From the NCBI GenBank assembly GCA_040954595.2, contig CM082580.2:2594783-2658782 (forward strand): a DNA stretch of 64,000 nt, read 5' to 3'. The notes beneath the pieces are model-generated. The model saw nothing but the letters and a program-made list of their open reading frames with translations, had not been told where the DNA came from and ran no database searches. Positions 1 to 64,000 of the stretch are shown in pieces. The stretch's first letter is position 1; each line of letters opens with the position of its first letter. Both the position numbers and the translations under genes were made by a program. The DNA comes from Balanoglossus misakiensis (taxonomy: Eukaryota > Animalia > Hemichordata).

Positions 1-66
1 AACACTATCTTATAGGCAAAATTAAAAAGTCGTGTTACAATCTATATCACATGACTGTACTTCCAG

Positions 67-3000
67 CATTGGCCTTGATGTCAGCTTCGGCCAGAAACAT
101 CGCCCTCACAAAAGAAGCATACCAGAGCAGCCTGCTGACGACCAGTGGAGTGGCGTCGAATGCCGTCGACGGCTTCAAAAGCCCTTACTGGGGAGACGGG
201 TCGTGCAGCCACACCAAGCGACAACGAGACCCCTGGTGGAAAGTGGACCTCGGCGTTCCGTACTTTGTCGACAGAGTTGTAATCACTAATCGTGCAGATT
301 GTTGCCGTGAGTATTACTAGTACATGTTTTGTTGGCTTCAGTGCAATAGTTTCATAATACCTCGTTTCAGGACTCGACAGAAATATTCCTCGACAGAAGA
401 CATATTTACTTTCACCACGATACTTATAAATGGCGTTGATGAAGCACAACAATCTCGTGTAAACCACGGGCTGTTTCTCCATTTAGCGACGCGTTTGACG
501 GGCGCCGTTGTGCGTGTTGGTTCCAGTCACAGCGTCCAAAGCAACAGTCGATGCGGAGAAACAGTCAACCCGTACAGAGCTGCAGAGTCAACAACTCTGA
601 CGTTCGACTGCGGCGCTGTCAGAAGGATTGGACGCTTCGTCAGCGTTCAGCTGGAAAACCAATACCAGTTTCTGACGTTATGTGAAGTTGAAGTCTTGGG
701 CACCCGAGGTAAGCTTTTAAGCTAACCATATATACAGCCTGGTCACGTAAGCTTACCATTCCGAACAACGAAATGTAATAGAGGGTATGGTGTCTGTGTA
801 TACACTACGGTCACTGTGTGGAGTGACCGTGTATACACATACTGTGGACGTAAAGGGTGTCACGATCATGACATACATGTACACTTGAAGGGTATTGCAG
901 CCTTAAACTTATCAGGAACTATACATTGTTAGTTTTAGGGATGAACAATTATATTTTAGAAGGGCCGAATTATATCTAAAGTTTGTAAATATTATGGAAT
1001 ATGCTAAAGTAATGTGGGCGTGAAGGGGTACTTTTACATATAGTATTGAATGTATACAGCTTCACAAACTTATTCACGTAATCACAGCTGAACTTTGGAG
1101 AGCAGACAACCGTTGTGGTCCGCAGCACCTTACTTCCTCCAACGTCACAGCCGAATGCAACCCGGATGGAGAGAATCCTTGCTGCTCGCCATCTGGTTGG
1201 TGTGGTAGGTCAGCTGATCACTGCACATGCCCTGGTTGTAGAGACTTCCGGAAGATCTATCAGCTTGATGCAGCCTATGTAACCGAAGGTATGACCAGAG
1301 TCCCTCTATCACAGATAGAGGGACTGTGGTATGACCTGCATGTTGATTGGTCAAGATTGGGCTACTCACAGTCACCATGGTAGTATTGAATTAGTTTAGT
1401 GAGTGGACATATGACGAAACTTACAATCATTAAAAGTAAAATGCTTATGTCAGTTGTAGGGCAGGATTAGCTCAATATTTTCGAAGTAATTGATCTCATT
1501 TCTTGGTCTTTCTTGCCAGAGTCTCAAAATTATATTTTCTTTCCCGGATTTGACTTTTTTGTGGACACTATGTTGTTACCTTTGTCGTGTTTATGTTGTT
1601 TTTGTAACGTTTGTGCTTGACAATTGGAGTCAACACGGCACTTTTGACGACAGGTGGTGTTAACATAGCGCTGAACAAAAAGGCGTCACAGAGTAGCGTT
1701 TACAACGCTTGGGCGCCCTCCCACGCCGTTGATGGATTCAAAAGCACCCTTGTGAAGGACAATTCCTGCGCTCACACATCCAAAGAAGACGACCCATGGT
1801 GGATGGTGGACCTGGAATACCCACACGTCGTTACAGATGTTGTAATTACAAACCGCAGAGATTGTTGTTGTAAGTTTTAAATTCATCTCTCCACATTGCT
1901 TCAGACAGTGCGGTTTAGCAGCTTTCGAAAAAGTGTTAAGGTATTACATCAATGTTGGGGGTCTAAGTCATACAGGGTACTTTGGATCTTGTGTACATAT
2001 TTCTTAACTGTTAGCGACGTACCCTTCGCGCGTGTGACGACAGGATACAACTTGGCTTTCTTGAAGGACCCACGCACCCCAAAAGGTATTGGGTACAAGA
2101 TTCCCTTTTCTTTCATACTTTCAGCTACGCGTCTAGAGGGCGCTGTCGTACGTGTCGGCTCCAGCTATAACATTCGAAGAAACGACCAGTGTGGCCAGAC
2201 TGTGACCCGCTACCAAGCAAGAGAGTCGACCACGATAACATTTGACTGCAAGGCGGGAACGGTTGGTCGTTTTGCCAGTGTTCAGCTGGAAGGGAAGCAT
2301 GAGTTTCTTACTCTATGCGAAGTGGTAGTCCATGGCGAGCACGGTACGTTCGGGACAAAATCATACATTTTATATCAATTGATGATGGTTCCCTGCAACA
2401 TGGTATTCCTTTGTGCAGTAGTCTGGTTTCCATTTTATGTCCCTGGAAAATAGAAGCACGGAAATGACAGCGCCACTTCTGTTTCGGACGTTGCGCTTGG
2501 ACAGAATGGCATTATCAGTGGAAGATGGCAGCTGTAGGTGGGGGGGGGTGGTGGTCAATTGATCAATGAAATCTGTCTCTGTGTATGCTATCATCCATAG
2601 TTCAATTATTTGTCACTTTAGTATAAAGTTGAGATATTCCTAATGTTCGGCATCATTACAGCCAAGCTTTGGAGGTACGATCGCAGATGTGGTCCAAAAT
2701 ATCCAACAGTATCTAACATACCAACCGAATGCAATCCCCTCGGCAAACACCCATGCTGTTCGCCCTCTGGTTGGTGTGGCATGTCAGTCGAACACTGCCA
2801 ATGCTCTGATTGTCTGGACTACAGGAAAATTCATGACCTCAGTCCCAGGCAGCTCCAAGTACCAACAGGTTCGTTTGTCATTGGTTTTTTTTCAGCCATT
2901 GGTGACAGTGCCATTTTTGGTTCGAGTACCTACATGCTGTTTGTTAGAGCAAACGATGTTGCCTAAATTCCCTCTTCGCTGGGCTCGTCTGTGTTTTAAA

Positions 3001-5605
3001 GGTATATAGTCACCCCTAATTTACATACGCCCATATATGGCTGAAATGGCGTATTTGAGCGTTCTAAAGAACATATGGTGGCTCTCTTTTTTCGCGTGTG
3101 CCACCCATTGAAAATCTGTGACTGGCTAGATCTCAATTTGCCATAGTAACTATAGCTAATTTTCCATAGGTGACCGTATGCATTTGAAGGCCCATTACAT
3201 GTATTACTCAAGCATACGTCGAAAGGTGAATGTCGCCATTCAAGTAACAAAATACGTTAGAAAATTCGTAAGTGTTATCAGACCTGTCAGTGACCTATCT
3301 ACACACCAATGAATCTAATCGGAAACAGTGTCCGAAATTGTTATGCGAGTAGCAGCTCAGTAGTTTTCCATCATTGATATTTGATTTCACAGGGGATTCG
3401 AATCTTGCGTTGAACAAACCTGCCTCACAGAGCAGTCTACTCAACGCGGTAGGAGTGGCGGCTCACGCCGTGGACGGTTTCACAAGCGGTAACTATATCG
3501 ACCATTCGTGTACACACACTCTGCGAGAAGAAGACCCTTGGTGGAAAGTGGATCTTGGCGATAGCTACGTTATCGACCGAGTTGTCATCACGAATAGACA
3601 GGACTGCTGTTGTAAGTTTGACATAGAGGGGGTCTACCTCCTCTATTAACGAAGGTTTGACGTAAAAAAAACACAATTGCAAAGATGCGTGAACATCACA
3701 GCGCGTATATGTCAACCTTGTCACTGTGCTACATTCCTGATATAGGCCTATCACAGTTGAAACGCGTCCAAGTGGCCCTGAAGGCTGAATATGAATATTC
3801 GTGCTATACATTGCACGTTTACTAGGGTAAATAAACAACGCAATGACAGCGTATTTTATGGTACATTACAATCAATTAGAGCAAAGCTAAATTATTCATT
3901 GTCGCTTCAACATCGCCACGCCTCCATTCGCGTTGAGTCAACATGTTGTCTGCTGCATCGCAATGATGAGGCAAAACTCTATCAAAGCACCTCCGAAGTA
4001 AGCAAGCGCACGCGCATGTCACCAGGGCGACGGTACTCTGTATTTGAATGACTGCAGATGATTCCTAGAAATTTTACCACAACGATATGCGACGTACAAT
4101 GCGAAGGTTATCGACCACAAATTGAGAACTCCTCCAAGGTGAACGACCGTTTCGCTCACCTGTAGCGGGCATTGCGTCACGCGGTGGAGCGGTCACGAAA
4201 AATAACGCTCGCAGGAGATAACATAACAAAACTTACCCCCTCCTCGTCTTTAATTCTGTCCGAAAACGCTGGTAAGCGTTGATATCTTATCCATTGAAAT
4301 GTCCGTCAACTCGCTTTTCCTGTCGTATTCCGGGTATTCCACTCAAGCAACGCGATATACTTAAACTGTAACTTTCTTCGAAACTGCATTCAGTCCAAAT
4401 AAACACCAATGTCATAAGGTGTAAAGATGACCACTTGGGAAAAATTGAGTCTATTTCTGTCTTTCTCCCTCGATACTATGATGTTTCAGCCTCGAGGTGT
4501 ACGCACGACAACCTCCATTTTGTCTTTTTTTGATGGTAATTATCTCCCCGGCTCACTATTAATTTTTTTCTCTCCAGCAAAACGTTTGAGAGGGGCTGTC
4601 GTGCGTGTTGGAAGCCGACCAGACTTCAGACGCAACCACAGGTGCGCAGGTGCGCTCGGCTGGTCTGACGTCACCACCAGTAGGATATCTGTCGAGTGTG
4701 GCGGTGTACGCGGGCGTTACGTCAGCGTGCAACTCGAAGGACACTACCAATTTCTGACACTTTGTGAGATCGAAGTTTACGAAGTTGAAGGTATTATCAC
4801 AGCACATTAAAAACTTGAAGAAATTAGACTGAAAAAAAAACATCCCAGCGTTGATCGAAGGCGCTGGGGTCAGAGAGCGCCCTCGAACGACGGATTTTTC
4901 ATTCTACGAAGAAACGTTTTCATGCACTTGCGAACTCAGCTGATTCCAGGTGCAATATTTACGCATGGGTTTCTTGCTCGACAGATGTACGCACAAAAGA
5001 GTCGAACATGGAATGTCGGCATGTGTATTCGGACAGGAGCAATGGTCTCTACCATGCAGTACCCCACGTCAGGTGTGAGGAGGGTTGGATAATGACTGAA
5101 TGCAGTGTGTTTACATTTTCGGGTATGACTGACGGAGCACAAATCAATGGTAACTCTCGATCCGCCTATCTCATCTTATCCATATTTTCGCTTCTTCCAC
5201 TATTCAGTGCATTATAATCAGTAATACATTACGCAGTAATACATAAAATACAGGACGTTGTCGCGCTGCTTACCCACACTGCAACTAATATTTAACTTCA
5301 TGGTAAGACACGTTTATGTCTTTTAATTAAATTCAATAAAAAAGCTATTTCATTTTAAAGTATTAAACATTGACAATTCTTGAATCGGATTGTTGTGTAT
5401 CAACAGACTGGAGCACATTTTAGGTAGTAGTGTGAATATTTCCTTAAACGACACAGCGGTGCCCAAAAACTGTCACGTGACTTGAATTTCTTGTTGCTAT
5501 ATTTCAGATGATGGTGTCTGTGAAGCTGCCAATGACAACAGGGCTGGCATGGCTACCAACGCGCTTAATCTCTGGGTTGTAGCCACGTGTTGTAGAGATG
5601 AATGA
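67..5605 (+). CDS. Multi-exon mosaic lectin: F-type lectin (FTLD)-ChtBD1-FTLD-ChtBD1-FTLD-PCSK9-C/resistin-like module; 5' exon probably outside the window
   Basis: Phase-1 GT-AG exons join in frame: 67-306, 487-708, 1088-1288, 1654-1869, 2125-2343, 2662-2868, 3393-3611, 4578-4790, 4940-5148, 5508-5605 (TGA). Three FTLDs (N[IL]AL.K.A.QSS...AVDG...C.HT....DPWW.VDL...V.ITNR.DCC..RL...FLTLCE) and two hevein-like domains (RCGP...ECNP....PCCSPSGWCG....HC.C..C.D[FY]R). The in-frame ATG at 51 is an alternative start. Confidence 0.88.
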
Positions 5606-5757
5606 CGTCATGATTCAAACGGACGGTCATCATCAACGTTTGACATGCGTGCGACCAAAAAATCTGACATTTGTCAATGATCGGAAAATCTAATGTGGAT
5701 TTGAATGTTTTTTTCACACAATGTACACCCGTTTGTGATTTCATAAATGAACCTGCC

Positions 5758-5763
5758 AATAAA
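5758..5763 (+). promoter_or_regulatory. Putative polyadenylation signal of the lectin gene
   Basis: AATAAA about 150 nt downstream of the TGA at 5603-5605. Confidence 0.5.
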
Positions 5764-6043
5764 CAACACAGAAAAGCAGAATCTGCTAGCCACAGGTGTG
5801 TGTAGCATTGAAGTTAAATTTCAGTCCGGAATCCTTTTGTCAGCTCCAATAACAATGTTCGTTACACGTTACAGCCCAAGAACGTGTCAGTCTTGAAATA
5901 GTCGGGTTGCCAAATACAGATTTATGCCCTAAGCCAAAATATCAGTATGCACAATGTTTTTTTGCAGATTACTCAACTATAGCATGTCCCAAATCTAACC
6001 CAAATCTTAATGATGCCACCTTGGCACCATTGAAGGTTTCGAG

Positions 6044-6505
6044 ATATCCAAGATGGCCACCAACCATGAAACAAGGCATAATTATGGTAATAATTGAACT
6101 ATGTGTCTGCGTTTATCTTACTATATTTGTGTTTTGGGGACAGTGAATCCATATTTAGCATTGGTTGATGTCTAGAGTACGGATTTAACCATTTAATATT
6201 GGGGGGTGTCTAGTCTCGGTTACCCAGACCCCCCCCCCCCCCCCTGCTTCTTCCGTTGGGCACTCCAGAAAGAGTGCCCAACTGGGTAACCGAGACTAGG
6301 GGGTGTCTAGATTTAGGGTTTAAATCCAAGATGGCCGCCAAGATGGCCACCAACCATGAAACAAGGCATAATTTTGGTAATAATAGAACTACGTGTCTGC
6401 TTTTTTCTGTGTTTTGGGGCCAGTGAATTCATATTTAGCATTTGTTGATGTCTAGAGTAAGGGTTTAACCATTTGATAGTTGGGAGTGTCTAGAGTAAGG
6501 GTTTC
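6044..6505. repeat. Two-unit direct repeat (~210-bp unit); first unit carries a MITE
   Basis: ccaagatggccaccaaccatgaaacaaggcataatt...tgtctagagta occurs at ~6048 and ~6338. Confidence 0.7.
6211..6298. mobile_element. 88-bp MITE with TAG...CTA termini and a 9-bp target-site duplication (AcademH-like)
   Basis: TIRs tagtctcggttacccag / ctgggtaaccgagacta; gggggtgtc duplicated at 6202-6210 and 6299-6307; the equivalent site in the neighbouring repeat unit is empty. Confidence 0.8.
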
Positions 6506-6820
6506 GCCTAGTAGAATCTGCCAATCAGAGGCAGACAGATTATTGGGGTCATCGAGTTATGCCACAAGTCACCATCGTTTAACTTCTGTGTGTATTCATG
6601 ATTTATAACCCACTGATCAGAGGCACACCTTCTTCGGGTCATGAGGTTATGCCCCAGGTCAGTGACTTTTTGAAAACTGAAAAATCACGAGACGACTTAA
6701 TTCATACTATATCATCTACACGTTTTAATCTCGCTATTAAACATCGAGAAATACACGTTATTTTATTTATCGACGATAGTATATATATTTTAGCTTTAGC
6801 ATATCAGTTTGCGATTATTA

Positions 6821-8696
6821 CTAAATGTATTGCTTGCAAATGTCGGATGGTTCTTCGCGGGCGCCCGCGGATTCAAAATCGACGTTGTCTGAGCGAAAAT
6901 CATCCCAGATGATGATAGCGCCCTCTGATGTGTAACGTCCGCAAAGTCTCGCCATGAGCGACACTTGGTACCAGTTTTCGCTCAAATCTTCAGGCCACAT
7001 GTGGAAGCCGAACATATCTCCCGAAAACGCATGCGCATCTGACTTCTGAGGGCTGAATCCTAACCTCACCATCCCCAAGGCGCTAAGTTGAATCCGTCGC
7101 TTCAGGGAAAACGCGTTTCTGATCCTTATTCCGTCCCGAAATATACGAAAGGAAGCCTCGTCTGCCATAGTACCAGTCAGGCACACGAGGTGCCACAAGC
7201 CGTCGTTCACTCGCCGTGTCTCGTACCATAAAAGCGAATAGTATGTGTATCTTGCTCCGTCGTGTGTTGTCACGACAAGGTTGTCATGATCCAGATAGAT
7301 GCTTTTTATGTTGGCCGCATCGGAATCGTCGGATGTCTCGAACTCGAATATGGTCGTTCTCGCTCCTGCAGAAGCCGTTCTCATCCAGAGACAAAAGGTC
7401 ACTGCCGACAGGGTTCTGGCTTCACCATTATATACAAGAGAAGGTCTGGATGATCCATCGAGAGTGAACTTAATTGATGTTGGATCTAAAAAAAAATAAG
7501 AAATTGTAAATGTGACTTTCCGCTTTACTATTCTCCCCCGAGTCCTCAAAAATAAGAAATTGTAAATGTGACTTTCCGCTTTACTATTCTCCCCCGAGTC
7601 CTCAATAATAATTGATTCATTCAAGACCGTTCAAACGTTCAACAACAACATTATGAATGATACAAGGATTGAGGCTTTACCAACCTGCAGGACATCTGGC
7701 TTGAGAATTCGGACAGATGCAGGACGCTCCAATCGGATTCTCTCTTTCAATACAAACGCTACCAGTCATACAAGCCTCCAAACGACAACCTGGATGTTCT
7801 ATGAATATTCATAGAACCGCGTGAGAGTGCAAATAAGTGGATTTTACACTTATTAGTATTCAAGAATAGGTAAATAATATCCACTCATGTCATATTGGCA
7901 TGCTTGTGAGTTTGAATGTCAACATTTCTACGATATAAAATTATCTAACCACTGTTATCAAACTCATATGGAGTAATGAAACAAATAAGGATCGTTTGTT
8001 TCAACTCGATGACAAAATAGCTTTGAGAACTTACGACACACATCAGCCACCTCCTTCTTCACATTATCAGCAATGTATTGCCTTCTTGAGAAACCACTGG
8101 CCAATAGAATAACGCGCCCTCTACGTCCCCAACACCACAGCCAAGTGCCATTCCAGTTATTGCCCGGCCGTCAAGTTTGACATCGTACATGTAAAATTGT
8201 GTCATTTCTCCAATAAAGCCGCGAAATGGGTAGCCATATCTGTCAGCGATGGGGGATCGCCCGAGTTGCACGACACCATTGGACACTATGTTCTGCACTG
8301 CAGTGATGTATCCCCAGTAGCCGATGCCATCGATGTACAACCAATGGCGGTCATTCCTCCAATCGAGCGCACGGCACACATGGTGCCAAACGCCGTCGGT
8401 GGGAATCTCAATATTCATAGTACCCCCAGTTGACCATCCCTCCGAGTCGTAGAACCACACGGTGCCGGTACACAGTATCATCACATAGTATAACTTCTGA
8501 GATGAGGGTGGCGCTGCAGTTTCGGAGTCTGCTTCGTAATGATACAGGACTGTGCGATCGTCGTGCGTGTAGTATCTGTCGCCAGTGTCTCTCTTCATCC
8601 AAAAACAAAAAGTGAACTCCGTCAGCACAGGGGTACTGTTGGAACCACTGCTTGCGAGTTTCAGACTGGACGTACCGCTAAAAACGAATTTGGGAT
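6821..8696 (-). pseudogene. Pentraxin/LamG - EGF-like - pentraxin/LamG module, distal copy (probably disrupted)
   Basis: Exons 8696-8035 (DPKF..FTFCFWMK..DGVWHHVC..GFIGEMTQF), 7798-7685 (C..EACMTG..C..SCICP..CP) and 7485-6821 (VTFCLWMR..DGLWHLVCLT..FSGDMFGFHMW, TAG). The first exon needs a frameshift near 8075 to reach its donor in the ..VADVC frame. No signal-peptide exon was recognised next to it. Confidence 0.7.
7490..7606. repeat. Tandem duplication of a ~57-bp intronic unit next to the splice acceptor
   Basis: aaaataagaaattgtaaatgtgactttccgctttactattctcccccgagtcctcaa appears twice. Confidence 0.85.
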
Positions 8697-9142
8697 CTGT
8701 AAAAGTAATGTAAACGGGCACGTTTTACTACAAGGGAGCATATTCAGTTCATCTCTGGTTTCTGTTTAGTTATAATGAAAAGAGCTACTGCTATAGTCGC
8801 ACTGACTTGAATTGTGCATCAACAAAACTGGCAGAGAAAAACAAACCGTTCATTTGACCGACCCTTCGACTGTGCGATGCTAGGGAAGTGCTCCCCAAAA
8901 TAAAGAAAGAAAACGTGAAAAGTCTAATTGACACCAATCTTAAATGATTATATATCAATTTATTTGACCTAACACCCTAGCTAGTACATGTATTTTAATC
9001 GTTAAATGACGCATGCAAATTACAAGTTATAATTGTACAATAAAACTGGCCTTTACAACTCCCGATTCCATTGCACTGAGAGAAAGAGGGGAGGGGGAAG
9101 AGAGAGAGAGATGTTGTTAAAATATTTATTTACCAAGAGAAA

Positions 9143-12100
9143 TAGTCCATGGGCCAGAGACCGAAACCCTCCCCCCCCTGAGGATTTTTGCAGACATATA
9201 TTTTTGGAAAGCCTATTTATCCAGCTGTCAGAATCAGGTTGTTTGCACTCATATTAATGGTGGGTGTGGCCGTGAGGAGCGGTTGTCATGGTAACGATAG
9301 CATAATTTTAGGGGTACTCATACAGTTAAAAAATGATATATTTCAGGATCTGAGAAAGCTAGAGAAAAAATTTAAACATTGGGTCTTATAAAGTAGGGGA
9401 CGGGCTATCCAATGATTACATGACCGACAAGGTCAGAGGTCAAGTTCATCTTCAAAACGCGGGGTCAAAGTAAAAATTTCGCTATTTTTTGCACATCGAT
9501 CATACATAGTTTCGATTTACTGGAAAACGGTTTGCTCGAGGAGGCTGTAAATTGGTCATCAGGTAGCATGGAACATTAGGTTTATGAAAAATAAGCTGAT
9601 TCACGTCTTTGATATTAAGTTATATTAAAATTCTGTTACCATAACGACGGATAGCAGATTTTGCGAAAATCACAAAAATAAGAATCCTGCTATATATATC
9701 TGCTACCAATTAAGCTTTAGATAAAATTTAAACACTCAAACTTATAATGTCGGGTGCGATCATTTCATTGCTTACTTGAACTTTGGGGTTCAAGGTCAAG
9801 GTCATCCTCAAATTTCAGGTCAAAGTGACAAAATGGACATTATGGATTTTTGTTCAAAATGACATTTTACGGCGAGCGTTTACTAAACACTGTTTGGGTC
9901 TAGAATGCTATAATTTGATCTCCAGATAGAGATGTGTATTGTTTACAAAGATTTTAATTTGTTTTGCTGTTTACATATACTTAATATGCAAAACCTGCTG
10001 TTTTAATGACAACAAAATGAATGGTAGGAATAGCAAGAGTACTCATACAGTTAAAATGAGATATTTCAGGTTCTGAGAAAGCTAGAGAAAAAATTTAAAC
10101 ATTCAGTATTATAAAGTAGGGTACGGACTATCCAATTATTACACGACCGACAAGGTCAGAGGTCAAGTTCATCTTCAAAACTTGGGGTCAAAGTGAAAAT
10201 TTCGCTATTTTTTGCATATCGGTCATACATAGTTTTGATTTACTGGAAAACGGTTTGCTCGAGGAGGCTGTAAATTGGTCATCAGGTTGCAAGGAATATT
10301 AGCTTTAAGAAAAATAGGCCTATTTTCGTCTTTGGTTGTAATTTATATTAAAATTCTGTAACCATAACGACGGATAGAAGATTTTGCGAAATTCCCCAAA
10401 ATAAGAAACTTGCTATATCTTTGCTACCAATTAAGCTTTAGATAAAATTTAAACACTCAAACTTGTATTGTCGGATGCGAGCTTTTGATTGCTAAATTGA
10501 ACTTTGGGGTTCAAGGTCAAGGTCATCCTCAAATTTCGGGTCAAAGTGACAAAATGGGCATTACGGACTTTGTTCAAAATCACATTTTACGGCGAGCGTT
10601 TACTACACTGTTGGGATCTAGAATGCTATAATTTTGTATATTTTGATATTAATATTCAAATAAGATGCCACTTTGATTTCTGGATATTATTATATAAAAA
10701 AACGCGACCGTGGGAGTGCGAGTCATGCTGATTTATGCGTTATCCCATGATGCCACTGTAGCAATAGTCCAGACAAACCGATCGAATATCTGTGTTTTAG
10801 GCACAGAGATTTTTTGGAAATTGTGCGTAAAGCACTTAAGACACATTATATACTCAAAAGCAATGTTTTTAAATCACAATCATTCATAATCATACAAAAT
10901 GAATGCTACGTTTAAAAAAAAACGTTTGCTCATGTGGAAATGTTTTCCGGTTGTTTGTCATTGCATGGCCTCCATCTTGCTGATGAAACGTCCAGCGCTA
11001 GGTTCTGCAACTTTTTATCATGGTGTAAAGGTAGGGAACACAGTCAATGCCTGAGATGGATTGTGATCTTTTGACTTCCCAGCCTGCTAATGAACTTTTG
11101 GAAATAGTTCACAATTTTGTGGAACACATCATTGAACATCATTTCCCGCTTATGGCTGAGTTTAGACAAGAGAGGAGTAACTTTTAACTTTTGGTATGAC
11201 TTTGTGTAGAGTATTGCTGCCATTACAACTCTACCCACCGGTGGAAATGTAAGTGCATTAAGAAATGGTGATTGAGATATTTGCCAAACTGCTAAGAATC
11301 AGCTATTATTTCCTCTGTTGTTTTGTGCCAATCGAAACGGACTATGCAAGATACATGTCAGTACTTATTCTGGTGATGCATGGAATACCCGAAAGTGTAC
11401 AAGAGTCATTAAATGAGGAGGATTCATGACAAACTTATCTGACGATTCACTAAAGGGTGCTGGTGGTGTTATAGGATTAAAGATGAGAGGTTTAGCACTT
11501 GAAAAGTGGTTTTGGGTGGACCGATTACTGCAAAGTTCTCTGATACATTTCACAAATAAATATGCAGTATTGGTAAACAAAATAAGATCCGATATGGAAA
11601 AGCAGTCATTAAGAGATGGAATACTGATGTGGCAAAGCTTTAAGAATTATAAGGTGGAGCATTTGTCGACCCATTTGATCTTTCCGACCCTCATTTAAGC
11701 AATTATCAACATTACTATATCAAAAGATATGGCTGGGGTTTTTTTCTGAGCAAATAATTATACAAGAAGAACCTGACAAACCGTGTAAGTGCTTCTATCA
11801 TAGTATGACTTGCGGCAATGTAAAAACATGACAAAAATGAAGAAGACGGTTTATCTTTGATTACCTGCTGTTAATACAAGTTAGAAGATGCCACTCATTG
11901 GAGTCATTGAAAATTCCAACGTTCCTCTCTGTTTGTTTTCAGATGATGGACTTAAAATTCATTTCCAGGAGACAGATAGACTAGACTTGAGGCTGCCGAT
12001 GCCATAGTTTATGATGACCATTCAGTCTCTGTCTGGTCCTAATCTTGTAGACAGAATCACTTTTATCGATATAGCAATAGGATTTATGGAATACATAATG

Positions 12101-14384
12101 TAGAATAGAGGCCGAATTTTAGGTCCTGTTGATAATTCGCAAATACACATGATCATTGATAATTATGATGCCAAACGGATCAAAGGCCAAACACGTGAAG
12201 TGAGCGTTGCACCAGCACATCATATCATACTTGATCTAGTTGCTCCGACAAAATGGACGGCATTCTTGCTTACCACTAGTCTGAAAACAAAGCAAATTTT
12301 GCAAAATGCTACACATTATGAAAAAAGTAGATCTCAACATTGGTCAAAAATGAATTGTAAGTGGAGGACCAAACTTCACCACTTTTGTTGTCGCAAAAGA
12401 TACAGTGAAGAAGCAGATACGCGGATTGTTCTTAGTTCTACACGCAATTGCAGCGTCTGATAGAGGGGCAAGATGACTCCTTACGTCAACTTGTCATATC
12501 AACAGAAATCATCTTGATAAGAATGTGCTAAATATGATAAAACTTTGTACATATTTAAACTGAAATACCATAGAATGGCCACAATATAAGTTGAATATAG
12601 TATTTTTACAGTAAAAGCATGCTGATAATGTATGTCCCTTTATAGCAATTGCAAATGCACGTTCGCATATTTCAAGAAATATACCAATTTTACTAAATCT
12701 TGAATTCATCAGCTCGCCATAGGAATTGAAAATGTCATCAAGCATTTTCAAACTCTCAGAACAATAACTTTAAAATGGTGTATGACACAAAATGTTGTAT
12801 GGCCAAGTCAGAGGGTTCGTTTTTTCTGGGGAGATCTGCAACACTAATTAGAGTTGGGATATTGAATTTTGACCCCATCTTTTGAAGGTGACCCTGAACT
12901 TAAATTTAAAATATCAAAATATACAAAATTATAGCATTCTAGATCCCAACAGTGTAGTAAACGCTCGCCGTAAAATGTCATTTTGAACCAAAATTTGAGG
13001 ATGACCTTGACCTTGAACCCCAAAGTTCAATTTAGCAATCAAAAGCTCGCATCCGACAATACAAGTTTGAGTGTTTAAATTTTATCTAAAGCTTAATTGG
13101 TAGCAAAGATATAGCAAGTTTCTTATTTTGGGGAATTTCGCAAAATCTTCTATCCGTCGTTATGGTTACAGAATTTTTATATAAATTACAACCAAAGACG
13201 AAAATAGGCCTATTTTTCTTAAAGCTAATATTCCTTGCAACCTGATGACCAATTTACAGCCTCCTCGAGCAAACCGTTTTCCAGTAAATCAAAACTATGT
13301 ATGACCGATATGCAAAAAATAGCGAAATTTTCACTTTGACCCCAAGTTTTGAAGATGAACTTGACCTCTGACCTTGTCGGTCGTGTAATAATTGGATAGT
13401 CCGTACCCTACTTTATAATACTGAATGTTTAAATTTTTTCTCTAGCTTTCTCAGAACCTGAAATATCTCATTTTAACTGTATGAGTACTCTTGCTATTCC
13501 TACCATTCATTTTGTTGTCATTAAAACAGCAGGTTTTGCATATTAAGTATATGTAAACAGCAAAACAAATTAAAATCTTTGTAAACAATACACATCTCTA
13601 TCTGGAGATCAAATTATAGCATTCTAGACCCAAACAGTGTTTAGTAAACGCTCGCCGTAAAATGTCATTTTGAACAAAAATCCATAATGTCCATTTTGTC
13701 ACTTTGACCTGAAATTTGAGGATGACCTTGACCTTGAACCCCAAAGTTCAAGTAAGCAATGAAATGATCGCACCCGACATTATAAGTTTGAGTGTTTAAA
13801 TTTTATCTAAAGCTTAATTGGTAGCAAAGATATAGCAGGATTCTTATTTTTGTGATTTTCGCAAAATCTGCTATCCGTCGTTATGGTAACAGAATTTTAA
13901 TATAACTTAATATCAAAGACGTGAATCAGCTTATTTTTCATAAACCTAATGTTCCATGCTACCTGATGACCAATTTACAGCCTCCTCGAGCAAACCGTTT
14001 TCCAGTAAATCGAAACTATGTATGATCGATGTGCAAAAAATAGCGAAATTTTTACTTTGACCCCGCGTTTTGAAGATGAACTTGACCTCTGACCTTGTCG
14101 GTCATGTAATCATTGGATAGCCCGTCCCCTACTTTATAAGACCCAATGTTTAAATTTTTTCTCTAGCTTTCTCAGATCCTGAAATATATCATTTTTTAAC
14201 TGTATGAGTACCCCTAAAATTATGCTATCGTTACCATGACAACCGCTCCTCACGGCCACATCCACCATTAATATGAGTGCAAACAACCTGATTCTGACAG
14301 CTGGATAAATAGGCTTTCCAAAAATATATGTCTGCAAAAATCCTCAGGGGGGGGGGAGGGTTTCGGTCTCTGGCCCATGGACTA
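9143..14384 (+). mobile_element. Non-autonomous Academ(X)-like DNA transposon, 5.2 kb, with ~1.5-kb TIRs and decayed transposase remnants
   Basis: TAGTCCATGGGCCAGAGACC at 9143 and its reverse complement ending at 14384. The inverted match spans ~9143-10650 vs ~12910-14384. Internal + strand remnants: DYARYMS (~11340), KGAGGVIGL..ALEKW (~11452) and EEADTRIVL (~12407, XPG/FEN1-like). Flanking 3-mers are AAA/CAA. Confidence 0.75.
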
Positions 14385-15842
14385 CAATGCAAGTGTTGAA
14401 CAACATCTGATAGCACCACAGTTAAATGTGTAATAATTACCTTGTTCGCGTCACTGACCACAGCGAAATAGATCACCACTATAAGTAGGGATTGGTAAAA
14501 CATTTTGACCTAATCTGCATGAAATGGAAATTACTGGGTTAAATTTGTCAATATATAGTGTAAAGAGGACTGCAGTACGAGTTATAACCATCAGCATTTT
14601 ACACCACATGTATGTACTTCATTTACCCACACTCTGTAATTCAAAACGGGGGTTAGCTTTTGAGAGTGTGTCCAAATTTCTACCTCGAAGTGGTTCACTC
14701 AGCCCAGCATGGTCAAGGTGCATTATGTGTTGAAATCATAATTATAATGCCGTACTATATACAAGGCGAAAAAGGGATATAAACACTGTTTTCATAAAAT
14801 TAAAACCACACCACAAGACAAAACAACACACCATAGGTAAGGTTACCGTATTGAACTGTTCCATTCCCAAGTAAATGCAATCGTGTCATCGGTACGCCAT
14901 TGATTACCATACCGTACGGTTGCAAGCTCAGACGGACAACAAATCTGTTTAATTTCGACACAAAATGTTCTAGTCATGAATTACAAAAAATCCGAAAATT
15001 AAACCCTAATGTACACGGTACAAAGGTTCACTGTACAGGTAAAACGTAAATGATTCTGTGATGTCGGACTGAAGCTGGACTTACCTTTTCTCGAGTTGTT
15101 GATTTCGAAATAAAACACGCCAAGTATTCGCCTTTTATTTTGGGTAAAAATATGGACGACGTTTCGTGTGACCAAACACTGACAGATGGTTTGTCTGTAA
15201 AAGCCTCCGATGTTTTGTCCCTTTTAATCTTTCATCATTTATATAGCTTGTTTGTTTGTTTCTAGACGCCGTATGGCATCTATTTCAGGTGGCGAAGGTT
15301 AGTGATTCATCACCGGCATTCAGTTTATCAACCACGTTGTTGTCGTGTTCTGCATCCCATGGATAGTGGTCATAAACAAAACAGGATTGACTTGCAATAA
15401 GCTACCTTTTGTCATCCATATGGTTCTCCACATGAAAGCAGGAAAATAACTCTGCAGAAATAAACTGTGTTAATTACACGTTCGACCCAGAAATTGTATC
15501 TTAAGACCTATTTAAGCAAGGGAGGACAAATTCCTTATCCTATCATACCTTACTGTACTGCACCACAGCGTAATATAATCGTACATTGTCATATAGGCCT
15601 ATAATGAAATGACACGTCACGTCACTAATATATTAGATCACCGTGACACGGTTATTATTACAATCAAACAGTACCTACAATTTCATGTTTTCTTGAAACC
15701 CCAAACACATACCTATCTACAATTTACATCATGACGCAATTAATAGGTAGGCCTAGGCTACATGTATTACGAAGGCCTAATTCAGTCTGTCTACATCGAT
15801 ACGTGCCTGCATAGAACTACATATAGCAAGTTGGTTTCCAAC

Positions 15843-16304
15843 CAATCTGATTAAATCAGATGTAGGGAACGGCGACGTGTTTTTTTATGCTGTCGCCTCA
15901 CACTACACCAACTCTCACTTGAGCTCCCGTTGAAATCGCGCATTCCGATCCAGCCAATTAGATTGCATGTTATGTCGACCACAGAATTGCACTGGGAGAT
16001 GGAAGAAATTTTGTTGTTGACTTCGAGTATCGCACAGAATACGACAGATTGGCTTTCTCTTGTGAACAATTACATGTAATCCCATGATATCTTCATTTGT
16101 TTGGCGTCATCGTATGCGAATGGTTTTCGCAGAGCAGTGCAACGTCGAGCTGTAGCCATATACAAATGATGAACTGTCGCTGATCATTCATCAATCTGAT
16201 TAAAATCAGATGTAGGGAACGGCGATGTGGGTTTTTTTATGCAGAGGCGACAGCATAAAAAAACACCACGTCGCCGTTCCCTACATCTGATTTTAATCAG
16301 ATTG
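15843..16304. mobile_element. Palindromic MITE family (caatctgattaaaatcagatgtagggaacggcga), rearranged copies
   Basis: Full hairpin at 16192-16304 plus an extra left end at 15843; same family as 36978-37087. No TSD recovered here; it abuts the truncated pentraxin exon. Confidence 0.75.
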
Positions 16305-19300
16305 GAACGGCCCCTTCTGTCCACACTGTCTGTACATGTAATTCATTTGGTGCCAGTCGCTCCCCAAATCGACTTGACACGTGTGAAAGCCGTACACATC
16401 TCCTAAGAAAATATTTCTACCCTCTTTTAGGGGGCTGAATGCTAATCTAACCGTTCCATGGCCGTTAAGATGGACTTCCCGATCGTAGACATTTCTTGTT
16501 ATTTGGATGCCGTCCTGAAAGGTAGCCGTGTTTGATATTGTTGCCGCCAGGCACAGGTGGTGCCATGACCCGTTGTTGACACGACCTGACCCAGAACCAA
16601 TTCTGGAGTAGCCTCGGTGTTGTTGTCCGTCATATGTCGTCACTTGAAGACGGCTGTGATCGATGTAAATACTCTGTATATCATCGTCAGCACCAGCAGA
16701 GGCTTCGAACTCCAATATCGTTGCAACACTGTTGTATGTCGTGGACAAGGACGTCCACAGGCAAAATGTTACTTCTGACAAACTTCTTGACACACCGGCT
16801 TGTTCAAGCCAAAGTCTAGAAGATCTTCCTAGCACATATTTTGTTGAAGTTTGGTCTGAAAAATAGAATAGAATGCAGGAAGTGATGATGTCAAAATTTC
16901 TTCAACTATTAAAACGTAAAACTTTCGATTAGCGGATCTAGTCAACTATAAGAAAGAGTGTTTTCAAAATGGACAGAACTTGAGACAGCTGACCAAGTTG
17001 ATTAATATCATGACACACGTTAACAAAAACTAGTGACGGGGTAGAAATTTCTCTGTATTTTGTTTAATCCTTCCAGATTTCCAGACGAACAGGCGTAGCA
17101 GTCCTCTTCTGTTAATTCCGTTCAGAACCTTACCTGCGGGGCATTCGCCTTCAAGGTTGGCGCAGATGCACGACCCCTCAACTGTATCTATGTTTTCAAG
17201 ACACGCACCCCCTGTCATGCAAGCTTCAAGGCGAAATCCCGGACGACCTGCAGGTTAGAAACAACAGTAAGCATACGTGTCAAGGTGTATGATGAAGGCG
17301 CGAATTTATATTTTATTACCAGATTATTCACCCTTCGAATGAAATATGAATTATATTATATCATGCTACCGTCCGCGATTCTGATTGGACGAGAGCGATG
17401 GTAAAATACTGTTATACCAATGCTGGACGTGGTAAAACGGGCCCCTGAACTAGCATGCTGCAGGGAAAATGTGGAGTTAAACCACAGTCGCGTGGGATTA
17501 AACCAAATAAATAGCATAAAAACACTTGAATTTACGGACATTTTATTTAGGAACTGCTCTGCTCTGAATATTTTGCACTTTTGTCTTTTTTTGTCGTCTG
17601 CTTCATGTTTAATGCTCGATCCCGGGCCGCTCGTGTTTACATTCATCGTCCCCATGTTGGTTCACGATCGTAACATCTCGTTCTGATGCTGTTTCGTTAA
17701 CAAAAATGACACTTATATGCCACAAAATCAATTGTTGATATAATATAATAGCAATAACCCCCGCCTCAGTCGGGTATACACGAGATTTGGGTACAATTCG
17801 AGACATATAGCACGAGCCGTTAGGCGAGTGCTATATGGAGCGAATTGTACCCAATGTTTAAAATTTTTGTGTTCTTATGTCATATTTTCTACTTACGACA
17901 TATATCAGTCGTTTTCTTTTCGATTTTTTCAGCCTTGTCGGTATCTTCTTTAATTATGACTGCCCCACCTAAGAAGGGCTTCTTCTGCGTCATATCCACT
18001 ACAGCTTTCCACCATTCCTGTGATTGTTTGTTCGTCCACTTTGATGCTGTACATGTGAAACTGGCTCATCTCGCCGAAAAGCGACGGCTTTTCCTGGCAG
18101 TGGGCAGGGCGTGCCCGAGGTAGACCACTCCACCGCCAAGCATGTGTTCAAAATGGCCGTCGCCCAGAATGATACCAGTGCCGTCGACGTAAAGCCAGCG
18201 ACGACCGGTGCCAATCCTGCCGACCCAGGCCACACACACGTGATGCCAGAGGCCGTCGGTCGGGATCCGACCCTGCAAGGCACCCCCCTCCCACTCCCCA
18301 TTCGTAGTATTGCCAAACATAATCCAAGAAGAGCGACAGAGCATGCGCCAGTTTGTTTGACGTTGGCACCGAAGTTGCCGCTTCGTAGTGCGCCAGCGCA
18401 GTGTATCTGGTGTGGTTTTAATCCACAGGCAAAAAGTACATGAGCTCCGACAGTCGAGGATCCGTGCTGTCATTGCAGCTATCGATTATTACTGAGGATC
18501 TGCCATTAAATATGAACTTTGGATCGGAAAGATGCATGCATTAAAATTATCATTACATGATCTTTTCGGCAGAAAATGAATTAGTCTGATTTCCAGATTC
18601 ACAATGTCTGCCGGTATACTCCTTGTCTCGCGCTTGCCAGACCTCGCTCTATCCTTCGGCGGCATTGCCACACGAAGTGCGCCACGAGCAGCGAAGCTGC
18701 GAACGAACTTTATCTGAATTAGAATAATCTCTACCTTGGTTGCATGGACCTTGCCGAGGTGCATGGCTGTTGTCGGCAACCGTACTAACTCCGTAATCAG
18801 CCACAATGTCCATCATAATCTCCTGCAGTGATTCGTGTAAAACGGATTACCCTGAGGCTCATCACCTAGTTGACCAAAAACTTGATACCATTACTTGTTT
18901 GGTCAGATCGGATTCATTTTCCTCATATGCCTAAAGTACAGTTTGTGATGACACGTATGGTCTTTCCCAAGAAAGGGAAATTATTACTGCCCAATATTCG
19001 GCCACGAAGATGTTTCAAATTGATTTTGACTTTTTATTGGTGTGAATATTAGTGATGGCATGTCACATTGAGAGGACATTGCACTTTTGGTGTAGGCCAT
19101 AATATCAGTTTTCGAGCGTCTGTGACTGAGATATACGTAACATGCAAAACTATACCATGCATGTCTTCTTGTTCTTCTGCTTGGCAGTCATTGACCTCGG
19201 TGTGCAATCTTCCCACTTCCTGTTCTGCTATGTTTTTCTGATATTCCAGTTCGTCTATTCGTTGAAGTAAATCCAAGATGACACTCTTCAGCGTTTCCGC

Positions 19301-19567
19301 TTTCGCTCGGTCTTCTTGTATATGTTGTCTCCAATCCCACTCTTCGCCGTCGCCATTAGAGCCGCAGATACTTGGCAAAACTTGGTCAGTCGGCAAACAT
19401 CGCCGGTCGTCCGGAGGGGACAGCAACAGAGTGTATGAGCAGCGATTTTCCCGCGCACAGAACCCTTAGCCAGGAGAGCAAGAGTAACCACCGCTGTTGT
19501 CCTCACACAGTGTTAATCGCGGCAAACACATCATGCCAGCAAGTAGTATGTACAAGTAATGCGCCAT
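16305..19567 (-). pseudogene. Secreted coiled-coil + pentraxin - EGF-like - pentraxin gene, proximal copy, pseudogenised
   Basis: Exon 1 at 19567-19156 (signal peptide MAHYLYILLAGMMCLPRLTLC, RCSYTLLL motif, coiled coil) has an in-frame TAA at 19468-19466. Exon 2 at 18524-17897 has an acceptor reading CG instead of AG and several frameshifts. EGF-like exon at 17247-17134. Last pentraxin exon from 16855 is cut off at the MITE (16304). Confidence 0.8.
17354..17860. mobile_element. Interspersed repeat family A (tattatatcatgctacc... body with terminal hairpin)
   Basis: Closely similar copies at ~27337-28110, ~40137-40625 and ~48688-49258; a fragment at ~24120-24188. Confidence 0.75.
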
Positions 19568-19819
19568 CTCCGTTGATTGTTAGTTCCCGCGGTGTATTAG
19601 CAGTGAAACGCCTCTTGGAACGGCAAACTTTAGCAAGTCGATGTCAGAGGTTGTCGCAGATGCGATGTCCAGTAACAGATCGGATTCCTGCCCTACAATC
19701 CGCGTCATCTGACGTCAGAGATATCGGCCGAGAGAAAATAAAACAACTGCCAATCGAATATGTTTACATCCGACAAACGGTGTACCGAAATTATGAAAAG
19801 AACACTTCCTAGCTTAGTT

Positions 19820-20930
19820 CTCAAATTTTAGTCAGCCCTGGAACAGACAGACACACACACAGACAGACAAAGACGCTCACTGACCTGCCACTGGTGATTA
19901 AAAATTTAATAGCTGGTGGTCTCTGCAACAGCTGGCTATTTAAAGTTATGTACCGTGAACATGTCTAAGTTGGGGGTAACAACTTCTTGTAAACAATAAC
20001 TTTCAAAACAACTGGTTTAGGAGAAGATTTGCTAACCAAAAACAAAGAAACTTACGAAAAACTTGCCAAATATTGAATGTTTCTGATATGAGAATTGAAT
20101 AAAGGTTGCACATATACATGTAAGTATTATGAAATGGTATCCTAAATTTCAAAGCAATCAGAGAAAATACAAACTTAAAAGAAGTTTCACAGAAAATGAT
20201 TGTTCAAAAGTGGCAAAAACACAAATATGTAAATATCACCAAAATTGTACAATATCTTACTTCAATCACTACGAGGGACATGCCTGCAAAAGTTCAATGC
20301 AATGTGACAAGTGGTTTAAATTGCAAAAAAAATCCCCAATAACACATTTATGCAAATATCAGAGATTTTTAACAACATATTACTTAGGTTACCCCTAGGA
20401 ACATACCTACCAAATTGCAAAGCAATCTGGCATGCGGTTTTACAGAAAAAACAAAAATGGCAAAAATTGCTCAAAATTATAAATATGCAAATTTTGCAAC
20501 AATTTGAACAAAACTATGGCTACTCAGACAAACATTAGGAAGCTTCATACTTAATTTCAAAGAAGTAGACCTATCACTTTCAGAAATGAAGATTTTTTAC
20601 CAATAATATGGAAAAATAAAAAAAAAATGTAAAAAATCGATACAATTAGCTCAAAACATAGAGGACTGTTTGAGGCAGACATAAGGTACATGCATGCTAA
20701 TTTTCAAATCTATCTGACCAGTGGTTGTCGAGTTTTGACCAATTTCGCATTTTCCAGCTAATTTGCATATTTTGGGCAATAGCAACTTCATTTGAACAAA
20801 CTCCATCTACAGCCCAGCATGCATCTACACACCAAATATTGAGGTTATACGTGCAGCGGTTTTCAAGTTTTTGATGTGGACGGATATACACACATACATC
20901 CATATATACGAAGTATGCGGTTCGACTGAT
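19820..20930. repeat. Probable interspersed repeat region (Helentron-like non-autonomous remnants)
   Basis: Shares gcagcggttttcaagtttttgat.tgga..gac with 34238-34290; cagacagacacacac...cactgac is shared with ~31370-31415. Confidence 0.35.
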
Positions 20931-21159
20931 CCGATGCAAAGCGCTCAATACAAAAGTAGAGCAGAGTATAAAGAATGGAAGTAAGAGAAACGAAAGGCGG
21001 TAAAATTTCTGCAACACTGTTTCATGAGTCACTAGACTCACTCAGCAGGAGACTAAACTGGCGAAAATGCCATGGGGAAGGCGCGTTTATATGCAGGTAC
21101 ACAGGTGGTGGAATGTAGGTTGGGGTGGGCCGTTTTGCACAACAATGTCGATAGCTGGT

Positions 21160-21310
21160 GATATGTATGTGTCCTTCAGAGTCCAAATATGTTTGCTGAA
21201 TTCGGTGGAATTCCTGGAGCATATGAGTCAGAAAGATGAAGTGTGGTTTCTGTATCTTGTTTTGAAGTCGTTTCTTGTTTTGAAGTCGTTCTCGGTCAGT
21301 CCATATTTCA
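21160..21310 (-). mobile_element. Penelope-like retroelement GIY-YIG endonuclease fragment
   Basis: YGLTENDFKTRYRNHTSSF...STEFSKHIWTLK with a short internal duplication and a stop; this matches the endonuclease pattern of Penelope-like elements. Confidence 0.6.
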
Positions 21311-22229
21311 GATGTACAGGTCCACCCTGTAGAGCTGGTAGGTTTTTTCGTATCTTCAAAAGTAGCGAGAGTTCAACAAAATCGTTTGGTACAACTATAT
21401 TCAAACCCATTAGTCCCAGGAATAGTGCAGGAGGTAAACCCCAAATTTTGGCACGAGTGTGCACTTTGGGTTAGAAGCGCTAACTTTTATTCCGAAATTT
21501 TGCCTTCAAACACCTAAATATCAATATTTAAAAAATGCGCCCTCAACTTGTATTTTCTAGGTATGTTCAGAGGTCAACTATAGCGTTTCTGTTCGCAATT
21601 ACGTCGTTGCAGTTCACCACGCCACTTTCTTACGTACCCCTGAGATTTGAAAGGGTTCGGTTTAGACAAGTTTGACTGTAGTGTCTGGCAATAACATTTA
21701 ACTGATAGAATTAAAAGCCTTTCATATTATTTGAGATGTTTAAGGCTTAACATATTTTTTATTTAGTTGCAGCTCATGGGACTTTAACGTTTTCACCCCA
21801 GTTACCTCTTTACAGATACAATCTTACCATGGAAAACAATGGGTTCGGCCTTAACCATAGTGGAGCAAGGCTTAAGGATCAACTTTATCCTTCTACAAAC
21901 TAACAGGCCAGTATACCACAGATGAAATACTTTTAGTGTCTGCTGTTTGGCTGTTATGGGTGCTGAACACAAAACCCTGCATCACCAGCCAGTTTGAGAC
22001 CATGTCATAAGTGTAGCACTCATACTGTCAGACATTTCAAATTGGACAATGATTTTCTTCTTCAATGCAGTTTAATTCAAAATGCCGAATTAATGAAATG
22101 ATTTACAGTCCACAAAGGTGCAATCATAACAGCTTTAGATAACCATTTTTTCTTTTAAATCTGGTCATTTTATGCAAATCTGAGGACGTTCCTAATGGAA
22201 ACAAGATGCTTGAAATCTGCTGACATTTA

Positions 22230-24487
22230 TTACTGTTTCTTCTTTCTCTGCTTCTTCAATAGAGAATTCCTCAAGGCAATCTGAAGAAAAAATAAATAAA
22301 TATGATACCTTCATACGCAACACAGTTCTGACATACTGTAAAACACTTTATTTTGGCGAGTTGAAATTTTCGCGATATCAAGAGAGGCCACTGTTTCGCA
22401 AGTAGTAATTTTCGCATTCTCTTATTTCATTCACTGCATCGTTATCTTCAAAAAAAAGTTTACGCGACTTTTTATTTTCACGCTATTTTGGCTCTCGCGT
22501 ATTTGGCGAAAATTAATTGCTCGCGAAAATAAAGTGTTTTACAGTAATTTCTGCACCTAAGGCAAAAACATGCAGTTTCAATGCCTTCCATACACACTTA
22601 CACAAAAGAAATTCCTGCATGACCAAATCCTGCACAAAACAGGGTTGTCTGAGACTTCTCAGGTGTGTGTTTTTAAAAGAATTTGACAAGTAATGGCATG
22701 TACATTTCCAATGTTTTGAATGAAAATTCCTGTGATTTTGACACAGCCTTTACCAGAACCTACACATGCACCTGTTCATATAAAAGCCTCAGTATTTCTC
22801 GTTTTCGCATAAATTGTTTGAAACGGCATCTTCAATTTCTCAAAGTACATGATAATTGATACTGAACCGAACAGTTATCATGGCCAGCTCTGTTCATAAA
22901 CACAAACAATTTACAATACAACGAGTGAAGAATTACTTTCTCTCCGGACAGAAAGTCAGACTCTGTTGACATACGGAATGCGACATAAACAAACCCGTGC
23001 ATCATTTCAAGTGTTACGGGCAATATTTACAGCTTGCATGTAGCTACAGTTGCCCAAACCTTTCATATATCTTCATTATGTAGTATTCCATGATGAATGT
23101 ACAGGGAAAACGGGCAATTTTTGATGATGAAAAATGGATATTCACGCTAAATACTGGGGCTTTAACTTTAAGTCCCTCATACACCAGAAACATGTCTATG
23201 TTGGTGCATACAGCATACCTGATCTAGAAACTAGCTTTATCCATAAGAACCATCGAGATCAAAAGCAGAAACGTATACTAGACCTTTCTTTAAAAAATTC
23301 TTCAATACCAATCATACACAGGTATTTGCACCTGAATTGTCCTTATCCTATTGCAGTACCAAACTTCAAATGTTTTCATCTTCCCAGTATTAAGAAGGAT
23401 CACACAAGCAGAGCATACCTATTAATGACAAAACAGCAAAGAGTTGTCATTACCTGTTTTTCTCGAAAGGATCTTTTTTGCTTTTGCCTGATGTTGCGTT
23501 TTTGTTTTATCATCATGAATGCTTTGTTCTTTCTTTTCTCTTTGTTTGTTGTACTTGCATGTGGATTCTGCCGTTTCTGTTTGGAGGAAAACTTCTGTCT
23601 TCCCTCACGTCCAGCCTGCCATAAAAAAAATCAATTTATCAATTGTCATTGTTTCTGCATTTCGCAAATGAGAAATGGCAAAATTGTGCAGAAGTGTTAA
23701 TAAGACATCAAATCAGGTCAAATATCAATGTATATATCCACACAGGATAATTCTTTCAATTTGCATGTAAAACTCACCATAACTGTTGCTAATCTTGCTT
23801 CTTTATCATGTCTAGGTCTTTTATTTACTACTTCAATGTTCTTCAGTCTCACAAATTCTTCACTGAAAATTAAAATTGCATAAAAATCCAATTACAACAA
23901 TACATTAAGAAATATTGTGAACATAGCGTCAAGGACACTGTGGCCCCATTTGGGGGTTACACAGAAATAGGTATACACCAGAATAAAAATCACACGTGAC
24001 ATTGGCAAGAAGATATGACCCAACCACATATAAACAGGGACATGAAAAAATAAATTAACTATAGGAAAATGCCCAATCAAATATCATGTGTCATGGCCTG
24101 TATTAGAAGTGCTCTACTGAGAATTTTAGTATCGCTGGAATGAGCTCTCGTCCGATCAGAATGGCGGATGGTAGCATGATATAATATAATTTATTGTTTT
24201 ACTGGTGTATTACATGTGGCCATGGCAATACATACTTTTGTTGGCGATCGTCCTTTATTTCAACATGTTTCCTCTTCTTTGATTTGCTGTCACTCTTGGA
24301 TTTGGCCATGTTCATTTCCTTCTGCATTAATCTTAGTTTGATTTGTTTGAATTCGTCCTGCGTTAAAATTCTGGACTGAGTGATGTCAGCTGCCTTGCTT
24401 TGTCTTTCTTCTACAGGAAGTTCGTCATCTGATCCTGCTTCAACATCACTATCCGAGTGCACCACATCCTCCCAACTTCCGTCGCTT

Positions 24488-24518
<31 letters not shown>

Positions 24519-27500
24519 TTTTCTCTTCATCAACCTCCTTTTCTTGGCTGTCATTCAAAGGATCTGAATAAAATACATAATAGAATGATACAGCATGTGC
24601 AAGCGACAATAGAAAACATTGTTACAAGTTCCCCATCTATAATCTGCGCTAAAATGTATTAGTTTGTGCTTATGTCCAATGCATAATAAAAAGGTATCAA
24701 AAATCACTTTGAGACTAATGCCTAAATAGGCAATGTTGGAAAGGTTACAAGTAAGTGTGTTAAAATTCAATGGGTCATATTTACACTGATGTAATGCTTT
24801 CAAAATATCTAACTCAAACGAAGGTATAATTTATTATTATACATCTAGTGCTGAGAACAATAGATTTTGGCGTGCAATAAAAAGCCGTACGGAACGGTAC
24901 GTACGGAACGCGTGTTAAATACGTCTTTAGTTTCAAGGCGCCCCCAACTCACTGTGTACAGGTATGCGTTGTTATGCGGACGGTTTCAAGACACCCCCAC
25001 TCCAACGCACGTAAACAAAAAAGAAAGGTGGCTGCTCACTGAGTCAACTAAGCGGTTTTTGATCGTTTGTATCGGCATTTTGGGCGTTTTGAAAGTCAAG
25101 TAACATGCAACACAAGAACTAACGGAGATGTAAGATGTATAATAATAAGGTTATTACGAAAATACTCGGACATTAGCGCAGCGCATCGCCCTCCGCTACG
25201 CGTCGGGCAATACTTGGCGCTAATGTCCTCGTGCATACTTTGCGGTATTTTCGTAATAACCTCATAATAATAACACATGATAGCGAGTGCAACATCACGA
25301 TTTGAAGCCTGCACAAGGGATGGTGATCTCTGTCCAAAATATTGGTGATAACTGAGTCGCAGGCGAGGGTATCATCAATATTTTATAGGGTAAACCACTA
25401 AAGTTCAAACTTCTCCAAAAATGCCAGGAGTTGTACACTTGATGAATGCTATCTTATACAAAAAGTGGCATCTTATATAAAAGAAAATTTGATCCCAAGG
25501 AAGTCTGATGCCATCTTACCTTTGTCAACATTTTCAGCTAACACTTCAGATCCTGGTACAAAATCTGGAGCCTTCACTTCTCCATACTCTTTCAATGTGA
25601 CATCTCTACTGTATTCGGTTGGTTTGCCCTGGGTACAAACAATTTTGAAGATATCAAGATTTCTATTCTCTCCATGCACTTTCTGTTTTACACAGATTTA
25701 AAGTCAACATGCAATAAAAATGTACTTAAAGGGACAAAGTCTCTCTGTCGCTGCCTTTTTCCCATTAATTATGTTTGATACAAAACACTGTTTGTTATTC
25801 TACATGTTAATATATAGTGAATCAACGTTCGACTACACACACTTTCCAACCCGCTTGTAGACAAAAAAAGTGAGAAACTCGCCCAAAATGAATAATCGGT
25901 CTCTACTGTTTATTCATTTTGGGCGAGATTTTTTCTCTCATTTCCTACAAACGGGATGGAAGTTGTGTGTGGTCGAACGTTGATTCACATGTAGAAAAAC
26001 ATGAACGGTGTCTTGTATCAAACATAATTAATGGGAAAAGGGCAGCGAGAGAGAGAGACTTTGACCTTTTGAAGGTAGCATGTGAGGTTTGTGACACAAT
26101 CAACAATTTCTCAGTCAAATAAATTGTCCATACCAGCTACATGTTCAGGGAAGGCTCTATGAATTTTATTTCTGTGCCATCAAAATATGCAGTACTGATA
26201 GGATTTGTCCTGCACATCACAAGCCATAGCTTCTACTTCCTGCTTCCTGCTCAGCAAGAAGAATGCTGGGACGGATTTCAGTTGGAAAATAAATGTGCAA
26301 TCTTACCCTGTCTTTCTTGTGTAGCAGAGTGGGATTGACCATTCTGTATAACTGTACCAATGATCTTGCTGCTGTTGACACTGCTTTATCACGATTCGTT
26401 TTATACTGAGCTAAATCCTGCATCAAATCTTGTGTCATTACTAGTGGACACCTTGAACACACTTCTCTAATAGCATTGATTCTGAAAAAAAATTAAACAT
26501 CATAATTATTATAATGGCTTTAACACCAAAGTCTTAATCAATTTGGGAAACTGCTGGGGATGTGCTGAATACCACGGTGGCCCCCTAGACTCTCTCACAG
26601 CCCACGGTTCGCTACAAGGCTCTTCACTGATGCGCCCTCAACCGTTTGGCAAGGGAGAAGCCCCATATGGTGTTGTGTAGCGAACCTTAGGGCTGTTAAC
26701 ACTTATTTATTCGAACATATTTTCGATTTTTCTAATTGGCTAAGTGTCTGAGCACATTGGGCAAGATTCCTGCCCGATGTGATAGAAGGGGGTTTCCTGA
26801 GTACCGAGATTGACAGATCTGCTCTAGCGATTATGGGTAAACATGATACCAGATGTGTACTAATATATTAAAAACTCCTTGGGACAAACAACAAGCCTCC
26901 TTATTATCCAAACAACATAACTTTCTTACCAGATAAAAGTGTTTGATTCTAATGTTGAATTTCTGAGAAAATAATTTATCTGACCTGTAGTTTTTTTGGC
27001 TCGCGTACGCTTTTATTTGGAAACTTACTTAAAGAAATCATAAGCCACCGTGTCCAAAATGGCAAAAAACTTGGTTTTCTCGCTGCATAAATTATATTAC
27101 ATGGAATTCTGTTATTTTGGAAAGATCATTTTAATTTCTTAAAACCCCAATAGCTGCCACTTTTACCATATTTTTAATCTATGAAATACTTCAATTTTCT
27201 CCGTGTCCTTAAAAGACAAATGGCACTATTTCAACTTTGTGGGAATTTTAATCACAATTGATGTGTATACTTGCAATGGGTAGTTGAATAAACGGGTGCG
27301 GCACCTGTTTATTATTTAACTTGTTCATATTGAATTATATTATATCATGCTACCGTCTGCAATTCTGATTGAACGAGAGCTCAATCCAGCGATGCTAAAA
27401 TTAAGCAATAAAACACCCCCAGCCATGGTATACCACGAGATTTTGACCAGTTCACGACATATACGCACGAGCGATAGCCAGTGCGTATATGGAGTTGAAC

Positions 27501-30500
27501 TGGTCAAAATCTCGTGGTATACCATGGCTGGGGGTGTTTTATTGCTATTATATTATACCAGTATATTGAAACTTTGCATAAAACATTTTAAAAAGGCATT
27601 TTCTTTGACTATGATATATGACTGCGGTATATGACTAATATATCACAGTCACGTGACGTGTCTCGACCAATAAAATAGCGTGATTCACACCATCAATATA
27701 CTGGTATAATATAATACTCAATAATGCACTGCTAAAACGGGCCCCTGAACTAGCATACGGCAGCAAAAATCTGCGGTTAAACCACAGTCGCGCGTGTTTA
27801 AACAAAATAAATAAAACAAAAATACTGTTGAATTAACGGACGTTTTATTTTGGAACTACTCTGTGGGAATATTTGTCACTTTGCCACGCGCGATGCCCGT
27901 CTTGTCACTTTTTGTCGTCTGCTTCATGTTTAACGCTCGTGTTTACATTCATCGTCACCATGTTAGTTCACGATCGTAATTTCTCTTTCTGACGCCGTTT
28001 CGGTAAGAAAATGACACTGATATGCCACAAAAACAATTGTTGATATAATAGCAATAACCCCCGCCTGAGACGGCTCGTGCTATATGTCTCGAATTGTACC
28101 CAAATCTCGTGTATACCCGCCTGCAGCGGGGGTTGTTGCTTAAATATACATCCACAATCAGAGGCTGATAATACAATATATGCTTTTTTGCACACAACTT
28201 GTGTGGGGGCTCTTTCTATTGATCTGACAAACTATTTTATGAGGTATAACCTTGTTAATAAAAAAAACAATGGGTTTGGACTGAACCATGGTGGTGAAGG
28301 GGTTAATGGATTTCAACAATAACTTACCCTACTGCCATGACTTCATTGGAATTCCTTTCTGTCACAAAATTATTTGCAATTGTCATCAAGGCTGGTTGGA
28401 TGACCTCTGGTGGTACCAATTCATGGCTGGACTGTGCAACCAAAAGTAACAGTTTTGTAACCTCTGAAATATTACAGAAAAATCCCAGAAAATATTACAG
28501 AGAAATTAAACCACATATTGGAATCATTCCACTACACCAATTTTCATGTGAGATGCTTTAATTACTGCCATTACAATTTACATAATAAATGGTAAACACT
28601 GGTTATTCATTTTGGCGAGTTTTGGATGGAAGGTGTGTGTGGTTGAACGTTGACTCACTATATATCCACATGTAGAATAATATAAACAGTGTCTTGTATC
28701 AAACATAATTAATGGAAAAAGGGCGGCGAGAGAGAGATTATGTCCCACAACAGACTGAATGTCCTGCACAACTGAGCCAGGTGCTGAATGCAGCGAGCCA
28801 GCTGGCTAGCCTGGTTCACCACTGCAGGCCCACGATGCAATGCGTGCTTGCTGAGCTCACCAGACTGATAATCATCAGAGACATCCCGTTCATAGTGTAC
28901 ATGTATGCATATGCTATGGAGATTGAAGACCTACCTCTCTGATGTGGCTGTAAAAACCTCTGAAGAAATGGATACAAATTGAAGAGAAACAATTGATGTA
29001 TTCCAACAAGTCTTGATATTAAATTCATCATCATCAGCCTCACTTCAAATCTCTCTGTTGAAGATTCCAGCTGTTTGAAAAGTTTTTCCGCAAAATCTAT
29101 TGAGAAACAAAAAAACAAATTTAATAGAAATGGATCAACATTAGCCATGAGAAAGCAAAGTGTGCGTGGTCTTTCGAGTTTCTCAAACTAGTTGGATACA
29201 TTCAAATAAACTGGACAACCCACACTGCACCAATACAATGTAATGAATACAACTCTCTTTGTACAGTCAGTTCTCCAAACTGTTACAGGAAATGCTTATT
29301 GTCAAAACCCACCTTGTGGATCATGGATCAAATGCAATGCGGAGAAATTAAAAGATTCTGGTTTCTTTTTGTTCCTGTGTCTCTGAAATAAGAACATTAG
29401 TAGAAATTTACTAATGAATGCTAAACTATACTAGGGAGTAGTGTTACAGTGTACACCAGACAACAATTACAGTCAACATCAGCTAATAGCATTGCACTGC
29501 AAGTCTTTTATCTATTGTATATGAACTCCTACAATTTAATGTTCAGAATAATACTAATATAAATGCATTGCACATAACACTCAGGTACCAACATGTGGGG
29601 ATTTAATTCACATCAATTTGTCAATTGGTATTCACGTACACAATACTTCTAGTACATCCAAGTATACAAACTGAAGAAAATACTGTAAAACACTTTATTT
29701 TCGTGAGCAATAAATTTTCGCCAAATACGCGAGAGCCAAAAAACTTTTTTTTGAAGATAACGATGCAGTGAAACGCGAAAATTAATACTCGTGAAACAGT
29801 GGCCTCTCTCGATACCGCGGAAATTTCAACTCGCGAAAATAAAGTGTTTTACAGTATCACCATGCCATGTATGTACATCAACATTACCTTTAAAATTTTC
29901 ATTGCTCGCTCGAACTTCTTTTTCCTTTTTCTCGTTTTCTTGTTTACACCGTGTTTCATAACAATCTGTTTGGGTGTGGGGACATTGTCCTGTGGGGAAA
30001 AAAAAGTTATTTTGGTTATCATGGGTATTAAACACAAATCACAAAGGTGACAACTTAAGTTATGATGATGTCCAATCCAGGAACAATTCATGGTTCTGAA
30101 TACCAATCTGCCCATCTTTCGCCACAGAGGGTGAACAAATCACAATTGAATTTTTAATTTCAAGCATTTTTTTCTCTTCAATTCCCAAAGAACGACTGTA
30201 CATGAGGCCTTGCATGAAACAAATTGTGGTGTTCACTACGGGGGATATGGATGATTCAAGCATTCACATAGTGAATGTCACCTCTATGGGGAAGAGGGGG
30301 TCCAGCTATATATCAAATAATAACAATAATAATAATAATATTTGTTTCTTATATAGCGCATTACATAATGGTATAAATCTCAATGCGCTTTACAACATGA
30401 TAAAAAGTACACTTAAATTGTAATAATAATTTTAAAAAGTTATACAAGCTAAAAAAAATTGACATAACTACGCTAAAAGAGGTATATAAAAGTTGCAAAA

Positions 30501-33500
30501 TGTGTAAAAGAATTAGTGTGACCTATATGCTTTCAGAAAAAGATGGGTTTTAAGTTGTGTTTTGAAAGAAGACAGGGAAGGTGCATTTTTAATTGAAGCA
30601 TCAAGGGAATTCCATAGCCTGGGAGCAGCTACCGAACAAGCTCGTTTACCACAATGCTCCTGGTTAAAGCGAGGTTGAACAAGTCTTGTAGCCTGCACAG
30701 AACGCGTTAATCTACCAACCAATGACCATCAGTTTCAGAGCACAATAATAGGGTTATTAACAAAATACAGCCCTGTATGGATGAGGTCACAGTGAGTGAG
30801 GCATTGGACGAGCTGCAGGTGAGTCCAAAACATCACTCACTGACCCTGATTTCATACAGGGACCTATTTTGTGCATAATCATATGTAAATAGGCATGTGA
30901 GAAACATCATGTGGATCTTACCCTGATTTGTTCGCAGATATTTAGACAAAATGCAGACAGAATGCATGCAATCAGAATGGAACTATGCATACAAGTATTT
31001 TAGAAATGTGTAAAAAGTAACCTTGTTTGGCAAGATGTGGTTGTTATGACCAAAGAAAATTATGGTGAACTGTCACATGAGTGACAAAGTGCTTTTTTGA
31101 AAATTAAACACCATCATAAGAACACTTACATCAGAATCACTATCATCACTGGAATCTTCGCCGTCATCTTCATCTTTACCAAGAAAAAACTTGAATGCTG
31201 CAACCAGAATCTGGTGACAACAAAAACAACATCATGACAGCAAGGGCAAATACAGGGTGCTCTATTAAACTGGTTCACTGACAATACAAACAAAAATCGC
31301 GTCGAGGACACGGTGGTCCCATTTAGGGCCGGGATTACACAAGAAAAAGTCTACACCGGAGAACATATAAAGACAGAGAGACACACACACACACATAGAA
31401 AGCAAACACTGACTGACCCATAAGCTGTCAATGACATGTGTACTGTACGGGTAAGCCTAATTCAAGATTCAAGTTTCACGTTCCACAGCCCAAGATTCAT
31501 ATTCTGATTCAGATTCGAGTCTTGTCTAATATGTTTATGCTGCCGTAACCAGGGGTGTGCGTACGATTGTTTATTGTCCTCGATCCCCGCCCTCGCCTAA
31601 GCAAGGTTCCCCAAATATTCTGTTCGATTATCGCGTGACGTCATTGTCGGGTATCTCTGCAAGTTCAGTTTCAACAACATTTTTCAAAGAGAGATGCACC
31701 CTATTTATTATTTTCTAACACATGAATGACCCTAGGCCTGAGATCGCACCATGGCCGGCAATCTTGGTATTCACAGATACTTTTAAGCGTAATTCTGATA
31801 TAATTGATATGTTTAGGGTCCGGGTATATTTTACAACCGATAACTAAAGCAAAAGGACTAATTCCTATATTCTGAATCAAGTGAATGCAATGTAGATGGC
31901 GAAAGGACGTGACAAGACTCGAATCTGAATCAGAATATGAATCTTGGGCTGTGGAACGTGAAACTTGAAACGTGAATCTCGAATTAGGCTTACCCGTACT
32001 GTACTGGTGTAACGATTGTCAAGTGAATAAATGCAGTCAGGGATTGATTTCAAGTGATTTAAACTGTACCTTTGTTATTTTGGAGAAGCAAGCTGTTGTT
32101 ATAACATTGACTGTTTTGTCATCATTCCTGTAAAGAAAACAGAAAAGTTTGCAGAATGTACATTAATAGATGTTTATGTTGAGATATGCATGATGATTGT
32201 TTTACCAAGTGTTCACAGACAGTTCACGCTATGATTGTCATAAAGGCTAATTAATAAACATGTATGTAAATTAGACGAAGCGAAAGGATTGATTGCACCT
32301 AACACAGAGGTCGCGTTTATGCAAAAAGTATGCGTATTTGACGCCAAAAATACTCACTTGATGAGAAAATCTAAATAGGAATAGGAATGGCCGCTCTATT
32401 TGCACAATGGTCAGTAAACCATACACATACTATGTCTTATGTCACAGTGGGCCTGGGATCAAAATAAATATATCACTTGTGCGAGCGAATTTTGTACTCA
32501 AAATGTAACAACTACTAGTGCGTGTGTCCTTTTGTACTCAAAATGTAGCTAATTTTGTTTAATGAATATTGAACTAGACATGTGTACAACGCAGGCTGAA
32601 AGGAGTTTGACGCATTTTTTTTTGATGAATGCATCAAAAATATGCACTCAAAAAAATATTACTGCGACCTCTGCTAACATGAGGTAAAATAGACAATAAC
32701 ATTCATAGTACATGTAGTGCCCCAAAATCACAAATGTGCACATTTCTGCACCACTAAACATAGATAAAAACAGACTGATGATGGCTGCAAGACAAAAACT
32801 GATCCCAAAGCCAGCAATAGACTATTGTGTACATGTATAGTTAGCTAAAAAGGATGTTAGACATTACCAGATGTTTCTTTTATACAGTTCAATCATGACA
32901 TCCAACGACATCTTTGCTGCTATGTGATTACTATCTTGTAACATGGTGTACATGAAATTCTGCAGAGTCTGCATGAAAACAAGTGATTGTAAAGAGAAAA
33001 TGTTAGAATCTTTAAGTTGTGAATGCCTAAGCACAGTTATGTTACTCGTTGCAATCTGTACATGTCACTATGGCTATAAAATAGGCTATTTATAGGACAC
33101 CTGTCTATGTATAAAGATCACTATTGCACTGAATGAAATGGACAATGAGTACTACATGTGACAGCGTGAAGAGCTGCTGTAAATGGTTACTGTGACGTCA
33201 TGGTTCATTTTGGCTTTGCATGTTTGGCTAATTAGTGTAAAAATCTTCTGGCCAAATGTACTGTATGTGTGTAAAATGCTACTGTTTGGATAGAGACAGA
33301 GAGACAGAGAAAGAGAGATAGAGAGAGGGGGAGGGAGGGAGGGAGGGACAGGGAGGGAGACAGAGAGAGAGAGGGAGGGACGGAGAGAGAGAGAGCGAGC
33401 AAGAGAGAGAGAGAGGGGGAGGGAGGGAGGGAGGGACAGGGAGGGAGACAGAGAGAGAGAGGGAGGGACGGAGAGAGAGAGAGCGAGCAAGAGAGAGAGA

Positions 33501-36500
33501 GAGGGAGGGAGAGAGAGTGTGTGTGTGTGGGGGGGGGGGGGGTTGGATGGGTGAGTCACTCACTCACTCACTCAGAATGAGTGATCGGGGAAGCAAGCAA
33601 GTAAGGGAATGCCTAAGTCATGAATGCATGTTCTTTGGTGTCAAGCTAATACACACAATACTTACGGTGTTTAACTTGTTGTTTTTACTCTTGGCATTAA
33701 CATTCTTGATGTCAGTCACAATGTGATTAAAGAGTGTCTTCCTGAGTAGCTTGTCTTGGCAACGAAACAACTCAAAAAACAGTTCCAACAAATTGGTCGG
33801 CGAGAGGAGGTCTTTATTTCTGAGAAGGATAAGAGCTCGGCATATTGTCTGAAGGAAATAAGGAAAGAAATATTTCAAAAAGGTTGCAATATTTGACCTG
33901 AAATACATGTACATTTGAAATGTGAAATTTATATCTAAATGCATGACATCAACCGTTAATGTCCAAATAATTGTCCATATTCTCATAAAAGGCAAGACAC
34001 AATAACTATCAAAAATTGAAAAATAAATTTAGAATAATATTTTTTTACAAGAATGATTACTTTGTAAGGCATACCATTATTTTAACTGTAAGAATGGCCC
34101 TCTTCTGACTCAATGACAATATTTAAAAATCGCGTCAAGGACACGGTGGTCCCATTTAGGGATTACACAAGAAAAAAGTCCCATTTCCCAAACTCCCATC
34201 TACAGCCCGTAATGCATCTGCGCATCAAATTAGACGCGCAGCGGTTTTCAAGTTTTTGATATGGATGGACATACAGACATCCATCCATCCATACAAACAG
34301 ACGCAACTGATCCCATGAGGTCCCATGGTATATATACATAACCAAACGGGACTTAGAAATGCAGATTCAAAAACATTCAAGCGATTCCATAGGTGACTTG
34401 CATCATATCATGACTTGTTAAATTGTCATAAAACTCTAAAAAATTAGTGTTACCATTCTTAGTTCAGGATCCAGAAGTGTGTAATGGCCGCGTAAGAGTT
34501 CCTTCAGCTCCTGAGGAAAATTTGCCAAGTGATCTGGGTAACAATGTGAAACCTGTAGAAGCATAACAACATTAATTGTGTTTGATGCAAGACACTGTTT
34601 ATTTTATTCTACATGTGGATATATAGTGAATCAACGTTCGACCACACACAACTTCCATCCTGTTTGTAGGATATGAGAGTAAAAATCTCGCCAAAATGAA
34701 TAAACAGTAGAGACCGATTATTCACTTTGGCGAGTTTTTCACTCTTGTGTCTAAAAGTGGGATGGAAGTTGTGTGTGGTCAAATGTTCATTCACTATATA
34801 TCTACATTCTCTAAAGAAGTAAGTTTGAGTCATGTACACGCAAATATGTGCAACTACTTACCTGACTGAGGAACATGATCAGGTCTGCTAGACTTTTGGA
34901 ATACACAGATGGCTTGAGTTGAAAAATCTGTACACTAGATTGGTAGTGTCTGTACTGCTGCAGAAACTACAATGGCACATAGAAAATAAAAAGACAAACA
35001 TATCATTTCTCTCTCACTTTTGTCTTTTTATATTAGCACTTTAATTTTATTATCTACGGGTATATCACGGTCACTCCGTGTCTATATGTATGTCTGAGAG
35101 AGACCATGGACCTCCACACATTATTTTCTGTCAAATTAAAATGTGTAATCATTTCCCTGTCTTTCCGTTTTGTCTTTTTCAATTGTTATTTTATGCTCTT
35201 TGATCTTAATCTGCCTTTTTCTGAACAACTATTTTACTTGAACTTTTCCGTGCATTATCAATGATTTCTCGTCTTTCACTCTCTGCTGTTTAACCATAGA
35301 GATATTTTGCTGTTTGTCAACATTATGATTGATTCATAGCATATTGTTGTACCAGCTGGTTTAATTCTAAGTAGCAAATCCAAACTCCTACAAAGTCTCT
35401 CTCAGACACAGTATTATTATTTTTTGTACATGCTTTGCTTGTTCTTTAAAGGGACAAAGTCTCTCTCTCGCTGCCCTTTTTCCATTACCTGGTAATTATG
35501 TTTGATAGAAGACACTGTTTAGGTTATTCTACATGTGGACATATAGTGAATTAACGTTCGACCACACACAACTTTCATCCTGTTTGTAGGATATGAGAGT
35601 CAAAATCTCGCCAAAATGAATAAACGGTAAACACCGATTATTCATTCTGGCGAGTTTTTCACTCTCGTGTCTACAAGTTGGATGGAAGTTTTGTGTAGTC
35701 GAACATTGATTCACTATACCGGTTTATCCACATGTAGACTAACATAAACGGTATCTTGTATCAAACATAATAAATGAAAAAATTGCAGCAAGACAGAGAC
35801 AACTGGTCCTTTGCCTGCTTATCAGCAAAGCATGCATGAGGAGATCAAGGGCCAGTTAGGTGTAACTACCTAAAACAGCATCATTGTTCTTTGCAAACAA
35901 TTCTGTATACATGTCATGTCATCATTATGGACCACTATGTCCATAAACAATAGTTGACCCTCCATAAGAGGTGAGGCATTATTACCCCATTTTTCTAGCC
36001 ACTCCCTCAGTCGCTTCAAATATGGATTCAGGGTAAGTATGCATGTCCCCCCCCCCCAAAAAAAAATAGAACCATGGAATCTGTGATGATTTTGTCTATA
36101 ATCATAGACCCTAGAGAAAGGGTCTATGTTATAAGATTATATGTGCTCGCATTTTCGCATTAATTTAGTAGAACGCGTACTCCCATTGAGAAATCGCCTC
36201 AAAACACACAGAAGATCGTAATGGGCAAATAGGATAGCAGGTATGAATTTAGATGTGGTAGTGGTACGCAGCTGTGCCGGTGGGGAGAGGGGGGCTAATT
36301 ACCCCACATGTCCATGGGCGTAATCAGCCCCCCCCCCCCCCGCCCAACGGTACAGCTCCATGGTACCACAGGCTACAGCTAGTAGTATGAATTTTGACAT
36401 ACATGGATGGTATTAATAATGCCGATTGATTAAATTCCGCCTTTGTGTGAGTGAAAACATCTTTCGAACTTGGCAATGCATGAGTCGGCAGTGGATTTCG

Positions 36501-36732
36501 TTTCATGACTTGCCCCTACCCCTTTTCTGAGGCATAAGCAGGATCGCCGAGTGTGAACTGAAACTGCAGTATGTGGCGGTACCAACATGGTGGTACCACA
36601 GTTCCAGTACATGTACTGATATATTTCATTTTCCATGCTTACCTCATCTGCGTAGGATTGTGGATCGCGTTTAATCAAGTTCTGCAGCTGTGGAAGATTA
36701 GTTGGCAACTGATTCCGATTTCTGTTACTCAT
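22230..36732 (-). CDS. SDAD1: Protein SDA1 homolog (60S ribosomal subunit export/biogenesis factor), 17 exons
   Basis: Exons 36732-36643, 34966-34862, 34552-34454, 33848-33666, 32968-32868, 32127-32070, 31210-31130, 29989-29888, 29382-29313, 29096-28935, 28463-28328, 26481-26307, 25628-25520, 24563-24236, 23862-23778, 23615-23454, 22280-22230. Diagnostic segments: [92 protein letters not shown]. Confidence 0.95.
22336..22544. mobile_element. Tc1/mariner-type MITE with TA target-site duplication
   Basis: ta|ctgtaaaacactttattt ... aaataaagtgttttacag|ta; a second copy lies at 29683-29854. Confidence 0.8.
24832..25272. mobile_element. Interspersed repeat family B (short inner inverted repeats plus terminal hairpin)
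   Basis: An inverted copy at ~54298-54751 is absent from the paralogous site in duplication unit 1 (~42445). Confidence 0.75.
25726..26072. mobile_element. Foldback MITE starting ttaa|agggacaaagtctctct (Kolobok-like)
   Basis: Long imperfect inverted repeat; related copies or fragments at ~28577-28746, ~34572-34810 and ~35446-35810. Confidence 0.6.
27337..28110. mobile_element. Family A element with a nested hairpin-plus-TIR element (27402-27715)
   Basis: The family A body is interrupted after gcgatgctaaaat by a ~145-bp palindrome followed by a segment bounded by tattatattataccagtatattga / tcaatatactggtataatataata. Confidence 0.7.
29683..29854. mobile_element. Tc1/mariner-type MITE, second copy
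   Basis: Same TIRs and TA flanks as 22336-22544. Confidence 0.8.
30316..30720 (-). mobile_element. 3' end of an L2/CR1-group LINE (5'-truncated)
   Basis: [38 protein letters not shown]2 C-terminus, then a short 3' UTR and a (TAT)n tail at ~30316-30340. Confidence 0.8.
31449..31995. mobile_element. MITE with GGG...CCC termini and a 9-bp TSD (Mutator-like)
   Basis: TIRs gggtaagcctaattc...gaattaggcttaccc; TSD gtactgtac on both sides; an inverted copy lies at 38017-38499. Confidence 0.85.
33290..33545. repeat. Compound GA/GGA/GT microsatellite with an internal duplicated unit
   Basis: Purine-rich low-complexity tract in an SDAD1 intron. Confidence 0.9.
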
Positions 36733-36929
36733 TTTGATGATTTCACGCTCTGTATCCGTTTCTATCAGTGGTTACACGTGTTGTGTTCGTTAGTTGGTCA
36801 ACCTAGGTCAAGGGTCAAGAAAATGTGAGTGCGCCCTCACACACGCTGCCGAAGTTGTTCACGTTTTCACATTCGTATTGTACATGCATTGGTGTATGTT
36901 TAGTTCACCTTGCACAGACCAGTAATTGG

Positions 36930-37225
36930 AAATGGTCAATGAAGCATTGGAGGAATACAACATCACCACACCTAACCCAATCTGATTAAAATCAGATGTA
37001 GGGAACGGCGACTTGTTTTTTTTATGCTGTCGCGACAGCATAAAAAAACCAAGTCGCCGTTCCCTACATCTGATTTTAATCAGATTGCACCTAACCCTAC
37101 GTATACGCTCATCACAGAAATGCTCGAATTCATCCTCACCAAAAACTATTTCCAATTCAATGAGAAATTCTATCTGCAAGTACACGGCACAGCTATGGGC
37201 AGTAAGGTCGCGCCATCTTATGAAA
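36930..37225 (+). mobile_element. Penelope-like reverse transcriptase fragment interrupted by a MITE
   Basis: ...EALEEYNITTPNP[MITE]TYTLITEMLEFILTKNYFQFNEKFYLQVHGTAMGSKVAPSY, the typical Penelope-like RT motif Q..G.AMGS..AP. Confidence 0.75.
36978..37087. mobile_element. 110-bp near-perfect palindromic MITE with a 9-bp TSD
   Basis: caatctgattaaaatcagatgtagggaacggcgac...gtcgccgttccctacatctgattttaatcagattg; TSD cacctaacc at 36969-36977 and 37088-37096. Confidence 0.88.
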
Positions 37226-38016
37226 AGATAACTATTGTTGTTCATTCTTGTATTATTACAGTCACACATATACATAAAGCTATCCATTTCAAGTATACCT
37301 TACATTTTGTCATTTTGAAAGCTTTGTATAATTAAATACTTGCATGTTATCCTTATTTTAAAAAAAGTGCAAACCCACGGATGAAAACATCAGGGGCTAG
37401 TTATCCTTGGTGTTGTTTGTTGCGAGTTTAAATTGTTAAACATTTTAAATGAACGAATCATATTGTATCAATTTAAAAATTCAAAATGGCCGCCAGTCAA
37501 TGTATTAACTGTATGGAAAAAAATAAAGTAGTAATTTTCATGAAGACAAAGTGGTGAATGAATTATTTTCTTCTTTGTTTCCAAAAAGACTTCTCATAAA
37601 CCTTAATATTGCAAAGAATTAAAAGGTTTGGGTGACTATTATTTTTCTAAAAGCAAGAAACAAAAGAAAAACAAAAAATTATTCCAAGGTGACATTTGCA
37701 CATTTGTCAGTGATAGGTACAGTTCACAGTCTCGTGGGAATTGAAATGTAAATACACCACGATTGCGCCTGTGACATAGGGGATTGTCGTGTGGTACAGT
37801 TGAATGTAAAGTCGGTTCTTTTGATGTCAAATTATTTGGCTTCTCTTTGTGAGTGTAATGAAAGACTACAAAAATTTGGGACAATTCACCCGGCTTCATC
37901 AAATATTACACTATGAATTTAGATCTTAGCATGGCACCAATCATTTCCCAAGGGCAAACCATTCTGCTATCCCCGGCGTGTCCGCTACACTTTTAAATTT
38001 AATGGCTCAGTATAAG

Positions 38017-38499
38017 GGGTAAGCCTAATTCAAGATTCACGTTTCAAGTTTCACGTTTCACGTTCCACAGCCCAAGATTCATATTCTGATTCAGATTCGA
38101 GTCTTGTCACGTCCTTTCGCCGTCTACATTTCATTCACTTGATTCAGAATATAGGAAAACCTATCAATTATATCACAATTACGCTTAAAAGTATCTGTGA
38201 ATACCGAGATTGCAGGCCATGGTGCGATCTCAGGCCTAGGGTCATTCATGTGTTAGAAAATAATAAATAGGGTGCATCTCTTTGAAAAATGTTGTTGAAA
38301 CTGATCGTGAAGAGATACCCGACAATGACGTCACGCGATAATCGAACAGAATATTTGGGGAAACTTGCTTGGGCGCGGGCGGGGATCGAGGACAATAAAC
38401 GATCGTACGCACCCCTGGAGACTCGAATCTGAATCAGAATATGAATCTTGGGCTGTGGAACGTGAAACTTGAAACGTGAATCTTGAATTAGGCTTACCC
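38017..38499. mobile_element. Mutator-like MITE (second copy), 9-bp TSD
   Basis: TSD cagtataag; absent from duplication units 2 and 3 (ctcagtataagtgtgtc). Confidence 0.85.
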
Positions 38500-38507
38500 C
38501 AGTATAA

Positions 38508-39184
38508 GGCTGCATTCACAAACGCCTGGCGGGAGAATTCATTTTTTTACCGGTAATTTTCACATCCCCCCCCCGTACACAACCCGAAATATTTTCAAAT
38601 TCCCCCTTCCGAACTGCTAAAATTTTGGAATCCCCCCCCCCCCATTTTCTTTCACAGAGCACCCGTCTGTCACCTATCTGTCTTGTAAAAAAGAACAGCA
38701 GCGCTCCCATGAAAAGAATTTGAAACTGATGTTTCCCCTCATCAGTGGGTATTAAAACTGAACAATGTTTTTATTTTTTAAGTATTTGTATTCTGTGTTG
38801 GGAGACATTGTAAACCGAGTATTGAAGGGGTATGTTTTTCTTTTATAAAATTTTCTCACGTGGGAGGGGGTGTCACGTAAGAAAATGTTATAAAATACAG
38901 AGCTCAAAGCTGCATTTTAATGAACCCGGCAAAAGCAAATTAACTCAACTACCGGATGACAAATTTAACCGTCGCGCTCAAAGTTATCATGGGGTGGGGG
39001 GCAAGTCCCCTGACCTGGGACACTAGATAAACCAGTCAATGATTGAAAGGTGTTGATGAATGGAGGGGGTGGGTGTGGGAGGCGGTGTCGAAAATTTTGT
39101 AAAATAAAGGGCGCGAAACTGCATTTTTATGGACTTAAAATAAATTCTCCCCCCCCCATTCCAAAGGTGTTTGTGAATGCAGCC
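38508..39184. mobile_element. PIF/Harbinger-type MITE with TAA TSD
   Basis: taa|ggctgcattcacaaac ... gtttgtgaatgcagcc|taa; the site is empty in units 2 and 3. Confidence 0.85.
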
Positions 39185-40136
39185 TAAGTGTGTCTTTCCT
39201 TTTTATCTTGTAGGCCTATTCCAAAGTTCAATAATCATCACTCCGTGGGGAGTGTGAGTCTTTCTTTAGGAGAAGCTTTGAGCTCTCTTTATGTTCTGAC
39301 AATTGGTAAACGCTGTCTCAATGCTCCTCACCCATACCGGTACTGTTCGATTAAAGCCCTGTTTGATTCTAGCTAGTTTCCACTTCATGCTACGGAGGCA
39401 AATAATATTATTAGTTTATGATTTTACGGGTAATTAAATCGACAACTCATTTTACTAAATCGTATTATCACTGTATATTCATGACATTTTGGTGTTTTAA
39501 AGTTGTGCGTGTCGTTGTATTTCGAATAACTATGGAAGACCGGTCACGACATGCGACATGCGACCTGCGACTTCCAAACTGCGACCTGCGAGTTTGTAAA
39601 ACTGCGACATGCGACTTCCAAACTGCGACCTGCGACTTAACAAAAAAACACCCTGCGGCCTACGACTTCAAGCTACAACACGGTCGCTTTGTTCATACAG
39701 GCGACCTGCACACCGTGGCTTCGGATTTGGTCCAAAGATCAGATAACAAAGGTGGCTGTGTGAGTTACAAGCTCCGTATTTTGTAGGATAAAACACTTCG
39801 TGGCATAAATTGAAATCTTGAAACCTGGTTATTTCTACTATGCAGCTATATTTTACAGTTTCTTTTGAAAGATGATTTTTGTATTATTGACTAATTTTTG
39901 GTGTATACAATAAAGTCATATCTACATGTATATGTTACACTGTCTTAACATCTTTAATATTTTATTAATTAAAACTACACATAGAAATGCTCTTCTCTAG
40001 CAAGCCTGGAGTGCTAATAAGTGACCAAAGTAGTTTTTGATAACCAGTACATTCTGCCAGTTTTTTTATTATGTATAATTGTTGTCACAGAAATAATGTA
40101 TGCTTTAGGAATGTCTTCTAAGTGCTTATAATTAAT

Positions 40137-40625
40137 TATATTATATCATGCTACCATCCGCGATTCTGATTGGACGAGAGCTGAATCCAGCAATGGTAAA
40201 ATACTGTTTTACCATGGCTAGCAGTGGTAAAACGGGCCCCTGAACTAGCATACGGCAGCAAAATGTGCGGTTAAACCACAGTCGCGCGTGTTTAAACCAA
40301 ATAAATAAAACAAAAATAATGTTGAATTAACGGACGTTTTATTTTGGAACTGCTCTGTGGATATATTTGTCGCTTTGCCACGCGCGATGCCCGTCTTGTC
40401 ACTTTTTGTCGTCTCCTTCATGTTTAATGCTCGATCCCGACCGTTCGTGTTTACATTCGTCGTCGCCATGTTGGTTCACGATCGTAATTTCTCTTTCTGA
40501 CACCGTTTCGGTAAGAAAATGACACTAATATGCCACAAAAACAGTTGTTGATATAATATAATAGCAATAACCCCCGCCTCAGTCGGGTATACACTCGATT
40601 TGGGTACAATTCGCTCCATATACAC
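40137..40625. mobile_element. Family A interspersed repeat copy
   Basis: Matches the 17354 and 48688 copies. Confidence 0.75.
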
Positions 40626-42963
40626 TTCACTCCATGTTTGTAGTTGGAGAACTGGCCCTGTGGATAAGATTCTTTGATATGTACAGGGTGGAATTATGAG
40701 CAAGCTGGCACTGGAATAGGAGCGACTCAGTAATTTAACTTTCCACCACTTTATTCAAAATTGCGGCAAAAAATTACTCAGCACAAAGCTGCCAGCAAAA
40801 AGAACTGACAATGTCTGGTGGAAATGAAAAAAACCTTCAAGCATGTGATTGGTGCAAAAGTGCAAAGCTAGATTCCGCTAAAAGTCACATGTGTACACAT
40901 TTGTAAAGAGATTTTACACAGTGTCAGTTTTGAAGCAGGATGCCCCCTGTGGTACATGTTGATACAGAGCTATGTAATCAGTTATACTGATCATTGCAAA
41001 TGTAACCATATGCCGACTTCAGCATAAAAATCTCAGTTTATACTGTGGCTAATTATATTGGAGTTCTTATCAGTGTTTCGGGTCGCTAAGATGATAACCG
41101 TTGTAAACGTTTCCCATGATAAGAAAAATCGTCTAAGTTACTTTGATTGTTTGAGTGAGACTCCCCCCCCCCCCCTGGAACAGTGCGAACAATGTTGATG
41201 TGGTCATGAATAGAAAAAGTCGTATGCGAGAATTTTAGATGGCCCTCCCCTAAAAAATTGTTAATACCATTTCCATTGCTAGTGTTGTTACTGTGGATGG
41301 TTGTCAACGTACAAAACAGACTGTGTCAGCAAGCAAGTTAAAAGAACAGAAAAATATTCCCAGGTGACACATTTGTCAATTCTAGGAACAGCTGAATGTA
41401 ACATCGGTTCTTTTGATGTCAAATTATTTGGATTCTATTTGTGAGTATTATGAAAATATCGGCTTTTCTGAGAAACATGTTATACATCATCACCCATGCA
41501 TCTTTCCTAAGACTATTTAGTCCTTATTTAAAAAATATTTCTTGTTTTCGCTTTCTGAAAGTTTATCGTTCTCTTGGGTTTCAAACATGTACAGTACTTC
41601 TCAAACATTTCATCCTAGTTCTCTTTGACGTTTAAACTCAATTTTAATTCTGTTTTGCGTCTTGGTTTCTCTCTTTTTTGTAAATTTCCAACATTTCCTT
41701 GCAGTCCACAATAATATTCGGAGTTATTTCAGATTACCCTTGAACTGAAAACAGTTACGGGTACTGGCAAGTTGTGGATGAATTATAACGTTCACTAAAT
41801 ATGTATTTTTAGAGTCACATATAACGTCACGTGGATTCTTGTGTGTACACTACACCAAGTCGATAGAGATGACATCACCATTACTGCTGAAAAATATTTA
41901 TTTGGGAAAGCTTGACAAAAAATTAGTTGAGTACGCATACATTTTCAGTAATGCACTAAAATTATGCTGAGTAATCATTTGCACAAGCGCAAGTTAGAGA
42001 TTCAACCTAACGAAAACAATACCCCAACAAATTGTCCACATGTCCACGGACAGTTACATGAAATTGTTCCATTCACTTTCTATAATGCATATTACTTGCG
42101 TGAATCGAGGTGTACATAGGCCTACATGCACTTCAAACAGTAGACTAGCCCGCTAGTCGCTTGGGGATTTTTAAATCTCAATACTTTTTGTGTTTTCGGT
42201 GGTTTTTTGTCTTAATAAATAATTTCAATACTGTTTGCGTGCATGCTTGCCTTTAGCGTGTTTTTGGTAGTGAGGCGAGTTTCGAATTTGCGACTGAGCT
42301 TGTGGTTTCGGGTAGCGTCGACCAACACGTTCCCTACACAGCCCATAGACTTGGAGCAAGTCTATTCTGCCCAGTAAATATATACTATGTGAGCAATATC
42401 TTACACCAACTGCTTAATGCACATTTATAACACCGTGGGATAATATCTGTTGTCATTCATCACTCGCTTTAAAGCAATCCTGTCAAAGTTTAAAGGGCAT
42501 ATTTGAATGTTTTGTGCATTTAAGTTTTCCATTAGGGCCATCGAAACATCTGAGATCACTTCCTGGTCTTTTTTTGGCGGAAGTCCATATACATGCATCT
42601 TTCTTTCACGGACTTGACTTTGTTGTGTGTTTTTTTGTGTGGATTGGCTGCGCTGTACTCTATTGTCTTGTGACTGTTTGTCTTTGCAACCGGCAAAGCA
42701 AATACTGTATATTTGACCTATGAACTTAAGATCATGAATGGGTTTTCTCTCAATTATTTCTTACATTATTCATACATGCCATTCATCTGACATTGGGAAA
42801 TGTAACGGAATATATAATTTCATGCAGATCATATTTCAATTTAACTGGAAATCTGCTATTCACAAGTTTCCTTGTTTATGTCTCTATGGCAACACTGGTA
42901 TAGTTAAATGAGTGAGTTTCTAACTCTCTAGATCACAACAAGTCTTGATAGAAAACGCTGAAT

Positions 42964-45900
42964 ATGTATTACCTGGCAAGTCTCGTTTTTATATTGCTAT
43001 ATTGTGCTTATATTGCTATGTCGGTACAAGGTAAGTGTAGAAAAGACACATGGACTAAAATCTAACCTTCGACGGTGTTTTTGTCAATTTGTGATATTTC
43101 TGTGGCCTTTATCCTTAGTAGATCTATTAGCGTGCAGTTTAGGTAGATCTTATATAAATTTTCTGTGTTAATATAGGATATTTTAAACTGAAGCAATTTA
43201 ATTTGACATTTTCTTTATTTTTGTTCCCAGAATTATATAAAACAGCTCGAGAAATTGCTCTTAAATTTATTATGAACGTATAAAGGCATGCATGTCTCTT
43301 TAATGCACTTTAAAATCATTGCACAGTTAACAATATTCGAGTATTTTTGTCATTCGTGGTATTAAAATTAATTTTGAGAATGCGCTTATGTGTCCTACTT
43401 ATTTTCTTGTTACTTGTCAATATTATTGTAACCAACATATTGTGTTTGGGAGCAATTTTGCGCAAAAACTCCTATTTCAAGAAATCCCTTGTCTGACTGC
43501 CTTGTGATTTGGTTTATAGGGTCATGCCGAAATAGTCGTGGAAATTTTGTACTTGCGATCAGTTCTTCTTGATTTGTGGTCAAAAACTAAAAAATGGCTT
43601 GTCGAAATTTTGTTTGAGGATCCTTGGGTATTCGTATCATGAGTAAACAAATAACTAAGTCAATCCAATCTCTATAACTTAAGCAAACCTGGCTATATTG
43701 CAAATAAATTTGCCTCGTGTGTAAAACGGTTTGTAATAAGTCTTCTCTTGGCTGTCCTAAACAGCTTATAGTTAACAACATTGCAAACCTCATACTTCTG
43801 TCATATTCTATATTCTATTTCTTTTTGTCAGGATGCGATGAGAGATACAGACTGAGAAATGGAGAGGCAGTTCGAGTTAGTTCTCCAAACCATCCAGATG
43901 ATGATCACGACATCATTCTTAAGTGTACTTGGACCCTGACCAATACTGATGGTGGACTAATAATAGTCTGCTTCAGTCATTTCGAGTTAGTCTCGCAAAA
44001 TGACTCCATTTCACTTTTAGACGAGGGAAACGACAGCCATACCAGACAAGTGCTCAAATATACACACGATAATAGGCCTGGTGACCCACTCATCTTTGTA
44101 TCGTTAGGTGATGTCGCTTGGATAGTTTGGACAACAAGTGAGCAAAATACTGGATCATTTCATGCGACTGTAACTGCAGTGGAAAGTGAGTATCAAGTGT
44201 TTCATTTCAGTTATCTCTCAATTGAACAACAACAACAACAACAATGACGGTGTCAAAATGTTTTTACTTTTCTTTCTTTTGAATATCTAATCGTCATCGT
44301 CACCGTCATTATTTGGGTTGGGAGATCGAGATTCCTGTGTCAATACCGCTATTAATAATGCACATTTCAAATGGAAAATTGTCGCCGATCTCCATGTTAC
44401 GTCTACAAAGAAAACCCAGGTGACTTTTATGAAAACGAATCTCCTCACATATGTAGCAAAGGTTTTGAGGGCTATCATTTATCTGAAAATTTGTTCCCAG
44501 AGGCTTATGATGCGTCAGTGTAGAGGGTGGTATACCGGTAGGCCAAGCACACATACTTGCATGAGTGTCATAGTAAAGTCATCCAATGATTGTTTTTTTA
44601 TATAAATTTGTGTACAAAAACACTCAATGTTGGCCTGAAGGTTACACCTGTATATTAAAATCTACTGGATTGAATGGCCAAAGATTTTCTCACATAAGCA
44701 TATTTAATAGTTTGTGTAATGTTCTCGTTTGTACAATATAAATATTCTTCATCAGTGACGTGCGTTAAATCTCAACGTTCACATATGCCAAGGGCACTAT
44801 GCTCGCTGCTTTAATTTCGTACCGTCATTTCTATACATTTCTACCCAATACACTTTTGCATTATATTTCTTATGTAGGTTCCATCTCTGTGGACGCATGT
44901 CCAGTTGTATCAGGTGTAAGTATTAAACCAGACTGCTGAAAGGAATTCTTTTTAAAATGCAACATAAGAGCTCAGTTTGAGTCAAGTGCAGCGCCCCCAA
45001 TGGGCAAGGAACGAGTAAGCTTCAGAACAAGCTCTCCTGACGAGCGAATGAGGGCGTGGTTCAAACGAATATAGTGTTTATTTACCATTCAAAGTTTAGA
45101 TCAAGACAATAAATATTTGTCAATATATATCCGCGCGAAAGACGTGTGCCATCACATATCCGTATATATATGACGTAGACTTGCCCTCTCGTCATTAGAA
45201 TATTCAGATTTCAGGTAATCATATTTTTAAGGACTCTGACAGTAAAACAAAATTGGAAAAATATGATAAATAATATGAAAACTCTGAAAAATAGTTATAT
45301 TTGGTTTACTGTACGACTATCTTGGAACTTTTATAGACTTTCAAAAGTCAAAATGAACTAACAAATGCTTCATTGTGTCATTTCTGAACTCCGCCAGGTG
45401 CTTGAACCATTTCATCTAGCATCTGCTATGATCAAGGAATTAATGGATCTAAAGCTGCCTCTAGATGCAAGTCGGAACATAGCTAAAGGCAAGCGATTTC
45501 ACATTTCTGACAAAAATTAGACGTTCCAGTTCACGATGTCCAGACGCTGGAAACTTTGCAATGAACATATATTTGAACATCATGTGTTAGACAAATGTTG
45601 AAGTGATGCCCGAATATAATCTATATATGTAATGAATAACGGACAATTGGGAAATGCATATTACTCATTCTGCCTCTCAGTTTCAATTTCAAATCTTACA
45701 GAAATCCTGATACTTCTGGATGAAGGCATTGTGACTCTTCCGTCGCCGGCCGATAATGAAACAACAGACGCGGTGACCAAGTTCCTTCTAAACGCAACTG
45801 ATTCCCTCGCGAAGTCTGTTCTACGTGGGATGGAACCCGGCAGTGGGCCAGTTATCATACATTCAGAATTCTTTCAATTGCATTTGGAAAGCGATTCTGT

Positions 45901-47592
45901 GGTGCATCTTACCAACACCTCTTTATTACTCCGAGGCGGTAATGGTGTGAAATTTCCACCGGCAGAGAAGATGTTCTCCAATTTAACCTCTGGAGCAATT
46001 GTTAACAGGATTGTAAGAATCTAACCCTTGTTGTTGAACATGTTATCGCTTCTCTCTCAGTCTCTATTTCCTTAACCACACTCTGTAAACACATGCCAAT
46101 GAAGTTTATAATACATTATCGCCCATAGGTTAGTGTTTTTAACAGAAGTTTGCTTCTTCAAGACTACAATGGACGGAACACATTTCCAAGAAAATTTGTG
46201 TTGAGCTTGTCGTTCACTGATAGAGACGGCAAAGATTTAGAAGGTATTTATATCATCACAATATTACATACAACAGGATACAATCTAACATTCAAAGATT
46301 TGTGTGAACTCTACATAACTTGGTTTGTCTGTAAATATGGCTATGCAATATATATTTTCTTTTCAGCATAAAAGTTATTCTCTATTCACTCTTCCAGTGA
46401 AAGATACTACAGAAGACATTGAAATCACATTTGCTAGTGAAGCCCCTGAGCCAGAAACCGTCTCATTGATCGAAGGTGTGTACACTGAAGTCCATGACGT
46501 CACATATTTTGGATTTAATGTCGAGGTAGAGGTAGGTGAATGGAAATAAAACTAGTGAAATCAATTCTGATTATGTATACTGCTTTCTGCTATCAGCGAG
46601 CCAATACTAACAGATGTTAGCAAAAAGTGTTTATATTTCTCACAAAATTAATATTCATTCTATATATTCTATCGTCGCAGATAGCATGGTTGTTCCAACC
46701 ATTTATCATTAAGTTTGAAAATTGCAAACCTCTGTACGGAAATACAACAGTGTACGTCTTCAATGAACTTACGGCTTACTCTGACAAATACGTTGGATAC
46801 CAGTTCGCTGTTGATATGGAATTTGCAGGAAATTTTTCCACAGTGTTCATCCCAGAATACTATTTCTTAAGAACTGGAGAATATTATTTCACATTTACCA
46901 TTCCCCACAGTAAGTGTCCATGTTTAACATTTACCTTACACTGCACTGAAGTATTGTAAACATTTGCTGTTTAAAGCACATTTAATAGCTTGTGCATTGT
47001 CATGCATCATTTAAATTTACAGGTTCAAACCTATTATTTGTATCAGAACCTATCCTATCAATTCATGTAGTAAGAAAGTCTGAACTACTAGGCCAAAATG
47101 CATGAGTCTACATCCGGGGTTTTAAGAGTCGACGTCACCACCACGTCAAAAAGAATACAACTTCTTTGAGGTACCCTAACTTCTTTCTATTCTTTCCATT
47201 TTGTAGAGCAAGATATCCAGTTTGCATACACTGTCATACAAACTAGGTGTGATTATCTGAATATCCAGACTGACAGCTGGGAGAGTGACGGTTGCCAGGT
47301 ATGCACAATGGTTCCTCAAAAAATAATTTGGATTTATCAGAATCAATTTTGAAATTTGAACGTAACCAAATTCAATGCATCCTTTAGATATGACACAACT
47401 CAAACAGTAGGCAGGAGAAATTTGAGAACCTGTAATTCTTTGTCATATTACTCACAGAAAAGTTGCAACTTTTCAGCATTTATTTTAAATCCGTAGATTT
47501 CACCATTATCAAACGTCACCTCCACTGTGTGTCTGTGTAACCACCTGACGACATTTACATCCGGAATGGCGACAACAATGATATTACCCTAG
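42964..47592 (+). CDS. Secreted CUB + polycystin-1-like (PKD1L-type) GAIN/GPS protein with no transmembrane domain, copy 1 (~510 aa)
   Basis: Exons 42964-43030 (signal peptide MYYLASLVFILLYCAYIAMSVQG), 43832-44185 (CUB: SSPNHP..C.WTL..F.HFEL..D.I..SFHATV), 44878-44915, 45398-45488 (GC donor), 45681 (or 45702)-46012, 46129-46243, 46398-46525/46531, 46681-46909, 47207-47298 (TRCDYL..W.SDGCQ) and 47497-47592 (TVCLCNHLTTF...TAG) join in frame. Confidence 0.82.
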
Positions 47593-47802
47593 AAAACGAT
47601 TGGTTACATTCTAACCCATGATGCATTGTGATTTCCAACATGGCGTTGAACCAGTTGGTCCCTCTACATAATGCAGAGTGACCACATGAGGGCGATATGA
47701 ACAGAATTTCATTTTTATCAGAGGAATCCGATGGATTTTTGGCCACTTAGGCCTCCAGAGTTATTTATCATGCTTCATTCGTCCTTACCATATTCACACA
47801 AA

Positions 47803-49260
47803 TTATAATATGTAACAGGTTTGACCTGAGTGCGAGCGCAGCAAGCTTTCGTGTAGTATACTAGTATTCACATTGTTGTCAACACTCCACTTTCCACATG
47901 CATGCTTCGTCAACTTTCTCTTGGTCAACTGAAAGATTTGCAATACTTGCCCCCATAGATACAGGGCGCACTTTTCGAACTCGTAGGTATATAGAGATAT
48001 ACATTCTATTTCCCATAATCCCTCATTCTCGTACACGCGCTATCTAAAGTGCTCACTACGCTTCGGCCGCTCGTGCTGCGCTCGCTATTATGGGAAATAG
48101 AATGTATATCTATGGGGGCATCCATTAATTTTGATCTCTTCCTTAAAACGTAAAACCAATGTCCTTATTCATCGCAAATCCTACTCAGAAATGTACACCG
48201 TCCACAAGACCATCAAAGACGGTGGAAAATTAAGTTGGAAAATGAAATTTAGTAGCGTTTCTGGGCACTTTCTGGGCCGTTTTCGAGAGCCCGACGGTCG
48301 GCGCCATATTGAATCACGCGAAATCTTAATCACGCAAAATCACGCGAGACTTCGAAATTACTTTACGCATGTAAGGGGCCACCACCACCAACATTTATTC
48401 TTTATGAGCCTAAACGTTTAACCACAACAAAACTACCACAAGGACCTTGTGAGAATGAAACACACCGATCAAAGATAATCTGAAGCTAATAATGAAACCC
48501 ACCGATCAAAGATAATCTGAAGCTATCAGAGAATGGAACGTCTTAAATTTGGCAAAGTATTGCAAAGCCTTCAGTTGACCATCAGAAAGTTGATGAAGCA
48601 TGCATGTGGAAAGTGGAGTGTTGACAATAATGTGAATATATACATGATAGCTTGCTGCGCTCGCACTCAGGTCAAACCTGTTACATATTATTATATCATG
48701 CTACCGTCTGCAATTCTGATTGGACGAGAGCTCAATCCAGCGATGCTAAAATACTCATAATGCACTGCTGGCAGTGGTAAAACGGGCCCCTGAACTAGCA
48801 TACGGCTGCAAAAATGTGCGGTTAAACCACAGTCGCGCGTGTTTAAACCAAATAAATAAAACAAAAATACTGTTGAATTAACGGACGTTTTATTTTGGAA
48901 CTGCTCTGTGGAAATATTTGTCACTTTGCCACGCGCGATGCCCGTCTTGTCACTTTTTGTCGTCTGCTTCATGTTTAATGCTCGATCCCGGCTGGATCCC
49001 GGCCGCTCGTGTTTACATTCATCGTCGCCATGTTGGTTCACGATCGTAATTTCTCTTTCTGACGCCGTTTCGGTAAGAAAATGACACTGATATCATGCCA
49101 CAAAAACAATTGTTGATATAATATAATAGCAATAAAACACCCCAGCCATGGTATACCACTCGATTTTGACCAGTTCAAAATATACGCTCGTGCGTATATG
49201 TCGTGAACTGGTCAAAATCTCGTGGTATACCATGGCTGGGGGTGTTTTATTGCTTAAATT
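47803..49260. mobile_element. Composite insertion downstream of copy 1: element with ~150-bp TIRs (47805-48690) plus a family A element
   Basis: taatatgtaacaggtttgacctgagtgcgagcgcagcaagct is inverted at ~48645-48690; the whole block is absent at the paralogous site in unit 2 (~60330). Confidence 0.75.
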
Positions 49261-50989
49261 ATATCATAGTGTCATTTAGGCCCAACCACCATCATCACTA
49301 TTCTCTGCCGAGTCTTTGGAATATATGCCATGAGTAATTTATTCAGATACATTGAATTCGTTATTCACAAATGTGTAAATCATTATTCGATTGATTTTTT
49401 TGTCAACTTTATACAAAGGAAAACTGTGATTAATTTTCAATTCGAAAAATTGTTGGATTCCAGATTGAAATACAATCATTATTATGTTGGTTTTTTATGT
49501 ATCTCGTGGTTGTTAATGTTAGATTTCTATTTCAAATTAAATCAATATGTTTGCATATTTACACACTCAACTCAATAGTAATTTTAGTAGCCTAGTAGCC
49601 TATTGTTGTTCATTCTTGTATTTTTACAGTCACACATATACATAAAGCTACCCATTTCAAGTATACCTTACATTTTGTCATTTTGAAAGCTTTGTATAAT
49701 TAAATACTTGCATGTTATCCTTCTTTTAAAAAAAGTGGAAACCTACGGATGAAAATATCAGGGGCTAGTTTATATCCTCGGTGTTGTTTGTTGCGAGTTT
49801 CAATTGTTAAACATTTTAAATGAACGACTCATATTGTATCAAATTCAAAATTCAAAATGGCCGCCAATCAATGTGTTAACTGTAAGGAGAAAAAATAAAG
49901 TGGTAATTTTCACGAAGACAAAGTAGTCAATGAATTATTTTCTTCTTTGTTTCCAAAAAGACTTCTCATAAACCTTAATATTGCAAAGAATTAAAAGGTT
50001 TGGATGACTATTATTTTTTTAAAAGCAAGAAACAAACAAAAACAGAAAATTATTCCAAGGTGACATTTGCACATTTGTCAATGATAGGTACAGTTCACAG
50101 TCTCGTGGGAATTGAAATGTAAATACACCACGATTGGGCCTGTGACATAGGGGATCGTCGTGTGTTACAGTTGAATGTAAAGTCGGTTCTTTTGATGTCA
50201 AATTATTTGGCTTCTCTTTGTGAGTGTAATGAAAGACTACAAAAATTTGGGACAATTCACCCGGCTTCATCAAATATTACACTATGAATTTAGATCTTAG
50301 CATGGCACCAATCATTTCCCGAGGGCAAACTATTCTGCTATCCCCGGCGTGTCCGCTACACTTTTAAATTCAATGGCTCAGTATAAGTGTGTCTTTCCTT
50401 TTTAACTTGTAGGCCTATTCAAAAGTTCAATAGTCATTACTCCGTGGGGAGTATGAGTCTTTCTTTAGGAGAAGCTTTGAGTTCTCTTTATGTTCTGACA
50501 GTTGGTAAACGTTGTCTCAATGCTCCTCACCCATACCGGTACAGTTCGATTAAAGCCCTGTTGGATTCTAGCTAGTTTCCACTTCATGCTACGGAGGCAA
50601 ATAATATTATTAGTTTATGATTTTACGGGTAATTAAACTGACAACTCATTTTACTAAATCGTATTATCACGGTATATTCATGACATTTTGGTGTTTTAAA
50701 GTTGTGCGTGTCGTTGTATTTCGAATAACAAAATCTCTTTCTTCTTTTCTCTTAACAAATTGTTTAAAATTAGCTACACAATCGTCTCAGTGCGTTGTAC
50801 ATAGCCCGAAAAAGTAAATTAATAAGTAAATAGCTGGATAAAATAATTAAACAAAAAACTACAATCACACACACATTACACATAAAACTGAGGTTGTTTC
50901 TTTGTAACTGCTACAATGAACGTCATTGCATAATTGTGGTTGTCACTTTGTATGACACTGTAGTGTAACTGCTACAATGTATATCATTG

Positions 50990-51793
50990 CTAAACAAACA
51001 ATCTTGACCGTTTAGGCCGTCACACCTGGGCAACGTCTGTGAAACATATTTTATTTTCATATGGGTTCGGGCATGCCTGGATTTCCCAGGAAATAGGCAA
51101 TAAGCATTTGTTCCTTTCAGCATTTGAGACAAGAATTTCAGATATTTTGAAGCAACAATGGAAGTCACATTGTTCGTCCAAAACCAAACTCCGTACATAC
51201 ACACTTTTTAAATCATTGTTACACCCTGAAAAGTATCTCAATGTCAACTGTACACGAAATGTCAAACAAATTCTTGCATGTTTTCGCTGTTCTGCCCTTC
51301 CTCTTGCAATAGAGGAGGGAAGACATCAGAACGTGGACGTTTCAGAGAGACACTGTAGGCTATGCTCTGGTGAACAAATAGAAGACGAGTATCACTTTCT
51401 ACTTGTTTGTCCCTTATATGATAATCTTAGAAAACAATATATTGGTGACATTAAGAATCCTCACTTCCAAATGTTTGTAAATTTCATGAGTGCATCAGAA
51501 TCCACCAAGATACTTTCGCTATGTAATTATGTTTACAATGCTTTTAAACTTAGAGAAACTGTGTTAAAAAAACCATCAATCCATACAATACTGTTAAGTT
51601 CCTCAGTTTGTATCCTGAGTATGTAATTCCACACATCTGCTGGTTGATGTTGTCACTTGTACTATTTGAGTACATGTATTATTTAATTCTTTTTTGTACA
51701 ATCTTCTGGTTACCTTTATACCCCCTTGCTTATGGGCTGGAGGCCTTGAAAAGCAATAAACGTGCACTATTGTGCACCTGAACCGAACTGAAC
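50990..51793 (+). mobile_element. 5'-truncated LINE 3' end (RTE-X-like) with C-terminal CCHC zinc finger
   Basis: KLRTYTLFK...EKYL...FRCSALPLAIEEGRH...C..C...IEDEYHFLLVCPLY..LRK; AATAAA at ~51755 and a ctgaa-repeat tail; inserted into a minisatellite that is uninterrupted in unit 3. Confidence 0.78.
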
Positions 51794-51936
51794 TATATCA
51801 TTGCATCATTGTGGTTGTTACTGTGCATTAGCTGAAGTATAACTGTAAAATCATTGCAACCAAAATGTATTGTTACTTTATATCACTTTTCCAATTTACT
51901 TTGATTGTGTGAGTGAGACCCCCCCCCCCCTGGTCT

Positions 51937-53644
51937 TGTTAACGCCCCTCCATCCTTCGGACGTTTACCTCATCGGCTTCTGTGGGGAATCAGCCACGTC
52001 CGAAGGCTGAGAGTGTAAATTCTCTCCATCTCCTTCTCCACCCAACATATTCATAGAGTCTGAGAGAGGTACCCGGCAGATCGTAAACCTTTCGTAGACA
52101 GAGACTTGCAACAAGTTTTCCGAGTAACACAAAGTTCTGGTTTATTACTGGTCACACGTAAGAATTACACGACTCGATCCATGCTCGTTGACTCCCATCA
52201 CGGATCTCCGGTGATAATGGTGTGATCTCAAATTTCACCACACCTTATTAATACGTTAGTCAAGTATTAAGTCATAAAAGGAACACGTCATCTTAATATT
52301 TCTTAAACATGAACTTAGCGCGTGATATCTCTATCGCGTTCGGACATGTATCAATTACACAATCTTGTTTACTCTGGGTCAAGTACCTATGTCAATACTG
52401 GAATAAGGGACCGTTCAGTTTTTACGGCCGGGGGGGGGCCGGCAAAATCCAGGAGGGGGTCACTTAAATTTTGAAGTCCACAAGGGGAGGGGGGGTCATC
52501 TGTTTTTTTTAAACGTTTAGGGGGGGTCACATACATTTGCCACCGAACTTTTGCTTTTGAGTCCACAAAATTGCAGTTTCGCACCCTTTATTTTACAAAA
52601 TTTTCTAATGTGGGAGGGGGACACCCCCTCCCACACCCACCCCCTTCATTCTCCGCTACATTTCATTTTTTGCTGGTTTGTCTAGTGTACCAGGGCAGAG
52701 TGCTAGCCACCCCAACCCCACCGATGATAATATTTAACAAAGTGAATACATAAAGGAGAATAATTGTTTAAACCATTTTGCATAACTGATAGTTTCGCGC
52801 TGCATCTTCTATATACTAGAAGTTTTATAAATGATGTCATGACAAGATGACGCCAAATCTTCTAACTTTGAGTGGAGTGGCAAAAAGTAAAATTGGTCCT
52901 CCCAAACATTGAGATAATTTGCTTTTGAGTTCATTAAAATGCAACTTCGCGCTACATATTTTACAAAATTTTCTTATGTGGGCGGGGACACCCCCTCCCA
53001 CACCCACCCCCTCCATTCTTCGCCACATTGCATTTATTCACTGGTTTGTCTAGTGTACCAGGGAAGACTTCTTGCCACCACACCCCGATGCTTACTTTGA
53101 GTGGAGTGGCAAAATTAAAATTTGTCCTCCCTAACATTGAGTTAATTTGCTTTTGAGTTCATTACATTACAACTTTGAGCACCGTATTTTACAAAATTTT
53201 CTCACACCCACCCCCCCCCCTCCACTTTTCTTGTTTTACCGATTCTAGCAACTATTGTATTGACTTGTCATTTTAATTTGTTCATAGATTTCTTTATTGC
53301 AACGATATACTATTATATACTTCAATAATACTTTAAGAAATTTATAATTGAGGTGTGAGGAGCCTCATTCCCTTTATTGCATACAGTGTACATAGGATCA
53401 GGACGGCGAATGTTTTGGGCGTGGGGGGGGGTCATCATATTTTTGGGTCTGTCAAAGGGGGGTCATCATTTTTTGGTGCTGGGTGAAGGGGGGGTCGGCC
53501 TGATTTTGAGAACCGATGACACAAAGTTGGCGGGCCCCCCCCCCCTGCCGTAAAAACTGAACGGTCCCTAAAATCATATACAAGTGAATGACTTCTTACG
53601 TAATCATAGAAAAGATCTATGAGCGTTAAAACTCAGTCGTGACA
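51937..53644 (-). mobile_element. Possible solo LTR (Gypsy-like) interrupted by a Harbinger MITE
   Basis: On the minus strand it begins TGTCACGA and ends GGGCGTTAACA, with an internal AATAAA. ctgg flanks both sides (3 nt offset on the left), and the block is absent in unit 1 (cccctggaacagtgcg). Confidence 0.5.
52407..53568. mobile_element. PIF/Harbinger-type non-autonomous element (~1.16 kb), TAA TSD
   Basis: taa|gggaccgttcagtttttacggc ... gccgtaaaaactgaacggtccc|taa; an inverted copy lies at 62192-63371. Confidence 0.87.
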
Positions 53645-54297
53645 CTGGAACAGTGCGAACAATGTTGTGGTACTAAGTAGAAAAAGTCGTATGCGAGAAT
53701 TTTAGAAGGCCCTCCCCTAAAAATTGTTAATACCATTTTCATTGATAGTGTTGTTACTGTGGATGGTTGTTGTCAACGTACAAAACAGACTGTGTCAGCA
53801 AGCAAGATAAAAGAACAGAAAAATATTCCCAGGGGACACATTAGTCAATTCTAGGAACAGCTGAATGTAACATCGGTTCTTTTGATGTCAAATTATTTGG
53901 ATTCTATCAGTGAGTATTATGAAAATATCAAGTCGATAGAGATGACATCACCAAGCACTTACTGCTGAAAAATATTTATTTGGGAAAGCTTGACAAAAAA
54001 TTAGTTGAGTACGCATAAAATTATTCATTTTCAGTAATGCACTAAAATTATACTGAGTAATCATTTGCACAAGCGCAAGTTAGAGATTCAACCTAACTAA
54101 AACAATACCCCAACAAATTGTCCACATGTCCACGGACAGTTACATGAAATTGTTCCATTCACTTTCCATAATACATACTACTTGCGTGAATCGAGGCGTA
54201 CATAGGCCTACATGCACTTCAGTAAATATATACTATGTTAGCAATATCTTACACCAACTCTCATAGGTTTAATGCACATTTATAACACCGTGGGATA

Positions 54298-54751
54298 ATA
54301 TTATGAGGTTATTACGAAAATACCGCAAAGTATGCACTCGGACATTAGCGCCGTGTATCGCCCGACACGTAGCGGAGGGCGATGCGCTGCGCTAATGTCC
54401 GAGTGCATACTTTGCGGTATTTTCGTAATAACCTTATTATTATACATCTTACATCTCCGTTAGTTCTTGTGTTGCATGTAACTTGGCTTTCAAAACGCCC
54501 AAAATGCCGATACAATCGATCGAAAACCGCTCAGTTGACTCAGTGAGCAGCCATCTTTTGTTTTTTGTTTACGTGCGTTGGAGTGGGGGTGTCTTGAAAC
54601 CGTCCGCATAGCAACGCATACCTGTACACAGTGAGTTGGGGCGCCTTGAAACTTAAGGCGTATTTAACACGCGTTCCGTTGGTACCATTCCGTACGGCTT
54701 TTTTAGTGCACGCTAAATTCTATTGTTCTCGGTGCCAGATGTATAATAATA
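54298..54751. mobile_element. Family B repeat, inverted copy
   Basis: Reverse complement of 24832-25272; empty site in unit 1. Confidence 0.78.
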
Positions 54752-55489
54752 GTTGTCATTCATCACTCGCTTTAAAGCAATCCTGTCAAAGTTTTAAGGG
54801 TATATTTGTGAATGTTTTATGCATTTAAGATTTCGGAAAATAGAAGACATTTATCATCGAGATTCTGACCATTGGCATTTTGAAAACAAAACATAATTCA
54901 CTTAATAATGTTGCTATTTTCGAAACATCTGACATCACTTTCTGGTCTTTTTTGGCGGAAGTCCATATACATGCATCTTTCTTTCACGGACTTGACTTTG
55001 TTGAGTGTGAAGCAAATACTGTATATTTGACCTATGAACTTAAGACTTTTGTCTTCTTTCTTTCTTTCTTCTTTTCTTTCTTTTGTATGTATTACTAACC
55101 AAGTGTTCTACCGTTCACCATGAGGGGATGGACTTGACTAGTGCGAATGCACTATTTTTCCTACCTCCTTTTTTCACTTTATCAGTACATTTTTCACCAT
55201 TCGATGTAAAAATTGAAAGTGAAATAAAATTGAATTGAATTGAATTGAATTGAAATTGAATTGAATGGGTTTTCTCTCAATTATTTCTTACATTATTCAT
55301 ACATGCCATTCATCTGACATTGGGAAATATAACGGAATATATAATTTCATGCAGATCATATTTCAATTTAACTTGAAATCTGCTATTCACACGTTTTCTT
55401 GTTTATGTCTCTATGGCAACACTGGTATAGTTAAATGAGTGAGTTTATAACTCTCTAGATCACAACAAGTCTTGATAGAAACACTGAAT

Positions 55490-58400
55490 ATGTATTACCT
55501 GGCAAGTCTCGTTTTTATATTGCTATATTGTGCTTATATTGCTATGTCGGTACAAGGTAAGTGTACAAAAGACACATGGACTAAAATCTAACCTTAGACG
55601 GTGTTTTTGTCAATTTGTGATATTTCTGTGGCCTTTATCCTTACTAGATCTATTAGCGTGCAGTTTAGGTAGATCTTATATATATTTTCTGTGTTAATAT
55701 AGGATATTTTAAACTGAAGCGATTTAAGCTGACATTTTCTTTATTTTTGTTCCAAAAATTTTATAAAACCGCTCGAGAAATTGCACTTAAATTTATTATG
55801 AACGTATAAAGGCATGCATGTCTCTTTAATGCACTTTAAAATCATTGCACAGTTAACAATATTCGAGTATTTTTGTCATTCGTGGTATTAAACCTAATTT
55901 TGAGAATGCGCTTTTGTGTCCTACTTATTTTCTTGTTACTTGTCAATATTATTGTAACCAACATATTGTATTTGGGAGCAATTTTGCGCAAAAACTCCTA
56001 TTTCAAGAAATCCCTTGTCTGACTGCCTTGTGATTTGGTTTATAGGGTCATGCCGAAATAGTCGTGGAAATATTGTACTTGCGATCAGTTCTTCCTGATT
56101 TGTGGTCAAAAACTAAAAAATGGCTTGCCGAAATTTTGTTTGAGGATCCTTGGGTATTCGTATCATGAGTAAACAAATAACTAAGTCAATCCCATGTCTA
56201 TAACGGAAGCAAAACTGGCTATATTGCAAATAAATTTGCCTCGTGTGTAAAACGGTTTGTAATAAGTCTTCTCTTGGCTGTCCTAAACAGCTTATAGTTA
56301 ACAACATTGCAAACCTCATACTTCTGTCATATTCTATATTCTATTTCTTTTTGTCAGGATGCGATGAGAGATACAATCTGAGAAATGGAGAGGCAGTTCG
56401 AGTTAGTTCTCCAAACCATCCAGATGATGATCACGACATCATTCTTGAGTGTACTTGGACCCTGACCAATACTGATGGTGGACTAATAATAGTCTGCTTC
56501 AGTCATTTCGAGTTAGTCTCGCAAAATGACTCCATTTCACTTTTAGACGAGGGAAACGACAGCCATACCAGACAAAGGACCACACATACACACGATAATA
56601 GGCGTAGTGTCCCACCCATCTTTGTATCGTTAGGTGATGTCGCTTATATAATTTGGACATCAAGTGAGCAAAATACTGGATCATTTCATGCGACTGTAAC
56701 TGCAGTGGAAAGTGAGTATCAAGTGTTTCATTTCAATTATCTCTCAATTGAAGAACAACAACAACAATGACGGTGTCAAAATGTTTTTATTTTTCTTTAT
56801 TTTTAATATCTTATCGTCATCGTCACCGTCATTATTTGGGTTGGGAGATCGAGATTCCTGTGTCAATACCGCTATTAATAATGCACATTTCAAATGGAAA
56901 ATTGTCGCCGATCTCCATGTTACGTCTACAAAGAAAACCCAGGTGACTTTCATGAAAACAAATCTTCTCACATATGTAGCAAAGGTTTTGAGGGCTATCA
57001 TTTATCTGAAAATGTGTTCCGAGAGGCTTATGATGCGTCAGTGTAGAGGGTGGTATACCGGTAGGCCAAGCTCACATACTTGCATGAGTGTCATAGTAAA
57101 GTCATCCAATGATTGTTTTTTTATAATAATAAATTTGTGTACCAAAACACTCAATGTTGGCATGAAGGTTACACCTGTATATTAAAATCTACTGGATTGA
57201 ATGGCCAAATATTTTCTCAAATAAGCATATCTAATAGTGTTTGTGTAATGTTCTCATTTGTACAATATAAATATTCTTCATCAGTGACTTGCGTTGAAGC
57301 TCAACGTTCAGATGCCCAGGGCACTATGCTCGCTGCTTTAATTTCGTACCGTCATTTCTATACATTTCTACCCAATACACTTTTGCATTATATTTCTTAT
57401 GTAGGTTCCGTCTCTGTGGACGCATGTCCAGTTGTATCAGGTGTAAGTATTAAACCAGACAGCTGAAAGGAATTCTTTTTAAAATGCAACATAAGAGCGC
57501 AGTTTGAGTCAAGTGCAGCGCCCCCAATGGGCAAGGAACGAGTAAGCTTCAGAACACGCTCTCCTGATGAGCGAATGAGGGCGTGGTTCAAACGAATATA
57601 GTTAACAATGATTATTTACCATTCAAAGTTTAGATCAAGACAATAAATATTTGTCAATATATATCCGCGCGAAAGACGTGTGCCATCACATGGACTAGGT
57701 CATTCGATGACTTAGACTTGCCCTCTCGTCATTAGAATATGTAGATTTCAAGTAATCAAATTTTTAAGTACTCTGACAGTAAAACAAAATTGGAAAAATA
57801 TGATAAATAATATGAAAACTAGTTATATTTTGTTTACTGTACGACTATCTTGGAACTTTTATAGACTTTCAAAAGTCAAAATGAACTAACAAATGCTTCA
57901 TTGTGTCATTTCTGAACTCCGCCAGGTGCTTGAACCATTTCATCTAGCATCTGCTATGATCAAGGAATTAATGGATCTAAAGCTGCCTCTAGATGCAAGT
58001 CGGAACATAGCTAAAGGCAAGCGATTTCACATTTCTGACAAAAATTAGACGTTCCAGTTCACGATGTCCAGACGCTGGAAACTTTGCAATGAACATATAT
58101 TTGAACATCATGTGTTAGACTAATGTTGAAGTGATGCCCGAATATAATCTATATATGTAATGAACAACGGACAACAGGGAAATGCATATTACTCATTCTG
58201 CCTCTCAGTTTCACTTTTAAATCTTACAGAAATCCTGATGCTTCTGGATGAAGGCATTGTGACTCTTCCGTCGCCGGCCGATAATGAAACAACAGACGCG
58301 TTGACCAAGTTCCTTCTAAACGCAACTGATTCCCTCGCGAAGTCTGTTCTACGTGGGATGGAACCCGGCAGCGGGCCAGTCACCATTGATTCAGAATTCT

Positions 58401-60117
58401 TTCAATTGCATTTGGAAAGCGATTCTGTGGTGCATCTTACCAACACCTCTTTATTACTCCGAGGCGGTAATGGTGTGAAATTTCCACCGGCAGAGAAGAT
58501 GTTCTCCAATTTAACCGCTGGAGCAATTGTTAACAGGATTGTAAGAATCTAACCCTTGTTGTTGAACATGTTATCGCTTCTCTCTCAGTCTCTATTTCCT
58601 TAACCACACTCTGTAAACACATGGCAATGAAGTTTATAATACATTATCGCCCATAGGTTAGTGTTTTTAACAGAAGTTTGCTTCTTCAAGACTACAATGG
58701 ACGGAACACACTTCCAAGAAAATTTGTGTTGAGCTTGTCGTTTACTGATAGAGAAGGCAGAGAGTTAGAAGGTATTATATTATCATCACAATATTGCTTT
58801 CTAATATATGGTATGAGTTGGAATCGGATAAAATCTAACATTGAAAGATCTGTATGAACTCTACATAACTTGGTCTGTCTGTAAATATGGCTATGCAATA
58901 TATATTTTCTTTTCAGCATAAAAGTTATTCTCTATTCACTCTTCCAGTGAAAGATACTAAAGAAGACATTGAAATTACATTTGCTAGTGAAGCACCTGAG
59001 CCAGAAACCGTCTCATTGATCGAAGGTTGGTACACTGAAGTCCATGACGTCACATATTTTGGATTTAATGTCGAGGTAGAGGTAGGTGAATGGAAATAAA
59101 ACTAGTGAAATCAATTCTGATTATGTATATTGCTTGTGCTATCGGCGAGCCAATACTAACTAACTGTTAGCAAAAAGTGTTTATATTTCTCACAAAAATA
59201 ATATTCATTCTATATATATTTTATCGTCGCAGATAGCATGGTTGTTCCAACCATTTATCATTAAGTTTGAAAATTGCAAACCTCTGTACGGAAATACAAC
59301 AGTGTACGTCTTCAATGAACTTACGGCTTACTCTGACAAATACGTTGGATACCAGTTCGCTGTTGATATGGAATTTGCAGGAAATTTTTCCACGGTGTTC
59401 ATCCCAGAATACTATTTCTTAAGAACTGGAGAATATTATTTCACATTTACCATTCCCCACAGTAAGTGTCCATGTTTAACATTTACCGTACACTGCACTG
59501 AAGTATTGTACATATTTGTTGTTTAAAGCACATTTAATAGCTTGTGCATTGTCATGCATCATTTAAATTTACAAGTTCAAACCTATTTTTTGTATAAGAA
59601 CCTATCCTATCAATTCATGTAGTAAGAAAGTCTGAACTACTAGGCCAAAATGCATGAGTCTACATCCGGGGTTTTAAGAGTCGACGTCACCACCACGTCA
59701 AAAAGAATACAACTTCTTTGAGGTACCCTAACTTCTTTCTATTCTTTCCATTTTGTAGAGCAAGATATCCAGTTTGCATACACTGTCATACAAACTAGGT
59801 GTGATTATCTGAATATCCAGACTGACAGCTGGGAGAGTGACGGTTGCCAGGTATGCACAATGGTTCCTCAAAATATAATTTGGATTTAGCAGAATCAATT
59901 TTGTAATTTGAACCTAACCGAATTCAATGCAGTAGGCAGGAGAAATTTGAAAACCTGTAATTCTTTGTCATATTACTCACAAAAATGTTCCAACTTTTCA
60001 GCATTTATTTTAAATCCGTAGGTTTCACCATTATCAAACGTCACCTCCACTGTGTGTCTGTGTAACCACCTGACGACATTTACATCCGGAATGGCGACAA
60101 CAATGATATTACCCTAG
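55490..60117 (+). CDS. Secreted CUB + polycystin-1-like GAIN/GPS protein with no transmembrane domain, copy 2 (~510 aa)
   Basis: Exons 55490-55556, 56358-56711, 57405-57442, 57926-58016, 58209-58540, 58657-58771, 58948-59075/59081, 59233-59461, 59759-59850, 60022-60117 (TAG); same lengths, phases and splice sites as copy 1, with no stops or frameshifts seen. Confidence 0.82.
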
Positions 60118-62191
60118 AAAACGATTGGTTACATTCTAACCCATGATGCATTGTGATTTCCAACATGGCGGCGAACCAGTTGGTCCCTCTACATAATGCA
60201 GAGTGACCACATGAGGGCGATATGAACAGAATTTCATTTTTATCAGAGGAATCCGATGGATTTTTGGCCACTTAGGCCTCCAGAGTTATTTATCATGCTT
60301 CATTCGTCCTTACCATATTCACACAAATTATTTTATAGATAATAATCTATCATAGTGTCATTTAGGCCGAACCACCATCATCACTATTCTCTGCCGAGCC
60401 TTTGGAGTATATGCCATGAGTTATTTATTCAGAAACATTGAATTTGTTATTCACAAATGTGTAAATCATTATTATTCAATTGAATTTGTTGTCAACTTTA
60501 TACAAATGAAAACTGTGATTGTAAGTGCAAGTCCTCCCTGATTGGATGGCTGTGTGTGCAGGTGCACATGCACATAGTGGTTATCCAATATGCAAATTTC
60601 CTTGTCACTATAAATTTGCACCTCGCCAGTGTGCAAGTTTCATTTTGCCACGTCAGGCCTTCTAGGCTACATGTTTGTGACCACTGCACTACATGCTTTT
60701 TGAGCCCCTGAAAGCGTCACCATCTGAGGTAAGACTTACCTGTTTTATTTAGCGATAAAGAGCGGTCTTTTCAAGAGAAGCAGCGACTATCCAGGACGCA
60801 GACTACTTCATTTATAAACCATTAAATTTGAGTGATTGAATAGAATTGATTTGAATTTACTTACCTGTAAACGCTGTATTTTTGGAATTTGCTTTGTAAT
60901 TGAGTTTGAACTTCTGTATCGGCATTTTACATTTTCTTTGAATACTTACTTGAATTTATTTTGTCTATGTATTTGTTTATACAGAACCGTCTTTTACCCG
61001 TACGCGTGTTATACCAGTGTTATACCAGTATTAGAACCGTGTTATTACGTCGTGCACGGTCTATTTTGTATTCACCGAACAGTTTGCTCCTCGTAGAGAG
61101 TAAAATAAAAGGAGAATTTTTATACAACACGAGTGTCCAGAGTGTGTACTCCAGGGGCCCATGCAAGTAGGAATTGGATCATACAGTGATTAATATTCAA
61201 TTCGAAACAATCTTGGATTCCAGATTGAAATACAATCATTATTATGTTGGTTTTCATGTATCTCGTGGTTGTTAATGTTAAATTTCTATTTCAAATTAAA
61301 TCAATATGTTTACATATTTACACACTCAACTCAATACTAATTTTAGTAGCCTAGTAGCCTATTGTGGTTCATTCTTGTATTTTTACAGTCACACATATAC
61401 ATAAAGCTACCCATTTCAAGTATGGGCTACCTTACATTTTGTCATTTTGAAATCTTTGTAAAATTAAATACTTGCATGTTAACCTTCTTTTAAAAAAAGT
61501 GGAAACCTACGGATGAAAACATCAGGGGCTAGTTATCCTTGGTGTTGTTTGTTGCGAGTTTCAATTATTAAAAATTTTAAATGAACGACTCATATTGTAT
61601 CAAATTAAAAATTCAAAATGGAGAAAAAATAAAGTGGTAATTTTCATGAAGACAAAGTGGTGAATGAATTATTTTCTTCTTTGTTTCCAAAAAGACTACT
61701 CATATACCTTAATATTGCAAAGAATTAAAAGGTTTGGATGACTATTATTATTCTAAAAGCAAGAAACAAAAAGACAGAAAATTATTCCAAGGTGACATTT
61801 GCACATGTGTCAATGATAGGTACAGTTCACAGTCTCGTGGGAATTGAAATGTAAACACACCACGATTGGGCCTGTGACATAGGGGATCGTCGTGTGGTAC
61901 AGTTGAATGTAAAGTCGGTTCTTTTGATGTCAAATTATTTGGCTTCTCTTTGTGAGTGTAATGAAAGACTACAAAACTTTGGGACAATTCACCCGGCTTC
62001 ATCAAATAATACACTATGAATTTAGATCTTAGCATGGCACCAATCATTTCCCAAGGGCAAACCATTCTGCTATCCCCGGCGTGTCCGCTACACTTTTAAA
62101 TTCAATGGCTCAGTATAAGTGTGTCTTTCCTTTTTATCTTGCAGTCCTATTCCAAAGTTCAATAATCCGTGGGGAGTGTGAGTCTTTCTTA

Positions 62192-63371
62192 GGGACCGTT
62201 CAGTTTTTACGGCGGGGGGGGGGCAAGTTTGAGTCATCGGTTTTCAAAATCAGGCCGACCCACCTTCACCCAGCACCAAAAAATGATGACCACCCCCATT
62301 TTGACAGACCCAAAAATATGATGACCCCCCCCCCCCATGCTGAAAACATTCGCCGTCCTGATCCTATGTACACTGTATGCAATAAAGGGAATGAGGCTCC
62401 TCACACCTCAATTATAAATTTCTTAAAGTAATTAAAGTATATAATAGTATATCGTTGCAATAAAGAAATCTATGAACAAATTAAAATGACAAGTCAATAC
62501 AATAGTTGCTAGAATTGGTAAAACAAGAAAAGTGGCGGGGGTGGGCGTGGGAGGGGGTGTCTTAAGAAAATTTTGTAAAATACGGTGGTCAAAGTTGCAT
62601 TTAAATGAACTCAAAAGCAAATTAACTCAATGTTAGGGAGGACAAATTTTAAGTTTGCCACTCCACTCATAGTAAGCATCGGGGTGGGGCGGTAAGAAGT
62701 CTGCCCTGGTACACTAGACAAACCAGCGAATAAATGTAATGTGGCGAAGAATGGAGGGGTGGGTGTGGGAGGGGGTGTCCGCCTCCCACATAAGAAAATT
62801 TTGTAAAATATGTAGCGCAAAGTTGCATTTTAATGAACTCAAAAGCAAATTATCTCAATGTTTGGGAGGACCAATTTAAATTTTTGCCACTCCGCTCAAA
62901 GTTAGAAGATTTGGCGTCATCTTCGTCATGACATCATTTATAAAACTTCTAGAATATACAAGATGCAGCGCGAAACTATCAGTTATGCGAAATGGTTTAA
63001 ACGATTATTCTCCCTTATGTATTTACTTTGTTAAATATTATCATCGGTGGGGTTGGAGTGGCAAGCACTCTGCCCTGGTACAATAGACAAACCAGCAAAA
63101 AATGAAATGTGGCGGAGAATGAAGGCGGTGGGTGTGGGAGGGGGTGTCCCCCTCCCAAATTAAAAAATTATGTAAAATAAAGGGTGCGAAACTGCAATTT
63201 TGTGGACTCAAAAGCAAACGTTCGGTGGCAAAAGTATGTGACCCCCCCCCCCTAAACGTTTAAAAAACCCAGATGACCCCCCCCCTTTGGACATCAAAAT
63301 TTAAGTGACCCCCCCCCCTGGATTTTGCCGCCCCCCCCCCCCCCCTTCGGCCATAAAAACTGAACAGTCCC
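62192..63371. mobile_element. PIF/Harbinger-type element, inverted second copy
   Basis: gggaccgttcagtttttacgg ... ccataaaaactgaacagtccc; flanks tta/ata; empty site (tctttaggagaagc) in units 1 and 2. Confidence 0.82.
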
Positions 63372-63804
63372 ATAGGAGACGCTTTGAGTTCTCTTTATGT
63401 TCTGACAATTGGTAAACACTGTCTCAATGCTCCTCACCCATACCGGTACAGTTCGATTAAAGCCCTGTTTGATTCTAGCTAGTTTCCACTTCATGCTACG
63501 GAGGCAAATAATATTATTAGTTTATGATTTTACGGGTAATTAAATCGACAACTCATTTTACTAAATCGTATTATCACTGTATATTCATGACATTTTGGTG
63601 TTTTAAAGTTGTGCGTGTCGTTGTATTTCGAATAACAAAATCTCTTTCTTCTTTTCTCTTAACAAATTGTTTAAAATTAACTACCGGTACACAATCGTCT
63701 CAGTGTATTGTACATAGCATGCAAAAGTAAATTAATAAGTACATAGCTGGATAAAATAATAAAACCAAAAACTACAATCACACACATTACACATAAAACT
63801 GAGG

Positions 63805-64000
63805 TTGTTTCATTGTATTACACTGTAGTGTAAATGCTACAATGTACATTATTGCATAATTGTGGTTGTTACTTTGTATTACACTGTAGTGTAACTGCTA
63901 CAATGTACATCATTGTGGTTACTTTGTATTACAGTGTAGTGTAACTGCTACAATGTACATCATTGCATCATTGTGGTTGTTACTGTGCATTAGCTGAAGT
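63805..64000. repeat. Minisatellite (~50-60-bp unit: tgtattacactgtagtgtaactgctacaatgtacat.att...gtggtt)
   Basis: At least three imperfect units; the paralogous array is at ~50900-50990 and ~51795-51845. Confidence 0.75.

Follow-up and report, generated by a model that had tools for sequence, protein, structure and literature searches.

Putative secreted GAIN/GPS proteins without a membrane anchor in acorn worms

Introduction

What could a GAIN domain with a predicted self-cleavage site do in a protein that has no membrane part? The question is raised by two neighbouring genes in a 64,000-nucleotide stretch of the genome of the acorn worm Balanoglossus misakiensis (hereafter the window), both of which appear to end shortly after the GPS. 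In current models GPS cleavage is explained by its effect on the membrane half of the protein. In the paper that defined the domain, every GAIN domain analysed directly precedes a transmembrane (TM) helix (PMC3321182), and the window's genes depart from this usual position. A preliminary description of the locus had proposed secreted, anchor-free proteins that might release an agonist-like peptide, and had named recent truncation of full-length genes as the alternative.

Two tandem genes that end after the GPS

Both genes were modelled from DNA alone, and splice modelling gave 10-exon frames devoid of internal stops (Table 1). Eight introns per gene have GT-AG ends, whereas intron 4 is GC-AG, and the exon 4/5 junction that its GC donor produces matches the relatives described below in alignment. 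Homology favoured shifting the exon 5 acceptor 21 nt downstream and the exon 7 donor 6 nt upstream, so that the protein comprises 506 aa rather than 515 aa. The two products, each of ∼506 aa, are 94.9% identical. In both, hydropathy averaged over 19 residues exceeds 1.5 solely at the N-terminus (mean up to 2.09). Exon 2 is a symmetric phase 1-1 exon encoding a single CUB domain (Pfam E 1.1e-5, over the curated cut-off) and exon 10 encodes the GPS (Pfam E 1.2e-4, likewise over the cut-off), in which four Cys, the Trp and HL↓T are all present in both copies by alignment. The GAIN region is laid out as a helical A part, a B sandwich harbouring an inserted beta sandwich of ∼115 aa, which may be of the polycystin type, and the GPS. 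No Pfam match to the REJ domain was obtained in exons 2 and 4-10. The pair is read, from its predicted genes, as recent tandem copies that encode a signal peptide, CUB and GAIN and carry no membrane anchor, and the two intact 10-exon genes of the preliminary description are upheld by open frames, splice sites and the Pfam matches.

The details of the ending are equally as first described. In both copies the tail of 14 residues, identical between them, is followed by TAG; there is no GT donor from HL↓T to the stop, and a single weak GC occurs in this interval, at 47569/60094. Profiles of PLAT, PKD-channel, 7TM and GPS families found no match in 139 plus-strand stop-to-stop frames of at least 28 aa from both 3' spacers, which comprise the 7.9 kb between the copies and the 3.9 kb after copy 2 that lie inside the window; this agrees with the initial claim that no TM or PLAT exon precedes the next unit. 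Acceptor-led hydrophobic frames in the first spacer number one, against a shuffle mean of 1.9. Neither the class B2 7TM region that follows GAIN in adhesion GPCRs nor the TM1, PLAT and up to 11 TM helices of the PKD1/PKD1L/REJ family are seen after the window's GPS. Two other routes to a membrane were discarded: read-through of the TAG meets a TGA 12 codons on, and a GPI signal is ruled out by the lack of a long hydrophobic C-terminus on crude hydropathy.

The genes alternate with three copies of a flanking repeat, X, which are 92-98% identical to one another; this X-gene-X-gene-X layout fits duplication via unequal crossing-over. The probable 3' UTR common to both genes has diverged by 0.9%, as against ∼3% in the introns, and in copy 1 the homology is interrupted after it by a repeat-rich insertion of ∼1.4 kb. 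No canonical AATAAA lies within 900 nt of either stop.

Table 1. Positions of the annotated features within the window
Feature	Copy 1	Copy 2	Strand	Basis or remark
Gene	42964-47592	55490-60117	+	10 exons, open frame, splice sites; alignment (copy 1 edges refined by alignment to relatives)
Exon 1, predicted signal peptide	42964-43030	55490-55556	+	Hydropathy peak
Exon 2, CUB	43832-44185	56358-56711	+	
CUB divergence hot spot, residues 96-124	44050-44136	56576-56662	+	Permutation test
Exon 3	44878-44915	57405-57442	+	
Exon 4	45398-45488	57926-58016	+	
GC donor, intron 4 (GC-AG)	45488-45494	58017	+	AAG↓gcaagc
Exon 5	45702-46012 (or start 45681)	58230-58540	+	
Exon 6	46129-46243	58657-58771	+	
Exon 7	46398-46525 (or end 46531)	58948-59075	+	
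Exon 8	46681-46909	59233-59461	+	
Exon 9	47207-47298	59759-59850	+	
Exon 10, GPS	47497-47592	60022-60117	+	Pfam
GAIN domain, exons 4-10	45398-47592	57926-60117	+	Alignment and relatives' models
HL↓T site, 14-residue tail and TAG	47542-47592 (T+1 at 47548; tail 47548-47589)	60067-60117 (T+1 at 60073; tail 60073-60114)	+	Pfam GPS (copy 1)
Probable 3' UTR, common to both copies	47593-47806		+	0.9% diverged
Repeat-rich insertion, ∼1.4 kb	47807-49244			Interrupts copy 1 after 3' UTR
Flank repeat X, first copy (upstream of copy 1)	37232-39530			92-98% identical to other X
Flank repeat X, second copy (between genes)	49423-50989			
Flank repeat X, third copy (after copy 2)	61183-63915			

A family of relatives in Ptychodera flava

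Searches for related proteins returned 38 sequences, namely 37 predicted RefSeq models of a single species, Ptychodera flava, and one fragment; P0021 was left out as a spurious repeat match. Members of the family in P. flava include XP_070548561.1, XP_070545132.1 and XP_070560920.1. Most relatives are 36-50% identical to the window's GAIN. Twenty-three of them extend as far as the GPS, lie on 10 scaffolds and without exception stop 0-23 aa beyond this motif (median 8). They collapse to 20 at 90% identity clustering, with pairwise identities from 25.6% through a median of 47.8% up to 100% (P0015 and P0018 left out). No TM helix was detected in any of the 38 (beyond residue 60, hydropathy averaged over 19 aa never exceeds 1.77), and PLAT, PKD-channel and 7TM families were absent from the 35 that were scanned. 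As every GPS-reaching relative likewise ends just after this motif, the genes of the window are not regarded as recent truncations, and an acorn-worm family older than the two copies is supported by these predicted sequences. The proposal of a secreted, anchor-free GAIN/GPS protein therefore gains from the recurrence of the same predicted ending.

The remaining 15 relatives are partial models that fall short of the GPS, and the tails of some others resemble intron read-through, so annotation of the family is imperfect. Tails of 10 aa are nevertheless common to P0029, P0030/P0038 and P0032, paralogues that are only 58-71% identical, and with stop positions shared at such distances intron read-through is not the expected explanation.

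Several relatives bear RefSeq titles such as 'polycystin-1-like protein 2/3' or 'sperm receptor for egg jelly-like', and in the Atlas the closest clusters contain GPS (in 24% of members), GPS+PLAT or REJ+GPS. These names and clusters point towards polycystins and make a polycystin-1-like (PKD1L-like) origin of the family plausible. No TM-bearing relative was retrieved in the search of longer proteins, which spanned 630-2000 aa with 7989 candidates scored; given this limited range its absence is weak evidence, and the case for a polycystin origin is indirect. NCBIfam gave no meaningful match for six relatives, and exon 5 found no match in a word search of proteins of 194-2000 aa and no usable match in the Atlas.

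GAIN fold, cleavage site and tail

AlphaFold models were obtained for two relatives of the window's protein: P0012 (pLDDT 80.7; 49.7% identical to copy 1) and P0028 (pLDDT 82.5; 42.6%). Both are predicted to adopt the GAIN fold, with helical A part and beta-sandwich B part. In structure comparison the best nine rows for P0012 (Z up to 15.1) and the best 11 for P0028 (Z up to 17.9) were all GAIN domains, the closest being 4dlq_A for P0028 (Z 17.9, rmsd 3.8 over 237 residues); polycystin chains were not among the structure matches listed. Residues after HL are unplaced in both models (pLDDT <50), and consequently retention of the last strand stays a proposal. The alignments behind the models are shallow (19 and 30 rows), and the low pLDDT of the tail may only reflect this depth. 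Prediction of a two-copy complex of P0028 residues 20-379, with the alignment unused, scored 0.01 and speaks neither for nor against self-association.

Of the 23 GPS-reaching relatives, 18 retain the cleavage motif H(L/I)↓(T/S) and five have lost the triad. When both copies are added, 21 of 25 sequences have T at +1 and 22 of 25 have F at +3, small residues are kept at +2 and +4, and no position beyond +4 is conserved; the conservation after the cleavage site that typifies the tethered agonist of adhesion GPCRs is thus absent past this point. In several members the stop already comes at +4 or +5, and three have no last strand altogether. Since conservation amounts to T-x-F in a tail of 0-23 residues, an agonist acting in trans is unsupported as the function of the family. 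Predicted secretion, freedom from an anchor and the exclusion of recent truncation survive from the earlier reading; release of an agonist-like 14-mer as a family function does not.

Variable heads and rapid change in the CUB domain

The N-terminal heads of the relatives include C-type lectin, pentraxin, F5/8C, SRCR, PAN and HYR domains, and none is a CUB; heads have thus been swapped. HYR repeats, one to six per protein, are carried by many relatives, as are numerous N-glycan sites.

Between the two copies the protein changes faster in the CUB head than in GAIN. The CUB accounts for 13 non-synonymous and no synonymous codons (dN 0.065, dS 0), as against dN 0.016 and dS 0.030 in GAIN (dN/dS ∼0.5; Fisher p 0.025), a signal of selection that comes from two sequences and 13 codons only. 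Of the 26 amino-acid positions at which the copies differ, 11 fall within residues 96-124, a number reached in 0 of 20000 permutations. By alignment to a PCPE-1 CUB, residues 96-107 lie on the strand and loop that bear the L7 cysteine of canonical CUBs, the second disulfide is missing and the acidic pattern of L5 and L9 is altered. CUBs that do not bind Ca2+ need not bind via loops L5/L7/L9 (PMC8051872). A similar CUB signal would be expected if a third copy had donated sequence by gene conversion, or if the copies were two haplotypes placed in tandem by the assembly.

Competing interpretations

The reading that we favour, at slightly better than an even chance, is that acorn worms possess an old family of secreted proteins which serve in recognition and join a variable head to a constant GAIN body. 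The family would have arisen from the ectodomain of a polycystin-1-like gene after loss of the membrane part, and its products would be secreted as glycoproteins into mucus, coelomic fluid or matrix. Most members may still self-cleave at HL↓T, the short T-x-F piece staying in the fold as its final strand and not serving as a signal. The target bound by the head would vary, with microbial or other foreign surfaces the most likely candidates and gametes a possible one, and the GAIN body would act as constant stalk or docking part. Solved GAIN domains retain the cleaved strand tightly bound, and its loss is predicted to unfold the domain (PMC3321182).

That same prediction of unfolding counts against a split receptor or decoy, an unlikely reading in which the short tail drops out after cleavage and the empty GAIN groove accepts in trans the stalk of a membrane polycystin-like or adhesion-GPCR fragment, so that many soluble heads plug into or silence one common signalling half. 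Tails of often only 4-8 residues, the three members without the strand, the unplaced tail in both models and a constant body with variable head would suit such a modular receptor. Dissociation and reassociation of NTF and CTF in latrophilin-1 and CTF-only transcripts of human adhesion GPCR genes are reported in PMC12300799 and PMC11039983, respectively; however, no partner gene lies within the window, and the low tail pLDDT may be due to alignment depth. A bolder and decidedly unlikely version makes the polycystin ectodomain a repertoire of free self-cleaving adaptors, in which dozens of interchangeable lectin, pentraxin and CUB heads would share a constant GAIN body. Its short plug strand could give way to the stalk of one common polycystin or GPCR fragment in the membrane, so that a two-gene combinatorial receptor would be put together extracellularly through strand exchange. 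A carrier whose head targets the protein and whose freed 14-mer activates a polycystin or adhesion GPCR is scarcely probable: the triad is intact and the tails are identical in both copies, and a CTF deprived of its stalk is activated in trans by polycystin-1 stalk peptides as short as 7-9 residues (PMC11458180), but conservation ends at +4, tail length varies, the cleaved strand normally remains bound (PMC3321182) and a soluble protein presumably offers no anchor for force to pull the strand out.

It is very improbable that the proteins are structural components of mucus or matrix, with heads and HYR repeats cross-linking an extracellular layer and GAIN as a stable terminal module. The HYR repeats and N-glycan sites of many relatives and the highly secretory hemichordate epidermis (PMC13554239) would agree with this, yet the window's genes have no HYR and the heads are of many recognition types, with the CUB changing quickly. 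Artefact or debris, meaning non-functional or truncated duplicates, splicing of exon 9 to distant TM exons or haplotypes assembled in tandem, is given a similarly low probability. The DNA-only models, the GC donor required by intron 4, the missing poly(A) signal, the partial models among the relatives and an intron difference that heterozygosity could give all lean that way. Against it stand frames intact across 10 exons, the GAIN dN/dS, the position of copy 2, which bounds copy 1 with no TM exon in between, and an ending with shared stop positions common to a family only 26-50% identical; moreover, a haplotype error would alter copy number and not architecture.

Comparison with known systems and significance

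Members of the PKD1/PKD1L/REJ family possess a REJ domain of ∼600 aa, absent in PKD1L3 and longer than the window's entire 506-aa protein, and after the GPS continue into TM1, PLAT and up to 11 TM helices. GAIN, the full GPS and HL↓T are common to these proteins (PKD1L2, PKD1L3, sea urchin SpREJ1-10) and the acorn-worm family, which differs in being devoid of REJ, TM, PLAT and channel region. Lectin heads occur also in SpREJ1-3, and SpREJ10 is described as TM-less but without a GPS (both PMC1934368), whereas the acorn-worm proteins keep the GPS and drop all beyond it. The ectodomains of adhesion GPCRs (latrophilin-1/3, GPR126/ADGRG6, BAI3) share the GAIN fold of the relatives' models and likewise place variable adhesion heads on a constant GAIN; the acorn-worm family lacks the 7TM region, adds the ∼115-aa beta sandwich in B and has a tail conserved only as T-x-F. 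Soluble N-terminal isoforms, consisting of the ectodomain without the membrane part, are predicted for about half of human adhesion GPCR genes (PMC11039983). These isoforms are variants of full-receptor genes, while the acorn-worm genes appear dedicated, with no membrane exons and a family of swapped heads.

Collectins, ficolins and FREPs are soluble proteins of pattern recognition in which a constant stalk bears a variable head. As a working analogy, secretion, lectin-type heads and lineage-specific expansion are alike, and the constant part would be GAIN in place of collagen or fibrinogen. No published description of a TM-less GAIN/GPS family or of a hemichordate polycystin expansion was found in a search that covered subscription journals thinly and excluded supplements.

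That some 20 diverged genes keep GAIN, and 18 of 23 relatives the triad, without a membrane half implies a role of GAIN or its cleavage independent of a tethered agonist. As naturally occurring GAIN proteins that are predicted to be soluble, the members differ in tail length (0-23 residues) and in presence of the triad; they could be used to test the need for the last strand in folding and cleavage, and could show whether strands exchange in trans. The family may represent an unrecognised, diversified set of recognition proteins in a deuterostome group whose immunity has been little studied.

Two neighbouring genes without a membrane anchor

A 5.1-kb segment is present twice in the window, with 95.4% identity between the copies, each of which carries one of two neighbouring genes, copy 1 and copy 2, for a predicted signal peptide, a CUB domain and a GAIN/GPS region. 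The architecture put forward in the preliminary description is correct and the feature is real: both 10-exon frames, the CUB, the GPS and an early stop past HL|T, the predicted self-cleavage site, are in place. All introns are GT-AG except intron 4, which has a GC donor, and the protein measures 506 aa once two exon edges are shifted by alignment to relatives. Exon 1 holds its sole hydrophobic stretch, exon 2 is the CUB domain and exon 10 completes the GPS. In both copies HL|T is followed by 14 codons and TAG with no intervening GT donor; read-through of TAG would end 12 codons further on. Among 139 plus-strand frames of at least 28 aa in the pair of 3' spacers, not one is hit by a PLAT, PKD-channel, 7TM or GPS model, and acceptor-led hydrophobic frames in spacer 1 are at chance (1 seen versus a shuffled mean of 1.9), the 3' limits being copy 2 for copy 1 and the remaining 3.9 kb of window for copy 2. 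Three further cysteines of the copy 1 protein (residues 69, 148 and 383) are not part of the canonical CUB or GPS pairs and might contribute additional or inter-chain disulfides.

A repeat, X, flanks both genes in the order X-gene-X-gene-X, a layout that would fit unequal crossing-over; alternatively, the copies are possibly two haplotypes assembled in tandem. As the window end matches spacer sequence, a third unit may follow outside it. Two frames resemble retrotransposon remnants, presumably the C-terminal zinc-finger region of a LINE-like element and a piece similar to RT.

Features located in the window
Feature	Position	Strand	Remarks
Copy 1 gene	42964-47592	+	10 exons, uninterrupted open frame
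Copy 2 gene	55490-60117	+	10 exons, uninterrupted open frame
F5/8C (fucolectin-like) exons alternating with chitin-binding-like exons, then a PCSK9 C-terminal-like exon	1-5214	+	chitin-binding and PCSK9 matches score under curated cut-offs
Pentraxin/LamG-like exons	6824-18485	-	at least 4
Long inverted repeat	9143-14384		arms 99%
SDA1 exons	~24200-36800	-	housekeeping neighbour upstream of the pair
Retrotransposon-like frame	37100-37231	+	no Pfam match
Retrotransposon-like frame	50994-51623	+	no Pfam match
Window end	63956-64000		matches spacer 51794-51838

A family of anchor-free relatives

A HMMER search with exon 5 gave 26 hits among 1.84 billion representatives, one of which was discarded as a spurious repeat protein. 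With profile searches and look-ups of clusters the relatives (P00xx below) number 38, namely 37 Ptychodera flava RefSeq models and one unnamed fragment. The GPS is reached by 23 (20 at 90% identity), spread over 10 scaffolds as told apart by length; the other 15 are partial models ending earlier. All 23 terminate 0-23 residues after the cleavage site (median 8). No TM-like window occurs in any of the 38, and PLAT, channel and 7TM families are absent from the 35 scanned. Over the 160 residues before the cleavage site, pairwise identity has a minimum of 25.6% and a median of 47.8%, two gapped models being excluded from this range. The closest relative is ~50% identical to the pair, so the window probably comes from another acorn worm or holds a gene absent from the P. 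flava annotation. When 30 GAIN regions are placed in a tree, the pair sits by itself on a long branch (0.73), with several well-supported subfamilies of P. flava around it; the anchor-free state is thus far older than the duplication.

The relatives carry diverse heads, often above HYR repeats: C-type lectin (P0006, P0024), pentraxin (P0009), F5/8C (P0019, P0023, P0037, P0039), SRCR (P0015) and PAN (P0005, P0029). CUB is absent from all 38. In the window it occupies a symmetric phase 1-1 exon, as exon shuffling would be expected to give. Codon changes between the copies are 13 non-synonymous to 0 synonymous in the CUB and 12 to 7 in the GAIN (Fisher p 0.025). Residues 96-124, which hold 11 of the 26 amino-acid differences, align to PCPE-1 as a strand and the loop bearing the L7 cysteine; in Ca2+-binding CUBs, not in all CUBs, passages of PMC8051872 place the ligand site in odd-numbered loops. 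Elsewhere in the window, the exons at 1-5214 are 38-59% identical to head domains of P. flava P0011, P0019, P0023 and P0039, and the pentraxin/LamG-like exons are broken up by the inverted repeat, probably a transposon.

Fold, cleavage site and tail

AlphaFold models of the relatives P0012 (pLDDT 80.7) and P0028 (pLDDT 82.5) match the GAIN domains of latrophilin-1 (Z 17.9, rmsd 3.8, 237 residues) and, in a wide structure search, latrophilin-3 (Z 15.1); an inserted beta sandwich of ~115 residues finds weak matches only (Z <=8). P0012 and P0028 also match the axonemal doublet-microtubule proteins 8glv_AE, 9fqr_Hn and 9y6s_9f (Z 8-11, >200 residues), hinting at a GAIN-like fold inside cells.

H[L/I]|[T/S] is retained in 18 of the 23 relatives. 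Of 25 sequences, 21 carry T at +1 and 22 carry F at +3, with no conserved position beyond +4. In P0011, P0019/P0027, P0024 and P0026 either the cleavage triad or the entire last strand has been lost, which makes these members natural controls for cleavage and folding work.

Interpretation

The architecture and family pattern are direct observations. They are read here, with somewhat better than even confidence, as secreted recognition proteins joining a swappable head, of putative ligand class, to a constant GAIN body. The body would derive from a polycystin-1-like ectodomain, an affinity suggested by RefSeq names and Atlas clusters rather than by a tree, and predicted cleavage would leave a short structural plug that is presumably retained; the models of P0012 and P0028 both leave the stretch past HL unplaced (pLDDT <50), which lends no support to a tail that stays docked. 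Docking on, or silencing of, a membrane fragment in trans is rather unlikely. A structural role in mucus or matrix is improbable.

Artefact or debris is given an equally low weight. Gene models that have been split sometimes run on into an intron at their end, and the tails of a few relatives look like this. A general annotation artefact is nevertheless disfavoured by the missing donor before the stop in the window's DNA, by a tail length kept across paralogues (10 residues in P0029, P0030/P0038 and P0032, 58-71% identical; 4 residues in two at 88%) and by the fact that 0/23 GPS-reaching relatives run on into a helix. Several P. flava loci of the family have annotated X1/X2 isoforms, which in RefSeq usually denote transcript support. 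Least probable is release of an agonist peptide, the function proposed in the preliminary description. It is biochemically possible, since polycystin-1 stalk peptides of 7-9 residues act in trans (passages of PMC11458180), but the idea is weak: the family does not conserve the peptide, and according to parts of PMC3321182 the strand as a rule remains bound after cleavage.

In how they work, the favoured recognition proteins would resemble the shed ectodomain of a polycystin or adhesion GPCR, yet they fall outside both families, since they lack TM, PLAT, REJ and 7TM alike. PMC3321182 states that every GAIN domain it analysed lies directly before a TM helix. SpREJ10 also has no TM, but its GPS is missing too (PMC1934368, in part). 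In human aGPCRs the soluble N-termini come from receptor genes, as variants at the transcript level (PMC11039983, in part). Such a family is not described in passages of PMC13197933, PMC9672506, PMC12300799, PMC12716839, PMC13554239 and PMC4890752, and targeted searches of a partial literature library found no published description. What appears to be new, judging from sequence, is that anchor-free GAIN/GPS proteins make up a dedicated family of their own, one that has expanded and shuffled its recognition heads and is to date known from P. flava and the window.
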